From an uncultured bacterium (GTDB taxonomy: Bacteria > Omnitrophota > Omnitrophia > Omnitrophales > Abzuiibacteriaceae), in contig CAYLXA010000010.1 of NCBI GenBank assembly GCA_964387845.1, forward strand, positions 37,059 through 101,058: a stretch of 64,000 bases of DNA, read 5' to 3'. Made by a program: the position numbers and the translations under genes. Below the pieces are notes generated by a model, which made no database searches, was not told the origin of the DNA, and worked only from the letters and a program-made list of their open reading frames with translations. Below, piece by piece: positions 1 to 64,000 of the stretch (the stretch's first letter is position 1; every line of letters begins with the position of its first letter).

Positions 1-3000
1 AATGATCCTGATTCGAGCGTAAATATCTCACATATTGAAATAATTTCGCATTACGTTCATAAACACCTTCTTTTAGTTTGTCAGTACGCAAATGACCGCT
101 GACAGGATCCAAGGCATAAACTTTAGAGGAGCCCAATCCTGTGAAAAATAAAACGCCTTGAGTGAAGGTGATAAGCGGCGTTGAAACTATTTCATCGGGA
201 AATACTTGCTTCAAATCGAGAACGCCTTTTTCAAATTTGGCATGATCTGGCTTTCCGTCACTCATCCGAAACGCGTGAATATAAGCCTGGCCTTTCCGGG
301 CTCTGTCATCAACCGGATGGACATCTGTCTTTCGATAATAAGCAGCATACAAAGTTTGTCCATCTTCGCTCACGGCCAACGAGTTAATCCGTGCTTCCGG
401 GTCAATCTTTTTAACCTCGTCCGACAAATTTAAACGTCCGTTCGACCACTTTTCAGACATTAATGCTTTGCGATCTAAATCAACTGCTAAAATGTCACCC
501 GTGAACGAAGTCAAAATGTAAGCCGCATTTCCTCTGGCCACCATTTCACGAGGCATGTCCTGAGACGAGATATGAAAGAATCTCTCATTATTTTGCCGCA
601 ACTCGGAGCGGGTTTCGGGCTTCGCTTCCATTAGTTTTTTAATTTGAGCGCGTGCTTCTGCAATCATTTGATCCGTAATTTCACCCTGCTCTTTGCCGAG
701 CGCCCCCAAGATTTTCGAATCTAAATTGCTTTTTTGGCTGAGTTCTAAACTGTCATAACCGATGTCTTTTTTCAATTGAACGATCTTTTTATAATTAGAA
801 AAGGTGCGAAGAAAATTAACAACCGGATCCAGCGAGACATGCTGCCCATCGTCAGTTGCATAAGATCCCAGCAAATCCAGAGTGGTTGTTGCAATCATCA
901 ATTCAATTGCCTGGTTAAATTGATCTTCGCCGCGGATGCCTGCCTGCTCAAATTCCTGCCTTAATTTCTCCAATTGTTGAGCACGATGAATCGAAAACGC
1001 AAAAATGTGATGTTTAATGATTAATTTCAAAAGCGCATTGCTTGAAACGTCCATTTCACCGAAGTGAATATGATTGTCACTTAACACGCGAAATGATTCG
1101 AGTTCATGGCCCGGAAATGAATGGTCTCCATTCTCTTTGAACTGCATTTTGGTTTTCTTGCCGATATCATGAAGCACGATAAATGCTTCCAATATCGCGC
1201 GGTCTTTTGCATTCCAATCCTTAATCAGATTGATCGCATCTTTGGGCGCTGTAGTGTTTCGGTCAATTTGATTGAGTGCCGAGAGAATGGCTTGTAAATG
1301 GTCCTGAAGTTTAGCATTCTGGCCGCCTTCCCTATGAAACAGGCTGTGATAATGAGGCGTTTCCAAAAAATCCGCATATTGATCCGGAATGCCAGATAAC
1401 TGTTTCACCAATTCATCCAATGCTGAAGCCGGCCCATACTGGCGCAGCTCGGAGCGCTGTTCTTTTATCCATTGCACCAAACGCCGATAGTCAGTAACGC
1501 GAAGCGACATGCGGGAATTTCCGGGATTCGGCGCTATGATAAACTGGTCGGCGGTTCCTCGAACCTTTTGGTACACAAAGACGAGAAACATACCGTAAAA
1601 CCCCTGTGATTCCGGAAGGCCCCGGGCAACCCAATCCGCTTCAAGAATTGACCTGAGGACATTTGCCTTGATGGTCAACTCGTCCGGTTCCTTGTTTGCA
1701 TCTAATTGTGCGATGACGGATTGAAAATATTGCAGAACTACCGCGTTTCTCCGTTGACTTTGAAGATCATTCCCCAATCCTTCAAAAAGTTTTTGCGTAA
1801 AGCGCTGCGCATTACCCATTTGATTTAAATCACGGACCAATGCCCGATATTCGCGCCGGTAAGCAAGCCATTCGTCTTCCAAATGCATATCAACGGAGCG
1901 CACAACCTTCTTAAATGCTTCCGGACTTGTTATCAATGGCTCCATGTCTGATTTGCCATGCAATTGCTTAACAAAATCAATCAGATATTTCATGCCCTCA
2001 TCTGCTTCTCTGGCCAATGCGGCATTGATCAAGTGCGTACCTTCATGGATCATGACATATTTAATAATCAGAGGTGGAAAATGAAGCGCGAAGTCACGAT
2101 TGATAGTCACATGAGTCACGCTTCCGTCTAATGAAGTTTTTATACGTGCATACGAATGCCTCTGCAAAGAGCTTAATAAAGTGTCATCGAGAACGGGATT
2201 TTTTTTAAATGCCTCGATAAATTTTAATGCTGTTTTTTGATCGTCTAGGTTTGAAATTTCGGAAGCAATTTTTTCAAGGCGGTCCACAACCGCTTGAATT
2301 TCAGGGAGAAATTCGGGAGTTCTGATCCACCGCAAGATAGGCCATGCAGCAAATAAAGCGGTTGTTCCTGCACCGATTATTATTTGCCTGCGGCTTGGCA
2401 GCCAAAATTTCTTAGCAGGCTCTTCGCTTTTTACTCCCTGACGCCGCTCCTTATTTTTTCGTCCGTTCTCACTTGCGCGCAGCTCGGCGCGGGAATTTCC
2501 GCTTGGAAGCTTGATGTTAAATTCTGCGGCTGCGTGGGCCAGCGCACGGTCGCGGTGCTCTCCATACATCAAAGCTTCCCGATGATTGTTTAGGCCTTTT
2601 TTCTTCCGAATTCGCTTTGCTTTATGCACAGAAGCCCTGGTTGAGTACTTCAAAGAAAGCGGCGCTGCCGGAAGCTGAATGCCGAACCGTTTCGCAGCAT
2701 TGTAAAGCGCCCTGTCCCGATGCTTGCCTCGGGTTAACTCGCGGGCATGACTTTTCCATTTCTTCTTCTCGCGTTTTTTTAACTCCCTGCGAACAGATCC
2801 TTCGGTTGGATACTCAAAGGGCACACCTCTTTTTCTTAATTCGGAACGATGATTAGAAACATGAACTTTTGAGCGAACGGGAAGCTGCTCTGATAAAACC
2901 GCTTCGAGCATTTGATCTTTAATCCACCAATGAATCGGGCCATTTTGTTTTGTCCAATCACGAATCGCATAACCCACTTCCTTTTGAGCTCGAATAAATA

Positions 3001-6000
3001 AACTTTCCATATTCCCATTACCATTTTGTGCCCGCGCGATCTGCTCGGCGAGACCTCGATAAATTCTGGCCGGCTCGAACTGATTGCGCCCATTAGAAGA
3101 TTGATTTTTCTGAAACGTCGAAACCGCTTCCTCAATGCCGATATGTGTCAACGCATTCTTGGCATTAAAAGATGCGGCGATTCGATCTATTTGCCTTTTC
3201 ATTTTTCTAAAATATTTCTTCCACGAAACAAAAGCCGGTTTTTCTCCGGCGCGCCGGATATCGAGCCCCAGCAAGATGCGATTTTGAATCAATTCTCCTT
3301 CTGGAATTTGATCTAAATAAAGGCCGTATCGCCCCTCAAAATTCTTTTCGTATTCAATTAATTCATCGCGCCAATCTTCAAGTTGTTTGGCATCAACGGC
3401 ACCGATTAAATTTAGTTCATAAATCAGATGAAGAGCGCGGCCTGCAAGGCCCAACCACCTGACGGCGTGAAGTAATTCGGAAGATTGGGTGTGTTTTTTC
3501 GCTTTATTGAGCGAGCTTCGGATCTGAATTTTCAGAATTCTGGATTTTCTTTGGCGCCTGTCAAATTCTTCAAACTCATCTTGGCTCATAGTTGGCTCAA
3601 TAATTAGTTTGGCATTTTTAAATAACTGCTTGAGCGCTCGATCTTGATGCAAACCCCTCTCATCCGTCCATTGTTGCCATGTCTGCTCGGAGGATTTTGT
3701 CGGTGAAAGCGGCTTTCTATCCCGTCCGGCTTTCGTTATTTTAAGGTTTCCGGTCTCAGCCCAATAACCCAGCCGTTTTGCTTCAAGTTGAATCAGATAT
3801 CGCTCGGTTCCCTCAAGCGGACCCGGAACAAATTTTTGAACACCAACTAAACCACGGTCCGTCAGATAAGCACTATAAACAAAATCAACCAAATGGCCTT
3901 TTCGATCGGTCTTTGGATTGGTGCTATACAAATCGATCCGCTTTGTAAAAGTCCGGCCATCTTGCTTTTCTTGAACATTGCGAAACACCATGAAAAATCT
4001 TCGCGGCTTTTCCGGAGTACCTACGCCCGCCCACTTAGGCCGGAGCGGTATGAAAAACCTTGTGTTTTTTGGCTTTAAAAATATTCCTGTTTGATGGCGG
4101 TTATGGTTGTGGCTATGCGTTATGGTTTTTGGCTCAATGGGAAGCGGTTCCTCTCCCGTCTTGATCCACTGTTGTATGCGTCTTTGAAATTCTTCTTCAT
4201 CTTTTAGAAATTGCTTGGTTTCCAAATCCACGTAAAACACGACCTGATGCTCCGGTTTATTCGAAACTTTTCCGCGTGCGATTCTCCTCACCCGCCAATA
4301 AACATTCTGCTTGAATGAGAAAACGGTAATTTCTAGGTCATCCCGATTTGAAAAATATTGTGAGGGCAGATAGAGCCGGCGCATGTTTTTTGCTTTTGGT
4401 AAGGGGAAAAACACGGTATTGGCATATTTGCCTTTTCGGACATGTTTTAAAACAGCCTCTTTCAAAATTCTAACGGCAGGAGGGCCGGATTCGCGTTGAA
4501 AAGTTAAATGAAAAAGTTCCTTGCGGACCTGTTCAAACTGATCAGGAAAAATAATTCCTTGCTTAGGTTGAAAACCGGTTAACGCATCAAATTCGAGCGT
4601 TCCCACTGCAGGCCTGAAAGGAAGTAAATGAACCTGCATTTGCGGACGGCGTTTGTCATCCGCGGAATCCCGGGTCCATATGACGCGCGGTTCTCCGGTC
4701 GGATATTGAAAAAGAGCCCACTTAACCGGCACTTTTGCTTCATGCAATTGGCCGTTTCGAAGATAAGAAAAGGATGTAATGAAAGGCGGTCGTCTTTTTT
4801 GTAGTCGCTGAAAAATACTATCCTGGTATGCATGAAGGCGCCGCGGGATCATAAAGCCGGAGGGTTGCGCCCGTTGGCCCATTAAAAAATCCCGTAAAAG
4901 CTGAGAACGCGAGCTATCGCGAACTTTGTTTGTGCGAAAATGGTCGGCCAATTCCATTTCCCGAATCAAAAACCGGTAACTCTCCTGAGGATCCACTTGA
5001 ATTCCCAAACCTGCTTCGCCTCCGGTTGTGTTACCAATTTTCTGAGTTTGTGATGAAACATAAGAAATAAAACGGCCTTCCCCTGCCGCGGCCAATAATT
5101 TCTGTTCATCCCAATTGACCATGAATAAGCGCGGATCATCCGTTTTGAGGAGCGCTGAATGGCTTTCCGGTGACAGAAGCCAAGCACGCTCCAAAAGATC
5201 TGCCCGATCTAATAGTGCCGCTGTTGAAATCCGGCCAAGGCGAATAAAATCTGAAACAGTTATCTGATGCGCAAATAACTGACTCTCACGATATTGGCGT
5301 TCTTCATTCGAAAGCGAAGCCAGATAAGGAAGCGCGTCTGTTTGAGAAAGATCTTCTTCCTTTGAAATACGGCGCGACGAAGATGGGCGTGGCTTCGGAA
5401 CGATTTGCATTGTTTCGCTATTTTGACGCAGCTCGGAGCGGGATTGAGACTGTTTTTGGCGAATTAATTTCACGGCTTCACGAACGCTAACACCCTTGCC
5501 TCGCATATCCATGTAATCAAATGCTAAATCTGCGTTTCCGTTGCTTAATTTCCAGGCAATAAACGCATTAATCACCGCATACGGATACATCCATCCTTGT
5601 CCTTTGTCTGTTAATGGATTCGGATCAAAGACACCGAAATTTTGCCGAGTCATTCCAATGGCATTTTCTTCTGCATATTCGTAAGCTTTATCGCCGGCTT
5701 CCCTGAGACTTCGGTCCAATTCTGCAGGCAATTGATCAACATACATCATCATTACTTCCCCGATACTGGTACCTTTATTGAAATTTCCTTTTACATATTT
5801 TTCAAAGAAAGATTGTTTTAATATATTGAGATCCCCTTTACTTTTTTGCAAGATTCTTAATGCGGCATAACCTTCGGCAAGTAACGCATCGTTATCAATA
5901 TATTTCAAACCAGATCTAAGTTTTTTTCCAAATTTATGCGTCAATTCGTGAGCAATTAGAAGACGGAGTCCCCACCCAGAGCCCATGCGTTTTAATTCGT

Positions 6001-9000
6001 TAGGATTAATTCGAATTCCATAATCAAATCCCGTGGCAAGCGTGTCGGGAAGCATTGCCACAGCAGTCGGTTTATTTTTAATCCAGATTGTTACGCCGAC
6101 AGCAGCCAGACCGATAGCAGCAAAACCAAATAAAAAATCACGACGTGTTAGTTTTTGTTTCGATTTAGTTTTATTTTTTCTTTCTAAGAAATATTTGAGG
6201 GAAAATATTGAGAAAATTCCGCTCAACAATGATAAGAAAATGGATAAGAATGTTAGGTATGCTTTTGGCTGCTCGATTGCAACCCCTATTGAGTCTGTTA
6301 AACGATTAATCAATTCTTCTTTTTGTTGCACAGATAAATCAACGGCGTAACGATTTATAAAAAACTCAACTTCTTCCCGTACAATTTTTCTCTGTTCTTG
6401 GTCTAATTGAAAAACAAACGGTTTGTTCGATTCGCGCAACTCGGAACGGGATTTTCTCAAATCTATGTCAAGTAAATGCTGCAAAGCTAATCTCACCTTC
6501 TCTTCTTCCATGCCATCCAACTCTTGAAGTTGCCGGTCTGTAAATGCTTGGATCAAGCGTGCCATGGCTATGGACCGTGTAGAAAATTGATGCAGGTAAT
6601 CATCAACGATCTGTTTTTGTTTTGCGCTTACTTGTTCCATCGAAATTTCGTTACGAGGAGGAAGGTTAAATGGATTTGGCGAACTATCATTTTGATTTAA
6701 ATCATCGTAAGCTTGCCACAGAGCTCCGTTCTTACCGTAAAAATATTTGCCCCACAATTGCATTCTGATATCTGAAACTTCCTTCCATTCTTTGTCGGCA
6801 TCATTGATATCGGTTTCAAAAACGTATGGCGCTTTTTCCTCATTAATTCCAATCGACGCCTCAAGCGGACCAAAAATAAGCGCCCCAGATTCAGAATCGA
6901 CAGTGTTAAGGCCTTCTTGAACATAGCCATGCAGGGTATGATTCATGAGCCAATTGAAATAATCATGCACAACTTGATTAAATCTCTTCGCACTCATTGA
7001 TCTTCCATTCCAATGCTCTGCGAGAAGCCTGTCAAAAGCGCTTTTCTCTCTCGACGCGCCATTTTCTATAGGTTCTGAACGCAGCTCGGCCCTTGAGCCG
7101 AGCGGGCTCAAGGACGGCTTCGGCATCGCAGCTCGTTGCGGCAAAGTCCGAGCCGCCCTTTGTTGCAGCAGTTCCGACTTCGAATCGGCTGGAGTCGAAG
7201 TACGGACAGTCCTCAACTCCGCTCGAGCTGAGGACTCAGCGTGGACGGGGTTTAAATTAGGTGCTTTTTTTACAATTTTATTATCGCTATTTTTTATATT
7301 GACAAAGCCCTGATTGTTTGATATAAAAAAAGTCCCTTCGCGCGCAAACTTTAGGAAAGAAGAGAAAATACGATGACCAAAATTCCAAAGCCCGGCTCCG
7401 AATATTCTGAAGAGCGTGAATTCCGCGTCATTTTGGAGCATCTTGAAAGCCAGTTCCGTACTTTTGGTGAGGGGATGAACCGGATGGAACAAAAACTTCA
7501 AAAACTGGACGGCATTGATCGCAGACTGACTAGCGTAGAAGAAGATGTTGGATTGATTAAGGTCAATCTTAAACAAATTAATATTGATCTTAGAGAAGTC
7601 AGAGGTGATATCATGGTTCTGAAAACTGACGTTAGAGTCTTGAAAAGCGCTTTCAAACCATTCACCGCCCAAGTTTCCGATCACGAGCACCGGATTTCCG
7701 CTCTTGAGCGTTCCCGTTAAACGCAATTCCGATCGACTTAAAGGTAGCTGCAATACCTTCGTGATATGATTTTCAACCCATGGCCATAATTCTTTTGTGA
7801 TAGATTTGAAATAATCGGAAGAAACTTGATACGGGCGCGCGCCAAACTGGATCTGATTGGCCAAATCAACCAAATCTATTAAGTGCCGCGCATCGGCTCC
7901 GATGAGATAGAAAAGAAATAAGTATTCCTGGGCAATTGTCAAACCACCTTTATTTTGCCGACTAATGACCAGGAATGCGTGATATCTCAAAGATTCTTCC
8001 AAGATCACCTCTGGATTCCCTTTTGAATCAAACAAGCGAGCTTGTTTGATCCTTTGATTGAACAATGCCGTGTTGCGCTTTTGCTTTAATGCGTTTTCTA
8101 TAAACAACGGGTGATACAAATCTTGATTGTATGCCCAGTGCAGAAAACGGAATTGGCTGAAACTCTCGTAAAATTCGGATGAAATATTTTCAGCAGCTAA
8201 TCTTGAGATATCGGATAAATGTTTAACTGCAAAATTGGGAATTCCTGATTTTTGAGGCCACCTTCTTTCTCCTAACGGAATTTTCTGAAATTCTTGCATA
8301 ACACCTTGTAATTCTGAAACATTTTTCGGCATCCAATTTTTTGATTTTGACAAATAATGAACCCCATAAGCTTCCCTGACAATGACAGATGCCAAGTTTT
8401 CAACAAAATAATCCTCGGCATATGGAAATTGGTTAATCAATTTCACGGAATCAAAAAAAGATTTCACGTTGATTTCTAAATCGATTTTTCCGTTCTCATC
8501 AATTGTTTTTTGAAAATGAATCCCCAAATTAGCTGCTTCCTGCGGCAGCAGTTTAGCCTGTTTGACTAATTCGGAGTAATTCTTAAGAATGTCAGTATTC
8601 GGATATCCTTTGGCAATTAACCAGTCGATTGTTTTTTGAATAGCGTTTTGAACACTTGCTAAATCGGCACGCGAAAGTTGAATCTCGTCCATCAGGGATT
8701 TATTTTGTTTAAAAGATTTTCGAACGGCGTAAATCGTACCTGCTATCAATGAACCGCTGACGGTTAAGCCTAGCCCATATTTAATAACGGTTCTTCGTGA
8801 TAAATCCGTTCCTCCTTTTGTCTCTTTTGTTTTATCTTTTTCTTTTGTTCTCAGCTCGGACTTCTTTTGAGTATTTCGTATCTCGTGAAACGTATCTCGG
8901 TGCAGCGGCTCAGCGTGGTTTGCTTCGGGATTCGTGACCCGCGTATCGTGTTTCGCAACCGATTCACGATTCACGAACGACGATTCACTGGATTGATTTT

Positions 9001-9178
9001 GCACCAAACTTCTCAACTCGGAAAGTGCGGCGGGAGAATTGGCGGTGAGGCGCGGGACGTTCAGCGACGGAACGGAGGAAGCATAGGAATTAGGAATGGA
9101 CGGAGATAGTCCGATGGTGTTCTGGATTGAAAAGCAGAAGATGATCAGAATCGCGGTAATTTTAAGGTATTGCTTCAA
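1..9178 (-). CDS. giant multidomain membrane-anchored protein, 3'-partial (>=3059 codons; stop codon beyond window start). N to C: signal-anchor TM, S/P-rich linker, TM, alpha-rich domain, linkers carrying R[SA]ELR motifs, TM pair plus HELTH zincin-like module, ~980-aa unknown region, basic repeat region, TM plus HEGTH zincin-like module, HD phosphohydrolase domain, beta-propeller-like repeats
   Basis: Hand translation of minus strand: no TTA/CTA/TCA in frame (plus triplets starting at positions = 2 mod 3) from 9196 down to 1; upstream in-frame stop at 9197-9199. TTG at 9178-9176 is preceded by AGGAAA (9190-9185, 6-nt spacer) and followed by K-rich then hydrophobic N-terminus (LKQYLKITAILIIFCFSIQNTIG). 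HELTH at 5936-5950, HEGTH at 2033-2047, HD motifs (LFHREGG, VLHDIGK at ~1166-1171, FPGHELES, IIKHHIF, TTTLDLLG) between ~1000 and 1400. Absent from the ORF track because no stop codon lies inside the window. Confidence 0.6.
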   Translation of the reverse strand, partial: MKQYLKITAILIIFCFSIQNTIGLSPSIPNSYASSVPSLNVPRLTANSPAALSELRSLVQNQSSESSFVNRESVAKHDTRVTNPEANHAEPLHRDTFHEIRNTQKKSELRTKEKDKTKETKGGTDLSRRTVIKYGLGLTVSGSLIAGTIYAVRKSFKQNKSLMDEIQLSRADLASVQNAIQKTIDWLIAKGYPNTDILKNYSELVKQAKLLPQEAANLGIHFQKTIDENGKIDLEINVKSFFDSVKLINQFPYAEDYFVENLASVIVREAYGVHYLSKSKNWMPKNVSELQGVMQEFQKIPLGERRWPQKSGIPNFAVKHLSDISRLAAENISSEFYESFSQFRFLHWAYNQDLYHPLFIENALKQKRNTALFNQRIKQARLFDSKGNPEVILEESLRYHAFLVISRQNKGGLTIAQEYLFLFYLIGADARHLIDLVDLANQIQFGARPYQVSSDYFKSITKELWPWVENHITKVLQLPLSRSELRLTGTLKSGNPVLVIGNLGGEWFESAFQDSNVSFQNHDITSDFSKININLFKIDLNQSNIFFYASQSAINAVQFLKFLFHPVHPLTKSTELAFKMLQNDAEFTLFRIFGAGLWNFGHRIFSSFLKFAREGTFFISNNQGFVNIKNSDNKIVKKAPNLNPVHAESSARAELRTVRTSTPADSKSELLQQRAARTLPQRAAMPKPSLSPLGSRAELRSEPIENGASREKSAFDRLLAEHWNGRSMSAKRFNQVVHDYFNWLMNHTLHGYVQEGLNTVDSESGALIFGPLEASIGINEEKAPYVFETDINDADKEWKEVSDIRMQLWGKYFYGKNGALWQAYDDLNQNDSSPNPFNLPPRNEISMEQVSAKQKQIVDDYLHQFSTRSIAMARLIQAFTDRQLQELDGMEEEKVRLALQHLLDIDLRKSRSELRESNKPFVFQLDQEQRKIVREEVEFFINRYAVDLSVQQKEELINRLTDSIGVAIEQPKAYLTFLSIFLSLLSGIFSIFSLKYFLERKNKTKSKQKLTRRDFLFGFAAIGLAAVGVTIWIKNKPTAVAMLPDTLATGFDYGIRINPNELKRMGSGWGLRLLIAHELTHKFGKKLRSGLKYIDNDALLAEGYAALRILQKSKGDLNILKQSFFEKYVKGNFNKGTSIGEVMMMYVDQLPAELDRSLREAGDKAYEYAEENAIGMTRQNFGVFDPNPLTDKGQGWMYPYAVINAFIAWKLSNGNADLAFDYMDMRGKGVSVREAVKLIRQKQSQSRSELRQNSETMQIVPKPRPSSSRRISKEEDLSQTDALPYLASLSNEERQYRESQLFAHQITVSDFIRLGRISTAALLDRADLLERAWLLSPESHSALLKTDDPRLFMVNWDEQKLLAAAGEGRFISYVSSQTQKIGNTTGGEAGLGIQVDPQESYRFLIREMELADHFRTNKVRDSSRSQLLRDFLMGQRAQPSGFMIPRRLHAYQDSIFQRLQKRRPPFITSFSYLRNGQLHEAKVPVKWALFQYPTGEPRVIWTRDSADDKRRPQMQVHLLPFRPAVGTLEFDALTGFQPKQGIIFPDQFEQVRKELFHLTFQRESGPPAVRILKEAVLKHVRKGKYANTVFFPLPKAKNMRRLYLPSQYFSNRDDLEITVFSFKQNVYWRVRRIARGKVSNKPEHQVVFYVDLETKQFLKDEEEFQRRIQQWIKTGEEPLPIEPKTITHSHNHNRHQTGIFLKPKNTRFFIPLRPKWAGVGTPEKPRRFFMVFRNVQEKQDGRTFTKRIDLYSTNPKTDRKGHLVDFVYSAYLTDRGLVGVQKFVPGPLEGTERYLIQLEAKRLGYWAETGNLKITKAGRDRKPLSPTKSSEQTWQQWTDERGLHQDRALKQLFKNAKLIIEPTMSQDEFEEFDRRQRKSRILKIQIRSSLNKAKKHTQSSELLHAVRWLGLAGRALHLIYELNLIGAVDAKQLEDWRDELIEYEKNFEGRYGLYLDQIPEGELIQNRILLGLDIRRAGEKPAFVSWKKYFRKMKRQIDRIAASFNAKNALTHIGIEEAVSTFQKNQSSNGRNQFEPARIYRGLAEQIARAQNGNGNMESLFIRAQKEVGYAIRDWTKQNGPIHWWIKDQMLEAVLSEQLPVRSKVHVSNHRSELRKRGVPFEYPTEGSVRRELKKREKKKWKSHARELTRGKHRDRALYNAAKRFGIQLPAAPLSLKYSTRASVHKAKRIRKKKGLNNHREALMYGEHRDRALAHAAAEFNIKLPSGNSRAELRASENGRKNKERRQGVKSEEPAKKFWLPSRRQIIIGAGTTALFAAWPILRWIRTPEFLPEIQAVVDRLEKIASEISNLDDQKTALKFIEAFKKNPVLDDTLLSSLQRHSYARIKTSLDGSVTHVTINRDFALHFPPLIIKYVMIHEGTHLINAALAREADEGMKYLIDFVKQLHGKSDMEPLITSPEAFKKVVRSVDMHLEDEWLAYRREYRALVRDLNQMGNAQRFTQKLFEGLGNDLQSQRRNAVVLQYFQSVIAQLDANKEPDELTIKANVLRSILEADWVARGLPESQGFYGMFLVFVYQKVRGTADQFIIAPNPGNSRMSLRVTDYRRLVQWIKEQRSELRQYGPASALDELVKQLSGIPDQYADFLETPHYHSLFHREGGQNAKLQDHLQAILSALNQIDRNTTAPKDAINLIKDWNAKDRAILEAFIVLHDIGKKTKMQFKENGDHSFPGHELESFRVLSDNHIHFGEMDVSSNALLKLIIKHHIFAFSIHRAQQLEKLRQEFEQAGIRGEDQFNQAIELMIATTTLDLLGSYATDDGQHVSLDPVVNFLRTFSNYKKIVQLKKDIGYDSLELSQKSNLDSKILGALGKEQGEITDQMIAEARAQIKKLMEAKPETRSELRQNNERFFHISSQDMPREMVARGNAAYILTSFTGDILAVDLDRKALMSEKWSNGRLNLSDEVKKIDPEARINSLAVSEDGQTLYAAYYRKTDVHPVDDRARKGQAYIHAFRMSDGKPDHAKFEKGVLDLKQVFPDEIVSTPLITFTQGVLFFTGLGSSKVYALDPVSGHLRTDKLKEGVYERNAKLFQYVRYLRSNQDH
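7079..7250 (-). other. GC-rich hairpin-dense segment inside the giant ORF, encoding a disordered linker with three R[AS]EL[RL]-type motif copies
   Basis: Mutually exclusive stems gctcggc(ccttga)gccgagc and ccttgagcc(gagcg)ggctcaagg at 7083-7111; further stems acttcga/tcgaagt (~7174-7198) and agtcctca/tgaggact (~7208-7237). Confidence 0.4.
7299..7327 (+). promoter_or_regulatory. sigma70-type promoter: -35 TTGACA (7299-7304), 17-nt spacer, extended -10 TGaTATAAA (7319-7327), with an AT-rich UP-like tract at 7262-7298
   Basis: Exact hexamer matches and spacing read directly from the sequence; lies inside the giant minus-strand ORF and points at the 7373 ATG. Confidence 0.55.
7373..7720 (+). CDS. 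small coiled-coil protein (115 aa) encoded antisense to, and codon-aligned with, the giant minus-strand ORF; could be an overlapping antisense gene or a shadow ORF
   Basis: ORF track entry (MTKIPKPGSEYSEEREFRVILEHLESQF...). RBS AGGAAAGAAGAG at 7353-7364, 8 nt before the ATG. Near-consensus sigma70 promoter 46 nt upstream. Leu and Ser codons avoid TTA/CTA/TCA, so the opposite-strand frame stays open. Confidence 0.45.
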   Translation: MTKIPKPGSEYSEEREFRVILEHLESQFRTFGEGMNRMEQKLQKLDGIDRRLTSVEEDVGLIKVNLKQINIDLREVRGDIMVLKTDVRVLKSAFKPFTAQVSDHEHRISALERSR

Positions 9179-9188
9179 GCGAAGTTTC

Positions 9189-9207
9189 CTACTTTCTTAA
9201 GAAGTAG
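9189..9207 (-). promoter_or_regulatory. 5'UTR stem-loop (CTACTT-TCTTAAG-AAGTAG) overlapping the RBS of the giant ORF
   Basis: Inverted repeat ctactt / aagtag around a palindromic CTTAAG core; no U-run follows on the minus transcript, so it is unlikely to be a terminator. Confidence 0.35.
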
Positions 9208-9210
9208 TAA

Positions 9211-9239
9211 AGTGTACCTTAAAATACCGGATATTTCAA
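9211..9239 (-). promoter_or_regulatory. candidate promoter of the giant gene (minus strand): -35 TTGAAA (9239-9234), 17-nt spacer, -10 TACACT (9216-9211)
   Basis: Read from the reverse complement of 9211-9239; lies between the upstream pilin-like gene stop (9276) and the 5'UTR hairpin/RBS of the giant ORF. Confidence 0.3.
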
Positions 9240-9275
9240 ATTTACGACCTAATAATTAAAAGTAACAGATAAAGT

Positions 9276-9551
9276 TTATCTGAAATCTTTATACTTATCA
9301 TTCAGCGTTTTTTGGATATCTTTTACCTGCGCTTTTGCCTGCTCGCCCAACCCAATTTGGGTCTGAGTATAACCGCCGGTTAATTGATCAAACAGGCCTT
9401 GTGAGGCGGCCTGCTTTCCCTGCTTCGGATGTTTTTGTTCCTTCTTCCCGATCCACTGGTCTAAGTAGCCCATTTTCCCCGCGATTAAGAACATAATGAT
9501 AATCAGCGCAATTAAAAGATTGATTAAATTGAACCCTTTTTCGTTTTTCAT
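9276..9551 (-). CDS. small prepilin-like N-terminal domain protein (91 aa; G-FNLIN motif, no Glu5)
   Basis: Internal ATG of track ORF 9276..9740 preceded by AAAAGGAGACATC; N-terminus MKNEKGFNLINLLIALIIIMFLIAG resembles a class III signal peptide/pilin helix; the upstream Cys/Arg-rich extension is rejected. Confidence 0.5.
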   Translation of the reverse strand: MKNEKGFNLINLLIALIIIMFLIAGKMGYLDQWIGKKEQKHPKQGKQAASQGLFDQLTGGYTQTQIGLGEQAKAQVKDIQKTLNDKYKDFR

Positions 9552-9562
9552 GATGTCTCCTT

Positions 9563-10723
9563 TTAAGAAATCATTCTCAAAATTTGGGCACATAAAAGCC
9601 CGGCGTAAGTTCCGGCGATATTTCCCAAAATGCCGAGCAAGAGGCCAACAGGTGCAAGCTGCGGATGATAAACCGCCGCCACAATCGGCGCCGACACCGG
9701 CCCGCCGATATTCGCCTGGCTTGCGGCAGCGGCAAGGCACATCGGCGATCTTGTGATCCGGGATGCGGCAACTAAAAATGCCGCATGAATCAAAACAATG
9801 AGAAATCCCGCCGCAATCAATATCGGCACTCCGCCGATTTCATTCAAATTTGCTTTTGCGCCGATCGATGCCAAGACAAGATAAAGCAGCCCATAGCCGA
9901 TTTTTGAGGCGCCGTAAGATTCTAATTTCCTCACACGCGTAAACGAACCCAAAATGCCAATCGCGGTCGCGATTAAGATGGCCCAGGTCGTCACAGAAAA
10001 TCCGGCGGTTACCGGAACCAACCGGGCCAAATAAATTGAGATGATGAGGCCGATAAATGCGGTGCACAAAATTAATCCTGTTTTTTGCGCAGACAAGCGT
10101 ACCCCCGCCCCTTTCGGAACCGTCCCTTTAGCTCCGAGCGAAACAACCATTCTCTGATTTGATTGATTCCATTGGTCGTAGCGGTGCTGAAATGTTTGGA
10201 GCGCAATCAAAATAGCCATCCACGAATAAGCAACGACGATATCGACAATCACCATCGGCAGAAAAATAGGATCCGGAACCTGAATTGCTTCTTTGACGGC
10301 AATCATGTTGGCGCTTCCGCCGGTCCAGGACCCGGAAAGCGCCGCAAAACCCATCCACGCATCAGTGCCGAGCCATGGCTTAAAAATCGTCACGACAATG
10401 AGCGTTCCGGCAAAAATTCCGGCACTTCCTGCGAACATCATGAAAAGCGCATACGGGCCTAATTTTAAAATGGCGGGAATATCAACACCAAGCAGAAGCA
10501 AAATCAAACTTGCCGGCAAAAGATAAGTTGAAATAGCCGAATAAACAACGCTTTCCGACGGAATAATTCCCGCAGCGCTGAAAATCATCGGCAAAAAATA
10601 AATCCAGAAAACGGCGGGGAGAAAGCGGAAATATTTTGAAAATTTTGGCTGAGACGACATTCGAAGAACTGATAACTCGATCGTGATTAAGGCAATCACA
10701 ACGAGAATAGGATTTTGCATCAC
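9563..10723 (-). CDS. DUF819-like polytopic membrane protein
   Basis: 386-aa ORF, highly hydrophobic with ~10 predicted TM helices; family assignment is from memory of similar sequences. Confidence 0.55.
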   Translation of the reverse strand: MMQNPILVVIALITIELSVLRMSSQPKFSKYFRFLPAVFWIYFLPMIFSAAGIIPSESVVYSAISTYLLPASLILLLLGVDIPAILKLGPYALFMMFAGSAGIFAGTLIVVTIFKPWLGTDAWMGFAALSGSWTGGSANMIAVKEAIQVPDPIFLPMVIVDIVVAYSWMAILIALQTFQHRYDQWNQSNQRMVVSLGAKGTVPKGAGVRLSAQKTGLILCTAFIGLIISIYLARLVPVTAGFSVTTWAILIATAIGILGSFTRVRKLESYGASKIGYGLLYLVLASIGAKANLNEIGGVPILIAAGFLIVLIHAAFLVAASRITRSPMCLAAAASQANIGGPVSAPIVAAVYHPQLAPVGLLLGILGNIAGTYAGLLCAQILRMIS

Positions 10724-11859
10724 GATGAGATTGTGTGCCTAACGGGTTCGGTCCCGATTCCTGATTTAATTTTTTCTAAATCATACGTTCCGTCTTTACC
10801 CGCAAAATTTTTTGTCATGATTTTGTCTTTGATGAAAAACGGCGCATCCAGGTCCACAAAATCAAACCCGCCGAATCCGGCGGCAAAATGTGCCGCCGCG
10901 GTGGTCGCAAGCTCCGATTCCATCATTTGGCCGATCATGAGTTTTAAATTCGATTGCTTGGCCAGCCGAGCGGCCTCCAAGGCCTCCAGAAGGCCGAATT
11001 TCATGAATTTAATGTTAATCGCATTTGCCGCACGTTTTTTAATCAGTTTTTTGACATCCGCAAGCGTGGAAACGGTCTCATCCGCAACAACCGTTAACTT
11101 GCCTTCGCGCGTTACCTTGGCAAGGCCTTCCCAATCATTCTTCGCAACCGGCTGTTCGATTAAAACAGGTTCGATTTTAAATTTCCGGAGCGTTTTTAAG
11201 AAACGGATCGTTTCTTCGGCTGTCAATTTTGCGTTTGCATCCAAATAAATCACCGAATTTTTGATCACTTTCTTAATCCGTAAGGTTCTTTCAAGATCAA
11301 GCTCTTCCCCGGCCCCGATTTTGATTTTAAAAGTGCGAATCCCGCGTTTTAAAATATTTTTAGCCGATTTTTCGGCATCTTCCGCACTGCCGAGCACAAT
11401 CGTCATCGCGGTCTTCAACTCTTTTGGTTTTGATCCGAAAAATTTCCAGAACGGGATTTTCTGGCTGCGCGTCAATGCATCCAAAAGCGCCATTTCAAGC
11501 GCCGCCAGTGCAGCTTTGTTTTTGGCTAATTTTTCACGGGATGAATTTGAAATATCCACACAGGTAGAAAAATCTCTCCCCGCAAGTTCTTGCGCAATTT
11601 GATTCAAATGGCCCAATGTTTCTTCGACGGTTTCGCCGGTAATGTGCACTGCAACACCCGCTTCGCCATAGCCCGAAATTCCGTTGTCTAATTCAACGGA
11701 AAATAAAACATTGTCGAGGATATCGTGCTGGCCGAACGCAGTCCGGAAGGGCTGTGTGAGTTTAGCTTGAAGCGAAATTGCGGCAGCACTGACGATCGTG
11801 GCCCTCATTTTTATTGATCGATCTGAATAATTACTCATGGGAATGAGGGCGGAGCTCAT
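10720..11859 (-). CDS. enolase-superfamily enzyme (dipeptide epimerase / muconate cycloisomerase-like)
   Basis: KxK catalytic motif in RTFKIKIGAGEELDLERTLRIKKV; length typical of the MR/MLE fold. Confidence 0.7.
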   Translation of the reverse strand: MSSALIPMSNYSDRSIKMRATIVSAAAISLQAKLTQPFRTAFGQHDILDNVLFSVELDNGISGYGEAGVAVHITGETVEETLGHLNQIAQELAGRDFSTCVDISNSSREKLAKNKAALAALEMALLDALTRSQKIPFWKFFGSKPKELKTAMTIVLGSAEDAEKSAKNILKRGIRTFKIKIGAGEELDLERTLRIKKVIKNSVIYLDANAKLTAEETIRFLKTLRKFKIEPVLIEQPVAKNDWEGLAKVTREGKLTVVADETVSTLADVKKLIKKRAANAINIKFMKFGLLEALEAARLAKQSNLKLMIGQMMESELATTAAAHFAAGFGGFDFVDLDAPFFIKDKIMTKNFAGKDGTYDLEKIKSGIGTEPVRHTISS

Positions 11860-11904
11860 TCTTTATAAAACAATTTGCTCCTCCAATGAAAATGAGACTC
11901 CGCA

Positions 11905-12474
11905 TCAAATATCCTTCGACGCGGTATAAATAATGCAGGTGATGACAACCAGCGCCGAAAGAACAAGGCGAGCGACAACATGCTGATTAAACGCATACCC
12001 ATGATGATCAAATTCCAATTGAACGGACTTTCCGTCAAACTGGATGGTCTCCGGTTTTTCCGATTCCATTTCAACTTCAATGCCGCCGGCCAAAACACCG
12101 TAATAAGTTTTGCCGATTCCGGTTCCTACAATTACCGCGATTAAAATAGCACCAAAGACCCAGGCATTAAGCACTTGCTTGCGCCGAACCTGGCGGGCTT
12201 GTTCTTCCAAAATCGCTTTGTCGGCCAGCGCGCGCGATGCAGCGGCGGTTTTGATGGCTTTTTCGCGGAACCAATTGACGTCTTCCAGCGTTTTGGCTTC
12301 GTCAACAAACTTAATAAATTCTTCAAGCCGCTCCCTCTTCACTTCGTCCGTTTCAGTTTCGACAAACCGGTGGAATGCGGCTTTGGCTTCGGGAAGCGCG
12401 ATTTCCTCTTGGGATTGGAACTCTTTTTTCCGGTCTCGGGCAAGCTTCTCTATATCAGAATCTTCGGGGTCCAT
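11905..12474 (-). CDS. hypothetical protein with N-terminal coiled coil and TM segments
   Basis: 189-aa ORF; charged N-terminal half followed by hydrophobic helices. Confidence 0.45.
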   Translation of the reverse strand: MDPEDSDIEKLARDRKKEFQSQEEIALPEAKAAFHRFVETETDEVKRERLEEFIKFVDEAKTLEDVNWFREKAIKTAAASRALADKAILEEQARQVRRKQVLNAWVFGAILIAVIVGTGIGKTYYGVLAGGIEVEMESEKPETIQFDGKSVQLEFDHHGYAFNQHVVARLVLSALVVITCIIYTASKDI

Positions 12475-12488
12475 ACACTACTTATCGG

Positions 12489-13184
12489 CTAGTGCGCTAC
12501 TTTTTTCCAATCATCCAAAATTCGGCATTGGTGGCCGAATTTAATGATACGCGTCGCGATTTTCTCGATAAAGACAGGCTCGTGCGTCACAATCAGCATC
12601 GTGAGGCCGTCTTTGGCAAGGTCCGACATCACTTTGACGATTTCTTCCTTCATTTCGGGATCAAGACTGGAGGTCGGCTCATCAAACAGGACCGCTTTCG
12701 GATGCATGGCAAGCGCTCTTGCGATTCCGACGCGCTGCTGCTGGCCGCCTGAAAGTGATTGTGGATGTGCGGCTGCTTTTTGCTCCAAGCCGACGTGTTT
12801 AAGTAATTTCAGTGCATTTTCGCGGGCTTGCTCCGGATGTTCTTTCAATACTTGGATTGGACCGATCGTGAGATTTTCAAGCACTGTGAGATGCGGAAAC
12901 AAATTAAAAAACTGAAACACAAATCCCAACCGCTCGCGGACCGATTTTATTTTTAGTTTTTCTTTGCGGACATCCATATCGGCATAAAGCTCGACATCGC
13001 CTACGCTCACCGTGCCCTGCTGAAATGGTTCTAAATATGTGAGGCAGCGCAGAAAAGTGCTTTTCCCGACACCGGACGGGCCTTTGAAAACGATGACGTC
13101 ACCTTCATCCACCGTCAAATTTAAATCTTTGACGACCTCGTGATTCCCGTAAAATTTGGAGAGATTCTTAACTTCGATGCGCAT
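12489..13184 (-). CDS. polar amino-acid ABC transporter ATP-binding protein
   Basis: Walker A GPSGVGKST, ABC signature LSGGQQQR, Walker B VLFDEPTS. Confidence 0.85.
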   Translation of the reverse strand: MRIEVKNLSKFYGNHEVVKDLNLTVDEGDVIVFKGPSGVGKSTFLRCLTYLEPFQQGTVSVGDVELYADMDVRKEKLKIKSVRERLGFVFQFFNLFPHLTVLENLTIGPIQVLKEHPEQARENALKLLKHVGLEQKAAAHPQSLSGGQQQRVGIARALAMHPKAVLFDEPTSSLDPEMKEEIVKVMSDLAKDGLTMLIVTHEPVFIEKIATRIIKFGHQCRILDDWKKVAH

Positions 13185-14634
13185 TCTGCCTCCTCTCCAA
13201 CGAACGAGACCAAAGTGACAGCGGAAAACTCATCAGAAAATATAAAAGCGCGGTCAGCAATCCAAGTTCCAGAAAGCGGTAAGTGGTTGTCGCGGCCTGT
13301 GAATATGCGCGCGTGAGTTCCGTTACAGTGATGATCGAAACAAGCGATGTGTCTTTGAAAAGCGCGATAAAATCATTGGTGCTGGGCGGCAGCGAAATCC
13401 GGAATGCCTGCGGGACAATAATAAAGCGCAAACTTTGCCGGGTATTCATACCGAGCGATCTTGCGGCCTCATCCTGGCCCTTAGGAACGGATAAAAGCCC
13501 CGCACGATAGATTTCAGCCTCGTAAGCCGCATAATTAAGCCCCAGGCCCAGCAGGGCTGCCACAAAGGCATTCAGCTGAATCCCCAAATTCGGGAGCCCA
13601 TAATAGAGCAAATAAAGCTGAATCAAAAGTGGCGTTCCGCGAATTACCTCTATATAGGCATTACAAAAATAACGGACTGGTTTTACGCCGTACACTTTTC
13701 CGATACAAAGCAAAAATCCCACAAAAACCGCGAGCGCCATCGAAAACACCGACAAAACAACGGTCACCGCAGCGCCTTTTAAAATGAGCGGGATGAATCG
13801 CGAAATGGAATGAGTTTCGCTCAGACGTTTTGAATCGGGCACAGTGCTTTGTTTTAATTTCTCCTGATTCGCCGTCCACATGTTCCATTTCTTGTAAATG
13901 GCTTCGAGCTCTCCGGATTCGATTAAGCTATGCAAAGCTTCATTCATTTTTTCTCTCAAAATCGGAGAATCTTTTCGGATACCGCCCGCGTAAATTCCTT
14001 CGCTTATCGGTTCGCCGACATTTTGGAGAGCAGGATTTGGCGTTACATAAAACGCTGCAATCGGCACATCCATCAAAACCGCATCAATGCGGCCGATTTC
14101 GAGATCTTTGTACGCTTCCACAGGCGACGGATACGGAACGACCGTGATTTTTCTTTCTTCTTCCAAAATATTTTGCGCGAGTGATGCAGAAAGTGTTCCG
14201 GCTTTTTTCCCGTGAAGCGCCTCAAGCGTATTTAAATCGGAATTTTCTTTGCGGGTTGAGATTTGTTCGGAGAAATAATAATAAGGAATGGTGAAATCGA
14301 CGGATTCTTGGCGGTCTTTCGTGATTTCTAAGCCGTTAAAGGCAATGTCGAAATCGTTCCTGAGGAGCGCAGGCACCAATTGATCCCACGGAAGCTTGAC
14401 CAGTTTGGACTGAACACTCAACTTCTGCGCAACCGCCTCCATGATCTCAACTTCGAAGCCGATGATTTTTTCCGGATTTTTGACGTCCGGAAAAACAAAT
14501 GGCGCGCCGCCTGCATCATCCGCGCCCCAGCGAAGTTCGCCGGTTCGTTCGACGCGGTCCCAGGCCTCATCTGCCCGGAGAGACGGGATCTGCAAAAAAA
14601 AGAGGAGAAAAACCGGCCAAATCCATTTTTTCAT
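13168..14634 (-). CDS. fused periplasmic substrate-binding domain and permease of an amino-acid ABC transporter
   Basis: N-terminal family-3 SBP-like region with signal peptide; C-terminal permease with EAA-like loop (ARSLGMNTRQSLRFIIVPQAF); overlaps the ATPase gene. Confidence 0.75.
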   Translation of the reverse strand: MKKWIWPVFLLFFLQIPSLRADEAWDRVERTGELRWGADDAGGAPFVFPDVKNPEKIIGFEVEIMEAVAQKLSVQSKLVKLPWDQLVPALLRNDFDIAFNGLEITKDRQESVDFTIPYYYFSEQISTRKENSDLNTLEALHGKKAGTLSASLAQNILEEERKITVVPYPSPVEAYKDLEIGRIDAVLMDVPIAAFYVTPNPALQNVGEPISEGIYAGGIRKDSPILREKMNEALHSLIESGELEAIYKKWNMWTANQEKLKQSTVPDSKRLSETHSISRFIPLILKGAAVTVVLSVFSMALAVFVGFLLCIGKVYGVKPVRYFCNAYIEVIRGTPLLIQLYLLYYGLPNLGIQLNAFVAALLGLGLNYAAYEAEIYRAGLLSVPKGQDEAARSLGMNTRQSLRFIIVPQAFRISLPPSTNDFIALFKDTSLVSIITVTELTRAYSQAATTTYRFLELGLLTALLYFLMSFPLSLWSRSLERRQNAHRS

Positions 14635-14643
14635 GGGGGAATG

Positions 14644-15378
14644 TTAATATTTTACGGTCAGTAAAGTCAAGCCATGCGCAGGCGCTGTCGGGCCGATGTG
14701 GCGGCGGTCTTTAGCTTTCAAAATTTCTTCAAACTGTTTCACGCTCAATTTTCCGGTTCCGACCATGATGAGTGTACCGACAAAATTCCGGACCATATTG
14801 TATAGAAAGCCGTTTCCTTCCACGAGAAAACGGATCTCATAATCATGTTGAATGATGCTGAATTGCTTAATCGTGCGGACAGAATCGCGGCCGTCAGCTT
14901 TTGCCTGAAACGACCTGAAATCGTGTTTTCCGACAATTAATTTTGCGGCTTTTTTCATGGCCGTCACATCCAAAGGATGCGGAAAATGATAGTGTGTCAG
15001 GCGTTTTAAAGCAGAGCGGCTGGAGCGGTTCCAAATCAAATACTGATAAACTTTCGTTTTGGCTGAGAAGCGCGCCGAAAAACCGGCCGGCATTTCCTGG
15101 ACAAACTCAGCCGATAAATCCGGCGGCAAATACGTGTTGAGTGCGCGGTGAATATTGTAGACAGGAATTTCTGAATTGGTTTTAAAATTAACGACTTGGC
15201 CTTTGGCGTGAACGCCGGCATCCGTGCGTCCGCTGGCAGCCGAAATTTTCAGGGATTTCTTGAAAATTTGCTTCAAAGCTTTTTCGAGTTCGGATTGAAC
15301 CGTGCGCCGCCCGGGCTGTTTCTGAAAACCCGAAAATTTGGCGCCATCATACTCGAGGATAAGCTTGATGTTTCGCAT
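14644..15378 (-). CDS. truA: tRNA pseudouridine(38-40) synthase
   Basis: MRNIKLILEYDGAKFSGFQKQPG... matches the TruA N-terminal motif and length. Confidence 0.85.
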   Translation of the reverse strand: MRNIKLILEYDGAKFSGFQKQPGRRTVQSELEKALKQIFKKSLKISAASGRTDAGVHAKGQVVNFKTNSEIPVYNIHRALNTYLPPDLSAEFVQEMPAGFSARFSAKTKVYQYLIWNRSSRSALKRLTHYHFPHPLDVTAMKKAAKLIVGKHDFRSFQAKADGRDSVRTIKQFSIIQHDYEIRFLVEGNGFLYNMVRNFVGTLIMVGTGKLSVKQFEEILKAKDRRHIGPTAPAHGLTLLTVKY

Positions 15379-15430
15379 TTTTTGTGACTCGTGGTTCGCG
15401 AATCGTGAATCGATGCACGAATCACTAAGT

Positions 15431-16552
15431 TTATCGAATTAGGTATTCGGCGATTTGAACGGCATTGAGCGCGGCGCCTTTGCGGAGCTGATCACCCGCC
15501 ACAAACATCGCGAGGCCGTTTGGATTGGACATGTCCTCGCGAATCCGGCCGACCAAAACATCATCGCCGCCTGAAGCGTCAAAAGGCATCGGGAAGAGAT
15601 TTTTTTCACGGTCGTCAACCAGCTTCACGCCTTTTGCTCTTTTTAGAATTTCACGCGCTTCATCCGGCGACATTTTCTTGGAGAATTCGAGAACGATGGA
15701 TTCCGCATGCGCACGAAAAACCGGTACACGGATACAAGTCGGGCAAATTTGAATATCCGGAGCGTTCAAAATCTTCCGGGATTCTTCAACCACTTTATTT
15801 TCTTCTTCGTTGTAGCCGTTCGCAGCAACCTGTGTGTTGTGCGAAAAAAGATTAAACGCGATTTGATGCATGAATGCTTCACGCTTGAGCGCCTTTCCCT
15901 GCCGGACTTCTTTTGCGGCTGATTCGATATTTTCTAAAATATCCGAATTTTTCTGAGACTTTACGCGCTGCAAGAACTCCTCGGTCTGCGTAAAAAGTTC
16001 GCGCATCGCATTTCCGCCCGCGCCGCTCGTGGATTGATAAGTCGACACCAAAATGCGCTTCACGGGATTTGCTTTGTGAAGCGGCGCTACGGCCATCAAC
16101 ATAATGATCGCTGAGCAATTGGGATTTGCGATGATTTGGCTTTTATATTTCTCAATATCGGAGCCGTTAATTTCGGGAACCACGAGCGGGATCTTGGGAT
16201 CCATGCGGAAAGCACTCGTATTGTCCACAATCATACAGCCGGCTTTAATCGCATGAGGCGAAAATTGTTTGCTGACAGTTTTTCCGGGACTTGAAAGGAT
16301 GATATCAATGCCTTCGTAACCTTTTGAATCCATCGGCAGTTCTTCGGCGGCGACTTTTTTGCCGTTAAAGTCGAGAGACACGCCTTTCGATTTGGAAGAA
16401 CCGAAAATCCGCAAGTTATCGACCGGAAATTTGCGCTCTTCAAGAATGTGGCGAAGTTCCGAACCCACCGCGCCACGCGCACCGACAATGGCGACATTGT
16501 ATTTTGATTTTTTCTTTAACATGATTTTAGAGCTCCAAGCTACAAGCTGCAT
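15431..16552 (-). CDS. asd: aspartate-semialdehyde dehydrogenase
   Basis: NAD(P)-binding VAIVGARGAVG; active-site Cys context NCSAIIMLMAVAPL; STYQSTSGAG motif. Confidence 0.85.
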   Translation of the reverse strand: MQLVAWSSKIMLKKKSKYNVAIVGARGAVGSELRHILEERKFPVDNLRIFGSSKSKGVSLDFNGKKVAAEELPMDSKGYEGIDIILSSPGKTVSKQFSPHAIKAGCMIVDNTSAFRMDPKIPLVVPEINGSDIEKYKSQIIANPNCSAIIMLMAVAPLHKANPVKRILVSTYQSTSGAGGNAMRELFTQTEEFLQRVKSQKNSDILENIESAAKEVRQGKALKREAFMHQIAFNLFSHNTQVAANGYNEEENKVVEESRKILNAPDIQICPTCIRVPVFRAHAESIVLEFSKKMSPDEAREILKRAKGVKLVDDREKNLFPMPFDASGGDDVLVGRIREDMSNPNGLAMFVAGDQLRKGAALNAVQIAEYLIR

Positions 16553-16609
16553 GCTACAAGCTGTACAATCTTCAAAAACTTGAAGCCTGAAGCTTGTAGC
16601 CTGTGGCGA
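16553..16609. repeat. intergenic imperfect palindrome (REP-like) between leuB stop and asd start, sharing a core with the 48075-48150 element
   Basis: caagctacaagctgcatgctacaagctg ... cttcaaaaacttgaag ... cagcttgtagcc inverted arms. Confidence 0.5.
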
Positions 16610-17683
16610 TTATTTTGTTATTCGTTCACAAACCAATTTTCCCATTTCCTGACAACCAACCAGTTTCATTCCTTCACTAAAAATATCTGCGGTGCGGTAA
16701 CCGTCGTCTAAAACTTTCTTCACAGCCGCTTCAACGTGAAGTGCCAAATCATTCAAGTCAAATGAATATCGGAGCATCATCGCGCACGACAAAATCGTCG
16801 CGAGCGGATTGGCTTTGTCTTTACCGGCAATATCCGGCGCAGAGCCATGAACCGGCTCATAAAGCGCGTGATGATCACCGATGCTGGCTGACGCGAGCAT
16901 GCCGATTGAGCCGGTGAGCATGGATGCTTCGTCGCTCAAAATATCGCCGAAGAGATTCGTGGTCACGATCACGTCGAATTGTTTGGGATCGCGGACAAGC
17001 TGCATCGCGCAATTGTCCACATACATGTGTGACAACTGGACATCCGGAAACCGTTTTCCGAGCTGCATGACGACTTTGCGCCAAAGTGCGCTTGATTCTA
17101 AAACGTTTGCTTTGTCGACGGAACAAACTTTGCGTTTGCGTTTGCGCGCAAGCTGAAATGCTCTTTGCGCAATCCGTTCAATCTCCGAAGTGGAATATAC
17201 TTCGGTATTGAATCCTTTTTCCGAACCGTCTGAATTTTTCTCGATTCCTTTCGGCTTTCCAAAATAAATGCCGCCTGTGAGTTCGCGCACAACCATGATA
17301 TCGGTTCCGCGCACCACATCCGGCTTCAAAGTAGAAGCAGAAATCAGGCTGTCGTAAATCATCGCCGGGCGGAGATTGGCGTAAAGCCCGAGTCCGCTGC
17401 GGATACCGAGAAGGCCCGCTTCGGGCTTTTTATCGTGTTCCAAATTTTCCCATTTAGGGCCGCCGACCGCACCGAGCAAAACGGCGTCTAAATCTTTCGC
17501 CACTTTTAAAGTTTCATCCGGCAAAGGAATTCCAAACTGATCGATCGCAACACCGCCGATCAAAGCTTCCTTGAATTCGAAGTTCAGGTGAAACGTTGAA
17601 GCCACATGCTTCAAAATTTTCACGCCAACTTGTACGACTTCTGGCCCGATTCCATCGCCCGGGAGAGCAAGCACTTTATACAT
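16610..17683 (-). CDS. leuB: 3-isopropylmalate dehydrogenase (isocitrate/isopropylmalate dehydrogenase family)
   Basis: [17 protein letters not shown]-terminus; [25 protein letters not shown] signature. Confidence 0.8.
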
Positions 17684-17694
17684 AGGGGTAAGGA

Positions 17695-18063
17695 TTAAGG
17701 GGTAAGGGATAAGCTTTTGCGAAGTCCGGAAAGCATTCTTCCGATTTCGTTACAGTAGTTAATAAGCATTTCATAATGTTCATGATCAACATAATTTAAA
17801 TCCCTGCTTAAAAGTAATAAATATTTGGTTTCTTCAAGTGAAGAATTCGACAAATTCAGAAAATGCAAATAATCTTTTGTACTTTTTCGTTTTTGTCCTT
17901 CTACAATGTTTGTGGCAATCGAAACTGTGCTTCTTCGTATTTGAGAAATAATTCCAAATTTTTCATCATTTGGAAAACGTTTCGTTAACTTATAAATTTC
18001 TAAAATTAAAGTGTGAGATTTTTGCCAAACTTTTAAATCTTGAAATGTTTCTATCCTATACAT
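17695..18063 (-). CDS. four-helix-bundle protein (TIGR02436-like)
   Basis: 122 aa; [30 protein letters not shown] typical of this family. Confidence 0.7.
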
Positions 18064-18111
18064 ACACCCTCCATGAATTTTATTTGTTATTCGTGGAGGG
18101 AAATTGTTTTA

Positions 18112-18909
18112 CTACTTAATCCTTACCCCTGAATCCTTAATCCTTAATCCTTCTTGTGGGCTCGAGGCAACCGCGTAATCCTTAATAGGAATGCGGCCCG
18201 CCCAATAAGCCTTGCGGCCCGCAGAAACAGCTTCCTTCATGGCTTCTGCCATCAAAACCGGATTATCCGCGCAAGCGATTGCGGTATTCATCAAAACGCC
18301 GTCGGCGCCGAGCTCCATACAAACAGCCGCATCCGATGCGGTACCAACACCGGCATCCACGATGACCGGAACCGACACAGCTTCTTTAATAAATTGAATG
18401 TTCAGGCGATTTTGGATTCCGCGGCCCGAACCAATCGGTGCCGCAAGAGGCATGACACACGCAGCGCCGGCTTCTTCCAATTTTTTCGCCACAACCAAAT
18501 CATCCGTTGTGTAAGGCATCACCGTAAAACCCTCCTGAACTAAAATTTTTGTCGCTTCCAGAAGTGAAACCACGTCCGGCAAAAGTGTTTTTTTATCGCC
18601 AATCACTTCGAGTTTAACCAAATCACCAAACCCTGCAGCGCGCGCAAGCCGTGCGATCCTCAGAGCATCTTCTGTGTTATAAGCACCCGCCGTGTTCGGC
18701 AGGATTAAATATTTGCCCCGATCAATATAGTCTAAAAACGATTTTTCGGCTTTGTTGCCAAGCGGAACGCGACCGATCGCGACCGTCACCATATCGCAGC
18801 CGGATGCTTCAAGCGATTGCGTCATATCATCAAACGTGCGGTACTTGCCGCTGCCCGTGATGAGCCGTGATTTCAAAGTATATTTTCCGATTTTCAATTC
18901 ATCGTTCAT
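18112..18909 (-). CDS. thiG: thiazole synthase
   Basis: 265 aa; [11 protein letters not shown] ... [14 protein letters not shown] ... [14 protein letters not shown] motifs. Confidence 0.85.
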
Positions 18910-20366
18910 TTCACACCAATCGATTTCCGTTCCACTTTTTGATAAAGATCAACATACTTTTGTGCGCTGGTATGCCACGAAAAATCCTCTTTCAAGCCGT
19001 TTGCCATTAAAACCGACCACTGTTTTTGATCTTTGTAAAGTCTCGCCGCGCGGTGCATGGTCTGCAACAAAGCGTCCGGCGTGTAATCTGAAAATGAAAA
19101 GCCGTTTCCCTGCCCAGTTTTCGGGTCAAACTCAGAGACCGTATCCGCAAGCCCGCCGACTTCGCGCACAAGAGGCACAGTTCCGTATCGAAATGAAATC
19201 ATTTGCCCGAGCCCGCACGGTTCAAACCTGGACGGCAATAAAAATACATCGCAGCCGGCATAAATCCGCTTTGAAAGCGCAACATCAAAAGTAATATTGG
19301 ATCGTATTGAGCCGGCATAGCGCTCTGAAACGCGGCGAAGACGCTCCTGATAAGTCTCATCACCCGAACCAAGCAAAATAAGCTGCCAGCCTTCGCGCGC
19401 AATTTCTTCCAGAATCGGCTCCAAAAGATCGACGCCCTTTTGATCCGTCAGCCGGCCCACAAATCCAAAAAGAGGCGCTTTTGAATCCTGTGCCAATCCG
19501 CTTTCTTTTTGGAGCGCGGTTTTGCAAGCTGACTTTTTCGCAATTGATTTCGCATCAAAATTTTGCGCGATTTCCGGATCGTGCGCAGGGTCCCAGTCCG
19601 ACAAATTGATGCCATTCAGGATCCCGTACAAATCATTTTTCCGTTCCGCCAAAACGCCTTCCATGCCGCAGCCGAATTCTTTTGTCTGAATTTCCTGGGC
19701 ATAGCGTTCGCTGACGGTCGTCAAAACATCCGAATAAACGAGTCCGCCTTTCATAAAGCTAAGCTTTCCGTAAAATTCCAAACGGTCGTGCCGGAATTCA
19801 TCCCACGAAATCCCGGTAGTTGAAATCGAGTCCGGCGGAAAATTTCCCTGATACGCTAGATTGTGAATCGTAAAAACAGTTTTTGTGTTCGAGAAAAAGG
19901 GGTCTGCGCGGTACAGCGTTTTCAAAAACACCGGAACCAAACCGCTTTGCCAGTCGTTGCAATGAATAATGTCCGGCCGGATTTTCAACTTTTTCATGGC
20001 CTCGAGCGACGCGCGCTCGAAAAACGCAAAACGTTTGTCGTTGTCCGGATAATCACCTTTGGGCGTCCCGTAAAGACCATCCCTATCAAAAAACGAAGGC
20101 TCATCAATCAAAAATACGTTGATTTGATCGAAGCGGGCCGAAAACACGCGGCCGGTTTCAACATCCGAACCCAGCGGAATGTGCAAAGGCTCATAAACTA
20201 ATTTGAAGGGATGTTTCTGCTCCGAAATAATTTTATACTTGGGCAAAAAAACCGATACCGAGTGGCCGAGCTTTGCAATTTCGTGCGGTAAAGTTCCACC
20301 GATATCGCCTAACCCGCCCGTTTTGGCGAACGGCGTCATTTCTGAAACAACAAAGACAATTTCCAC
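18906..20366 (-). CDS. glgA: glycogen synthase (ADP-glucose type)
   Basis: [19 protein letters not shown] (KTGGL motif); 486 aa. Confidence 0.85.
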
Positions 20367-20461
20367 AGTTTTTCCTAATAACGATTGATGATAATGGGTT
20401 AACCGGTTAGTTCTTTAAAACGATGCGGTGAAGTTTCCAAAGCGGCTATATCAAACGCAAC

Positions 20462-20776
20462 TTATCGAACCTCGATAACGCAATTCCATGTACCAAAGTT
20501 GTTCGGAACAAATTCGGTCGATTTCGGATCGTTTTCCCAATTGCCGTCTACCAAGAACCGGTATTCATAACGGCCCGGTTTCAAATTTAAAACCAGTTTC
20601 CAATGCCCGTCGGCACCCCTCTTCAATTTGGCTTTCGACGAATCCCAATTGTTAAATTCGCCTGCAATACAAACTTCGCCGGCAAACGGCGCATAAAATT
20701 CAAAGCTGACGGATTTTCCTAAGCTTTTATCATTCGATGAGTTACGACTATTTTTAACAGCAGTCCGGGTTGCCAT
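20462..20776 (-). CDS. CBM48 / isoamylase N-terminal-type glycogen-binding domain protein
   Basis: 104 aa; FEFYAPFAGEVCIAGEFNNWD...GHWKL...YRFLVDGNWEND pattern. Confidence 0.6.
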   Translation of the reverse strand: MATRTAVKNSRNSSNDKSLGKSVSFEFYAPFAGEVCIAGEFNNWDSSKAKLKRGADGHWKLVLNLKPGRYEYRFLVDGNWENDPKSTEFVPNNFGTWNCVIEVR

Positions 20777-20871
20777 AGGTACCTCCTGGTTTCAACAAAA
20801 GTTGAAGGCAGTATAGGACAATTTTTTGGAAGGTTCAAGGGCTATGAAGCAGCGGCGAATTTAAGAATAAA

Positions 20872-21768
20872 TCAGCGTTTTTCGACTTGTCCAATAAAGG
20901 ATTTGAGATTTTCTTTGAAGGCGAGGTCAGACTCTACCGACTCCAGGCGCCTTAATTCGGATAAAAAATGAATAGCGGCATCCCCGGCTAAATTCAAGCC
21001 TTGAAGCGCTGTTTGGCGGAGCGCGATTGTATTTCTAGAGTCTTGGACTATTTTGATTAAATCCTGCGGATAATCGGGGATGCGGAGATAAACGCCTTTC
21101 ATGACCATAAATCTCCTGAAATCGGAATTTTCAGACTGATTTAAAATCACGCTTTGATAAAGCTTGTGAATTTCTTCCGTTGCAACCCTGGTTTCTAAAT
21201 AACCAATACATGCTCTCCGCATTACTATGGATTCATTTTTATTGGCCAGGATTTTGCGCGCTAAATTGAGCACCTCGTCTTTCAGATCCTCGGCAAATCC
21301 GATCCGCTCAAGACAAGCAAGGCGAAGTTCGTCGGGTTCCGAAGAATTCTGGATGATCCGGAATATGGAAAATGTAATTTCTTCAGGATTTGCTTTCCAT
21401 AAAATCGAAAGCGCGGATTTCCTGAATGCAATATCTCCGGAACCTTCCAAAGAATCCCGGAGCGACGTTAACATTTTTTTATCAGCACTCGCCAGAATTT
21501 TTTCTTCCAGGTATGCGCGGAATAGCTTGGCTTCGTCGGTTGCTTTATCGATCTTTAGAGCTTCAAGGACAGCAGCCCGTCGCTCATCGGTCAAATCCGC
21601 CAATAATTCATCAATAACGGTTTTGCGCTTTTCAAGCAATGCATCGTTGTTGTGGAGAATATACAGAAGCTGCTCTTCGGACATCTCTTCTTTGGCATGA
21701 GCAGAATGATTGAATGGCAGAATGCCGACCGCGCCGATAACCAAAAACAGCAATAAGATTCTTTTCAT
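20872..21768 (-). CDS. secreted HEAT-repeat protein
   Basis: Signal peptide followed by repeated helical Leu/Ala-rich units. Confidence 0.5.
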   Translation of the reverse strand: MKRILLLFLVIGAVGILPFNHSAHAKEEMSEEQLLYILHNNDALLEKRKTVIDELLADLTDERRAAVLEALKIDKATDEAKLFRAYLEEKILASADKKMLTSLRDSLEGSGDIAFRKSALSILWKANPEEITFSIFRIIQNSSEPDELRLACLERIGFAEDLKDEVLNLARKILANKNESIVMRRACIGYLETRVATEEIHKLYQSVILNQSENSDFRRFMVMKGVYLRIPDYPQDLIKIVQDSRNTIALRQTALQGLNLAGDAAIHFLSELRRLESVESDLAFKENLKSFIGQVEKR

Positions 21769-22880
21769 TATCCGAGACGGCCTGCTGTATTTTTATTATC
21801 GATCCAATTTTTAACCGTAACAGTTTGCAAACCGCCACCGCCGCCTATCGCAGGAAGATTCCTTAAAATATCCGGAGAATACCGGATTTTGGTAAATTCA
21901 CTTTCGGTCGGTGTAAAGTCAATGCCGCCGATGATCCAACCGGTATTGGTATCAACGCTCACCAACCCGCCGGTTACGGAAGATGCTTTTTGAAAAATGC
22001 AGTTGTTGCAAATCACCAGGCCTTTAAAATGCCCCGCCAGATGAACCCATGAATCATGGCTGGTATTATCGACGATTAAAATTCCTGTTCCCGGGTTTGC
22101 ACTGGTTCCCAAATCAATGCTCGCAACCGGAAAAAGAACGTTGCCGGACGACGTTGGCGTGTAATAGTAAATTTGATTATTTAAAACACTGGAAGGCGCA
22201 GACGTTGATTTGTAGCTGTTTAGAGCCGTGGAATCGCTTGGGAGGCCCATCACGGCATTCACCGATTGCGTGTCGGCCAAGTCTTGCCCTGTCAACAGCA
22301 ACTTCGCTGCGGGATTTACCGGCTGGCTCGGGGCAATTCCGTTACCGCCTACTTTCGGTAGCACAAGCCCGTCAAAAGAAGGATCTGAGCCATAAGCCAT
22401 TCCGTATGTTCCCGGATTTCCGGTTAAACTTCCGGATGTATTATGTTCACGGCCATCGGAAAGAAGACCTGCCAAAAGCATTAATTGGCTTGCACCGGTC
22501 ATGCTGGCCTTGACTCCGGGAGGCAGCGATTGTCCGATATTAACCACCGCTGTCGTGGTTCGTGTCGTGCCGCCATAAGTGCCGGTCGCCGTAATCTTCT
22601 TGGTGCTGGCGTCATACAACGCAGAATAAGTACCATTGCCGAGAGATGTGGAAGAAATGGCGGCGGTATTATTTAATTTCAGCTCCGCAATTTTCCTGTC
22701 AAGCGCTGCCTCTGCCAAATAAAACGCCTGAAGCTCGGAAACAGACGTCAGTGAATTTCTGGCCTCAACACTCGTTGCCGCATAGGAACTGCTAATAAGA
22801 ACAGCCAACCCGAAAATAATAAAACAAACCCAAAGCAAGGCCATTCCTTTCTCGTTAGTTTGATTAATAAGTCGTTTCAT
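21768..22880 (-). CDS. putative pilus-associated secreted protein (PilX-like N-terminal hydrophobic segment)
   Basis: N-terminus KGMALLWVCFIIFGLAVL; sits directly downstream of two prepilin genes; Gly/Thr/Ser-rich. Confidence 0.4.
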   Translation of the reverse strand: MKRLINQTNEKGMALLWVCFIIFGLAVLISSSYAATSVEARNSLTSVSELQAFYLAEAALDRKIAELKLNNTAAISSTSLGNGTYSALYDASTKKITATGTYGGTTRTTTAVVNIGQSLPPGVKASMTGASQLMLLAGLLSDGREHNTSGSLTGNPGTYGMAYGSDPSFDGLVLPKVGGNGIAPSQPVNPAAKLLLTGQDLADTQSVNAVMGLPSDSTALNSYKSTSAPSSVLNNQIYYYTPTSSGNVLFPVASIDLGTSANPGTGILIVDNTSHDSWVHLAGHFKGLVICNNCIFQKASSVTGGLVSVDTNTGWIIGGIDFTPTESEFTKIRYSPDILRNLPAIGGGGGLQTVTVKNWIDNKNTAGRLG

Positions 22881-22905
22881 GTTTTTAATCCTTTCTCCTC
22901 ACAAT

Positions 22906-23466
22906 TTATTTATTTCTCAATGAAATTCGAGATGATAAAGACTGAGTGCTCGTCGCCACAGTAACTAAAACATAAGCTGCGTTTGTTTGCGAAAATGAAG
23001 CCGACGTGATCGACCTTCCGATCACCGCCGAAGTCACAGGACTCATCACGCTCGGAATTTGATAGCGCGTAATGGTTTGTGCAACCGAATCGTAAATGTA
23101 TTTGATTGTCTTATAGGTGGTTGACGTACCCACGGTTGATTCCGGAACCTTGAATGATAGAGTCGGCGGAGATACAAGAATGCAGACACCGTTCTGAGGA
23201 TTGTCTACATTGCTGCAGCCGTCGATTCCCTGCCGGGCTTCCCTTAAATCGCGTTTCACAAACGCGAGCGCGGTGCGAAGATGGTTGCGTTCCACGATAT
23301 TGGCATTGCTTTGATCAAAAAGGGTTTGCGTCGATTGTATGGAATTAAAAACAAAAATAGTCGTAATCATCAAAAGAGACATCGTAAAAATCATTTCCAA
23401 AATCGAAAATCCCTTTTGTGATCCGATCCAATTTTTATGAATGTTTTGATTTTTCATTCTTTCCAT
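22906..23466 (-). CDS. prepilin-type N-terminal cleavage/methylation domain protein (minor pilin/pseudopilin)
   Basis: KGFSILEMIFTMSLLMITTIF: G-F-S-I-L-E class III signal. Confidence 0.7.
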   Translation of the reverse strand: MERMKNQNIHKNWIGSQKGFSILEMIFTMSLLMITTIFVFNSIQSTQTLFDQSNANIVERNHLRTALAFVKRDLREARQGIDGCSNVDNPQNGVCILVSPPTLSFKVPESTVGTSTTYKTIKYIYDSVAQTITRYQIPSVMSPVTSAVIGRSITSASFSQTNAAYVLVTVATSTQSLSSRISLRNK

Positions 23467-23468
23467 TC

Positions 23469-23885
23469 TTATGCCCGCTGCGTCACCAGACTATAAAGCC
23501 TGAAAGTCCGCGCCGCACCTTTCTCACTCCAATTGATAGTCACTAAAACTTGTAAAGGATCCGTGCCGGTTCCGGCCGGAAATGTCACGCTGACGGATTG
23601 GCTTGGAAGTCCCGAAAACGTTTGCCCGGAAACCCAACTGGTCCAATACGTTGAATCGCTTGCCGAATTACTTCCGGTCAAGCCGTTTGCATTTGCAATG
23701 CGCCGAACTTCTTCCATCGTTCTTTCGGCATCATTAGCAGCCGTAATTTTATTCTGCGCGAACGAGCTTAAACTTGCTGCATACTGAAAGCTGGCGCCGA
23801 CAGCGGCAATTACAACCGTAATCAAAGTAATAGCGAGTAAAATTTCAACAACCGTAAAACCAGATTTTTGATTGCGGTAATTCAT
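23469..23885 (-). CDS. prepilin-type N-terminal cleavage/methylation domain protein (pilin/pseudopilin)
   Basis: SGFTVVEILLAITLITVVIAAV: G-F-T-V-V-E motif. Confidence 0.75.
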   Translation of the reverse strand: MNYRNQKSGFTVVEILLAITLITVVIAAVGASFQYAASLSSFAQNKITAANDAERTMEEVRRIANANGLTGSNSASDSTYWTSWVSGQTFSGLPSQSVSVTFPAGTGTDPLQVLVTINWSEKGAARTFRLYSLVTQRA

Positions 23886-24133
23886 GGCCTTTAAAGTTAC
23901 GGCTCCTTTCTTAAAATTTTAAATATGCTGAAAATAACTCAAAACACATCTTCTAAATTCAACCTCTATAATTAAATTTTCCTATGCTGATTTTAGGTTT
24001 ACAAGGGGCCAAAATAACCTAAAAAACTATCTTAAAAGCTTTAAAAAGTAGCCCATCCTTTCAGGTAAAGTTTATTGCATTTAAGGATAAAAACTTGTAC
24101 ACTGGGTTCGCTTCTTTAATCAGGAGGTTGGGC

Positions 24134-24712
24134 GTGCTTGAGATGGTTCTGGAAGAAAATTATCCGAAGACAATGACCACTAAAGACGGGAAATCCATTA
24201 CCGTCAGACCGGTTACTCAAGAAGACGAGCAAGCCCTCATCACGTTTTTCAGTGAGTTCCCCGCTGAAGAAGTTGCTTACCTCATTCATGATGTCAGAAA
24301 CCCCAAAGTCATCCGCCAGTGGCTAAAGAGTCTCGATTACGAACGGGCCCTTCCGCTTGTCGCAATTTATGAAGGAAAAATTATTGGGGATGCGGTGCTC
24401 AATCAAGACGCCCGGGGATGGCAAACGCATGTCGGCCATGTGGCAACTTTTACTCATCCCAATTACCGCGGCATCGGCCTCGCCAGGCTGCTTGTAGGAG
24501 AAATCATCGAAATCGGCATGCATTGCGGATTGGTCAAACTGGATGCAGAGTTTATGGGAGAGCAAGGAAAACCGATGTCTGCATTTCAAGAAATGGGTTT
24601 CGTGCCGACCGCAACTTTGCCGGGGCATGTTCAGGATATCAAGGGCAATTTTCACGACCTTGTGATCCTGGTTTACGATTTGCGTTCCGAAGAACGTTAC
24701 GCTGCTGATTAA
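24134..24712 (+). CDS. GNAT-family N-acetyltransferase
   Basis: Track ORF 24095..24712 trimmed to GTG 24134, which lies 6 nt after AGGAGG (24122-24127); acetyl-CoA binding-like RGIGLARLL. Confidence 0.6.
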   Translation: MLEMVLEENYPKTMTTKDGKSITVRPVTQEDEQALITFFSEFPAEEVAYLIHDVRNPKVIRQWLKSLDYERALPLVAIYEGKIIGDAVLNQDARGWQTHVGHVATFTHPNYRGIGLARLLVGEIIEIGMHCGLVKLDAEFMGEQGKPMSAFQEMGFVPTATLPGHVQDIKGNFHDLVILVYDLRSEERYAAD

Positions 24713-24745
24713 TTTTTAAAAGGGGTTCTTCTCTCAGATTTTGCC

Positions 24746-26347
24746 ATGCCGAACGCACTCCCCCTGATTGCTGACCGCGAATGGGAAGTTTTTATCATCG
24801 GCGGCGGCATCAACGGATGCGCCATCGCACGCGATTCAGTCCTCCGCGGTTTTAAGACCGCACTCGTCGAACGGAATGATTTCGCTTCCCAAACTTCAAG
24901 CCGTACCACCAAACTCATTCATGGCGGCATCCGCTATCTCGAACAAATGGAGTTTGGTCTCGTTTACGAATGTCTCCATGAACGCACAATTCTCATGACG
25001 ATCGCACCGCACTTGGTGCGTCCGCTTCCATTCTTAATTCCGGTGATGAAAAGCGACCGCTATCCCCTGCCGTTTGTCCAATTCGGAACCTGGCTTTACG
25101 CGATGCTGGCCGGCCGCGATCAAATCAAACCCAAAGAAAATTTCTCATCAAAAAACCTTTTAAGCCGGTATCCGTTTCTGGACAAATCAAAACTAAAAGG
25201 TGCGGTCCGGTATTTTGATGCGCAAATGGATGACATCCGGCTTTGCCTTGAAACCGCATTATCCGCCCAAATGGAAGGCGCTGCGATTGCCAATCACGTT
25301 GAAGTCACCCGGATCGGAATCCGGAAAGACGGAAAATTCGACATCACAATGGAAGATACGCTTACGCGTGATCAAGCAAAGGCCCGCGCAGTTAAAATCA
25401 TCAATGCCGCAGGCCCTTGGGCAGACCGGATGCTTTCGATTTTAGAACCCCGCCACAAACCTTTGCTTCATTTGAGCAAAGGCGTGCATTTGATTACCAA
25501 GAAAAAAATCTCCGATGATGCCATTTTGCTTTTATCAAGCGACAACCGTGTCATTTTCATTATCCCCTGGCATGATAAATCCTTAATCGGAACAACCGAT
25601 ACCGAATTTCGCGGCTTGCCGGAAGATGCTGTAGCTACCGAAGATGACATTTCATTTTTATTGGATGAGGTAAAGCGGATCGGGCCTGATTTGAACATCA
25701 GCCGGCGGGATATTGTTACTACCTTTGCCGGTGTACGGCCGATTGCCGTGGGGAGCGCTAAAAATACGGCAAAATTAAGCAGGCGCCATGTGATCCGGGA
25801 ACTGCCTCCTGGATTTTTCTCGATCGCCGGCGGAAAATATACGACACACCGCTTGCTTGCACAGGAAGTTTGCGATTTGCTTGAAAAGTCCCTGAAAAAA
25901 TCAAAGCGTCTGTGCAAAACTGCCGAAATGCCGCTCCTCGGAAGTTTTGACCTGCCTTACGAGGAAGCCAATTTTCACATTCCAAATGATATCTCCGGGC
26001 TCAATCGGAATACGCTGGAACATTTGATCCAAATTTACGGGCGCCAAATCAGGCATGTGGTTGCCGTTGCAAACCGCAGCCAAAATTTACAGAAACCATT
26101 CTGCGCGCATCATGCCATAATCGGTGCACAAGTCATTTATGCCATTGAGCATGAGCTTGCACAAACTTTAGCGGATGTCTGCGTGAGAAGGCTCCGGCTT
26201 GACCAAACCGCCTGCCGCGGACTTGATTGTGTCAGAAAAGTAGCCGATTTGATGTCAGACCGGCTCCGTTGGTCACCTGCCAAGAAAGAAACGGAAGTAG
26301 CCCACTATTTGGATTGGGTTAAATTAAACACGCAATTCGTGGTTTAG
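24746..26347 (+). CDS. glpD: FAD-dependent glycerol-3-phosphate dehydrogenase
   Basis: FIIGGGINGCAIARD dinucleotide-binding motif; 533 aa; LIHGGIRYLEQ. Confidence 0.75.
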   Translation: MPNALPLIADREWEVFIIGGGINGCAIARDSVLRGFKTALVERNDFASQTSSRTTKLIHGGIRYLEQMEFGLVYECLHERTILMTIAPHLVRPLPFLIPVMKSDRYPLPFVQFGTWLYAMLAGRDQIKPKENFSSKNLLSRYPFLDKSKLKGAVRYFDAQMDDIRLCLETALSAQMEGAAIANHVEVTRIGIRKDGKFDITMEDTLTRDQAKARAVKIINAAGPWADRMLSILEPRHKPLLHLSKGVHLITKKKISDDAILLLSSDNRVIFIIPWHDKSLIGTTDTEFRGLPEDAVATEDDISFLLDEVKRIGPDLNISRRDIVTTFAGVRPIAVGSAKNTAKLSRRHVIRELPPGFFSIAGGKYTTHRLLAQEVCDLLEKSLKKSKRLCKTAEMPLLGSFDLPYEEANFHIPNDISGLNRNTLEHLIQIYGRQIRHVVAVANRSQNLQKPFCAHHAIIGAQVIYAIEHELAQTLADVCVRRLRLDQTACRGLDCVRKVADLMSDRLRWSPAKKETEVAHYLDWVKLNTQFVV

Positions 26348-27031
26348 TCAATTTTTCGATACGTAGGCCAAAAATTGCTCGGCGTTTTCCAGATTGGGCA
26401 ACAAAAAATCAGGGTTGAGCATCTTCAACTGTTCTACGGAAAGCGAACCGGTTGCAACTCCGATGGCATGAAGTCCGAGCGCTTTGGCGCAAGCCATGTC
26501 GGCTTGAGCGTCCCCAACTAGAAAAATATTCTTCTTTTCAATCGGTTTTCCGAATGATTGAAGGCCGCGTTCAAGTGCTTTTTCGGTCATTTGAAGCCGG
26601 TCATGAGAATCACTGCCGTAGCCGCCGAAAGAAAAAAAGTGATCAATTTTTCCGCGCTTCAATTTTCGAATCGCCGTCTCCTTGTAATTTCCGGTCGCGA
26701 TACCCAAATGATATTTTTCCTGCGACAACATGCTCAGAAGTTTCTCGACTCCCAGCAACAACTTGAAATGAACAACCTGTTCAAACATATCGTTAAAATA
26801 TTGAATATAGCGCTTGGTCACTTCGGTTTTCTCAGAATCTTCGAGCTTCCGGCCCAGTGCCGACTGCGCAAGATCGTGAATGATGAGGCAGTCTGTTTTT
26901 CCGTGCGGATCATAATTTCCCCAGACATTGTCGATTTGGAACATTTCCTGAAAAATCCGGTTAAACGCGATTCGACCGATGCCGCCTGCCAGTAGCAATG
27001 TGCCGTCGATATCGAAAATAATGATTTTCAT
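26348..27031 (-). CDS. HAD-superfamily hydrolase (phosphoglycolate phosphatase-like)
   Basis: MKIIIFDIDGTLL motif I; C-terminal VGDAQADM motif. Confidence 0.75.
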   Translation of the reverse strand: MKIIIFDIDGTLLLAGGIGRIAFNRIFQEMFQIDNVWGNYDPHGKTDCLIIHDLAQSALGRKLEDSEKTEVTKRYIQYFNDMFEQVVHFKLLLGVEKLLSMLSQEKYHLGIATGNYKETAIRKLKRGKIDHFFSFGGYGSDSHDRLQMTEKALERGLQSFGKPIEKKNIFLVGDAQADMACAKALGLHAIGVATGSLSVEQLKMLNPDFLLPNLENAEQFLAYVSKN

Positions 27032-27034
27032 CGG

Positions 27035-28207
27035 TTAAGCCAAAAAACTATAAGCCGGTAAATTGTCTCCGATCAGCGGAAGCGCGTATTCGCCAAATGC
27101 TTTGGTGACAAAATTTCCCTCACGATTGATAAACCGATCCGGAAGCTTCTTTTCGGTAGCGGCCACGTGCTCCAGCGGAATTTGAGAATATAAAACGCGG
27201 TATGGCTTTGTTGAAACCCGCTCGATGGCAACCATGACACCCGAATAATCGGATCTTGCCAAGCGGACCGCGTGCCGGCCGCACTGAAAAGCTTCTTTTT
27301 GATCAATTTTCGAAATATACGGCATCGACATGCGCTGAAGGGTACCGGGTTTATCAAACCGAGCGCGAATCTTGAGTTTCTGGGCAATAAGTCCGCACAA
27401 ATACTGCGCTGCGCCTTCGACATACACATGGCCGAATTTATCTTTTTTAACGGCTTGATTGGCAGAACCGATTCGCTTTCCGTTTTTGTCGCGGATAGTC
27501 TCCGAGATAACGATCAATGCATAACCAAATTTCTTATGAATTTTCCGGACATCTTGTATGAATTTCTTTTCATCAAACGCCCGCTCCGGAAAATACAAAA
27601 GATGTGGGCCATCCTCCGGCTTCTGTATGGCCAGCGTCGAAGCGGCCACGATCCAGCCCGAGTTTCTGCCCATCACTTCAATAATTTTGACCGGATCCGT
27701 CGTCCTTGCGGCACGCGTATCCACGGAAGCTTCCTGGGCAGCAATTGCAAAAAAACGCGCGACACTGCCGTAACCCGGCGCATGGTCCATGCCGGGCAAA
27801 TCGTTATCAATCGTTTTAGGAATTGCAATGACTTGAAGGTCTTGCTCATCTGCGCGTGCCGTTTTCTCCAAGAGGAGCCCCGTTGCGGCCGAATCATTGC
27901 CACCGATTAAAAACAAGACGCTGATTTTCTTTTTACTCAACGTTCTAACAATGGCTCTTGCTTCTCTAACGTTTAATTTATGCCGGCAGGTTCCGAGCGC
28001 CGAAGACGGTGATTGCTTTAAATTTTGGATGGTTTTTTTCGGAAGATGCGTTAAATCAATCCAATCTGATTTTAAAAGCCCGAGGACACCAAATTTGACA
28101 CCGTAAAGCTTTGAGAATTCCCTGCTCGATTCGATCACGCCCGCCAAACTTTGATTGATAACGGCTGTCGCGCCGCCGGACTGCAAAATAACCGCACGTT
28201 TTTTCAT
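27035..28207 (-). CDS. pfk: 6-phosphofructokinase (likely PPi-dependent type)
   Basis: ILQSGGATAVINQS and LFLIGGNDS PFK motifs; 390 aa. Confidence 0.75.
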   Translation of the reverse strand: MKKRAVILQSGGATAVINQSLAGVIESSREFSKLYGVKFGVLGLLKSDWIDLTHLPKKTIQNLKQSPSSALGTCRHKLNVREARAIVRTLSKKKISVLFLIGGNDSAATGLLLEKTARADEQDLQVIAIPKTIDNDLPGMDHAPGYGSVARFFAIAAQEASVDTRAARTTDPVKIIEVMGRNSGWIVAASTLAIQKPEDGPHLLYFPERAFDEKKFIQDVRKIHKKFGYALIVISETIRDKNGKRIGSANQAVKKDKFGHVYVEGAAQYLCGLIAQKLKIRARFDKPGTLQRMSMPYISKIDQKEAFQCGRHAVRLARSDYSGVMVAIERVSTKPYRVLYSQIPLEHVAATEKKLPDRFINREGNFVTKAFGEYALPLIGDNLPAYSFLA

Positions 28208-28980
28208 GATGAATGTTTCATTATAAATTGAATAGGCCGTTCGTAAAAATCCGGACCGGCTTGAAACGGCAGTTCATTATGTGTCCCGCCCCGAACCTCA
28301 AATAATTCTTTCGGCTGAGGCGCTGCTTCAAAAAGTTGTTTTCCCATTTCGAACGGACAGATTTCATCGTCGGTGCCGTGAACAATCAATAAAGGTGATT
28401 TCAATTTCGATACTTTTTCGTCGTTTCGCATTTGAAATCCCGAAAGCCATCCCGACGGAATGAAAGGATAATGCTTTTTTGCCATATCGGCAAGCGAAGT
28501 AAAGGGGGCTTCTAAAATTACCGCTTTGTATGCCGAATGAGACGCAAGCTCTAAGATTGGGGCCGCGCCGATGGATTCGCCGTATAGAATAATATCCGAA
28601 CTTTTAATTGTTTTTTCTTTTGTAAGCCAGTCAAGCCCCGATTGCGCATCAGCATACAAGTCTTTTTCGCCCGTGATTTTTCCTTCACTTTTTCCGTAGC
28701 TGCGATAATCCAGCAAAAAAACCGAAAACCCGCGCTTGATCCATTCTTCCGCTTTAAATAAGCGGTCCGCGATATTGCCCGCGTTGCCGTGTAAAAAGTA
28801 AACAACGCCTTTGGGCCCGGGCGCAGGCAAAAACCATCCGGAGATTTTAACATTGTCAGATGTCATAAGGAGAACCGTCTCCGACTTAAGGCCTAAATTC
28901 TCAGGCAAAACACCGTAGGATCCGGCCGGAAAGAAGATAAACGATGCGATCATGATGTTCAGGAGTTGTGCGATATTCAT
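28204..28980 (-). CDS. alpha/beta hydrolase (S9/dienelactone hydrolase-like)
   Basis: GESIGAAP nucleophile elbow; HGTDDE near C-terminus. Confidence 0.65.
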   Translation of the reverse strand: MNIAQLLNIMIASFIFFPAGSYGVLPENLGLKSETVLLMTSDNVKISGWFLPAPGPKGVVYFLHGNAGNIADRLFKAEEWIKRGFSVFLLDYRSYGKSEGKITGEKDLYADAQSGLDWLTKEKTIKSSDIILYGESIGAAPILELASHSAYKAVILEAPFTSLADMAKKHYPFIPSGWLSGFQMRNDEKVSKLKSPLLIVHGTDDEICPFEMGKQLFEAAPQPKELFEVRGGTHNELPFQAGPDFYERPIQFIMKHSS

Positions 28981-29065
28981 TTAAAGTGACGGATATTATC
29001 GCACAAAACAAGGAAAGCGGAAAGAGTAAGCCCTTGTGCTGGCTTAATTGAGCTGCGTGAGAGCC

Positions 29066-29458
29066 TTAGGCAGATTTTCTGGTCGTCGCGAATCCTAAAA
29101 ACCGGGAAACCAAAGTCGTTTCCACAGAAAATGCGGAATTGCGCCGAAGAGATTCAAAACTAGCGTCGGCCTTGGCTTGTACGTCACGATTCAGCATATC
29201 GCTCAAAGCCGGCAGCATATCGTCCGCACGCGCCTCAACCGAAATTGATTTTGTCCGAATCTCCTCAATTTCATACTTCGCTGATTCAGGCTGTAATGCT
29301 TCGGTTGTAATATTGATGCCGGCCGAATGAGAAGCGCCCGGCAAAATAATCTGCGGATTGAATACTTCGGCTTCGTGAATCGGCTGAGCAAACATAGGCT
29401 GGCCGAATATAAAGACACATACCAATAAAATCTTAAGGAACTTAATCGGGTTTTTCAT
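29066..29458 (-). CDS. small secreted hypothetical protein
   Basis: Signal-peptide-like N-terminus (MKNPIKFLKILLVCVFIFGQPMFA). Confidence 0.4.
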   Translation of the reverse strand: MKNPIKFLKILLVCVFIFGQPMFAQPIHEAEVFNPQIILPGASHSAGINITTEALQPESAKYEIEEIRTKSISVEARADDMLPALSDMLNRDVQAKADASFESLRRNSAFSVETTLVSRFLGFATTRKSA

Positions 29459-29910
29459 CTTCTCTTATCCTTTCTGGTTCTGCCCGAGCTCACTTCAAGC
29501 AAAGGCATAAGAGAAGAAACGGTGGGATTTATTTCAGCGTCTCTTTCAAAATGCCCCTCTGAGAATCTTTCGAAAAAGAATCTCTCAGAAGGGCTTTGAA
29601 AGAGTCCTTCTAAGAAGATTGGCAACCCAGCCTTCCTCACCCGTCCGTGTAGGAACCGTGGCTTTGCGTCACCGGATTACTCCCCCGCTAAACTGAATAG
29701 CGAGTCCGCCAAGATTTGTGGCGGAAGTTTTGCCTTTTTCAGACCTCCTAAAATGTGAGCTTTCAACGAGCAACTTGCTTAATAAAAAGGTGCCCCATGA
29801 CTTTTTTAATGTCAAGAGTAACACCCCTCTTTTTTCAATACAAAAGGGAGTTATTTTAACGCTTAAATATGTATGTAAGTCATTAATATATAATGACTTA
29901 CATCAATTTA

Positions 29911-32900
29911 TTAGGAGAATAATGCGGGTTGTCTGCGAGTCGACCACTGAGGAAAAAGAGGAGATAACAGTTGGCTGACATCAATTCCTAAGCCGGCAAA
30001 TCCTGAAAAAACAGGCGGAACCGGCGGAATATTGGGAAAAAGGAGGTTTCCGTTAAAAAACACATTTCCGGAAGGCTCATTGGGGCCGCCTAAATCGAAA
30101 TTCAGGTCGGTATTCGGATTCACTAATTCACCATTAATATCACCGTCGATGCTAATCGATGTACCGCCGCCATCTTGGCCGCCTGCGATTGTGGTCAGAA
30201 CCGCACCGTTATTAATATCAACATCGATGCCGTCACCGGTGACGCCAATCGTACCGCCTGCTGTTATACTGGAATCGGATCCGGCCGTAATATTATTCGC
30301 TGCACCGTTTCCATCCAGGACATTTCCGGTTGTGGCTTCAATCATCACACTGCCATTGCCGGCATTAATGGTTCCTAAAATAAGGTCACCTGTCGGCGTA
30401 ATCACGCAAATATCGCCATTCGCAACGGATGAATTGGCATTGATCGTCGCCCCATCGGCCTCCATGATGAAAATACCGCCGGTTTGGCTGATCGCGTTGA
30501 TCGTATTCGCTGCGGTATTCATTTTATTGAGAAGTGTTCCGACCGAATTTCCAAAAAATTCAATATTGCTGCTCGTAATCACCGTTCCGATATTTCCGTC
30601 ATCAAAAACATTGCCTGCTTGCGCCGTAAAACTCGCTGAGTTGGTCGTGTTCACACTGCCGACGGTGATATCGCCCGCCGTTGTGGTCAATGAAAAATCA
30701 GAATAACCGTTGATGCCTGTTGCCGAAGAAGCGCCGCCTGCTGTTGCGGTGACTGAGCCATTGGTCAAAAAGTTAGCGCCCGTAAAATTCATCCCGTTCA
30801 AACTGTTCATCGCAATGTTGCCATTCGCCGTGCTTTGAGCCACAAATGAATTCACATTAAAATCAATGTCGCCGTTTGCAAGTGCAGAACCAATATTCCC
30901 AAGCGCCGTCAAGGAAAGTGAATTTGCATTAATCCGCGTTGATTGCACAAAATCATCCACGATATTTCCGCCGGATGCGGTCAATGTTACATCGCCGTTG
31001 CCGGCATTGATACTTTGCAACGCCGCATCACCCAGAACCATATCGCCTGTGGCGCTATTAATATTGATATCGCCATTCGCAGCCGAAGAATCCAAACCTT
31101 GAATGGTGACCGCGTCTAATTCATCAATAAAAATACCGCCGTTATTTGCAGTAATGCTGAGCGTAGCTGCTGCTGTGTTAATTTTGTTAGCAAGTGTCCC
31201 AACGGCATCTCCGATTAATGTGATGAGCCCGCCTGTGATTCTGGTAGCGTTGTTGGCGTCATCCACCAAATTTCCAGCTGCCGCCGAAAGCACCACATCA
31301 CCCAAGCCTGCGTTGATGGTTCCAATGGTTAAATTGCCGAGTGTTGAAACAACATCAATCGTGCCATTTGCAGCCGAAGAATTCATATTGTTCAAAGTTG
31401 CGCCATTGGATTCACGCAAGAAAATGCCGCCGGCGTTTGCGGTTGCGTTCAATGTTGCTGCCGTCGTATTAATTCTCGCCGCCAAAGTTCCGATTGCATT
31501 TCCGACAAGCGTAATCACGTTGCCGCTTAAATTAGAAGTAGCATCTACCAGATTTCCCGCGAGCGCTGTTAAACCGATATTTCCGGCTGTCGTGATAGTG
31601 CCAAGATTTAGATCGCCGGTTGTGGACGTCACATTGATATCGCCGGAACCCGTTGTGGCACCGACGGTCGCTCCGTTGGATTCTGTGACGTTGATTTCGC
31701 CTGTGCCGGTTCCTGTGATGTTAAGAGTTGTGGCCGTGGTATTAATCGCAGCGCCTGATTGACCCACGTCACCGTCCGCGCCGCCTGCAATTAAGTTCAC
31801 AATCACACCTGCAACACTGGAAGCCACGCCACCCAATAAGTCACCTGCCAAAGCTGTTAAAGTTACATTGCCGGTTGTGGAGATGGTTCCAAGCGTTAAA
31901 TCACCGGTGGTTGTTCTGACATCAATATTGCCGGAACCTGTCGTGGCGCCGACTGTCGCTCCGTTCGACTCTGTTACGAAAATATCGCCTGTGCCCGCAC
32001 CGGTTAAGTTTAACGTGCCGGCCGTGGTCATAATTCGTCTCGTAGAAGTTCCGACATCACCGTCCGCGCCGCCCGCTGCGAGATTGACTGTAGTGCCGGT
32101 TACGGATGAATCCGCGTTCGTGTCGGTCACATCGCCATTTGAAGCAGCTAACGTCACTGCATTCGTAGCGCTCACGGTCCCGACTTCGAGATCACCCGAA
32201 GTGGTTGTCATGGAAAAATTTGTGTAGCCGGTTGCGCCGGTAATGGACGAAGCACCCTCGGTTGTAACTGTCACAGACCCGGCGGTAACAAAATCAGCGC
32301 CCGTTAAAGTCGCGCCGCCGCCTGCGATTCTCGCAAAAATATCACCATTACCAGAACTTGTCAGCGCTCCGACATTAGTAGTGGATGTGATATCCACGTC
32401 GCCATTCGCAGCTGATGAACCGATATTACTGGACGCGGTCATGTTCACAGTTGAAGCAGAAACCGCCGTCGCTTGATTTCCGTCATCTAAAATGTGCCCG
32501 GCGTTGGCATTAACCGTCACCGTGTTTTCGGCATTCACAGTGCCAAGCGTCACATTACCGGTGGTTGCCGTTAAATCGATATTGTTTGTGCCGGTCCCGG
32601 TGGCAGAAGCATTGACGACCGTTAAATCACCGGCAGCCGTAATAATAATTGAATCATTTACGGCAGATGCGTTGTTAACCGTCAGCGCCTGATCATTGGT
32701 AACGATAATTCGCCCATTGGCAGCAGCTGCATTCAGGGAGTTTGCACTAAGGTCAATATCGCGATTGCCGGTCGTTTGTCCGATATCCACCGCCGCATTG
32801 AGCGTTACTTCGTCGCCCGTAATTCGGGTTGCATCATCGTTATCATCCAGAATCGATCCGTTGGTTGAAGTAACCGACACATCCCCGTTTCCGGCATCCA

Positions 32901-35169
32901 CAGCCCGGACTGTAATATTGCCGCGGCCTGAAATGGCAATATCGCCATCGTTCGTTATGACAGATGAGTTATTCGCCATCGAGAAATTGCCGCTCGAATC
33001 ATTATCGCTGTTGGCCGTCAGTGTAATATTTCCGCCTCCTGTACTCTGAACGATGGTATTTGAGGAAATCGAAAGATTGTTGCCTGCCAGCAAATTAATG
33101 CTGCCGGCAACGGATTGCACATCACTGTTGACGTTGAGATTGTTGAATGCGTTCGCGGTGACGCCGCCGTTGCCCTGGACCAGTCCGGCTAATGTAATAT
33201 TGTTAAAACTGGTAGACGCTCCGGTTCCGATCGTGATTTGACTATTCGCGCCGGTTGCAGATACATTGCGAATTGTGGTATTACCGGAACCGTAAATTTC
33301 AACATCGCCGCCGGCCAAAATTCCGGAATTGTTCGCCATAGTGAATGTTCCGCTTCCGTCATTGTTTGCATCCGCGTTCAGCAAAACATTTCCGTTGGTG
33401 GATTCAATTTCATAAGCAACGCTTCCGTTGGAATTGTTGCTGATTGAAATTCCGTCATTGGCCATGACTGTAATCCCGGCTGCAGCTGATAAATAAGGAA
33501 CCGTGAGATTTCCGCCGTTAATGGTCACGCTGTCGAAAGCCCGGTTAGTTCCGACCCGGATTTGTCCGTTTGTCGAGCGCACTTCGCGTAAAGTTGCAGA
33601 AGCTGCGGATGACCCGTCAATGGTGATATCACCAAACGCCAAAAGCTTCGAACCATTGTTCATCGTAAAAACGCCGTCATCGTTTGTATTGTTCGCATCG
33701 GTGATAACGGTAATAGTTCCGCCAGTTGACTGGATTGTGACGTTGTTATTAATGATGATGCCGCCGGCTGAGGTAAGCAAAATGTCGCCAGCAATAATTT
33801 GATTGGTAGAGATGGTAATATTTGCGTCCGGATCAAAAATAACGAGCCCGCCCGTGAAGCCATCCGCCACAACTTGCAGAACGGTACCGCCGACATGTAA
33901 ATCGCCGCCGAAAGCCGACAGGTCGAGCGTCCCGCCGTTTCCGGTAATACCGCCCGAGATATCAATCAAAGCATCCTGCTGAAAATCAGTACTGCCATAA
34001 AGGGAATTGATATAGATATTGCCGCCTTGCGACAATTCGCCGATTCCGCGGGATGAAACGAGAGAGCCGGAAAGTAAATAAGTTCCGTACAGTGAAACAA
34101 TATCAATGTTGCCGGCCGTGCCGTAATCCAACGCATTGGCTGAAATAATTCCAGAATGCTCAATCGTGTCGGACAAAATATTGATTGAGCCTCCGTTCGG
34201 ATTTTCTACCGAACCATCCGCAATAATGCTTCCGGAATTCACAATCGCACCGTTGGCAACCAATTCGATAACGCCATTTTGATTTACAACGCTCGTTGCT
34301 TCAATGATGCCGGTGTTGTTTACAAGATAAGTAAAAAGATCATTAACTGCCTCAGCTTGTAAAATAATTTTTCCGCCGTTTGCGCGAATCACGCCGGAAT
34401 TCAGAATCGCATCTTCGGCATCGGTAATGGTAGAAGCCAGCTGCTCATCGACAACCAGATTGATCAAGCCCTGCGGATCAAACGTGAGCGTCAGTTTTTC
34501 GCCGCTTGCCATGACAATGGAACCAAGGTCCGCAATCACGCTGCCGGAATTAGCGACCGATCCGCCCAAAAGCACCACAAAACCGCCCGGTTGAGCCGTG
34601 ATGGTTCCTTGATTGACCACACTGCCCGCCTGCGAACCGTTTTCAAAAATTAAACTGCCGGCCAGAAAATTTGAATTTGAAAGCGTGAGACTTGATGCAA
34701 TAAAACCCGCAACATTGATGCTGGCGCCTGCGCCGATATGAATGCCCGCCGGATTGACGAGAAAAACATAACCGTTTGAGAAAATGGAGCCAAAAATATT
34801 GGACGTCGCTCCGCTGATATCATTATTGAGGATAGAACCGCCCGCAATGGAGAAAAGAAATGAAAATGTTTGCCCGATGTCGATATTAAAACCGTTCCAA
34901 TTGAGAATCGTGCCGTCCTGAACGTCCGTAAAAGAATATCCGGAACCGGTATCCGTGCAGCCGCCGTATCCACCGGTTACAACCGTAACGCCGTCGCAAG
35001 CAAAGGCAGAAAAAACCTGAAGGAAAACAAACAGGAAAATAGCGAGAAACGCAACGGGCTTGGAGCGCTTTCGTATTGTAATCAGCTTTCCTTGTCTCGG
35101 AAAATCCATTAACACTCTTTCCTCTTGGATTTCCCTGAGTTCGGAAGCTGACTGCCATGACGGTTGCAA
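29911..35169 (-). CDS. two-partner-secretion exoprotein TpsA-2 (filamentous haemagglutinin family, 1752 aa)
   Basis: N-terminal TPS/haemagglutination-activity domain (NWNGFNIDIGQTFSF...NPAGIHIGAGASINVAGFIASSL), followed by long Gly/Asn/Thr/Ala-rich beta-helical repeats. Confidence 0.8.
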   Translation of the reverse strand: MQPSWQSASELREIQEERVLMDFPRQGKLITIRKRSKPVAFLAIFLFVFLQVFSAFACDGVTVVTGGYGGCTDTGSGYSFTDVQDGTILNWNGFNIDIGQTFSFLFSIAGGSILNNDISGATSNIFGSIFSNGYVFLVNPAGIHIGAGASINVAGFIASSLTLSNSNFLAGSLIFENGSQAGSVVNQGTITAQPGGFVVLLGGSVANSGSVIADLGSIVMASGEKLTLTFDPQGLINLVVDEQLASTITDAEDAILNSGVIRANGGKIILQAEAVNDLFTYLVNNTGIIEATSVVNQNGVIELVANGAIVNSGSIIADGSVENPNGGSINILSDTIEHSGIISANALDYGTAGNIDIVSLYGTYLLSGSLVSSRGIGELSQGGNIYINSLYGSTDFQQDALIDISGGITGNGGTLDLSAFGGDLHVGGTVLQVVADGFTGGLVIFDPDANITISTNQIIAGDILLTSAGGIIINNNVTIQSTGGTITVITDANNTNDDGVFTMNNGSKLLAFGDITIDGSSAASATLREVRSTNGQIRVGTNRAFDSVTINGGNLTVPYLSAAAGITVMANDGISISNNSNGSVAYEIESTNGNVLLNADANNDGSGTFTMANNSGILAGGDVEIYGSGNTTIRNVSATGANSQITIGTGASTSFNNITLAGLVQGNGGVTANAFNNLNVNSDVQSVAGSINLLAGNNLSISSNTIVQSTGGGNITLTANSDNDSSGNFSMANNSSVITNDGDIAISGRGNITVRAVDAGNGDVSVTSTNGSILDDNDDATRITGDEVTLNAAVDIGQTTGNRDIDLSANSLNAAAANGRIIVTNDQALTVNNASAVNDSIIITAAGDLTVVNASATGTGTNNIDLTATTGNVTLGTVNAENTVTVNANAGHILDDGNQATAVSASTVNMTASSNIGSSAANGDVDITSTTNVGALTSSGNGDIFARIAGGGATLTGADFVTAGSVTVTTEGASSITGATGYTNFSMTTTSGDLEVGTVSATNAVTLAASNGDVTDTNADSSVTGTTVNLAAGGADGDVGTSTRRIMTTAGTLNLTGAGTGDIFVTESNGATVGATTGSGNIDVRTTTGDLTLGTISTTGNVTLTALAGDLLGGVASSVAGVIVNLIAGGADGDVGQSGAAINTTATTLNITGTGTGEINVTESNGATVGATTGSGDINVTSTTGDLNLGTITTAGNIGLTALAGNLVDATSNLSGNVITLVGNAIGTLAARINTTAATLNATANAGGIFLRESNGATLNNMNSSAANGTIDVVSTLGNLTIGTINAGLGDVVLSAAAGNLVDDANNATRITGGLITLIGDAVGTLANKINTAAATLSITANNGGIFIDELDAVTIQGLDSSAANGDININSATGDMVLGDAALQSINAGNGDVTLTASGGNIVDDFVQSTRINANSLSLTALGNIGSALANGDIDFNVNSFVAQSTANGNIAMNSLNGMNFTGANFLTNGSVTATAGGASSATGINGYSDFSLTTTAGDITVGSVNTTNSASFTAQAGNVFDDGNIGTVITSSNIEFFGNSVGTLLNKMNTAANTINAISQTGGIFIMEADGATINANSSVANGDICVITPTGDLILGTINAGNGSVMIEATTGNVLDGNGAANNITAGSDSSITAGGTIGVTGDGIDVDINNGAVLTTIAGGQDGGGTSISIDGDINGELVNPNTDLNFDLGGPNEPSGNVFFNGNLLFPNIPPVPPVFSGFAGLGIDVSQLLSPLFPQWSTRRQPALFS

Positions 35170-35432
35170 CCGTTTTAGGCTCTTGAGTTTTGCCTCATTC
35201 TACGCTCAGTCGCTTACGCGCTGGGCTTCGAAGAGCTCTACGAAGCCAAGCCGCGAAGGACTTGGCGAAGTAGAGGCCTTACTCTTTCGAGTAATTTGCC
35301 TCCGCCATACAGCGTAGCGGATCCGCCACGCTTTGTGGCGGACTTTCGTTCAGAGATAAGATGATAAAACTAAAAAAAATTTTACCATATTGAGAAGATA
35401 TTGCAAAAATTAAGATAAAAAACAGATAAAAC

Positions 35433-37136
35433 TTACCGCTTTGAATCAGTTAAGGCGGATTTTAATTCAGATTGGGCTTTTAAGCATTTGTCGCCCACGC
35501 AAGACGGCCAAACAGGCCTATCCGATCGCGAAAGGCTTAAATGATCAAGGTAAAATGTTCCCAATTTCGGGTTTGTACTTCTTTCTAACTTCAAAGTAAA
35601 CTCGGGCGATTCGCCGGGCTGCAGCTCTCCTGAAACCGGTACCTCATAAAGCTGCCATGCAGTGGCAACATTTTTCGCAATCACAGGATGAGCGACCAGC
35701 GTTGCGCCCCTCCATTCAACTTTTAATTCCTTCGGGAAAGGCTGGGATGATCCCTTTAAATAGAACTTTAAGGTTTTGAAATCATTCGGATCAATGGCCG
35801 CAATTTCAAAAGTTTTCGGATTGATGCTGACCGTTACTTGGCAAACCGGTTTCTGTTTCGACTCAAGGTCGTAATCAATTTTTAAAGATTTTCCCCGAGG
35901 ATCATTAAGCGCATCGCCACGGCTGAAAGCATAAGAGCATTCGCCATATGACTTAACCGAATAAAACTCGCTTGGCCGGCTGTTCGAAATCTTCTGAGGA
36001 GAAATGTTTTGATTAAAATCAGCCAAAACGAAATCTTCTATTAATTCGCAAGTTTGCGAACAATCTCCGGCAAATTCAGCCCGGTATTGACAAATCTCGT
36101 CGCCAATACCCAAACATTCATCTTGGTACAAACACTCTGTTCCGTCATCGCAAAACGAGCCGTTGTCGCATTCTTCCCCTTCATCTTCCACATTATCGCC
36201 GCAGCAAGATGGCTGCCCGGACGGATCGCAATCGCTGCAATCGGGCAAGCAAGTTTGTGCACAAATATAACCCTCACTGCTTGCGCAACCGATATCTCCG
36301 TTCACATCGCAAACTTCATCTCCGGTGATTTGACCATCTCCGCAGAAATTGGACGTCACACATTCACAGCCCGCACATACGTCCCCGCCTGTGCAATCAC
36401 CGTCGGCTTCACATTCTTCACCCGGATCGACAATTCCGTTTCCGCAAATTCCCGTCGGAACACAGCTTCCTGACGGATTGCATGCTTGGTTAGGACCGCA
36501 TTGAATGCAAATCGGATTTGCGCCGCATTGAGTGGCAGTATTTGTACACCCAAAACTTTCATTGCAAATATCTTCCGTACACGAAATCCCGTCATCACAA
36601 AGCGTATGATTCGGCGCATATTGGCATCCGTTCACCGGGTCGCAGGAATCTACCGTGCAGGCAAATGTGTCATCACAATCGAGAGGCATGCCTGCGGTGC
36701 AGGTACCGGCCTGGCAGGCTTCATCACCGTTGCAAACCGTGCCGTCGGCGCAGGAAGTGCCGTTTGAAACGGGCGCATGCGTACAGTTACCAGCGTTACA
36801 CGCATCCGTTGTGCATGGATTGTTGTCATCACAGCCACCGGGACATGGCGCGGCGCATACGTTCGCCCAAAATTGAATATCGAGCCCGTTAACGGCGCCG
36901 TCTACATTTAGATCGGCTGAACAAAATTCTTGCGGTGACGGAGGCGGCGGAAACCCGAGTAAAATGTTGATGAAAAGATTGAAATCGTCCTGGCCTTCGG
37001 CGGGTTCGATTGTGCCGTCATTATCGATATCGCAGAGTGTGCAAGCGACGCCGGCATGAGCAGGAAGAGAGCATGAAAATAGAACTGTAAAGAAAAACGT
37101 GGAAATGATTAAAAGAAGCTTAGACTTGCGAATCAC
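35433..37136 (-). CDS. secreted dockerin-like plus cysteine-rich-repeat protein
   Basis: Signal peptide; two dockerin-type Ca-binding repeats (DIDNDGTIEPAEGQDDFNLFINILLG; DLNVDGAVNGLDIQFWANV); then many C-x-D/N-x-N-x-C-T-x-D-x-C repeats resembling the Myxococcus cysteine-rich repeat. Confidence 0.6.
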   Translation of the reverse strand: MIRKSKLLLIISTFFFTVLFSCSLPAHAGVACTLCDIDNDGTIEPAEGQDDFNLFINILLGFPPPPSPQEFCSADLNVDGAVNGLDIQFWANVCAAPCPGGCDDNNPCTTDACNAGNCTHAPVSNGTSCADGTVCNGDEACQAGTCTAGMPLDCDDTFACTVDSCDPVNGCQYAPNHTLCDDGISCTEDICNESFGCTNTATQCGANPICIQCGPNQACNPSGSCVPTGICGNGIVDPGEECEADGDCTGGDVCAGCECVTSNFCGDGQITGDEVCDVNGDIGCASSEGYICAQTCLPDCSDCDPSGQPSCCGDNVEDEGEECDNGSFCDDGTECLYQDECLGIGDEICQYRAEFAGDCSQTCELIEDFVLADFNQNISPQKISNSRPSEFYSVKSYGECSYAFSRGDALNDPRGKSLKIDYDLESKQKPVCQVTVSINPKTFEIAAIDPNDFKTLKFYLKGSSQPFPKELKVEWRGATLVAHPVIAKNVATAWQLYEVPVSGELQPGESPEFTLKLERSTNPKLGTFYLDHLSLSRSDRPVWPSCVGDKCLKAQSELKSALTDSKR

Positions 37137-37406
37137 TACTGTGAGATTTCCCTTCAGAAATGACGTTAAGCGGTATTATAGCTAAAATATTAAGCAATTT
37201 CAAATGATTTTAGCTATTTGTGTGAGTTTAGGTGTTGATTAGTATTGGATTTCATCTAAAAAGTGAGGGGGGATTAACCAACGAAGAGAAACTTGATGCC
37301 CTGCTTACAATCAGCGCTCGGGTTGATACGGGCGGCAAAGATAATACTTTGCGCGCCCGAATCTCCTGAGTTCCTATTCTTTTTTCAAACCAGTCTCTCA
37401 AATTAA

Positions 37407-40367
37407 TTAGAAGATTCCGAGAGACGGGCCGTGTCCTTGCTGTCCTGTTGCGGGCAAAACAAACAAAGCATTCAACAGATCAGTTGGTGTAATACCCGCC
37501 GCTAATAATTGAGCTAACGTTGTAAGGCCGCCTGTAGCGGTTGTAGTCACAACAACTGCATCGATCGGGAAAAGCTTAATACCGTTGAAGAAAACGGTTC
37601 CGGGAGGCGTTGTCAAGACATCCGGATCGCCAAAATTAAGATTGGCACTAGGGTCTTCAACTTCGCCATTGATAACACCTTCTAAATTAATCGAGGTATC
37701 ATCAGCATCCGTACCGCCTGCGCGGACAGTTAGCGTTGCGTCATTTGTAATGTTGACATCGATTCCGTCAGCGGTAACGCCGATTGTACCGGCGGCTTCT
37801 AAGGTCGAATCCGCTCCAGCTACCACATTAACCGCAGCTCCATTTGCATCCAAAATACTGCCGGTTAACGCATTGATAAATACCGAACCCGCCGTAGAAA
37901 TCAAGCCAAGCAGCCAGTCACCGGTTGTAGATGTAACATTGATGTTGCCGGAATCTGTTATTGCATTCAGGTTCGCTCCATCTGCCTCTACGATATTGAC
38001 TTCACCGGTTCCAGTACCTGTAATGTTGAGCGTATCGGCTGTCGTGTTAATAGCAGCGCCAGCCTGTCCGACATCTCCATCCGCACCACCTGCAATTAAA
38101 TTCACGATAGTACCCGTCACACTCGAAGCAACACCGCCCAAAAGGTCGCCTGCAAGCGCCATAAGCGTAACATTGCCCGTTGCCGCAATTGTGCCTAACG
38201 TCCAATCACCTGTTGTGGTAGTGGCATTAATATCGTTTGCAGCTGTTGCATCCAATATCGCACCATTCGATTCCGTAACAAAGATTGATCCCAATGTTGA
38301 AACAAGGTTCAAAGTGCTAGCCATTGTATTAATCATCAAATCGCCTAGCCCCCCAACATTTCCATTTGCTGTCAGAATCACGGTGCTGGCTGAGATCAAA
38401 GACCCTGCGGTGCCTAAAATGCTGCCGCCGAAGGCATTCAATTCAATATGATTGGCCAACGCATAACCGATCAGCAAATCACCGGTAATAACATTGCCCA
38501 AGATGCTGCCGGGAGCTTCTGCATTCAAGATAACGCTGTCTAATTCATTAAAGATGATGGAGCCGGTGTTCACTATGAAGTAAAGCACATCGGCAGCCGT
38601 ATTGATGATTGCATCACCCACGCCGCCGATATCATTGCCGGCCGATAGAATCACGGTGCTGGCTGAGATCAAAGACCCTGCGGTGCCTAAAATGCTGCCG
38701 CCGAAGGCCGCTAACTCAACTGTTCCATTTCCCGCGTTCATTGTGCCGACGTTAATGTTTCCAGAATTTGACAAGACTCCAATCATTCCATTATTTGAGG
38801 ACGTATCAATGTTCGTGATAGTCGCGTTATTTGTAGTAATGAACACATTGCCGCCGCTCACAATATCGCTACCGGCAGCTTGGACAAAATCTCCTGAGTT
38901 GTCGGCATCAACGTCCGTATTGATATTCAGAACACTGCCAGTGTCCGCTGTAATATCTGCATTGACCGTAACGCCTTCATTTGCCGTAATGGCAACATTG
39001 CCAAAAACCTGCAGGTCGCTCAATAATGAAACCCCGCCATCGGCAAAAATACTGGAGCCATCATTCATAACAAATGAACCTGCGCCGCTGCTATCGGCAT
39101 CTGCCTGAAACGCTGCGCTTCCGCCTGTCACATTGACACTTGCACCAGCATTAAAAATAAGGTCGTTATTAGCAAAAAAGTTTTGATCTCCGGCAAAATT
39201 ATTAACACCGTCAAAAATAATGTCGTCACCGGCGCCTAATTCAAAATCGCCTCCGCCGGAGCCTGTGCGAGCATGCACATCTGACCGCAGCCCACGGACA
39301 GAAATTGACCCGTTGTCTAAATAGATGTTATTCGCAAAAATTCCGCCATAACCGGCAAGCCCGCCTTCCAAGGCATCTGCCAGAATACTGCCGGAATGCG
39401 CAACAGTTTGCCCTTCAATGCGGAGATAGCCAGCATCTGCATTTTCAACGCTGCCGCTCACATTCAAAACTCCCGAATTATGAACAGCGCCACCATTACC
39501 AATAAGCTCGATCACACCGTTTCTAACAACCACGCTGACGGCTTCGATAATGCCTGTGTTATTGACAAGCTGAGTAAAAATATTTCCCACAGTCTCGGCC
39601 CGCAACAGGACTTTTCCGCCATCGGCTTTAATGAGACCTGCGTTAGCAACCGCGACTTCGCTTTCATTATTAATGGTTGAAACAAGCGCTTCAGGAATAG
39701 AGAGATTGATGAGGCCGTTCGGATCAAATGTAATCGTCGCAGTTTCACCGCTGGCAAGAACCACAGACCCTAATTCAGCGACAATGCTTCCCATATTGGC
39801 TACGGAGCTGCCCAAGAGGACAACAAAACCGCCCGGCTGAGCCACAATATGGCCTTCATTAATAACACTTCCGGCTTGAGAACCATTTTCGAAGGTGTAA
39901 TTTCCGGAGAGGAAGTTTGCTGTAGAAATACTAAGTGTTGAGGCAACCAGGCCGGCCACATCGATATTGGCCATTGACCCTATGTTAATGCCGGCTGGAT
40001 TAACGATAAATACAAAGCCGTTTGAGAATAAATTTCCGAATATATTGGAAGCTACACCGCCGGTCACGTTATTTAAAACCGAACCGCCGGCAATATTAAA
40101 CCAAAAGTTAAAGGTTTGTCCCAAATCAATATTGAATTGATCCCAATTAAAAACCGTTCCATCTTGAAGCCCGTTAAATGTACAACCCGAAGCATCGCAG
40201 CTATAGCTATCATAACCACCCGCTTCAACCTCCGGCGGCACAACATCGTCCGCATACAAAGGAATTACTTGAAAACAAAAAAGGGCAAATGAAAGGACAA
40301 GGGAAAGAACTTTGAAATATTTGGAAACCCGAATGGAGTTAAGCGTTACAACTTTTGGAAGCTGCAT
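37407..40367 (-). CDS. two-partner-secretion exoprotein TpsA-1 (filamentous haemagglutinin family, 986 aa)
   Basis: TPS domain NWDQFNIDLGQTFNFWFNIAGGSVLNN...NPAGINIGSMANIDVAGLVASTL; beta-helical repeats; a C-terminal block near-identical to TpsA-2. Confidence 0.8.
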   Translation of the reverse strand: MQLPKVVTLNSIRVSKYFKVLSLVLSFALFCFQVIPLYADDVVPPEVEAGGYDSYSCDASGCTFNGLQDGTVFNWDQFNIDLGQTFNFWFNIAGGSVLNNVTGGVASNIFGNLFSNGFVFIVNPAGINIGSMANIDVAGLVASTLSISTANFLSGNYTFENGSQAGSVINEGHIVAQPGGFVVLLGSSVANMGSIVAELGSVVLASGETATITFDPNGLINLSIPEALVSTINNESEVAVANAGLIKADGGKVLLRAETVGNIFTQLVNNTGIIEAVSVVVRNGVIELIGNGGAVHNSGVLNVSGSVENADAGYLRIEGQTVAHSGSILADALEGGLAGYGGIFANNIYLDNGSISVRGLRSDVHARTGSGGGDFELGAGDDIIFDGVNNFAGDQNFFANNDLIFNAGASVNVTGGSAAFQADADSSGAGSFVMNDGSSIFADGGVSLLSDLQVFGNVAITANEGVTVNADITADTGSVLNINTDVDADNSGDFVQAAGSDIVSGGNVFITTNNATITNIDTSSNNGMIGVLSNSGNINVGTMNAGNGTVELAAFGGSILGTAGSLISASTVILSAGNDIGGVGDAIINTAADVLYFIVNTGSIIFNELDSVILNAEAPGSILGNVITGDLLIGYALANHIELNAFGGSILGTAGSLISASTVILTANGNVGGLGDLMINTMASTLNLVSTLGSIFVTESNGAILDATAANDINATTTTGDWTLGTIAATGNVTLMALAGDLLGGVASSVTGTIVNLIAGGADGDVGQAGAAINTTADTLNITGTGTGEVNIVEADGANLNAITDSGNINVTSTTGDWLLGLISTAGSVFINALTGSILDANGAAVNVVAGADSTLEAAGTIGVTADGIDVNITNDATLTVRAGGTDADDTSINLEGVINGEVEDPSANLNFGDPDVLTTPPGTVFFNGIKLFPIDAVVVTTTATGGLTTLAQLLAAGITPTDLLNALFVLPATGQQGHGPSLGIF

Positions 40368-40640
40368 GGAACACCTCTATCTTTAAATTGGTTTTCCCTG
40401 ATTCGGGAGCTGATGATCTGAATGAAAATGAAAATTTCGATTGCAGACTCTTGAGCTTTGCTTCTCACCTACTTGACATTGATCAATTTGGCAAGCGCCA
40501 TTTCGTCAGAGATAGGTTGAGCATATCATTTTGAATTATTGTGTCAACGCTTTTTTCGGTCAATTTTGAACAATATTTGGCTTGCGTGCTAATTTAGGCC
40601 GAAAGAGTCCCAAACCGCTCCCGCGGCTAAAAGCTGGAAG

Positions 40641-42368
40641 CTAATAATTTACCTGAAGACCGAAATGAATACGGCTCGCACTGCCTTCTGATGATTTTCC
40701 GCCAACCGGAATACCCCAATCGATACGGCCTTGCAAATTGCGGGCAATGTTCACTCGAATACCGCCTCCCACGCTCGTCATACGCTGACTTGAATCTTCA
40801 TTCTCAAACGGATCAATCACAAATGCTTTTCCAAAATCAACAAACGCAACTCCGCGAACGATATCTCGGATTGCCATTTTTGTGATTGGGCATTTTAAAT
40901 CTTTGGGAATGAAATACGGAGGAACGCGGACTTCAAGAGAGCCTTGAAATCCGTAATCGCCGAGATATTCGCCTTCCGGATATCCGCGGACAGTGTCATA
41001 TCCGCCTATGCGGAATTGTTGAGCCGGTATCAAACGGTGCGGTGTCAATTGAAAACTGGTTCGGCCAACCGCCTGAATTCCGTTCCAAATATTCTGAAGG
41101 CGGCCGATAGAAGCGTTGTATTGCCAAAAATAGCCGTCGGCTTCACGCCTGCTGGCATTCGGGTCATTGTTATCCAAACCACCCATGAAACCCCCAAAAG
41201 CGACTTGGACGTTATTTGAAAAAATGCTCCTGCCCCATCGATCGTTTTCAATAAAGTTAGGGCCAAAACGAAAAACACGTAAATCATCTTTGGCAACCGG
41301 AATGCCCTGCACTAAAGTTCGAATGCGCTTGTAATCAAAGCCGGTTGTAAATTCTCCCTGCACATATTTGGAATGGAGAAAAGGCATAATTAACGTGGGT
41401 CCGAACACAACCGCGCGGCCGGCAGCCGCCAGCGGTTTTAGATCCTTGCCCAACTCAACTTCAACACGGCTAAAGTCAAATGTCAAAATATCGCCGCGCG
41501 CATTTAAAGGAACCTGATAACTGCTTGAAACACCGATAAAATCTCTCCGCTCCGAAATTTCAACTCTGCTGGACAACTGGTCATCAAATCCCAGCAAATT
41601 TGTCGCAGTGGCCGTTGCAGATTGCCGAAAACGCCCGGTCGAAACCGTTCCTAAATTATTAAAACCATATCCGGCGTGAAACGGAAACTTTTCTTCTACT
41701 TTGAGAATAATATCCGTTGTTTCGGGCTTTTCTCCCGGCTCCAGCACAACCCGCACAATTCTGTCCGGATTTGCATTTAGTGCCGTCAAATATCTTTCAA
41801 GATTTTGATAGCGTAAAATGTCGCCTTCACGAACATTAAAACGCCTTCTGACCAAACTCTCACGCGTGTATTTAAGGCCTTCGATTTTAATCAAACCGAC
41901 TTTTGCTTCATGAATTTGAATGCGCACTTGCCCGTCTTCGAGTTTTTGCGGCGGAACAATCGCTCGAGTCGTGACATAGCCGCGAGTGCGGTAATGGGCC
42001 GTAATGTCTAAAGCAAGCTCTTTTAATTTTTGAAGATTGGTTGATTGATTTTCATAGGGACGCTTAAACTCATCGATAACGTCTTGAGGGAAAACGGTTC
42101 CGCCATCAACGCGGATAGACGTAATCGGAAATTCGGTATCCGGAAGGCCGGCCCCTTCTTCTTCAACGTATTTATTCTCAATTTCGGGCAGCGCAATTTC
42201 TTCCAAACGCTTGTACTGCGGCTGTTCGCGGAATTTTTCAGCAAGCACGCCCGCCTGTTCCGAAGCCGGAACAGATTCATCGGCAGCATAAACAGAGGTT
42301 GTTAGAACACCAAGAAGAAGAAAATAAAATATTGCAAATTTAATTAATGAATTTCCGCGGGCTGACAC
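40641..42368 (-). CDS. TpsB outer-membrane transporter (ShlB/FhaC/HecB family)
   Basis: Signal peptide, POTRA-like region, C-terminal beta-barrel ending in aromatic residue (…RIHFGLQVNY); lies immediately upstream of TpsA-1 on the same strand. Confidence 0.75.
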   Translation of the reverse strand: MSARGNSLIKFAIFYFLLLGVLTTSVYAADESVPASEQAGVLAEKFREQPQYKRLEEIALPEIENKYVEEEGAGLPDTEFPITSIRVDGGTVFPQDVIDEFKRPYENQSTNLQKLKELALDITAHYRTRGYVTTRAIVPPQKLEDGQVRIQIHEAKVGLIKIEGLKYTRESLVRRRFNVREGDILRYQNLERYLTALNANPDRIVRVVLEPGEKPETTDIILKVEEKFPFHAGYGFNNLGTVSTGRFRQSATATATNLLGFDDQLSSRVEISERRDFIGVSSSYQVPLNARGDILTFDFSRVEVELGKDLKPLAAAGRAVVFGPTLIMPFLHSKYVQGEFTTGFDYKRIRTLVQGIPVAKDDLRVFRFGPNFIENDRWGRSIFSNNVQVAFGGFMGGLDNNDPNASRREADGYFWQYNASIGRLQNIWNGIQAVGRTSFQLTPHRLIPAQQFRIGGYDTVRGYPEGEYLGDYGFQGSLEVRVPPYFIPKDLKCPITKMAIRDIVRGVAFVDFGKAFVIDPFENEDSSQRMTSVGGGIRVNIARNLQGRIDWGIPVGGKSSEGSASRIHFGLQVNY

Positions 42369-42736
42369 GACCTCTCCCTCGTTAGACTTGTTATAAAGTG
42401 AGCCTGAGAATAGTGGTTATTTTATGCTTCGATAAATTTTTTGCAAGTACTTTCGAAATTTAATTTAAGGGGTTTGGTGCTATTAAGATCGGCAAAAGAG
42501 GCCTAAACATTAGGAGGTTACACGAAAGACAATAGAGAAGAAAGAAGGAAATAACCGACCGAAGTTAGAAAAGCCGGCTACGACTGTAACCGACCCCCGC
42601 CAGATAGGCGGAAAGGCAAAAGCCAGATTTCGAACCCAGTCGGAGAGTTTGTTTTCGAGTTGGGCTTGCCTTTTTCATAACTTCAAAGCCGTTGTTAAAG
42701 ATCTAAAAAAACAAAATTAAAGCCTCTAAACGGTGA

Positions 42737-42775
42737 AAATCCCGCCCGCCACATATTCCGGCGGACGGGATTTTT
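42737..42775 (-). terminator. rho-independent terminator hairpin (aaatcccgcccgcc ... ggcggacgggattt), flanked by A/T runs
   Basis: 13-bp stem with one mismatch, 9-nt loop, U-run on the minus transcript. Confidence 0.6.
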
Positions 42776-42804
42776 AAATCTACTTGTGGGTCAATCGATT
42801 CGGC

Positions 42805-42948
42805 TTATTTCACGCCGATTCGACGGTAGAGCAGCAATACAGCGCCGATTACAAAGAACGGCATGTAGCTAACCAGCGTTGTTCCAAAATGCAGCCCTAC
42901 GATAATCCCCACCACAATACCTAGTGTTAAATGTTCGTCGATCTTCAT
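42805..42948 (-). CDS. small hydrophobic membrane protein (47 aa), absent from the ORF track because it is under 60 aa
   Basis: ATG at 42948-42946 preceded by AAGGGGGTGAGCAAA; MKIDEHLTLGIVVGIIVGLHFGTTLVSYMPFFVIGAVLLLYRRIGVK; followed by an intrinsic terminator. Confidence 0.5.
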   Translation of the reverse strand: MKIDEHLTLGIVVGIIVGLHFGTTLVSYMPFFVIGAVLLLYRRIGVK

Positions 42949-43370
42949 TTTGCTCACCCCCTTAGAATTTCAGCTTCGGGCTCTCCTACTAAAACAGCCC
43001 GAGCCGACATCCTAAAGAACCAGGCCAGCCGCCGGCAGAACCGGTTTTTGGCCTACATAAAAGATAACTCAGTGAGAATTAATTGCAAGTTGAGTGCCCT
43101 TTTTCCAGATAAAAAAGACTTCCTTTTTTTAATAAAAAAAGTCAGGCCTTTTGAACTTTTAATTTTGTTAACACAGCACGATTTTTTTCTAACAACTTGG
43201 CATAAAAATTAGTCAGGATTTGAAAAATTGTGGTCGTTATTATTATGGACTTGATTTGGAAAGCAGCTCTCTGATATTATTTTAGTCAGTCGCTGCATCC
43301 AAAGCGGCAAGTCTTTCTTAAAATTATTTGGGTCTTATTTTAGAAGCGAAGTTTTTGAAAGGAGAACGAA

Positions 43371-43682
43371 ATGCCTCACGTGATTACAGAAAAATGCTTA
43401 GGCGAACGTTACGCTTCTTGCGTTTCCGTATGCCCTGTCGATTGCATTCACCCGGGAGATTATAAAAGCGAAGCTTTCATGATTATCGATCCCGAAACCT
43501 GCATCGATTGTGGTGCTTGCGTTCCGGAATGCCCGATCAATGCGATCGTGCCGTCTCCGGATGATGATCCCGCTTACGCGAAGATCAATGCAGAGTTAGC
43601 GGCTACCTATAAGAACAATCCGAAAGTTCCGGAACGTCCGCGCAACGATCCGCCGAAAAAACCAGGCAATAAGCTTTCATAA
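43371..43682 (+). CDS. 7Fe-type ferredoxin
   Basis: CxxxxxxCP ... CIDCGACVPECP cluster motifs; 103 aa; RBS AAAGGAGAACGAAATG. Confidence 0.8.
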   Translation: MPHVITEKCLGERYASCVSVCPVDCIHPGDYKSEAFMIIDPETCIDCGACVPECPINAIVPSPDDDPAYAKINAELAATYKNNPKVPERPRNDPPKKPGNKLS

Positions 43683-43782
43683 GTATTGAAAATACCCGGA
43701 TGTCTTTAAGATATTCGGGTATTTTTATGCCTAATTTCAGCTTTCCTTTAATCTGGAAATTGACTACAATCTTCTCCTCTTT

Positions 43783-44625
43783 ATGGCTCAGGGAAAATTA
43801 CAAACAAAAGCAGCGCAAGGTATTTGGTTCTGGTTTAAGTGGATCTTAGCTTCTATCGGAAGCTTCGTGATTTCCATCTTTTTCTGGGATTGGCTGCTCA
43901 TTCAACGCCTCGGCAGCAATTTCAAAGACCCCAAAATAGCCATTGCCTGGATCGCTGCCGTTTTCGGCACTTGGTTTGTTATTCTCATTTTGCTCATGGC
44001 TAAAAAGGAAAAAGTCATGGGCCATATGGATAATGACGATGAAGCCACAATCGGCTGGTGGCTGATTTGGATCGGATTTACGATCGGCTCCTTCTTTCTT
44101 GCAGTGTGGTTTTGGACCCCTTTCATTAAAGAACATTTCGGCAGCATCAAAGAATCCGGCACTTCCCTAATTTGGATTTTCGCCGTATTCGGCACCTGGC
44201 TGATCGCGCTCGTCCCGCTTATGATTTTCATGTACAAGAAAGTGGACCAAGCTTACGAAAAGGCGCGGATCCGGAAAGAGAAAACAGGCGAGCAAAAGCC
44301 GGGTGGACAATACCGGGACCCCGTAAAAATAAAAGCGATTTTAATAGAGCCTTCAAAGCGCGCGCTGCCGAAATCAATCGCAGCGCAATTGAAAGATGTG
44401 CCGCTCACGATTAAAAACGGCCATTTGGTAACCGCTGTTCTGAAGAACGGCAAACGAATTGAAAACGTGTTTGTGGCCGACCGGCACGAGGTTTTGGGAG
44501 TTTACGATCAAACTGAAATGCCGTTTGAAGTGAAAGACATCGCAACGCTCGAACCTACCGATTTGACAAACCCGCCCGATTTTACTCAAAAAGCTTGGCT
44601 TCGCTTGGATGGAAACGCGGCTTAA
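43783..44625 (+). CDS. membrane protein with duplicated Trp-rich TM hairpins plus a C-terminal soluble domain
   Basis: 280-aa ORF; two similar WxWxxFTIGSFF hydrophobic blocks. Confidence 0.45.
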   Translation: MAQGKLQTKAAQGIWFWFKWILASIGSFVISIFFWDWLLIQRLGSNFKDPKIAIAWIAAVFGTWFVILILLMAKKEKVMGHMDNDDEATIGWWLIWIGFTIGSFFLAVWFWTPFIKEHFGSIKESGTSLIWIFAVFGTWLIALVPLMIFMYKKVDQAYEKARIRKEKTGEQKPGGQYRDPVKIKAILIEPSKRALPKSIAAQLKDVPLTIKNGHLVTAVLKNGKRIENVFVADRHEVLGVYDQTEMPFEVKDIATLEPTDLTNPPDFTQKAWLRLDGNAA

Positions 44626-44990
44626 CGGGCCGGCGCAATATCCTGGACGGTTTTTTGATTGCAGACGCTTTTGAGGGTGAGTTCTGGAGCTTTTTGAATG
44701 CCTTCCGCGTAACCATACATCGGAATCGTATCCCACGGGCAATTCTTCGCGCAAAGCGCACAGCCGATACAGCGCTCGATATCGACTTCGACCACCTGCT
44801 GAAATTGCGCGGCGCCCATTCCCGGTACAATTTCAATGCAATCCACCGGACAAAAAATAATACACGCTTCACAGCCCGTGCAGCCGTTTTGATTGATGAC
44901 CGCCAATTTGTTCGGCTCTCGTTTTCTCTCGGGTTTGCCGGAAATTAACGCCGGTCTCTCGCCTTTTCGAGCGGTATTTGTGGTCGCCAT
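44622..44990 (-). CDS. 4Fe-4S dicluster ferredoxin-domain protein
   Basis: CTGCEACIIFCP and CIGCALCAKNCP. Confidence 0.7.
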   Translation of the reverse strand: MATTNTARKGERPALISGKPERKREPNKLAVINQNGCTGCEACIIFCPVDCIEIVPGMGAAQFQQVVEVDIERCIGCALCAKNCPWDTIPMYGYAEGIQKAPELTLKSVCNQKTVQDIAPAR

Positions 44991-45020
44991 AATTTTCCTA
45001 TTTGGGCAGTATTATATCTG

Positions 45021-46202
45021 TTATCGAATGATCGTCAAACTCGACGTATAGCCGTGAACGTGATTTCTATTATCGACCGGGCCGAATTCTCCATTAGCAA
45101 AAAACCCCGAGAGCGGGATCGGCCCCCGCATCGCCTGCACCATTTTAGCGTCATGATCCAATTCGCCATACAAACCTTTTCCCCGCCCGCAGCAACTGAC
45201 TAAAATCGCGCCTTCGGAAGTTTTGGATTTCCCCTGCTGTTTTAATTTTCCGAGAAGGATTTTTAAATCTTCTTTCGACGTTGCTGCGTCGCGAAGCTGA
45301 AATTGCAGAGTCTGGCCTGTTTCCAAAAGCGCACCGATAATCAAAGCACCGCTCGTTTCATCGATTCCCATAATATTGCGGATTAAGAAATCTCCGCGTT
45401 CAAAGTTGTACCGATTCTCATCCATCACAAGACCGACAAACAGCGAATGCTGCGCGAGCTGCTGATCATCGGGTAGCAGTGATTTAAATAAATCGCTTAA
45501 AACCTGGAGCGCCGGTTTTCCGGCCAATTCATAAAGGATATTGTTTTCAGATTTGGTGATAATCAGCGGCTCTCCGATCGGCCGGCAGCCTTGGGAAACC
45601 ACGATCTCAAAATGGATATCGCCGGATAAAATAACACCCACTGCACCATCGGAAGCGATATCTGCATTTAAAGAAATCCAATTTTTTGCGCCTACCATTG
45701 CTCCGCTTGCTAATCCGCCCACCAAAGGCAAATTCTTGTAACCTTCGTTGAAAAGTGTCAATAATTTACCGACGTCACAAGTCTGCGGATCCGCTAAGCA
45801 AATAAAATGAGGGTTGCTGGCGGGAACAATGTCGAAATATTCGACCAAATCCTTTCCCGATTCAAACGCTTCAAGTTGGTTTGCGGAAAGAGAAAACGGC
45901 ATTACTTTGGCGCCGTCCAGATGCATGGCCATCACGGAAATGGCGGGTTCCATTTCGATTTCTTTTTTATCGCCTATGACACCACTGGAATTGCATGCGA
46001 TCAAGCACTCCGCGGACGTCAGGCTTTTAAACATATCTAAGAGCGCTTTGGGTTCTGCGTGATAATGTTCGGAGAGAAACAAAACCGCAAGATCACAGCT
46101 CTTGCCTTTGAGATCGGTATTAACTTTGGAAGCCAAGAAACGGATGGCGTTGGAGCCATCCGTTTCTTGTGTAAATGCAGAAGAAAATAATTTTTTTCCC
46201 AT
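45021..46202 (-). CDS. FIST-domain sensory protein
   Basis: 393 aa; N- and C-terminal FIST-like halves (from memory of similar sequences). Confidence 0.5.
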   Translation of the reverse strand: MGKKLFSSAFTQETDGSNAIRFLASKVNTDLKGKSCDLAVLFLSEHYHAEPKALLDMFKSLTSAECLIACNSSGVIGDKKEIEMEPAISVMAMHLDGAKVMPFSLSANQLEAFESGKDLVEYFDIVPASNPHFICLADPQTCDVGKLLTLFNEGYKNLPLVGGLASGAMVGAKNWISLNADIASDGAVGVILSGDIHFEIVVSQGCRPIGEPLIITKSENNILYELAGKPALQVLSDLFKSLLPDDQQLAQHSLFVGLVMDENRYNFERGDFLIRNIMGIDETSGALIIGALLETGQTLQFQLRDAATSKEDLKILLGKLKQQGKSKTSEGAILVSCCGRGKGLYGELDHDAKMVQAMRGPIPLSGFFANGEFGPVDNRNHVHGYTSSLTIIR

Positions 46203-46258
46203 GCGAGCATTATAACATGCCCGGAATGGGGACTTCTAGGCTTGGAATCGAGAACTTA

Positions 46259-46486
46259 TCAGCAGCAAGCGCCGGAATGCGCTAGCGAAATCTCGATTGA
46301 TTTCCCTTTCTTCGCAAAGCTTACTTTTCCTTCGCGTGCCAGCCAACCCAAAGCTTGATTGTACAGAGCTGCGTCGGAAATTTTTGCGCTTTTTTGAAGA
46401 GACGAAGTCGAGGCAGTTCCGCTTTGTTCTAAAGCTTGATAAATCTTGCCCGCTGCTTCACCGATGTAGTAATTTTGGTCGCTCAT
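46259..46486 (-). CDS. small winged-helix-like protein
   Basis: 75-aa ORF. Confidence 0.3.
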   Translation of the reverse strand: MSDQNYYIGEAAGKIYQALEQSGTASTSSLQKSAKISDAALYNQALGWLAREGKVSFAKKGKSIEISLAHSGACC

Positions 46487-46675
46487 GATTGATCTCCTTG
46501 CTTTGCTGTCATGATACAGCTAGGGTTGATGAAAGCTGTGACTTGGGTCACTAATATTGCAGAATATTACGCTCAAAATCAACTTCAATGATTTGGATCA
46601 GCTAAAATTTTTTTCTCATCCACTGCTCACTTTTGTGGGAGATAATAATTTTATCTTGTTATATAATAACCACTT

Positions 46676-47914
46676 ATGAAAAATTCGGCTTCGCTTTCCA
46701 CTGTTTTCCTGGTGGTCATGATAGACCTGATGGGATTTGGAATCGTCCTGCCGCTCTTGGCCTTTTATGGAACAGAATTTAAAGCCACGGCCGTTCAGAT
46801 CGGGCTCCTCTACAGCATTTATTCATTCGCTCAATTAATCTTTTCGCCCATTTGGGGCAGCCTTTCGGACAGGTTTGGGAGGCGGCCCATCATGCTATTA
46901 AGCACTTTCGGATCTATTATTTCTTACGTTATATTCGGATTTGCAAATTCGCTGTGGATTCTTTTCGCATCACGCTTGATCGCAGGCATCATGGGCGGCA
47001 ACATTTCAACCGCACAAGCTTACGTCGCTGATGTGACAACGCACGATGAGCGCGCGAAAGGTATGGGTTTAATCGGCGCCGCATTCGGCATCGGTTTTGT
47101 GATGGGACCGGCCATCGCCACACTATTGATCCATCCTTCTTTTCTAAATTTCGCGCATATTCCGTTCGAGAACCGTTTCTCCATCCCGGGATTTTTTGCA
47201 GCGGCGTTGTCCTTCATTAGTTTTTTGTGTGTTCTATTTAAATTGCCCGAAACGGTAAAATCAGGCGGACTGACGCCGGACAATGAGCGCATTGTCAGGC
47301 CGGGAATTTTCTCAAAATCGTTTTGGGAAGCGGTTTTTAATCAAACAAAATCCGGAGCCTCCGGTCTATTTGCAATGCTGATACTATCCGTTTTCCTGCT
47401 TTCCTTCTCACAAGCCAACTTGTACAGCGCTTTCCCGTTGTTTTGCAAAGATTTGCTTGGCCTCAATGCCGAGAAAGTCGGAATGTTTTTCGTTTATCTT
47501 GGCATGATCGCTGTTTTGATCCAGGGGATTTTTATGAAATCATTGTCGCAAAAATTTGGCGAGCGAAATTTATTTCTCACAGGCAGTATTTTGATGCCCG
47601 CAGGGCTCTTTTTGATACCCTTTGCCCATTCGACAGCCATTTTGATGCTCTTTTTATGTTTAATGGCGGTTGGAAGCAGTTTGTGCGGCCCTACTTTGAA
47701 CAGTTTGATCTCCAAAGAAGCGGATCCGTCAAAAGTAGGCGCCACAATGGGTGTTTCACAGGGCATTGCAAGCTTGGGCCGGGCAATCGGGCCCACATGG
47801 GGAGGATTTTTATACGCGCTTCACTATCATCTGCCGTTTGCAGTTACCGCGATTGTTTTATCGGCCACCATTTGGGTCGGATTAAAACTTCGTTCGCGGA
47901 CACCTTCTCTTTAA
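46676..47914 (+). CDS. MFS transporter
   Basis: 12 TM pattern; GxLaDrxGrR-like motif (SLSDRFGRRP). Confidence 0.8.
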   Translation: MKNSASLSTVFLVVMIDLMGFGIVLPLLAFYGTEFKATAVQIGLLYSIYSFAQLIFSPIWGSLSDRFGRRPIMLLSTFGSIISYVIFGFANSLWILFASRLIAGIMGGNISTAQAYVADVTTHDERAKGMGLIGAAFGIGFVMGPAIATLLIHPSFLNFAHIPFENRFSIPGFFAAALSFISFLCVLFKLPETVKSGGLTPDNERIVRPGIFSKSFWEAVFNQTKSGASGLFAMLILSVFLLSFSQANLYSAFPLFCKDLLGLNAEKVGMFFVYLGMIAVLIQGIFMKSLSQKFGERNLFLTGSILMPAGLFLIPFAHSTAILMLFLCLMAVGSSLCGPTLNSLISKEADPSKVGATMGVSQGIASLGRAIGPTWGGFLYALHYHLPFAVTAIVLSATIWVGLKLRSRTPSL

Positions 47915-48074
47915 TTCTTCGCCAGAATCCAACCGATTAGAAAAATGAATCCGGATCCCAGAAATAAAGTAAGCGCTATCTTTTCACTGTGCAAAAATTC
48001 TCCGGCAAAGATAGCAGAAGGCATCACAATCAGGGCGGCTAACTGCAGCAAACGCCCTATATAGTAAGATAACT

Positions 48075-48150
48075 TCTGCATACAAGCTACAAGCTGCAAG
48101 CTTCAGGCTTCAAGATTCCAACCTGCGGCTTGTGGCCTGCAGCTTGAAGC
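48075..48150. repeat. second copy of the AAGCTACAAGCTGCA-core palindromic element
   Basis: acaagctacaagctgcaagcttcaggcttcaag ... cttgtggcctgcagcttgaagcc. Confidence 0.45.
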
Positions 48151-48421
48151 CGCGTTGTTTGGTTTTTCTATAATTGAGGAATAATACGGCGGCGAAACTT
48201 CCGATGATCAAGAACGGAATCGAGATCATAAACAAAACACTCCAATTAAAGCCCACCGATGTCCATATTTCTTTTAACTTACCGACCGCTTCTTTGCAGG
48301 CTGGGCACGCGTAGGCGCTTTCAGAAAACAGAGGACAGAGAACAGAGAACAGAAAAATCCGGAATGTACGTTCACTCTGTGCTCTGCGCTCTGTGCTCTG
48401 TACTCTTAGTTGTTTCTGCAT
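48110..48421 (-). CDS. possible small CxxC membrane protein; its 5' part overlaps repeat-rich DNA, so the true start is uncertain
   Basis: ACPACKEAV plus one TM helix; the N-terminal third is encoded by CAGAG-type tandem/inverted repeats. Confidence 0.3.
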   Translation of the reverse strand: MQKQLRVQSTERRAQSERTFRIFLFSVLCPLFSESAYACPACKEAVGKLKEIWTSVGFNWSVLFMISIPFLIIGSFAAVLFLNYRKTKQRGFKLQATSRRLES

Positions 48422-48422
48422 A

Positions 48423-48836
48423 TCACATCCTGTACAGCATCCAATAAATCACAACGCCCGTGATAGACACATAAAGCCAGACCGGAAACGCGATTTTAGC
48501 AATTTTCACGTGCTTTTCAAACCTGCTCTTGAGTGCTTGATATAAAGATGCGATTGCAAGCGGCGGAACAAATACGGCTAAAACTGTATGCGAAATCAGA
48601 ATCGTAAAATAAACCGGCCGGATCCAGCCCTGATGCGGAAATGGTGTGCTTCCGTGATGAAAATGGTAATAAAGATAAGAAATCAGGAAAAGTGTGGACG
48701 TTACCATGGCAAAACACATGCAGAGCGCGTGTCCCGTCCATGCCCTTTGCTTGATCATGATAAAGCCCAGCACAATTAAAAGTGCACTGGTCGTATTGAG
48801 CCCTGCGTTTAATGCCGGGAGCGCCTCTAGATTCAT
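48423..48836 (-). CDS. DUF420 membrane protein (associated with cytochrome oxidase operons)
   Basis: 137 aa, 4 TM; conserved His pair YYHFHHG. Confidence 0.55.
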   Translation of the reverse strand: MNLEALPALNAGLNTTSALLIVLGFIMIKQRAWTGHALCMCFAMVTSTLFLISYLYYHFHHGSTPFPHQGWIRPVYFTILISHTVLAVFVPPLAIASLYQALKSRFEKHVKIAKIAFPVWLYVSITGVVIYWMLYRM

Positions 48837-49411
48837 AGGGATTGTGCCTCGCTAAGAAGTTCTTTCATTTTACCGGGTTCCGTACTGTCAAAAAAACCCC
48901 GGATATTGCCTTCCCGGTCAACCAGCACAAACCGGCTGCTATGCATAACAGGTTCAGCGCCCTGTTTTAAATCTTCGTCGCTTGCATCCTGAACGCCCAG
49001 CATAAATCCGCCCGAAACAAGTTCCCAGATTTTTGACTTGTCACCCGTCAGAAAAACCCAGCGGCTTTCATCTGCGCGATATTTTTTCGCATAATCCGAT
49101 AAAACTTGCGGCGTATCATAATCCGGATCCACACTGAACGATACAAACCGTACATCCGTTCCCTTCAAGTCATCCTGCAAATTCATCATCTGCCCGCTCA
49201 TTAAGGGGCACATGCCTTGGCAGCGCGTGAAAATAAAATTGGCAATCCAAACTTTGCCTGTGAGAGAGTCGGATGAAAAAACATTGCTGCTTTGATCAAT
49301 TAATTGAAAGTGCGGCGCTTTTCCGTAAAAAGATTGCCCGGATTCTGCCAAAGCAATCGACGGGCTTAAAATCGGGAAAAGCAAAAAGGATAGAATGAGA
49401 ATAAGTTTCAT
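48833..49411 (-). CDS. SCO1/SenC copper chaperone
   Basis: Thioredoxin-like fold with CxxxC (TRCQGMCP) and a downstream His. Confidence 0.75.
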   Translation of the reverse strand: MKLILILSFLLFPILSPSIALAESGQSFYGKAPHFQLIDQSSNVFSSDSLTGKVWIANFIFTRCQGMCPLMSGQMMNLQDDLKGTDVRFVSFSVDPDYDTPQVLSDYAKKYRADESRWVFLTGDKSKIWELVSGGFMLGVQDASDEDLKQGAEPVMHSSRFVLVDREGNIRGFFDSTEPGKMKELLSEAQSL

Positions 49412-49420
49412 TAGAAAAAT

Positions 49421-50329
49421 TTATTTTAAAATGGCCGCTAATGCGGAACGGATGTCGGGATATTGAAATTGAAATCCGGAAGCCTGTGTCTTTTTCGGTA
49501 AAACTTTCGCGCTTCCAAGCAGTAAAACAGACATTTCTCCAAGTAAGATTTTGAGCACAAATTCGGGAACCGGCATCAAGCACGGGCGGCTCAATACTTG
49601 CGCCAGCACCATAGAAAACGCTTTATTGGTAACCGGCTGAGGCGCCGTTCCGTTCAAAGCGCCGCTGACGCGTTCATTGGCGATTGAAAATTCAATTAAT
49701 CTCACCAGATCGTCCCGATGAATCCAGCTCATCCACTGATTGCCGGATCCGAGCCAGCCGCCTGCGAAAAATTTAAACGGCGGCAGCATTTTCTGAAGTG
49801 CCCCACCGTCTTTTCCCAGCACAATTCCGATCCTGATTTTAACCACACGAACGCCGAAATCCTGAACACGGATTGCGTGCGCTTCCCAGGCCTTGCAAGC
49901 ACCTGCTAAAAAATCGGCTCCTGAGTTTGAATCTTCACTGAGCTCCTCATTTCCGCGCTCTCCATAAATACCGATTGCGGATGCATTGACCAAAACCCGC
50001 GGCTTGCGCTTGGCCCTTTCAATTGAGTGAGCGATGGTTTTAGTGGCATTCACCCGGCTGGTCAGAATTTTTTCTTTTTGCAATTTTGACCAACGCTTCC
50101 CCACAATCGGTTCTCCGGCAAGATTGATCACCGCGTCTGAGCCGTCAATTTCACGGATAATTTGATTGTCGATATCGGGATTCCAGACAACATGGCGGAT
50201 TTTGCCGTGAATTTGGCCGGGCTTTGCGGTGCGGCGTGATAGAACAGTCAGGTCGTGCCCCTGCTTCATCAAGGAATTGACGAGAGCACGGCCTATAAAA
50301 CCGGTGGCGCCGGTAATGACGATTCTCAT
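49421..50329 (-). CDS. TIGR01777-family NAD-dependent epimerase/dehydratase (YfcH-like)
   Basis: MRIVITGATGFIGRAL Rossmann motif; 302 aa. Confidence 0.7.
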   Translation of the reverse strand: MRIVITGATGFIGRALVNSLMKQGHDLTVLSRRTAKPGQIHGKIRHVVWNPDIDNQIIREIDGSDAVINLAGEPIVGKRWSKLQKEKILTSRVNATKTIAHSIERAKRKPRVLVNASAIGIYGERGNEELSEDSNSGADFLAGACKAWEAHAIRVQDFGVRVVKIRIGIVLGKDGGALQKMLPPFKFFAGGWLGSGNQWMSWIHRDDLVRLIEFSIANERVSGALNGTAPQPVTNKAFSMVLAQVLSRPCLMPVPEFVLKILLGEMSVLLLGSAKVLPKKTQASGFQFQYPDIRSALAAILK

Positions 50330-50619
50330 TTTATGAGTGGCTGCTTATCGAAAAGAACTAGAATGGTTAAAATACAGGCGAGAAAAAGCGGAAATACAAC
50401 GATGAAGTAAATAATCAGCTTCTCAAATTTCAGATGCATATAGTAAAGTGCAACGAGCGCGGCTTTTACGATGGCGAGAAAAATTAATAAAAGCATAATT
50501 ATAATTTTCGCGACCGGCAGCTGAGCGGTAAAAATTTCAAGTATCGTTAGAATAAACAAACTCCAGAAAACCGCCGCATAATTGGGCTGCTTGTGGGCTG
50601 CTGCTTCTGTTTCGCTCAC
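50326..50619 (-). CDS. cytochrome c oxidase subunit IV (small subunit)
   Basis: 97 aa with 3 TM helices, directly downstream of subunit III. Confidence 0.55.
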   Translation of the reverse strand: MSETEAAAHKQPNYAAVFWSLFILTILEIFTAQLPVAKIIIMLLLIFLAIVKAALVALYYMHLKFEKLIIYFIVVFPLFLACILTILVLFDKQPLIK

Positions 50620-50630
50620 TTTTTCTCTCC

Positions 50631-51221
50631 TTACACCAAATACAAAATGGTAAACAAAATAATCCAGACCAAATCAACAAAATGCCAGTAAAGGCCGGCG
50701 AGTTCCACGCCTGCGTACTCTTCCGGCGTATATTTTCCGTATAAACTTTTAATAAAAATAACGGCCAGCCAAACAACGCCTGCAAAAACGTGCGCGCCGT
50801 GAAAACCGGTCAGCGTAAAGAAACAGGATCCGAAAATGCTGGATGAAATCGTAAATTCTTTATGATGAATGAGTTCCTGGTATTCGTGATACTGAATCGC
50901 CAAAAAGAGTGACCCAAGAAGAACCGTCAGAAAAAGCCCGACATGGAGACCTTCTTTATAACCACGCTGAATGCTCGCAAGCCCCATCACGAGCGTCATG
51001 CTGCTGCAAATCAAGATAAACGTATTAAAACCGGTTAACGGAATATTAAGAACTGTAGCAGGATCCGGCCATGAGGCCATATTCTGAAACCGGAGCACGA
51101 TATAAGCACCGATAAGCCCCGTGAAAAACATGATTTCGGAAGCCAGAAACAGCCAAATGGCGAACTTGCGCGAATCGACGCCGATTCCGCCCGTGTGTGA
51201 AGGTGTGTGGGTCTGTTCCAT
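50631..51221 (-). CDS. coxC: cytochrome c oxidase subunit III
   Basis: HVVDVVWLF-like and GFHGAHV motifs; 196 aa. Confidence 0.8.
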   Translation of the reverse strand: MEQTHTPSHTGGIGVDSRKFAIWLFLASEIMFFTGLIGAYIVLRFQNMASWPDPATVLNIPLTGFNTFILICSSMTLVMGLASIQRGYKEGLHVGLFLTVLLGSLFLAIQYHEYQELIHHKEFTISSSIFGSCFFTLTGFHGAHVFAGVVWLAVIFIKSLYGKYTPEEYAGVELAGLYWHFVDLVWIILFTILYLV

Positions 51222-51222
51222 A

Positions 51223-52128
51223 TTAAAATCCGGTTCCTTTATCGCCTACCATTAAAATAAAAACAAGTGTCAAATACGCGACCGATGCGCGCAGGACGTA
51301 ACGCGCGCGCTCATCCAGATTCGGAAGCGCGTAAATAATCACAGCCGCAAAACAAATCCCGAGCAAAAAGACACCGAAAAAGTAAACGCTGCCCGTCATT
51401 CCGAAAATAGTCGGCAAGAGGCTTACGCATAAAAGCGCGCTCATATTAAGCACCATTTGCCGGCCCACTATTTTACCGTCCGGGTCCAAAACCGCAAGTG
51501 TCGGAAATCCGGCGCGCGCATAATCGGCTTTGTACATCCAGTCGATCGCAAGAAAGTGCGGGACCTGCCAGAAGAAAATAATTAAAAAAAGCGACAATGC
51601 TTGGATGTTGAACTCCCCGCCTGCGGCCGACCAACCGATTAAAGGCGGCAGCGCTCCTGGAATCGCACCCGCGAAAGTCGCAAGTGACGTCCGTTTTTTA
51701 AGCGGTGTATAGACCAACAAATAACTAAGCGACGTCAGCGCCGCAAAAACCGCGCTTTGCGGATTAACGGAGAAAAAAAGATAGGCAATTCCGGCAAAAG
51801 TTGCCGTCAATCCGAAAATGAGGCCCTGGACGGGCATGAGCCTGCCGGCTGCAACCGGCCGGTTCCGGGTCCGGATCATTTTTGCATCCGCTTCGTGTTC
51901 CATCACTTGATTGAGTGCCATCGCACCCGCTCCGACAAACGCCGTTGCTAAAATAACGCCAAAATACGAAAGAAACGAAATATTTCTTGCGGCCAAATAA
52001 AACCCAACGGATGCGCTGAGCAAGACAAGCGATAAAAGCCTGGGCTTCGCAAGCTCTAGATAATCCTGAATCGTTCCGGAGCGCAAAAATGCCTTCGGCA
52101 ACGCGACAGATTCTGAATGGTGGTTCAT
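51223..52128 (-). CDS. ctaB: protoheme IX farnesyltransferase (heme O synthase)
   Basis: RTRNRP and YTPLKKRT motifs. Confidence 0.85.
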   Translation of the reverse strand: MNHHSESVALPKAFLRSGTIQDYLELAKPRLLSLVLLSASVGFYLAARNISFLSYFGVILATAFVGAGAMALNQVMEHEADAKMIRTRNRPVAAGRLMPVQGLIFGLTATFAGIAYLFFSVNPQSAVFAALTSLSYLLVYTPLKKRTSLATFAGAIPGALPPLIGWSAAGGEFNIQALSLFLIIFFWQVPHFLAIDWMYKADYARAGFPTLAVLDPDGKIVGRQMVLNMSALLCVSLLPTIFGMTGSVYFFGVFLLGICFAAVIIYALPNLDERARYVLRASVAYLTLVFILMVGDKGTGF

Positions 52129-52991
52129 GCGATATTTGCCTTCTGGAATTTATAAATCCGGAGCACCAAAAATACGCCCGTTCCAAGCAGTAAAGCGCCG
52201 AGCGTTTGGTGGCTCGTTACGAAAAACAGGCGGCCAAACGAAGGCTGAATGGTTTCCGGTAAAATCATCGTGTAAATAAAAGAACCCATGCCGAGTGAAA
52301 TTTGAATCAAAGAAATTAATCCGAGAAAAACCGCCGGATAAATCAGCTTTTTCTCTGAAAAGTTCCTGAGCGCATATGCCGCAAGCGCTACCACATGAAA
52401 AATGACCAAAAATGCGCCCGCAATATGCGGAACCAATACAATTCGATGATCGGTATGGCGCACTGTCGCTCCCAAAATCAATTGCAGATAAATAAGAGCA
52501 ATGGTCAGCAGTGCTAATTTTTTAAAAACGGGCAGTTCAGACAAACTTCCCGAAAATTCATTTGACCATTCTTTGGAATAAAAATAAGCGATGGCGATCA
52601 CCGTTGCAAAAAAAGTTTGCGCGAGGCACGCGTGTAAAATAGAAATCGGCGCAGGAAGCAAAAACATAACCGTAAGGCCTCCCAAAATTCCCTGAGCAAC
52701 CACCATACCGAGCGCGGCAATTCCAAGGTGCCTGAGCCAGCGCCGCTTTTCGGTGATTCCGCACCAAATCGTAAAAACAAGCGTCATAAAACCGACTAGG
52801 CTTGCAATCATCCGATGGCCATGCTCGTAAAATATACCGCCCACCATCGGCGGCATCCATTGTCCGTAAGAGAGCGGCCAATCCGGAACCGCGAGGCCGG
52901 AGCCGGTGCTCGTCACCATTCCGCCTGCGATGATCAGGAAAAATGTCACGGCTGCCAATAATTTTGTATATCTCGCCAACCAAATATTCAT
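52125..52991 (-). CDS. ctaA: heme A synthase (COX15/CtaA)
   Basis: Track ORF 52125..53150 trimmed to the ATG at 52991 (MNIWLARYTKLL), which follows the coxA stop; SGLAVPDWPLSYG motif. Confidence 0.65.
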   Translation of the reverse strand: MNIWLARYTKLLAAVTFFLIIAGGMVTSTGSGLAVPDWPLSYGQWMPPMVGGIFYEHGHRMIASLVGFMTLVFTIWCGITEKRRWLRHLGIAALGMVVAQGILGGLTVMFLLPAPISILHACLAQTFFATVIAIAYFYSKEWSNEFSGSLSELPVFKKLALLTIALIYLQLILGATVRHTDHRIVLVPHIAGAFLVIFHVVALAAYALRNFSEKKLIYPAVFLGLISLIQISLGMGSFIYTMILPETIQPSFGRLFFVTSHQTLGALLLGTGVFLVLRIYKFQKANIA

Positions 52992-52992
52992 A

Positions 52993-54675
52993 CTAATTCG
53001 GGTCTGCCTGTGCGTGCCAATCTTTTGAGCGGCCGGGTTCGCTGTATTCATAAGGGCCGCGGTAAACCGTCGGAACCTTCTCAAAATTACCGTGCGGCGG
53101 CGGCGAAGGCGCTGTCCACTCGAGCGTATTGGCTTCCCACGGATTTGCATCGACTTTCTCGCCCCAAAATAAACTTTTGATTAAATTCACGAGCATGACG
53201 ATTTGGGAAACGCCGAGTAAAAACGCGCTGATCGTAATAAACACATTAATCGGCTGCATGTGCTGGATGTGCACATACTGCATCGGATCATAAATCCGGC
53301 GCATGTGGCCGCCGACACCCAAAATATGCATCGGAAAAAATGTGCAGTTGAAGAAAATAAACGTCAAAGCAAAATGAATTTTCCCGAGTTTTTCACTCAT
53401 CCTGCGGCCGAACATTTTCGGAAACCAATAATAAATTCCGGCAAACGCGGCAAACATGCTGCCGCCGAATAAAACATAGTGGATGTGGCCAACGATAAAG
53501 TAAGTGTCGTGAATGAACATATCGACCGCGGTGGACGCCATAAAAATGCCGCTCAAGCCGCCGATCACGAACATCGAAACAAACGCGATCGCATTCAGCA
53601 TTGGGGTCGTAAACCGGAGCGTCCCCCGCCACATCGTCCCGAGCCAGTTAAACGTTTTAATCGCCGACGGAACCGCAATTAACATCGTTGAAAGCATAAA
53701 CGTAGTCCCGATTGCCGGATTCATGCCGCTTTGAAACATGTGATGGCCCCACACGATAAATCCCAAAAACGCGATTGCCGTAATCGCATACACCATCGCT
53801 TTATAACCAAATATTGGTTTCCTGGAAAATGTCGACAGTACGTCCGATACAATTCCCATTCCCGGCAAAATCATGATGTACACCGCCGGATGCGAATAAA
53901 ACCAGAACAAATGCTGCCATAAAATCGCATTCCCACCGCCCTCTGAGAGGAAAAAGTGCGTACCCATGGTGCGGTCAAAAAGAAGCATGATCATTGCAGC
54001 CGTCAAAACCGGCGTTGCGAGAAGCGATAAAATCGAGGTGATAAAAATTGCCCAAGTCGTCAAAGGCATCCTAAAAAGTGTCATGCCAGGTGCGCGCATG
54101 TTAAGGATCGTCGTGATGTAATTCAGAGCGCCCATGATCGAAGACGTTCCGACTAAAATGACGCCGATGATCCAATAAGTTTGGCCGGAAGGTTCAATCG
54201 CACTGAGCGGCGGATAAGCAGTCCACCCCGAAGCACCTGCGCCTCCGGGAACAAAAAATCCTGCGAGCACCACAAAAGGCGCCGGCAAGAAAAACCAGTA
54301 AGAAAGCATGTTGAGGCGCGGAAACGCCATGTCGGGCGCCCCGACTTGCAGAGGAACCACGAAATTTCCGAAGGCGCCGACCAAAATCGGAATAATCGCG
54401 AAGAAAATCATGACGGATGCGTGAATCGTAAACAGCTGGTTATAAAATTCGGGAAGCATAATGCCGCCTACCATCATGCTATCCGGGAACCAATCTCCCA
54501 AAATCGGCATGGGTTTTCCGGGATATGCCAGCTGCCATCTTAATAGAAGCGCCAAAAGCCCGCCGACTAAAAAGAAGAAGAATGTGGTAAATAAAAACTG
54601 GATCCCGATCACTTTGTGATCGACCGAAAATACGTATTTTTTCCAAAAACTCATTTTATGCTGATCGTGACTCAT
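52993..54675 (-). CDS. coxA: cytochrome c oxidase subunit I
   Basis: 560 aa; conserved His ligands in WFFGHPEVY-like (WFYSHPAVY) and GxHHMF (WGHHMF) motifs. Confidence 0.9.
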   Translation of the reverse strand: MSHDQHKMSFWKKYVFSVDHKVIGIQFLFTTFFFFLVGGLLALLLRWQLAYPGKPMPILGDWFPDSMMVGGIMLPEFYNQLFTIHASVMIFFAIIPILVGAFGNFVVPLQVGAPDMAFPRLNMLSYWFFLPAPFVVLAGFFVPGGAGASGWTAYPPLSAIEPSGQTYWIIGVILVGTSSIMGALNYITTILNMRAPGMTLFRMPLTTWAIFITSILSLLATPVLTAAMIMLLFDRTMGTHFFLSEGGGNAILWQHLFWFYSHPAVYIMILPGMGIVSDVLSTFSRKPIFGYKAMVYAITAIAFLGFIVWGHHMFQSGMNPAIGTTFMLSTMLIAVPSAIKTFNWLGTMWRGTLRFTTPMLNAIAFVSMFVIGGLSGIFMASTAVDMFIHDTYFIVGHIHYVLFGGSMFAAFAGIYYWFPKMFGRRMSEKLGKIHFALTFIFFNCTFFPMHILGVGGHMRRIYDPMQYVHIQHMQPINVFITISAFLLGVSQIVMLVNLIKSLFWGEKVDANPWEANTLEWTAPSPPPHGNFEKVPTVYRGPYEYSEPGRSKDWHAQADPN

Positions 54676-56162
54676 ACCGCGCCTCCATGCGCTGCTTCGT
54701 TAAGCCATGCTGTAAAACCTTCCGGCGAGTGAATCGTTAAAAATCCGCGCATACGGTAATGCCCAAGTCCGCAAAACTCGGCGCAAGCGATTTCATATTT
54801 CCCCGTCCGCGTTGCCTCAAACCATACGTCAATCGCCATACCGGGCACAACGTCCTGCTTCAAACGAACTTCCGGCAAAAAGAAACTGTGCAGCACAGGA
54901 TGATTGTTGTCTTTACCGATCGATGTCAGCCGAACACGCACCGGCTTTCCGACCGGAATATGAAGTTGATTGACAGTTTTAATATCATCCGAGGTTCCGA
55001 ATTTTCCGTCAGCGCCGGGATAATTCACATTCCACGCAAATTGCTCGGCCTGAATTTCAACAGAAACAGAATCCTGCGGCGGTTCTTTTTTAAGATCCAC
55101 CCAAATTACCTGGCTCCAAATCATCAGCACCACCAAAATAATGGACGGAATAATCGTCCAAATCAGCTCCAAACGGTCGTTGCCGTGTGTATAAGTTGCC
55201 TTGGCGCCGGGCCTATCTCGGTATTTGAAAAGAAACATCACGAGTGCAATCTGCACGCCGAAAAAGACGACTCCGGTAATAACCAAGATCACATAAAATA
55301 ATTGGTCAATCTTTGCGCCGTAGGTTGAAATATTTTCCGGAAGCCACCAACCTGTTTTTGCGCGCGGAAGGTCAGTTGCGGCAGAATCGTCGTAACGCTC
55401 GATCGGTTTCGGCTCTTCAGTCGTAATTTTAAGGCCGCTTGATTCATCAACGATTTCTTTTGTACTGAACTGAAAATCAAGCTGCGCTTCGCCTGCGGCA
55501 TCCACTTTGATTTTTCCGGTCTTGGTGCCGTAAACTTCATGCCACGCCTCAATCGTATATTCACCGGCCGGGACATTTTCCAGCTTAAAACTGCCGTCAT
55601 CACCTGTAACGCTAAAAAACGGATGCTTTAAAGCGCCGACATAGGCATTCATCCACGGATGCACATCGCACTTAAATTTGATCATGACTTCGGGGTTCGA
55701 AAATGTTTTCTCGAGCTTCATGCCCTGAAGCGGCATGCCGAGATTAAATTCCGGGTTCAGCTTGCCCAATGCGTGAACGTTGTGGAGTGTTGCATCGCTA
55801 TTCAGGATGGACAATTTCTGGCCGGTCTGGATACCTTGTACGTGCGGCTCATACCAACAGCCTTTTTGATCCAAAATAACGGGCTCGGAAGGAACCGGGA
55901 ATTTTTCGTCTTTCAGGCCTTCTTTAACATAAACAAAAACATTCTTGAGGGTTCCGTTTGAATTAATTTTGACTTTTTCCGCAATAAAACCGGAAGGATG
56001 CATGGATTTGCAGACGGGATCCGCGCCCATATCGACTTTTGGGTTGTCGGGCTGCGCGCCGTCAAAATTGGCTTTTCCCGTAATGGTTCCGGCTTGTGCG
56101 ACGGAACAAAACAGGAACAAGCTTAAAAAGAAACTGGTTATTAATTTTGAATTTTTCATCAA
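54672..56162 (-). CDS. coxB: cytochrome c oxidase subunit II with an N-terminal fused amicyanin-like cupredoxin domain
   Basis: C-terminal CuA site YEIACAEFCGLGHYRMRG; N-terminal domain with H...C-D-V-H-P-W-M type-1 copper motif. Confidence 0.8.
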   Translation of the reverse strand: MMKNSKLITSFFLSLFLFCSVAQAGTITGKANFDGAQPDNPKVDMGADPVCKSMHPSGFIAEKVKINSNGTLKNVFVYVKEGLKDEKFPVPSEPVILDQKGCWYEPHVQGIQTGQKLSILNSDATLHNVHALGKLNPEFNLGMPLQGMKLEKTFSNPEVMIKFKCDVHPWMNAYVGALKHPFFSVTGDDGSFKLENVPAGEYTIEAWHEVYGTKTGKIKVDAAGEAQLDFQFSTKEIVDESSGLKITTEEPKPIERYDDSAATDLPRAKTGWWLPENISTYGAKIDQLFYVILVITGVVFFGVQIALVMFLFKYRDRPGAKATYTHGNDRLELIWTIIPSIILVVLMIWSQVIWVDLKKEPPQDSVSVEIQAEQFAWNVNYPGADGKFGTSDDIKTVNQLHIPVGKPVRVRLTSIGKDNNHPVLHSFFLPEVRLKQDVVPGMAIDVWFEATRTGKYEIACAEFCGLGHYRMRGFLTIHSPEGFTAWLNEAAHGGAV

Positions 56163-56165
56163 ACT

Positions 56166-56861
56166 CTATGCGTTGTAAGCAAACTCGATTGAAACGGGCG
56201 CGTCATCCGCAACCGTTACTTTTTGCGTTTGCGTACCGTATTTTTCATGCCAGGCTTCAATCGTATATTCTCCCGCCGGCAAGTCTTTGATTTCGAAATT
56301 TCCGGAATCATCCGAGACGCCGAAAAACGGATGATTCAAAATACCGATAAACGCGCTCATCCAGGGATGAACGTCGCATTTTAATTTCACCATGATTTCC
56401 GGTGCTTCAAACTTTTTCTTCAGCTTCATGCCTTGAATCGGCATGCCGAGATTGAACTGTTTGCTCTTCTCCGCCATTGAATGAACATTGTGGAGCGTCG
56501 GATCGCTGTTAAGAATTTCCAAACTCTGCCCAACTTGCATACCAAAAACATGCGGATTGTACTGACATCCTTTTTGATCGATCGTCACGGTTTCAGCCGG
56601 CACCGGAAAAGTTTGCGTCCCGAGCCCCTCTTTGACATAAACAAACACGTTTTTCAAGGTTCCGTTTGAATTAACGATAACGGTTTCAGCGCGCACAGGA
56701 CCCGAGTGGGCTGCAACGCATGTCGGATCTGCCGACATTGATAAAATTTCGTTTTCAGGCGCAGTGCCCGAAAATTTGACGGATCCCGAAATGGTTCCGG
56801 CAAAAACGCTCACAGGAAATAAGCAAATGGATAGAACTAAAATGATTGTCTTCATAATCAA
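56166..56861 (-). CDS. stand-alone amicyanin-like cupredoxin (paralog of the CoxB N-terminal domain)
   Basis: ~60% identity to the CoxB N-domain; KCDVHPWM (C-x2-H-x2-M) plus upstream NPHV His; signal peptide. Confidence 0.65.
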   Translation of the reverse strand: MIMKTIILVLSICLFPVSVFAGTISGSVKFSGTAPENEILSMSADPTCVAAHSGPVRAETVIVNSNGTLKNVFVYVKEGLGTQTFPVPAETVTIDQKGCQYNPHVFGMQVGQSLEILNSDPTLHNVHSMAEKSKQFNLGMPIQGMKLKKKFEAPEIMVKLKCDVHPWMSAFIGILNHPFFGVSDDSGNFEIKDLPAGEYTIEAWHEKYGTQTQKVTVADDAPVSIEFAYNA

Positions 56862-56869
56862 ACCCCTTC

Positions 56870-59677
56870 TTATTTAAACGTTTCCTTGACCTTTGCCGCT
56901 TCTTCCGGCGTAAACACTCTCAAATATTCTTTGATCGCGTGAATTTGTTTTATCGCGTCGCCATCCAGAATGTCAGTGACGGGCGTCTCACCGTCCGGGA
57001 AAAATCCGGGCATCATCGTCCCCGGCTGAATCGCTTGCGGATCTTTCAGCCAATCTTCTACCCAATTAGGCTTAAGCCGGACATGCGCCATGGTCAAATC
57101 AGGCGCTAAAAATGAAGCCGACATCCCTTGAGTTTCGCCTTGGTGACATTGAATACACTTAAATTTTATGAAAAGTTCTCTACCCGCATCAATTGTTTTT
57201 TGGGAAGGTTTTAAAGAATCATCTTTTGAAAATGAGATTCTTTGGTGCGCCAAATTGTGAAAATATTGAACAACAATATCGGTTTCCTCATCATCAAAGC
57301 CAAATGTCGGCATTCTGTATTTAAGCCACGGCCGGATCGGCGTCGGCTCTTGTAAAAATTGATAGAGCCACTCTTCCTGCACTTTGGCACCTTGGCCGTC
57401 CAAAGTCGGCGGCGCGTTACCTTTATCTTCGAAAAGAGCTTGAACGCGGCCTTCAATTCCATCCAGCGTATGGCATCCCTGGCAATTGTATTTGGCAGCC
57501 AGGAAGCGGCCTTTTTCGACGGCTTGCTCCCTCAAATCCAGCTGTTTTTGCATCTCAAGCGGAATATGCTCTTCGCGCAAGCTCAGTAAGAAAGTGACGA
57601 GTGAATTGGCTTCTTCGTCCGTAAAATCAAACTGAGGCATCCGGAGTTTTTCGCTGAAAGTTTTGATTTTGCCTTCGTCAAAACCGCGCGGATGTTTCAG
57701 TTTTTGGAAAAACCACGCTTCGCGCGTTTTTTCGATATCCACAAAACCAAAATCGAGTTTGCTGACTTCCTTTTGGCCCTGTTTCGTGAGCTCCGTTCCG
57801 ATCGGCTTCATCGTTTCAAACCCCTTGATGTCGTGACAGCCGAAACAGCCTTGCTGCAGAATCATTTCGCGGCCGACAAATTCCAATTTGTCGCTTGTGG
57901 TCATCTTAGACATTTTCTCGCGGGCTTCCGAATGGCGCATCTTGCCCGTCAAATAATCCATTGCCAATAAATCCAAATCTTTGTCCGAGGTTTCGGGCAA
58001 TGAAATCTTTTCAAACTCATGATTGCGGCTTTCAAGCAAGTAAGTCGTGATGTGAGACGCCTCTTCATCCGTCAGGCGCAAATTCGGCATCCGAGTATTT
58101 TCCATGTAATGCTTGGGATCTTTCAGCCATGTAAACAGCCAATCAGCGCTCACTTTGCTGCCCATGTTGATTAATTCGGGGCCGTGGTCATTCACGTTTG
58201 AATTGTCAACATTATGACAGCCCAAACATCCGAGATCTTTCACGAGCTGCTTGCCGACTTCAGCATTGCCTTTTTTGCGCGGCTTTTCAAGCGAGACCTC
58301 TTCCGAATGTTTCATCAAATATTCCGCAATACCTTGAATGCCGACGTTCGATTTCGCGCGGTTTTCCGGCTCCTGCATATTCTCTAAATGGAAAATCCGG
58401 GGCATCCAGGTTGACGGGCGGAAAGCTTTCGGATCCTGCAGCCATTTGGCAATCCAATCTTTCTCAAGCTTGCTTTTCACATTCAGAAGGCTTGGGCCCG
58501 CTTTCCATTGATTTTCAAATCCCTTCACCGTATGACAGCCGAAACAGCCGGCTTTCCGCGCCAAATCGCGGCCTTCGTTTAATTTGGGCGCTTCGGGGAC
58601 ATGGACAACATTGGTATGGCATTTTGTGCAGGAAGCTTCCGTATGCTGCAGCGGGAGCATTTTCTTTTCCCACTTCTCGAGTTCATGCCAATGATATTTT
58701 TTCTCCCATTCTTTCTTTTGCTCTTCATTCTGCGGCGTGTGGGCCGTTGTCGTGAAAGTGAGCGAATGCCCGTTCCCGCCATGGCAAACCGTACAGCCGA
58801 TTTTCTCAAGCGGATGCTTGGAGGATGACCCTAAAAACAAGTCGAGATTGGGATGGGTTGTGAAAGGCTGCGGTGCGTCTTCATACCCTTTCCGGTCAAT
58901 CGCCAAATGGCAGGTCGTACAGCGGTCGACTTTGTTGGCTTTTGCGAAATAAAAATCGTCATACAAATCTTCCAGCACCACCTGCTGAATTTGCAAAGAA
59001 GGTGCGATAAAATCCAGCATCGGCGCATTTAAAATCGCTTTTGCAGCGGATGGCTCGAGCTGTTCGATTTTTTTCTGAAGACGCTCGACTTCTTTTAGAA
59101 GCTGGCCTTTTTCCTTTTCATGCTGTTTTTGATCCGCTTGAAGCGCCAGGACTTTCTGATCAAGCTCCAGATCTCTCTTTTCAAGCTCTTCCTGCTCAAT
59201 TTTTGCCTTTTCGAGCCTGGGCTCTATCTCTTTTATTTTTTCTTCGTACTCATGCGCTTCTTTTTCTTCGCCTTTGTGATGATATTCTTCTTTGTAGTAC
59301 TTATAAGAATCAAAAAATTGTTTGAGGTCCTGATACCGGTTTCTGGCCTGAGTAAGCGGGAGCTGGAGCGTTTGTTTTTCTTTGAGCAGATTTTCATATT
59401 CCGCTTTTTTCTGAGCAAACGCGTCTTCGGCAGACCGCAGTTTTTGTTCAATGGCCTCAAGTTCTTTCGGATCAATTTCGGCTTTTTGTTCTTTGAGCGC
59501 TTCTTCCGCTTTTTCGCGCTCAAGCTCGATAAATTTTTCCTGATAGCGCTTCCATTCGCGGCCGTGGTCTTCAAATAACATGAGCACAAGCGTCACGGTC
59601 AGAAAAATAGAAGCAACCGCAAACCAAGCGGTTGTTTTATTGACGCTGTAGAGTTTATTTTGATGATCTTGTGGCAT
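56870..59677 (-). CDS. octaheme c-type cytochrome with N-terminal TM anchor and coiled coil
   Basis: Eight CxxCH motifs (CTTCH, CTVCH, CTKCH, CFGCH, CLGCH, CFGCH, CQGCH, CIQCH). Confidence 0.8.
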   Translation of the reverse strand: MPQDHQNKLYSVNKTTAWFAVASIFLTVTLVLMLFEDHGREWKRYQEKFIELEREKAEEALKEQKAEIDPKELEAIEQKLRSAEDAFAQKKAEYENLLKEKQTLQLPLTQARNRYQDLKQFFDSYKYYKEEYHHKGEEKEAHEYEEKIKEIEPRLEKAKIEQEELEKRDLELDQKVLALQADQKQHEKEKGQLLKEVERLQKKIEQLEPSAAKAILNAPMLDFIAPSLQIQQVVLEDLYDDFYFAKANKVDRCTTCHLAIDRKGYEDAPQPFTTHPNLDLFLGSSSKHPLEKIGCTVCHGGNGHSLTFTTTAHTPQNEEQKKEWEKKYHWHELEKWEKKMLPLQHTEASCTKCHTNVVHVPEAPKLNEGRDLARKAGCFGCHTVKGFENQWKAGPSLLNVKSKLEKDWIAKWLQDPKAFRPSTWMPRIFHLENMQEPENRAKSNVGIQGIAEYLMKHSEEVSLEKPRKKGNAEVGKQLVKDLGCLGCHNVDNSNVNDHGPELINMGSKVSADWLFTWLKDPKHYMENTRMPNLRLTDEEASHITTYLLESRNHEFEKISLPETSDKDLDLLAMDYLTGKMRHSEAREKMSKMTTSDKLEFVGREMILQQGCFGCHDIKGFETMKPIGTELTKQGQKEVSKLDFGFVDIEKTREAWFFQKLKHPRGFDEGKIKTFSEKLRMPQFDFTDEEANSLVTFLLSLREEHIPLEMQKQLDLREQAVEKGRFLAAKYNCQGCHTLDGIEGRVQALFEDKGNAPPTLDGQGAKVQEEWLYQFLQEPTPIRPWLKYRMPTFGFDDEETDIVVQYFHNLAHQRISFSKDDSLKPSQKTIDAGRELFIKFKCIQCHQGETQGMSASFLAPDLTMAHVRLKPNWVEDWLKDPQAIQPGTMMPGFFPDGETPVTDILDGDAIKQIHAIKEYLRVFTPEEAAKVKETFK

Positions 59678-59679
59678 GA

Positions 59680-60762
59680 TCAGATATTGAAGAAAAATTC
59701 AGGGATCGCGACTAGATATTTTAAGTTGAACGCCCACCGCAGATACATTTTGATCGGGACGGCGATAATCATTAATAGAAGAAACGACGCAATGGCAAAA
59801 CGGATCGGGCCCATTTCTTCATAAGCTTTTTTGCAGAACGTCATCGCGGCAACCGCAGGCGGAATCATCACGTAGCCAAACACCAGCAAAATCCCGGGCG
59901 CTTCGCGGATAAACCACTGCTCGGGCAATCTTTGGCCCATCCATTTAATGAAAATAAATTCGGATAAATTGACGTTCAGCAGCGGAACCACTTTGTGCAC
60001 ATTCCACTCTTCAAACGGCCCGAAAAAGTTCCAGTTGGGGCCGCGCAGAAATGTTCCGAGAATAATCAAAACGATCCAAAGCATCCAAAAACAAAACATG
60101 AATCCGCCGATCCATACGCGCCGCTGTTTATAGGAATAATAGCCGGAACCTTTCGGATCACGATCCAAATACGGAATCGCGCAAAGTCCGACAATGATTA
60201 AAGTCGGAATCAAAACACCGGCAATCCACGGATCAAAATAAACAAGCAGTTCCTGTAAACCCAAAAAGTACCAGGGCGCTTTTGAGGGATTCGGCGAAAT
60301 AGAAGGATTAGCAGGATCTTCGAGCGGCGCTTTCAAAAGAAGCGACCAAACAACGAGCATAATCGCATAAAAAAGCGCCACGACAAACTCGATAAAAATC
60401 AAATACGGAAAGACCAAAACTTTTTGATCGGATTCTTCTTTTTCAATCGGCGGCTTCCCTGCAGCCATGCGCTCGTCATTCAAAACGGCTTTGCGCATTG
60501 CATACCACGTAAAATAAATCATGATGAAGAACATGCCCACAATCGGCACGTTATCGGGAAGTGCAACGATGGAACGAAAATGATCATCCGAAAGCCCGAA
60601 AAAGAAAAAGACGATGCCGAAAATAGCGAGCGGAATGCAGACCTTGGGCGAGGTTAATTGTTTCGGGAAAGCCAGAAAGAAAAACAATATCGAGCTCACC
60701 AGCGTGAACAACACCACGGGCGAAGAAATAATATTAAAAAATTCTTTGATCGCTAAAACCAT
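59680..60762 (-). CDS. cytochrome bc-complex subunit IV-like protein (cytochrome b C-terminal half, extended)
   Basis: PEWY-type motif APWYFLGLQE; polytopic. Confidence 0.65.
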   Translation of the reverse strand: MVLAIKEFFNIISSPVVLFTLVSSILFFFLAFPKQLTSPKVCIPLAIFGIVFFFFGLSDDHFRSIVALPDNVPIVGMFFIMIYFTWYAMRKAVLNDERMAAGKPPIEKEESDQKVLVFPYLIFIEFVVALFYAIMLVVWSLLLKAPLEDPANPSISPNPSKAPWYFLGLQELLVYFDPWIAGVLIPTLIIVGLCAIPYLDRDPKGSGYYSYKQRRVWIGGFMFCFWMLWIVLIILGTFLRGPNWNFFGPFEEWNVHKVVPLLNVNLSEFIFIKWMGQRLPEQWFIREAPGILLVFGYVMIPPAVAAMTFCKKAYEEMGPIRFAIASFLLLMIIAVPIKMYLRWAFNLKYLVAIPEFFFNI

Positions 60763-60767
60763 AAAAA

Positions 60768-61565
60768 TTATAACGGCCCGCTAATGCCGCCGTCTTTGCG
60801 GATTCTCCAAAAATGAACGGCCATCAAAATAACGACCACAGCCGGAATCGCGACACAATGTAAAATATAAAAACGAAGCAACGCGCCGGCACCGACAAAT
60901 CGGCCCCCCAGCAATGCAAAGCGCGCGTCATTGCCCGCATGGACAAGCTGAATATCGCCTATCGCAAGAAGCGCCGCCCCGGGGCCTTCGTGGCCCAAAA
61001 ATGGGGTTGCGCGGGCCATGTTGCTGCCGACCGCGATGGCCCAAATGGCCAGCTGATCCCACGGTAACAAATATCCCGTGAAACTCAGAAGCATCGTAAG
61101 CACCAAAAGCAAAACGCCGATGACCCAATTAAATTCGCGCGGCGGTTTATAGGAGCCTGTCATGAACACGCGCAGCATATGGAGCCACACGGTAATCACC
61201 ATCGCGTGCGCGCCCCAACGGTGAAGCTCGCGCATAATGCCGAACGGCACATGCTCGCGAAGCGCAACGATGTCATTGTAAGCATATTCAACGGTCGGAC
61301 GGTAATAGAACATCAAAAGAATGCCGCTCACGACCAGTGTTAAAAATACGAAAAACGACAGGCCGCCCGCGCACCACGTAAATCCAAAACGTGCGCCGGA
61401 TTTCCGGACTTTTACGGGGTGCAAATGAAAGAAAACATTCGTCAAAACCGTCAAAGCACGGTCGCGCTCATCCGTAGAATATCCATGACGAAACATGGAC
61501 TTCCAAATTTGGCCTTTTGTGATCCATTTCTTGAATTCTTCGAAATTGAAATTAATTTTAAACAT
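60768..61565 (-). CDS. cytochrome b6-type subunit (cytochrome b N-terminal half)
   Basis: Conserved heme-ligand His pairs in helices B and D ([15 protein letters not shown]-like region). Confidence 0.75.
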
Positions 61566-61585
61566 ACTTTACCTCGTTGATCACG

Positions 61586-62161
61586 CTAACAATTCAAAAA
61601 CGACTCGGGATTATTCCACTCGCCTTTTTCCTGCTGAAACTTTTTACTCTTATCCACTAAGATTTGTCCGTCATCCGCAAAGCCGATTTTAAACCGTTCA
61701 AGCGGGCGCGGCGCCGGGCCTTCGAAGTTGATTCCGGTTTTATAAAATCCGCTGCCATGGCACGGGCATTTAAATTTCTGTTCCGTATCAAGCCAGTTCG
61801 GCGTACAGCCTAAATGTGTACAAATCGTAGAAAGTGCATAAATCCCTTCTGCTGCACGGACCATCCACACGCCATACTTTTCTTTCCAGCGCTCATCGAC
61901 AATCCCGACTTCATAATCATCCGGGAATCCGGCTTTGAAACTGCTTTTCGGCTCAAAAAGAACGTTCGGAAATAAAAATCTCAGGATCAACGAAAGCGCG
62001 CCGCCCGTTGCTGCAGCAAAACCAATCCAGGCCACCACAAACCATGATAAAAATTTACGCCGGCCGGGCGATGAAACTTCTTCCAAGGGTTTTTTCGGTG
62101 CCGGAGGAGGCGTGGCCGGCAGCGGAGTTGCTGGTGTGGGAGTTGCCGGAGTTTCGCTCAT
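61586..62161 (-). CDS. Rieske [2Fe-2S] protein
   Basis: CTHLGC ... CPCHGS boxes; Pro/Ala/Thr-rich N-terminus with TM anchor. Confidence 0.85.
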   Translation of the reverse strand: MSETPATPTPATPLPATPPPAPKKPLEEVSSPGRRKFLSWFVVAWIGFAAATGGALSLILRFLFPNVLFEPKSSFKAGFPDDYEVGIVDERWKEKYGVWMVRAAEGIYALSTICTHLGCTPNWLDTEQKFKCPCHGSGFYKTGINFEGPAPRPLERFKIGFADDGQILVDKSKKFQQEKGEWNNPESFLNC

Positions 62162-63045
62162 ACAGAAACCTGCCCCGACAAATTCTGAAGCGCCGAAAGC
62201 GCAGCTTGCCTGACTTTGACACTCGGATCCGTTTTTGAAACGGTTTCAAGCAACGGACGCGAATCCGGAATATCAAGAAGCGCGACGCCTTTTGCGGCAT
62301 TCACCATCACGGTTTCGATTTTATCGCCTGCAAGGTCCGGCGTTCTTTCCAGAAAATCGCGATCGAGCATTTTAAGCAAAATTTCGGCACCTTCCGCACT
62401 GCCGAGCCGGGCCAGCGAAAGCGCTGCGTTCCACCGCACATCCATCTCGGTATCTTCCAAACGGCGCGAAAGCGTCGGAATCACCGACGGATTTTTAAGC
62501 GCGCCCAAAGCGTACGCTGCTGTTTTCCTGAGCGCAGCGTCTTCACTATCCAGAAAGGGTTTGATCACAGCCACACTGCGCGGATTCTCAAAACCGGCGA
62601 TTGACCACATAAGGAATATCGGTAGGACGGCATCCTCGTTCTGAACATCCACTTCCGCGAGCGCCTTATGAAGCGCCATCAGCGCTTCGTCCGTCTGGAA
62701 CCGGCCCACCGCCATCGCCATGTAAGCGCGCGTCTTGGCGTCATAGTGTTCTTTTTCGTTTAGGATATGCGCAGCTTCTTTTAATATACCGGTCTGACGG
62801 ATTGTGGTTTGATTGGGATTGTTCAGTTCATTCGAAAGCTCAAACGCTTTCTGCCAGCGCTTGCTCGGAGCGCCGGTTTTAATAGAGGTAATCAGGGTTT
62901 CGGGCGTTTCTTCCTCATTGGTCAGAAATACGATCGTGCACAAGAGAAGCGCCATGCCTACCGCAATTAAGAGCGGAAATATAAAAAGGCCAAAAAACAG
63001 CTTTTGCTTGGATTTTGGCTGTCCAGCGGGAGAATTGGATTCCAT
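62158..63045 (-). CDS. HEAT-repeat (PBS-lyase-like) protein with N-terminal TM anchor
   Basis: Repeated ...A..AL..LG....V..L units. Confidence 0.55.
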   Translation of the reverse strand: MESNSPAGQPKSKQKLFFGLFIFPLLIAVGMALLLCTIVFLTNEEETPETLITSIKTGAPSKRWQKAFELSNELNNPNQTTIRQTGILKEAAHILNEKEHYDAKTRAYMAMAVGRFQTDEALMALHKALAEVDVQNEDAVLPIFLMWSIAGFENPRSVAVIKPFLDSEDAALRKTAAYALGALKNPSVIPTLSRRLEDTEMDVRWNAALSLARLGSAEGAEILLKMLDRDFLERTPDLAGDKIETVMVNAAKGVALLDIPDSRPLLETVSKTDPSVKVRQAALSALQNLSGQVSV

Positions 63046-63186
63046 TTATAATAAAATTTATCTAGTTTAAAAACGAAAAATACTTCTCTAATCTCAATAA
63101 TTTAACTTGTGCACCTAAATGAATTGAAAGGAAGGCAAAAAACAACGCGGATAGAATATCAGATAAAATTTTTAACGTCAAATGCT

Positions 63187-63687
63187 TTACTCATGAAACC
63201 CAATCCGGCGCTTTGGCTTCTCCTCTTCAGCCAGAATTTCTTCGATGGCCGAGAATACGACTTTGAATTGTTCATCGTATTTATTTTCGAGGGCTGTAAT
63301 TTTTCGTTTGAGTGAGGCGTAAGTTAAAGCTTCGCGCCGCAATTCCACAAATGCTCTCATGATTTGAATATTCACCGAGACCGCTCGCTCACTATTTAAG
63401 ACGCTGGATAACATTGCAATGCCTTGCTCCGTAAAAGCATAGGGCAGGTGCCTTCTCCCGCCCCATCTTGAGGTGCCAATTTGGCACCTCAAGATTGCAA
63501 CTTCTTTATTTGTAAGTAGATACATAAAATCGTCAGGGAATCTTTCTAAATTCCGGCGTACCTGCCGTGTCAATTGCTTTGTTTCAACCCCATACAATTC
63601 TGCCAAATCCGAATCGAGAATGACGTAGCGGCCTCGTAAATGAAAAATTCTATTCCCAATCTTATCAATATTAATCAATTCATTCAT
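63187..63687 (-). CDS. ORF6N-domain protein (KilA-N/antirepressor-like)
   Basis: N-terminal ...RGRYVILDSDLAELYGVETKQL... typical of the ORF6N family; RBS AGGGGGAAAT. Confidence 0.6.
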   Translation of the reverse strand: MNELINIDKIGNRIFHLRGRYVILDSDLAELYGVETKQLTRQVRRNLERFPDDFMYLLTNKEVAILRCQIGTSRWGGRRHLPYAFTEQGIAMLSSVLNSERAVSVNIQIMRAFVELRREALTYASLKRKITALENKYDEQFKVVFSAIEEILAEEEKPKRRIGFHE

Positions 63688-64000
63688 ATTTCCCCCTGAA
63701 AGACAAAATCCCCTCCGCGAATTTTTAATCCATGGAGGGGATTTAATTGATTAATATTATATTAAATTATTTATATATGTCAAATCTTATTTTTAAGCAA
63801 TTAGTCACAAATTTTCACTGGTTAATTAAATCCGGTATTTTTGGCACTTCCCTGCTTCATCTTATTTATGTAATCTTTCAAACCTTCGTTGAATACTATT
63901 GGATCTTTACATAAAAGTAAATTTTGACTGAAATGTTTAATAATTTTTGACCTTCCCCAATTTAGTGGACAGTTTGTTTAGACAGGGTCGCCTGCCTTTC

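Follow-up and report, generated by a model that had tools for sequence, protein, structure and literature searches.

A probable two-partner secretion locus of Omnitrophota with a dockerin-like protein gene, a second exoprotein and c-di-GMP-I riboswitch leaders

Introduction

Why would a two-partner secretion (TPS) locus carry two large exoprotein genes and, between them, the gene of a secreted dockerin-like protein? The question is raised by a stretch of 64,000 nucleotides (hereafter the window) from an uncultured Omnitrophota bacterium (GenBank assembly GCA_964387845.1, contig CAYLXA010000010.1). Members of this phylum are uncultured, mostly ultra-small and thought to be attached to or living off other cells, and their means of attachment are largely guesswork from giant ORFs; those with dockerins have been proposed as adhesins (PMC10066038). 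In this study, we conclude with a probability of roughly 0.6 that the locus is a genuine two-partner (type Vb) secretion system, chromosomal and vertically inherited in an aerobic Omnitrophota bacterium.

Two-partner secretion genes and their relatives

The four genes that a preliminary description had assigned to a TPS system are all present in the window as minus-strand ORFs at the same positions, with one change of start codon, and a gene for a small secreted protein lies downstream of them.

40641-42368, minus strand: tpsB, 575 aa, Omp85-family transporter with signal peptide, two POTRA domains and ShlB/FhaC-type barrel
37407-40367, minus strand: tpsA-1, 986-aa exoprotein
39462-40154 (aa 72-302), minus strand: TPS domain of TpsA-1, PF05860, 77.5 bits
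37875-38714 (aa 552-831), minus strand: repeats of TpsA-1, 3-4 units of ~96 aa (repeat HMM)
35433-37136, minus strand: middle gene, 567 aa
29911-35109, minus strand: tpsA-2, 1732 aa from ATG 35109, ancestral exoprotein
34228-34944, minus strand: TPS domain of TpsA-2, PF05860, 64.4 bits
30166-32874, minus strand: repeats of TpsA-2, about nine ~96-aa units
31573-31860, minus strand: TpsA-2 unit common with TpsA-1 (repeat HMM)
29066-29458, minus strand: small secreted protein, 130 aa, with signal peptide and C-terminal motif …SFESLRRN..F..E..LVS…

Pfam and NCBIfam matches bear out the assignment to two-partner secretion, with TpsB domains in one protein and a TPS domain in both TpsA proteins. Specifically, TpsB is an FhaC/ShlB-type Omp85 transporter. 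Its translation matches POTRA_2 (78.8 bits), ShlB (71.7), POTRA (41.7) and Omp85 (33.8), and it combines an Omp85-type barrel and two POTRA domains with a loop-6 motif of the form (V/I)RG(Y/F), here VRGY (…GGYDTVRGYPEGE…). In both TpsA proteins a TPS domain comes after the N-terminal signal peptide and contains the NPxG motif (NPAGI in each), and TIGR01901 is matched at 53.1 bits by TpsA-1 and at 43.1 bits by TpsA-2. The latter had been read as 1752 aa from a TTG codon at 35169, but the ATG at 35109 is the better start because the orthologue described below as L001 is collinear from residue 21 and half of a riboswitch fills 35140-35204. As judged from sequence, TpsA-2 is probably the ancestral cargo of TpsB, Sec-exported, with a TPS domain at its N-terminus and an array of tandem ~96-aa repeats after it. 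Both TpsA proteins would be exported by TpsB and may form beta-helical surface fibres serving attachment.

Five related Omnitrophota loci (L001, L002, L003, L006 and L007) were compared for synteny. Genes on the flanks are common to the syntenic loci (Fer4, a 280-aa ORF, a 47-aa ORF … hydrolase, PFK, HAD, DAO), TpsB is 66% identical to its L001 orthologue, and TpsA-2 aligns collinearly with the TpsA of L001 at 76% identity. As to the host, COX1 shows 81-85% identity to named Omnitrophica MAG proteins, and also matches the L001 contig at 92% and the L006 contig at 86%.

The order of genes is tpsB, middle gene, tpsA and a gene for 132 aa in L001; tpsB, middle gene and tpsA in L002 and L003; tpsB, tpsA and a gene for 130 aa in L006; and tpsB and tpsA in L007, the last two loci being without the middle gene. 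The small gene, whose product belongs to no known family, stands 3' of tpsA in every contig that reaches past tpsA (window, L001 and L006). The ancestral locus comprised tpsB, tpsA and the small secreted 130-aa protein; the lectin-like dockerin protein and the second exoprotein, TpsA-1, are later additions. In one sub-clade the middle gene was inserted between tpsB and the riboswitch of tpsA, and all three lineages that carry it have it between tpsB and tpsA. Since the sister lineages L006 and L007 do not have it, it must be dispensable for the system. A position sandwiched between two TpsA genes, as first described, applies to the window's genome only: two relatives show the layout tpsB, middle gene, tpsA, and in two more distant relatives the middle gene is missing.

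The window's genome alone has TpsA-1, a second TPS-domain protein that is intact and diverged long ago. No counterpart was found in the L001, L002, L006 and L007 loci, and its closest homologues among 5.8 billion proteins are the TpsA proteins of L006, L002 and L007, at 37-50%. In the TPS domain it is 56-62% identical to the TpsA-2 orthologues, which are 75-79% identical among themselves. TpsA-1 is therefore an outgroup to all of them, and must be an old paralogue or xenologue rather than a recent duplicate. Its C-terminal tail is its own. No riboswitch aptamer was found in the tpsA-1 leader with Rfam, and a consensus scan gave the following sites, which are pattern matches only, such sites being no commoner in the region than in shuffled sequence.

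40520-40563, minus strand: promoter-like sites of tpsA-1, TTGACC-17-AATAAT and TTGACA-16-TATGCT

c-di-GMP-I riboswitches in the leaders

Riboswitches had gone unnoticed in the preliminary description. In the related loci, tpsA and the small gene are immediately preceded by c-di-GMP-I aptamers. Five of these exceed their Rfam thresholds, with 59-69 bits for c-di-GMP-I (gathering score 35) and 60-63.5 bits for its GGC variant (gathering score 59). The intact aptamers orthologous to that of tpsA-2 score 69 bits in L006, 63.2 in L007 and 59.2 in L001, and those of the small gene score 63.5 bits in L006 (14007-14090) and 60.4 bits in L001 (17368-17452). The tpsB leader of L001 (7785-7860) yields a sub-threshold match to the c-di-GMP-I-UAU variant, at 56 bits against a cut-off of 65.9. 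Comparison of six aptamers reveals compensatory changes in six pairs, five in P2 and one in P3.

29618-29744, minus strand: small-gene aptamer, RF01051, 42.6 bits against a gathering score of 35
35140-35309, minus strand: split tpsA-2 aptamer, 27.2 bits (Rfam cut-off 35), with a 5' half at 15.3 bits
42650-42690, minus strand: tpsB-leader aptamer remnant, 5' part only (AUGAAAAAGGCAAGCCCAA), from the tpsB leader alignment

In the window, the small-gene aptamer passes its Rfam score, the tpsA-2 aptamer is split by a conserved insert, and the tpsB aptamer has been deleted. The first of these carries a 54-nt insert, mostly a repeated hairpin element (family D11), that replaces 12 consensus positions at the tip of P2. 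In the second, the P2 hairpin (GGCAAA-UUACUC-GAAA-GAGUAA, at about 35280-35309) is followed by an insert of about 85 nt that folds into hairpins and then by the half with J2/3 and P3 at 35140-35204, the start codon lying 30 nt downstream. The L002 tpsA leader has the same split form, with two compensatory pairs in P2. About 165 nt of the L001 tpsB leader are deleted in the window, where 42369-42810 gives no Rfam match.

From the end of the aptamer to the start codon the distance is about 28-30 nt, with no terminator after the aptamer, so TpsA translation was probably coupled to c-di-GMP originally. Because the window's tpsA-2 aptamer is interrupted and sub-threshold and the tpsB-leader aptamer is gone, such control may have been weakened or lost in this genome.

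The middle protein

The signal peptide, dockerin-like module and cysteine-rich repeats reported for the middle ORF are all present, and a carbohydrate-binding module (CBM)-like domain follows them.

aa 1-28, minus strand: signal peptide
36855-37043 (aa 32-94), minus strand: dockerin-like double Ca-loop module
36042-36854 (aa 95-365), minus strand: Dicty_CTDC-type Cys repeats, then CGxG…E.C[DE] repeats
35502-36041 (aa 366-545), minus strand: CBM-like beta-sandwich
37175-37203, minus strand: middle-gene promoter, sigma-70-type, TTGAAA-17-TATAAT, 11/12 (consensus scan)

Dockerin_1 (PF00404, cut-off 22.9) supports the dockerin assignment for the isolated module, which scores 26.3, whereas the whole protein is borderline at 22.8. 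The model matches three of four members of the middle-protein family (best E 1.8e-8), and a profile of the module finds type I dockerins in the PDB over positions 9-59 (E 4e-4). An AF2 model from a three-sequence alignment reaches only pLDDT 53 and pTM 0.29, too low to be of use. Dicty_CTDC (PF00526, cut-off 27) reaches 28.1 bits for the entire protein and, in three stretches, 42.2 bits for aa 95-227. The label 'myxobacterial-type' given earlier to the remaining repeats (aa 228-366) has to be dropped as a family assignment, given no Pfam or NCBIfam match at E<=1 to TIGR02232 or PF13948; the Myxococcus-type resemblance is one of motif only, with three copies of CG[DN]G…E.C[DE]. The CBM-like domain resembles solved CBMs in its beta-sandwich/jelly-roll fold and, with no Pfam match at E<=1, is assigned to no defined CBM family; its remote homologues yield no more than sub-threshold or marginal matches to CBM_11, CBM30 and CIA30.

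The middle protein had been suggested as a possible partner or cargo. It has no TPS domain and so is not cargo of TpsB. Could the gene then be a functionally unrelated passenger, an independent gene for a secreted lectin-like protein, under its own promoter, that landed in a long intergenic region and has been inherited there since? We regard this as rather unlikely, although several features fit it. The sigma-70-type promoter is kept in sequence and position in L001 and L002 (a 34-nt match of 94% to L002 and a 16-nt match of 94% to L001, covering the -10 element and downstream leader), the leader contains no riboswitch, and a terminator-like hairpin with a U-run overlaps the stop codon. The gene's absence from L006 and L007 points the same way, as does a protein of like architecture (P0370) that is encoded away from any TPS gene, beside unrelated genes. 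Moreover, 89 representative proteins contain the CBM-like domain, and many of these are small and stand-alone. However, the place between tpsB and the tpsA riboswitch has been kept in three lineages despite protein identities of 49-68%, and the only three full-length relatives among 5.8 billion proteins are all found at this locus.

Under the two-partner reading, this conserved position makes the middle protein a possible adhesin partner. It would be Sec-exported, disulfide-rich, Ca-binding and lectin-like, and may cooperate with the fibre via either its dockerin-like module or its CBM-like domain. The ORFs scanned in the 64-kb window give no cohesin Pfam match. A more specific proposal, in which a non-canonical, cohesin-like surface lets the protein dock Ca-dependently on the TpsA-2 (and TpsA-1) repeat fibre, strikes us as improbable. 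If this proposal were true, the fibre would carry a lectin head that is separate and exchangeable and recognises glycans of host or prey, the c-di-GMP riboswitches would switch on the fibre together with the small secreted protein, and the window's insert-bearing aptamers would be structurally new but still functional GEMM-I variants.

The two exoproteins

Attachment is not the only function that could be assigned to TpsA proteins, which might instead be ShlA/HpmA-like cytolysins or other effectors against host or prey. TpsB matches the ShlB family model, and Omnitrophota have been proposed to be host-dependent or predatory (PMC10066038). Yet the ShlB model covers all TpsB types, and past the TPS domain both exoproteins consist of low-complexity G/T/N/A-rich repeats that match no haemolysin or toxin family. 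Pfam and NCBIfam recognise no toxin or enzyme domain in either, and the nearest named families, 'filamentous hemagglutinin N-terminal domain', are matched via the TPS domain only. A role as cytolysin or other effector is thus very improbable. The locus also differs from CdiBAI systems: neither a VENN nor a pre-toxin match was obtained with Pfam and NCBIfam, no immunity-like gene is present, the TpsA C-termini are conserved among orthologues, and the small gene downstream encodes a signal-peptide protein conserved in the window, L001 and L006.

The preliminary description held that the two TpsA proteins share near-identical TPS domains and a near-identical C-terminal block but differ in the central beta-helix, and took this to suggest cassette-like diversification. 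Measured identity of the TPS domains is far lower, at 56% (amino acids) over the first ~340 residues, 66% in the core and 65% at the nucleotide level. The shared block does exist, but it is small, a single ~96-aa tandem beta-helix repeat unit that is 87% identical over 70 residues, 76% over the 96-aa unit and 71% in nucleotides. A third common segment is the C-terminal cap (residues 821-900 of TpsA-1 and 1600-1680 of TpsA-2, about 60% amino acid identity), and blastn aligns the two genes in only two regions, at 65-71%.

Synonymous sites of the shared unit are near saturation. Third-position identity is 34%, and 39 of the 61 identical residues are specified by different codons. Furthermore, the TpsA-1 unit resembles units in the TpsA of L001 (74-75%) no less than it resembles the window's own TpsA-2 (76%). 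The low third-position identity and this equal likeness to TpsA units of another genome indicate old conserved sequence rather than gene conversion or cassette exchange. The main difference between the proteins is the number of ~96-aa units (3-4 in TpsA-1, about nine in TpsA-2), and the shared block is one conserved repeat subtype. Length differences would reflect gain and loss of repeat units. The idea that the paralogues diversify through exchanged cassettes or gene conversion, much as in CdiA-CT or antigenic variation, can appeal to this one unit being far better conserved than its surroundings and to an internal 73-nt repeat of 93% identity in tpsA-1 (family D6) that speaks for some recent intragenic duplication or conversion, but is largely refuted by the codon, orthologue and blastn evidence, fits poorly with conserved orthologue C-termini and the lack of CdiA-like features, and is almost certainly wrong.

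Comparison with known systems

The locus is a compact attachment candidate, a conserved TPS fibre with c-di-GMP aptamers in its leaders, through which an 'attach or swim' second messenger would connect directly to the translation of an exported adhesin. We found no report of c-di-GMP-I riboswitches ahead of TPS genes, and no such arrangement described for TPS systems. Across close genomes, the locus documents stepwise TPS growth, with a lectin-like accessory gene first and a second exoprotein next, as well as riboswitches that have been split or deleted or have taken in a small hairpin repeat. These related loci constitute a useful natural series for asking which parts the system requires.

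In its core, the locus resembles FhaB/FhaC of Bordetella and other TPS adhesins, with a TpsB that has two POTRA domains and a ShlB-type barrel, and an adjacent gene for a TpsA with an N-terminal TPS domain (NPxG) and a long, repetitive beta-helix-type region. It differs in the repeats, a distinct ~96-aa unit with no Pfam match (no Fil_haemagg_2), and in its Omnitrophota MAG host, riboswitch leaders and extra genes inside the locus. One TpsB can serve several TpsA proteins, as FhaC does for FhaB and FhaS, or as in the case of meningococcal TpsA1/TpsA2. Likewise, two TPS-domain proteins here stand beside a single transporter gene, although the window's second TpsA is old and divergent (56-62% in the TPS domain) and restricted to one genome.

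The c-di-GMP-I class is typically found upstream of surface and adhesion genes. The aptamers agree with this class (GEMM-I; RF01051, with GGC and UAU variants; clan CL00126) in full length, in the P2 hairpin with a GNRA tetraloop, in the ACGCAAAG junction and in P3, whereas the window's inserts, one of 54 nt within P2 and one of ~85 nt separating P2 from J2/3, fall outside the family model. The dockerin-like module shares with type I dockerins, a class reported to include non-cellulosomal members (Peer et al. 2009, as cited in PMC10066038), two calcium-loop-plus-helix segments of the form D-x-[DN]-x-D-G…D, and passes Dockerin_1 in isolation. Unlike them, it is flanked and crossed by conserved cysteines, and in the L001 orthologue loop 2 is extended by five inserted residues.

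TPS loci with extra genes are known (hmw1ABC, hxuCBA, cdiBAI(O/C) and bcpAIOB; PMC5422565) and, with more than two genes each, set a precedent for accessories that modify or cooperate with TpsA. Their extras are a cytoplasmic glycosyltransferase, a TonB-dependent receptor, immunity proteins and a small lipoprotein, and include no secreted dockerin, Cys-rich or CBM-like protein (PMC5422565). For TPS combined with dockerins, our literature search returned only a general review. A dockerin-like protein within a TPS locus is unusual, as was first suggested.

If the locus does encode a TPS adhesin linked to c-di-GMP and directed at glycans, its nearest functional counterpart is CdrA/CdrB of Pseudomonas aeruginosa, a TPS adhesin that binds a polysaccharide and is produced and retained according to c-di-GMP (PMC2847200; PMC5422565). 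Control of CdrA is exerted through transcription and LapG proteolysis, not through riboswitches. In addition, the sugar-binding region of CdrA lies within the TpsA protein itself, whereas here the lectin-like fold is carried by a separate Sec-exported protein.

Organization and history of the locus

The best-supported reading of this minus-strand locus is a two-partner secretion (TPS) system for the export of repeat-built, adhesin-like fibres, in which a single outer-membrane transporter, TpsB, would secrete two exoproteins of putatively adhesive function, TpsA-1 and TpsA-2. Alongside the observed domain identities, gene order and history, repeat architecture and riboswitch matches, we propose that an ancestral TPS locus was coupled to c-di-GMP via riboswitches; it later gained a gene for a secreted lectin-like accessory protein (the middle gene) and, in the window genome, a second, divergent exoprotein, TpsA-1. 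This evolutionary layering and the riboswitch link are what the present analysis adds; the core itself is an ordinary type Vb system. The four large genes are as follows.

40641-42368, minus strand: tpsB, 575 aa; POTRA_2 (78.8 bits), ShlB (71.7), also POTRA and Omp85; loop-6 VRGY motif
37407-40367, minus strand: tpsA-1, 986 aa; PF05860 (77.5 bits), TIGR01901 (53.1 bits)
35433-37136, minus strand: middle gene, 567 aa; signal peptide; Dicty_CTDC (28.1, cut-off 27), Dockerin_1 (22.8, cut-off 22.9)
29911-35169, minus strand: tpsA-2 as a mechanical ORF, 1752 aa; PF05860 (64.4 bits), TIGR01901 (43.1 bits)

The preliminary description placed all four ORFs correctly, and its two-partner secretion call is borne out by the POTRA_2, ShlB and Omp85 matches of TpsB and by the TPS domain in both TpsA proteins. 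Its TTG start for TpsA-2 needs revision, because the orthologue in a related contig is collinear only from residue 21; the true start is the ATG at 35109, which yields a product of 1732 aa. Half of a riboswitch aptamer fills the TTG-to-ATG stretch. At the other end of the gene, an AT-rich inverted repeat (29862-29914, 24-nt arms, 5-nt spacer) spans the stop codon and is a possible terminator or recombination site.

Exact matches and close homologues of the middle protein gave access to the related contigs. Profile searches of genome contigs with its C-terminal domain and with the TpsB alignment gave no confirmed relative, and a metagenome search for further loci re-found one of these contigs (L001) and nothing else. 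Host assignment is based on COX1 homologues: the window COX1 shares 81-85% identity with proteins annotated as coming from Candidatus Omnitrophica MAGs, with values of 92% for the L001 contig and 86% for the L006 contig, which makes the host an aerobic member of the Omnitrophota.

All long contigs have the same genes around the locus, with MFS, FIST, ferredoxin, 280-aa and 47-aa ORFs upstream and hydrolase, PFK, HAD and DAO genes downstream, which indicates that the locus has been vertically inherited. Gene order in the related contigs is as follows.

L006: tpsB, tpsA, 130-aa gene; without the middle gene
L007: tpsB, tpsA; without the middle gene
L001: tpsB, middle gene, tpsA, 132-aa gene
L002 and L003: tpsB, middle gene, tpsA

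By these orders, the ancestral unit consists of tpsB, tpsA and a small secreted protein, encoded in the window at 29066-29458 (minus strand), and the middle gene is an addition within one sub-clade. In comparison with the related loci, tpsA-1 occurs only in the window, where it sits between tpsB and the promoter of the middle gene. Thus, the dockerin protein is sandwiched between two TpsA genes as originally described, but in this genome alone.

Several neighbouring features deserve mention. A 280-aa ORF without a Pfam match (43783-44625, plus strand) lies just upstream of the locus, with syntenic counterparts in L001 and L006. Also just upstream is the gene for a FIST_N+FIST_C sensor-domain protein that stands alone (45021-46202, minus strand), syntenic in L001. 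Coupling of FIST domains to c-di-GMP enzymes is frequent, but the scanned window ORFs showed neither a GGDEF nor an EAL domain. A GC-rich hairpin with a T-run comes after a 47-aa hydrophobic ORF (MKIDEHLTLGIVVGIIVG…, 42805-42948, minus strand); the ORF has counterparts directly ahead of the tpsB leader in both L001 (47 aa) and L006 (46 aa). At the left end of the window (2-9196, minus strand), the boundary cuts an open frame of over 3065 codons. Its product has a hydrophobic N-terminal segment, is mostly helical-looking and lacks a Pfam match. Omnitrophota are known for giant ORFs.

c-di-GMP riboswitches at the locus

Rfam scans (cut-off 35 for c-di-GMP-I and 59 for the GGC variant) reveal c-di-GMP-I class aptamers directly upstream of tpsA in L006 (69 bits), L007 (63.2) and L001 (59.2), each judged against 35. 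Additional aptamers precede the small gene in L006 (63.5 bits) and L001 (60.4; GGC variant, cut-off 59), and a sub-threshold match lies upstream of tpsB in L001 (56 versus 65.9). The intact aptamers include L006 9889-9973 and L001 11883-11971. Across six aptamers, compensatory changes occur at six predicted pairs, five in P2 and one in P3.

The window carries altered versions of these RNAs. Its small-gene aptamer (29618-29744) passes the cut-off at 42.6 versus 35 and contains a 54-nt P2 insert with a repeated hairpin element. In the tpsA-2 leader (35140-35309), the aptamer halves are parted by an insert of about 85 nt that folds into hairpins, such that the match reaches only 27.2 bits (cut-off 35); this split form is common to L002, with two compensatory P2 pairs. 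The tpsB leader has lost about 165 nt, aptamer included, and Rfam finds no aptamer in the window leaders of tpsA-1, the middle gene or tpsB.

Roughly 28-30 nt separate the end of the aptamers from the tpsA start codon, and no terminator lies in this interval; riboswitch control of tpsA is therefore likely to be translational. A response of these genes to c-di-GMP is a prediction, the more so for the altered window aptamers. No riboswitches were found at L008 or at L010-L012, three more distant TPS loci of which two come from Omnitrophota-labelled MAGs, which indicates that the association is specific to the syntenic locus family of the window. In one distant Omnitrophota-labelled contig (L011, 5080-5556), a PilZ-domain gene together with GT2 and GH26 genes lies directly upstream of a TpsA, an arrangement that may represent a different route tying c-di-GMP and polysaccharide to a TPS protein.

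Two further elements accompany the window aptamers. A hairpin-forming element of 44 nt (TCCGCCACAAAGCGTGGCGGA together with a further small hairpin) is present in two copies that are 77% identical, one within the P2 stem of the small-gene riboswitch (29682-29725) and the other just 5′ of the tpsA-2 aptamer (35299-35342). It is absent from that site in L002, has no further copies in the window, and looks like a small REP/MITE-like insertion. Between the small-gene aptamer and the small gene, a long near-perfect hairpin (29539-29606, minus strand), for which Rfam gives only spurious miRNA-like matches, may be part of the expression platform.

The middle protein

Three full-length orthologues of the middle protein share 49-68% identity and keep all cysteines. 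The N-terminal, dockerin-like module contains two loop-plus-helix segments with the pattern D-x-[DN]-x-D-G…D. Whereas the whole protein falls just short of the Dockerin_1 threshold, the module scanned alone passes it (26.3 versus 22.9), and three of four family members match. For a module profile searched against PDB, nearly all hits are type I dockerins, with both loops aligned and a best E of 4e-4; an AF2 model was too poor for use (pLDDT 53). Scans of the window ORFs detected no cohesin. Dicty_CTDC repeats make up residues 95-227 (42.2 bits). Residues 228-366 carry three CG[DN]G…E.C[DE] motifs and, like the CBM-like domain (aa 366-545), have no Pfam or NCBIfam match, so the earlier label "myxobacterial-type" reflects resemblance only. 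The earlier suggestion that the protein may be cargo is not supported, since it lacks a TPS domain and so does not qualify as a canonical TpsB substrate.

The middle gene might instead be an unrelated passenger in the TPS locus, which is the main rival to a role in fibre function and a plausible one. A sigma-70-type promoter (TTGAAA-17-TATAAT) is common to all three lineages that have the gene, and a hairpin with a U-run overlaps its stop codon; together these suggest that it forms its own transcription unit, as a passenger might. The gene is also absent from sister lineages, and a protein with the same dockerin, Cys-rich and CBM-like architecture (P0370) is encoded elsewhere, not adjacent to TPS genes; the giant window ORF shows no similarity to the large neighbours of P0370. 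However, three lineages that have diverged strictly conserve the position of the middle gene, and every full-length family member found lies in this TPS locus. That the middle protein is linked to the fibres, physically or functionally, is a tentative proposal.

Relationship of TpsA-1 and TpsA-2

Only two stretches of tpsA-1 and tpsA-2 are alignable by blastn, the TPS domain (65% nt) and a second stretch of 316 nt (71% nt). A sliding-window comparison of the proteins gives three shared segments.

TPS domain: TpsA-1 60-290, TpsA-2 76-305
Shared block: TpsA-1 711-820, TpsA-2 1080-1190
C-terminal cap: TpsA-1 821-900, TpsA-2 1600-1680; about 60% identity

The TPS domains, first described as near-identical, are in fact 56% identical over about 340 residues (core 66%). 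The C-terminal block comes closer to that description, with 87% aa identity over 70 residues, but it is a single repeat unit whose identity over its full length is 76%. An HMM iterated from this block shows that units of about 96 aa stand in tandem in the C-terminal half of both TpsA proteins and their relatives, three to four in TpsA-1 (aa 552-831) and about nine in TpsA-2 (aa 766-1668); the shared block is one subtype (…GGADGDVGQxGAAINTTAxTLNxTGTGTGE…).

The earlier proposal of cassette-like diversification finds no support. The TpsA-1 unit shares 76% identity with that of TpsA-2 and 74-75% with two L001 TpsA units, and hence there is no excess similarity within the genome. In the 70-aa core, third-codon-position identity is 34% and 39 of the 61 identical residues use different codons, indicating that the similarity is old and kept by selection on the protein. 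Recent gene conversion is rejected on this codon evidence and the equal similarity to the L001 units; recent recombination between the two TpsA is absent. Equally, TpsA-1 is not a recent tandem duplicate, given its outgroup position in the TPS domain. Because this domain is 56-62% identical to every relative, versus 75-79% among TpsA-2 orthologues, TpsA-1 is an ancient paralogue or a xenologue; its closest database relatives are TpsA proteins of related loci (37-50%).

TpsA length appears to vary by both gain and loss of units. The L001 TpsA (12000-17192) contains a tandem two-unit duplication with unit pairs 85% and 92% identical, and the array of the L002 TpsA (2304-5990) is about 500 residues shorter in units. 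Within tpsA-1, a 73-nt direct repeat (38374-38446 and 38647-38719, 93% identical) is spaced by 273 nt, or one unit, and encodes FGGSILGTAGSLISASTVIL two times. Unlike the old divergence of the paralogues, this repeat points to recent duplication or homogenisation within the gene.

Comparison with known systems

Multi-gene TPS loci are known, including hmw1ABC, hxuCBA, cdiBAI with cdiO/cdiC, and bcpAIOB, and none of their extra genes resembles the middle gene of the window (PMC5422565). An adhesin role has already been proposed for non-cellulosomal dockerins in Omnitrophota giant ORFs (PMC10066038). Within the limited literature covered, we found no report of c-di-GMP riboswitches ahead of TPS genes, and nothing specific on TPS with dockerin or on Omnitrophota with hemagglutinin. 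CdrAB, a polysaccharide-binding TPS adhesin of Pseudomonas aeruginosa that is regulated by c-di-GMP, offers the closest functional analogy (PMC2847200). In that system, unlike the window locus, regulation works through transcription and proteolysis, and the sugar-binding portion resides within the TpsA itself.

Follow-up and report, generated by a model that had tools for sequence, protein, structure and literature searches.

The locus lies in a stretch of 64,000 nucleotides (hereafter the window) from an uncultured bacterium that probably belongs to Omnitrophota. ORF calling in the window identified two adjacent genes on the minus strand, encoding a 231-aa protein and a 496-aa protein, within a longer gene string (Table 1). 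The gene upstream of this pair encodes a 935-aa protein with exactly eight CxxCH motifs, and the genes for Rieske, cytochrome b6-like, and PetD-like proteins stand ahead of it. No other ORF of the 64-kb window has this motif or encodes a c-type cytochrome. The original prediction that the operon also encodes an octahaem cytochrome and a Rieske/b6 complex was borne out by the motif count and by Pfam and NCBIfam domains. Among the remaining oxidase genes, CtaA, CtaB, CoxC, and CoxD were named from their ORFs and from their closest relatives in related loci with the same gene order, one of which (L082) shows Pfam COX15-CtaA, UbiA, COX3, and COX4_pro. Dedicated genes for Sco1 and CtaM are present in both the window and L082.

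Table 1. Features of the locus, with positions counted from the first nucleotide of the window.
Feature	Position	Strand	Evidence
Quinol oxidase genes (Rieske, cytochrome b6-like, PetD/subunit IV-like)	59680..62161	-	Pfam, NCBIfam
Rieske	61586-62161	-	
Cytochrome b6-like	60768-61565	-	
PetD/subunit IV-like	59680-60762	-	
Membrane-anchored octahaem cytochrome c, 935 aa	56870..59677	-	8 CxxCH, TM 14-38, Pfam and NCBIfam cytochrome c domains
Stand-alone predicted blue-copper protein, 231 aa	56166..56861	-	ORF call, AF2 model, fold matches, homologs
Signal peptide, stand-alone, residues 1-21 (...VSVFA/G)	56799..56861	-	Hydrophobic segment 1-28; cleavage site inferred
Predicted cupredoxin domain, stand-alone, residues ~86-176	56334..56606	-	
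H-N-V-H, stand-alone; H124 = predicted N-terminal His ligand; next residue is the Asn typical of cupredoxins	56481..56492	-	Alignment with amicyanin H53-N54; translation
Predicted ligand loop C162-D-V-H165-P-W-M168, stand-alone	56358..56378	-	Aligned with amicyanin C92-T-P-H95-P-F-M98; translation
C-terminal strands of the transthyretin-like (CarboxypepD_reg) sandwich with conserved HPFF and WHE, stand-alone	56169..56333	-	
Fusion protein, 496 aa: signal peptide, predicted blue-copper module, linker, CoxB	54672..56162	-	ORF, alignment, Pfam, TIGR02866, AF2
Signal peptide, fusion, residues 1-24 (...SVAQA/G)	56091..56162	-	Hydrophobic segment 6-25
Predicted blue-copper module, fusion, residues 25-235	55458..56090	-	57% identity to stand-alone; matching AF2 strand pattern
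H-N-V-H, fusion; H127 = predicted ligand	55773..55784	-	Alignment, translation
Predicted ligand loop C165-D-V-H168-P-W-M171, fusion	55650..55670	-	Alignment, translation
Linker between module and TM1, ~46 residues, partly predicted disordered	55320..55457	-	AF2
CoxB transmembrane hairpin, TM1 ~282-313, TM2 ~329-357	55092..55319	-	Pfam COX2_TM, model helices, hydropathy
CoxB periplasmic CuA domain	54675..55091	-	Pfam COX2, TIGR02866
CuA motif C-A-E-F-C-G-L-G-H-Y-R-M	54750..54785	-	Translation
Remaining oxidase genes: CoxA, CtaA, CtaB, CoxC, CoxD	50326..54675	-	
CoxA	52993-54675	-	Pfam COX1, 531 bits
Oxidase assembly factors Sco1/SenC and DUF420/CtaM, same gene string	48423..49411	-	
Sco1/SenC copper chaperone	48833-49411	-	
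DUF420/CtaM	48423-48836	-	

The two adjacent proteins are paralogous, as originally proposed with an estimate of about 60% identity: the 231-aa protein aligns without gaps to residues 13-233 of the 496-aa protein (57% identity, E 7e-95), and the strand pattern of the fusion's module in its AF2 model agrees with that of the stand-alone model. In the linker of the fusion, residues 242-245 and 249-253 have pLDDT values under 50, and the whole-chain pTM is 0.56. The C-terminal half is a genuine CoxB (A-family subunit II), with a TIGR02866 score of 161.4 bits (cutoff 147.7), two transmembrane helices, and the CuA motif CAEFCGLGHYRM, which follows the CoxB pattern H...C-x-E-x-C-x3-H-x2-M; the CuA-domain residues H425, C460, C464, H468, and M471 are invariant in the alignment. 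No CxxCH motif, and with it no fused class I cytochrome c domain of the caa3 type, was found in the 496-aa protein. Since the fusion carries a signal peptide and its CoxB is N-out, the module and CuA share one side of the membrane. Full-length orthologues of the fusion form about 70 clusters at 90% identity, and every named one is from Candidatus Omnitrophica.

The stand-alone protein is predicted to be a periplasmic, two-domain blue-copper protein, in which a signal peptide is followed by a transthyretin-like sandwich with an inserted cupredoxin. Its AF2 model (pLDDT 93.8, pTM 0.88) contains a Greek-key β-sandwich, and Foldseek matched the module to amicyanin, pseudoazurin, and plastocyanin with probability 1.00, so that structure prediction confirmed the cupredoxin fold. 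The label itself needed amendment, as the module is not a plain cupredoxin: in the model, an amicyanin-like cupredoxin is rigidly nested in a transthyretin-like β-sandwich. Pfam sees only the latter, as CarboxypepD_reg (PF13620), with 36.4 bits for the stand-alone protein and 30.7 bits, just under the cutoff of 32.3, for the fusion; the match is limited to profile positions 32-81 because the cupredoxin interrupts the domain. The module has an additional near-invariant Cys pair (C48/C99). Outside the copper site, HPFF, WHE, and Q96 are strongly conserved and have no role in the electron-carrier model described below.

Type-1 copper binding is suggested by alignment. In an hhalign profile comparison, amicyanin H53, C92, H95, and M98 fall on H124, C162, H165, and M168 (stand-alone numbering), and both proteins of the window contain K-C-D-V-H-P-W-M with an amicyanin-type C-x2-H-x2-M loop (CDVHPWM, compared with CTPHPFM in amicyanin). 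Thus, this loop of the originally proposed ligand set stood, whereas the histidine of NPHV/EPHV (H104 in the stand-alone protein, H107 in the fusion) was rejected as a ligand, as amicyanin H53 aligns with H124, the first His of L-H-N-V-H. Among 335 homologs with about 42-100% identity, each of the four predicted ligand positions is kept in at least 98% (H124 in 332, C162 in 334, H165 in 334, and M168 in 329), in line with the expectation that Cys, His, and Met would be conserved among orthologues, and the loop C, H, and M are invariant in 70 of 70 N-terminal CoxB fusions. An Asn directly after the N-terminal His ligand is a hallmark of cupredoxins, and the corresponding N125, which aligns with amicyanin N54, is present in 331 of the 335. 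On the other hand, H104 and M140 vary freely; H104 is conserved in 274 homologs and replaced by Arg in 43, including 21 of the 70 N-terminal CoxB fusions.

The module belongs to a large uncharacterized family, whose members are at present annotated as 'hypothetical' or 'carboxypeptidase regulatory-like'. More than 7900 homologs of the stand-alone protein were found, with 2715 clusters (50% identity) at E<=1e-30, some of which match only via repeats of the β-sandwich domain, and the family is present in at least 597 species genomes. In a neighbourhood sample of 80 loci (one genome each) from about ten phyla, Cox/Cta genes occur in 76 loci, and in 74 the next gene less than 500 bp downstream of the module is an oxidase gene (CoxB in 23, CoxA in 23, CtaA in 27, and CtaB in 1). 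The octahaem cytochrome of a Rieske/cytochrome b cluster stands directly ahead of the module in 23 of the 80. Forty of 42 linked CoxB proteins carry the CuA motif and none of the 42 has a CxxCH motif, although the missing haem c domain is weak evidence because many A-type oxidases have none anyway. Beside oxidase genes, where it stands in at least ten bacterial phyla, the family probably does the usual job of cytochrome c.

Gene fusions in relatives extend this association. The module is found at the N-terminus of CoxB in the Omnitrophota-type clade and at the C-terminus, behind an acidic linker, in a few other relatives (P0194-P0197 and P0306), at the site that cytochrome c occupies in caa3 oxidases; the two arrangements arose independently. 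For the window, where the module is N-terminal, the original wording of a copper module replacing a cytochrome c domain is loose, since that domain of caa3 oxidases is C-terminal. In another relative (P0270) the module is fused to CoxD, and the family also includes tandem repeats. Moreover, inside a uricolysis gene cluster the module is fused to the membrane domain of the urate oxidase PuuD, standing where the C-terminal cytochrome c domain would be, which has been described as an invariant electron-transfer domain (PMC4562309). If the electron-carrier reading given below is right, this fusion to PuuD shows the module and cytochrome c to be interchangeable.

Several known systems resemble parts of this arrangement. 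Amicyanin (Paracoccus denitrificans/P. versutus; PDB 1aac, 1id2) shares the short C-x2-H-x2-M loop with H-P-aromatic-M and the H-N-V-H around the first His, but identity is only ~18-24%, and the module differs in its insertion in a transthyretin-like β-sandwich, its extra Cys pair, and its genomic partner, which is a haem-copper oxidase and not methylamine dehydrogenase. An amicyanin orthologue was rejected on the grounds of these neighbouring oxidase genes and of the finding that the ORFs examined, at roughly 35-64 kb of the window, included no mau (methylamine dehydrogenase) genes; the module is amicyanin-like in structure, not an amicyanin. Subunit II of caa3 oxidases (Thermus, Bacillus, and Rhodothermus) likewise has a one-electron carrier covalently attached to the periplasmic side of the CuA subunit, giving electrons an integral point of entry, but there the carrier is a C-terminal haem c, whereas in the window it is a predicted N-terminal type-1 copper. 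In three-domain NirK, an extra cupredoxin serves as internal electron donor. This enzyme (Thermus scotoductus, PDB 6hbe) resembles the fusion in joining an additional cupredoxin to a copper enzyme, but its host is a nitrite reductase and the cupredoxin is C-terminal.

The closest precedent for the CoxB fusion is the halocyanin fused to oxidase subunit IIa of ba3-type oxidases in haloarchaea (Halobacterium and Haloarcula), in which the blue copper domain likewise comes first, N-terminal to a membrane helix equivalent to subunit II helix I, an architecture analogous to the present one (PMC3128077). That system is archaeal with B-type oxidases, its fusion partner is a separate small subunit IIa, and a transthyretin-like domain was not reported, whereas the partner here is a complete CoxB with a CuA domain. 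Because the host oxidase is A-type and bacterial, an independent origin of the CoxB fusion is likely. Unfused cupredoxin donors of A-type oxidases include plastocyanin (cyanobacteria), auracyanin (Chloroflexus/Roseiflexus), sulfocyanin SoxE (Sulfolobus SoxM), and AcoP and rusticyanin (Acidithiobacillus), all of which have type-1(-like) copper and link a quinol-oxidizing complex to a haem-copper oxidase or are oxidase-associated; the AcoP gene sits in an oxidase operon (PMC4059628, PMC10804444). None of them is fused to CoxB or has a transthyretin-like pedestal, and their ligand loops are of other lengths and their lineages different. With blue-copper donors of haem-copper oxidases established and halocyanin fusions known, the electron path originally called unconventional is less exceptional than that word implies. 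Stand-alone modules beside oxidase genes are widespread across phyla and not peculiar to this operon.

The preferred reading, with a probability of about 0.7, is that the module is a periplasmic type-1 copper electron-transfer unit, whose tethered copy feeds CuA and whose free copy ferries electrons out of the Rieske/cytochrome b-octahaem complex. Quinol would be oxidized by the Rieske/cytochrome b6/subunit IV-like complex, and the electrons would be taken up by the membrane-anchored octahaem cytochrome c, which probably donates to the blue-copper modules. From these modules they would go via the CuA of CoxB and haem a to haem a3-CuB. The free copy, a secreted 21-kDa protein, would probably be a mobile shuttle, and the tethered copy, joined by its flexible linker to the periplasmic N-terminus of CoxB, would be an electron entry domain built into the oxidase. 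The electron-entry role proposed originally for an aa3-type oxidase is supported by synteny and by gene fusions of four independent kinds. The analysis shows the paralogy, the fold, the ligand positions with their conservation, the membrane topology, the synteny, and the fusions; we infer this role, the copper occupancy and redox potential of the module, its partners, which way electrons flow, and how the two copies share the work. It is conceivable that the octahaem protein, through its C-terminal class I cytochrome c domains, reduces CuA without an intermediary, in which case the copper modules would not be needed.

The module might instead be an oxidase biogenesis factor, such as a periplasmic protein that chaperones or inserts copper for CuA or CuB in the manner of PCuAC or Sco; the fusion would keep it at its client. 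PCuAC also has a cupredoxin-like fold, and the module shares its loci with oxidase assembly and cofactor genes; in the 27 loci where CtaA (haem A synthase), and not a structural oxidase gene, is nearest downstream, CtaA-CtaB directly follow the module and the structural genes are sometimes a few kb away on the other strand, an arrangement that would suit an assembly role. However, the predicted site has the full type-1 set (His-Cys-His-Met), lies buried, and includes an amicyanin loop and a His-Asn pair, in contrast to PCuAC with its surface Met/His motif and Sco with its CxxxC, and a Pfam search of the module gave no PCuAC or Sco match at E<=0.01. The separate Sco1 and CtaM genes of the window and L082 already occupy the same gene strings, a permanent 1:1 fusion to a structural subunit would be unusual for a chaperone, and PuuD, whose cytochrome c domain the module replaces, is an enzyme without a described copper centre (PMC4562309), all of which make a chaperone improbable.

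It is also rather unlikely that the module is a genuine type-1 copper carrier whose main partner is not CuA, serving other acceptors (such as NirK and NosZ) or gathering electrons from other donors, with the oxidase-tethered copy as a docking or branching point and not an obligatory entry to CuA. Pseudoazurin, azurin, amicyanin, and similar small cupredoxins have many partners, and the PuuD fusions and tandem repeats imply a general-purpose redox module; partial denitrification is encoded by some Omnitrophota (PMC10066038). Against this stand the haem-copper oxidase genes that adjoin the module in nearly all loci, its fusion, twice independently, to the very subunit that holds CuA and once to CoxD, and the finding that none of the ORFs examined at 35-64 kb of the window is a nitrite or nitrous oxide reductase gene. 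A structural or adhesive β-sandwich appendage, in which the cupredoxin part is a degenerate, metal-free scaffold, would fit the NCBI name ('carboxypeptidase regulatory-like domain-containing protein') and the recognition of CarboxypepD_reg alone by Pfam, but is highly implausible, since conservation of the four ligand positions, while H104 and M140 vary, reflects a selection that would not be expected at a degenerate site.

Beyond electron transfer by a type-1 copper unit to CuA at this locus, a wider and more tentative reading, which we hold to be somewhat less than even in its chances, is that the family is a general, unrecognized electron donor of A-type haem-copper oxidases without a cytochrome c domain, replacing soluble cytochrome c. 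Free and tethered copies would form an obligatory Cu-to-Cu-to-CuA relay in the two lineages that fuse the module to CoxB, and the rigid β-sandwich pedestal, in which HPFF and WHE are invariant, would be the docking part that places the copper site of a bc-aa3 supercomplex between CuA and a multihaem cytochrome. The lineages named for this reading are Acidobacteriota, Bacteroidota/Ignavibacteria/Rhodothermales, Verrucomicrobiota, Gemmatimonadota, Omnitrophota, Planctomycetota-like bins, and others, and its two CoxB fusion lineages are independent and of opposite polarity.

On the electron-carrier reading, the N- and C-terminal CoxB fusions would be natural, ready-made constructs in which to study how electrons move within one molecule from type-1 copper to CuA. 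These results extend known principles and introduce no new one. If the electron-carrier reading is right, a large family would connect quinol oxidation to O2 reduction, a link so far lacking, in many abundant but under-studied phyla of soil, sediment, and groundwater, metabolic reconstructions that seek a soluble cytochrome c would miss the link made by the module, and respiration in these organisms would be more copper-dependent.

The 231-aa protein encoded next to the oxidase subunit II gene (coxB) is a true paralog of the N-terminal part of the 496-aa CoxB, with 57% identity over 221 gapless residues (residues 13-233 of the latter, E 7e-95), close to the 60% or so of the original prediction, and the K-C-D-V-H-P-W-M motif is present in both proteins. 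The C-terminal half of the 496-aa protein is a bona fide CoxB, with a TIGR02866 match above cutoff, two TM helices and the CuA motif CAEFCGLGHYRM, the ligands of which are invariant among 62 orthologues. In the AlphaFold2 (AF2) model of the fusion (pLDDT 86), a signal peptide (residues 1-24) is followed by the module (25-235), a partly disordered linker of about 46 residues (pLDDT below 50 at 242-253), TM helices at approximately 282-313 and 329-357, and the CuA domain. Since the mature N-terminus of CoxB is periplasmic, the module faces the same compartment as CuA. The low whole-chain pTM (0.56) fits a flexible tether.

Based on an alignment of 83 homologs, the AF2 model of the stand-alone 231-aa protein reached a mean pLDDT of 93.8 and a pTM of 0.88, and comparison with solved structures showed that part of it matches cupredoxins, which bears out the predicted fold. 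By strand order in the model, the cupredoxin (approximately residues 86-176) is inserted in a transthyretin-like sandwich, with strands 22-31 and 73-78 before it and 180-230 after it, and, judging by the high pTM, both domains may form one rigid body. Because of this interruption, Pfam matches the module over no more than the final 50 positions of CarboxypepD_reg, and homologs are named "hypothetical" or "carboxypeptidase regulatory-like" at NCBI ("plastocyanin" at JGI). The cupredoxin part was recognized by neither Pfam nor NCBIfam, and a single-sequence PDB search returned 5fc9 only (E 0.065); profile and fold methods were needed to see it.

By using profile-sequence alignment (hhalign, E 9e-6), amicyanin H53, C92, H95 and M98 were found to fall on H124, C162, H165 and M168 of the stand-alone protein, pairing EAMPHNVHF with DPTLHNVHS and CTPHPFM with CDVHPWM (amicyanin first). 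Conservation was assessed in 335 modules, comprising 118 close stand-alone proteins, 70 N-terminal CoxB fusions, 142 representatives of 50%-identity clusters and five others, mostly C-terminal CoxB fusions. H124 is conserved in 332 of the 335, C162 and H165 in 334 each, and M168 in 329, and the Asn after the first His ligand in 331. The amicyanin-like C-x2-H-x2-M loop of the original prediction therefore stands and is kept among orthologues, but the first His of the ligand set, that of NPHV/EPHV (H104, or H107 in the fusion), was misassigned: this residue lies outside the site in the amicyanin alignment and is conserved in 274/335, with Arg in 43/335, among them 21 of the 70 N-terminal CoxB fusions, and the ligand His is H124. 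A second, Cys2His2 metal site formed by C48, H52, C99 and H104 was also considered and rejected. As the two Cys are near-invariant (334/335 and 333/335) but both His vary (257/335 for H52), C48 and C99 probably form a disulfide, judging by this conservation pattern. In addition, H177 (in HPFF) and W204-H205-E206 are strongly conserved; together with Q96 and C48/C99, they are nearly as conserved as the ligands throughout the family, CoxB and PuuD fusions included. HPFF and WHE could form an interface between the domains, serve in docking or belong to a second site.

Both module genes lie in a single closely packed gene string on the minus strand, extending from a HEAT-repeat gene to a DUF420/CtaM gene, with spacings of 3-14 nt or overlaps around the genes of interest. 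The named closest homologs are proteins of Candidatus Omnitrophica/Omnitrophota MAGs, and the window is therefore most likely derived from an Omnitrophota bacterium with an aerobic lifestyle.

Features of the respiratory gene string and of neighbouring genes in the window
Feature	Position	Strand
ORF6N-domain gene	63187-63687	-
HEAT-repeat protein	62158-63045	-
Rieske	61586-62161	-
Cytochrome b6-like	60768-61565	-
PetD/subunit IV-like	59680-60762	-
935-aa cytochrome c	56870-59677	-
231-aa protein (stand-alone module)	56166-56861	-
496-aa CoxB (fusion)	54672-56162	-
CoxA	52993-54675	-
CtaA, CtaB, CoxC, CoxD	50326-53150	-
CtaA ORF as called	52125-53150	-
Epimerase-like gene	49421-50329	-
Sco1	48833-49411	-
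DUF420/CtaM	48423-48836	-
ShlB/FhaC-type transporter	40641-42368	-
986-aa exoprotein with TPS domain	37407-40367	-

The operon context had been predicted correctly: alongside the Rieske, cytochrome b6-like and PetD-like genes, the CxxCH motifs of the 935-aa protein number exactly eight, and no other ORF of the whole window has a haem c motif. A coiled coil of about 180 residues (weak SMC/Rad50-like matches) separates its single N-terminal TM helix from the haem domains, a long stalk that is unusual for a respiratory cytochrome; a 1696-aa octahaem protein occupies the same position in L082 (1916-7006), a related locus of the lineage with C-terminal CoxB fusions. The HEAT/PBS-lyase-repeat protein, which has an N-terminal hydrophobic segment and is encoded first in the Rieske/cytochrome b cluster, could be an assembly factor, and its gene is kept at the same position in related loci (L005, 12-578; L011, 10-483). 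As called, the CtaA ORF shares about 158 nt with the 3' end of CoxA. This overlap is probably an ORF-calling artefact, with the Met of MNIWLARY as the likely true start, because alignments to CtaA homologs begin only near residue 55. An NAD-dependent epimerase/DUF1731 gene lies between CoxD and the Sco1 and DUF420 (CtaM) assembly genes, apparently in the same string (48423-50329). Outside the string, a two-partner secretion pair (37407-42368) and, just upstream of the respiratory genes, a KilA-N-like ORF6N gene (phage or antirepressor associated) were observed.

The module belongs to a large family, with more than 7900 matches in a word-indexed search and 2715 clusters (at 50% identity) with E<=1e-30 in an exhaustive profile search, some of these matches arising from β-sandwich repeats alone. 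When one genome per species was scanned for the module motif, at least 597 genomes contained it, the matches listed including Omnitrophota, Planctomycetia-labelled bins, Acidobacteriota (Thermoanaerobaculia, Vicinamibacterales), Bacteroidota, Rhodothermales, Ignavibacteria, Verrucomicrobiia, Gemmatimonas, Kryptoniota, Fidelibacterota/Neomarinimicrobiota, Binatia and Myxococcales. Cox/Cta genes occur in 76 of the 80 best loci; in 74 of the 80, a CoxB (23), CoxA (23), CtaA (27) or CtaB (1) gene comes after the module on the same strand at a distance of up to 500 bp. As in the window, the multihaem cytochrome of a Rieske/cytochrome b cluster directly precedes the module in 23 of the 80. In the two Acidobacteria loci examined (L014 and L026), the upstream genes are unrelated (peptidase M23, amidohydrolase), so that the oxidase operon there begins with the module. 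CxxCH is absent from all 42 CoxB ORFs in the best 80 loci, and the CuA motif is intact in 40 of them.

The phylogenetic distribution of cupredoxin-CoxB fusions revealed two independent origins. The N-terminal fusion comprises about 70 clusters at 90% identity, all named ones from Omnitrophica, and occurs in five of the 80 best loci. In a neighbour-joining tree, its modules group with the Omnitrophota stand-alone proteins in a single clade, which implies a duplication at the base of this clade. The rare C-terminal fusions (about five clusters; proteins P0194-P0197 and P0306), in which a CoxB with the CuA motif is followed by an acidic linker and the module, are placed elsewhere in the tree. In both lineages, a stand-alone copy lies immediately upstream of the fused gene (all five N-terminal loci, L002, L004, L005, L006 and L012, and the C-terminal locus L082, which also has a Sco1 gene), which hints at different jobs for the free and tethered copies. 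Other architectures include a fusion to prokaryotic oxidase subunit IV (COX4_pro; P0270) and tandem modules behind a zf-HC2 anti-sigma-like finger (P0235). The module is also joined to the membrane domain of PuuD urate oxidase (Urate_ox_N; P0382 and P0358). Canonical PuuD proteins invariably have a C-terminal cytochrome c as electron-transfer domain (PMC4562309). P0382 (L083, 5510-7171), which lacks CxxCH and adjoins an allantoicase/OHCU decarboxylase gene, is a natural swap, with the module replacing that cytochrome.

The analysis shows the paralogy, the fold, where the ligands lie and how well they are conserved, the topology, the synteny and the pattern of fusions; copper occupancy, potential, partners and the direction of electron flow are inferred. 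In the most economical reading, the module would be a one-electron carrier with type-1 copper, the tethered copy serving as a built-in entry domain that feeds CuA and the free copy as an electron shuttle out of the Rieske/cytochrome b-octahaem complex. The main competing explanation, to which a low probability is assigned, is that the module is a copper chaperone or assembly factor, as its adjacency to CtaA in 27 loci might suggest; this role is made less likely by the type-1 nature of the predicted site, by the existence of dedicated Sco1 and CtaM genes, by the fusion to PuuD and by the fact that the module is permanently fused 1:1 to structural subunits. It is rather improbable that the principal partner of the module is something other than CuA. 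Given how selectively the ligands are conserved, the module is very unlikely to be a degenerate structural domain.

Among the established cupredoxin donors or associates of haem-copper oxidases are plastocyanin, auracyanin, sulfocyanin, halocyanin and AcoP. Functional parallels of the CoxB-module fusion are the tethered cupredoxin of three-domain NirK (6hbe), reportedly a donor there, and the fused cytochrome c domain of caa3 oxidases, which occupies the position that the module has at the CoxB C-terminus in P0194-P0197 and P0306. The nearest architectural precedent is found in haloarchaeal ba3-type oxidases, in which halocyanin is fused to subunit IIa, a helix equivalent to helix I of A-type subunit II (PMC3128077). 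The original interpretation was largely right in spirit, but in view of these donors and this precedent the "unconventional" electron path was overstated. Compared with the known systems, the module fusions differ in having a bacterial A-type oxidase as host and in being joined, at either end, to a complete CuA subunit, and the module differs in nesting its cupredoxin in a transthyretin-like sandwich and in belonging to an uncharacterised family that spans phyla.

No description of the family or of bacterial cupredoxin-CoxB fusions was found in the searchable full-text literature, which is not proof of absence; the module is not described in the Caldithrix and Melioribacter genome papers, and a survey of Omnitrophota gives cytochrome c oxidase merely as present or absent (PMC10066038). 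The finding holds up and makes biological sense, and to a bioenergetics specialist it would be no great surprise. In many uncultured phyla, the electron donor of A-type oxidases is missing, and the module is a candidate that can be tested.
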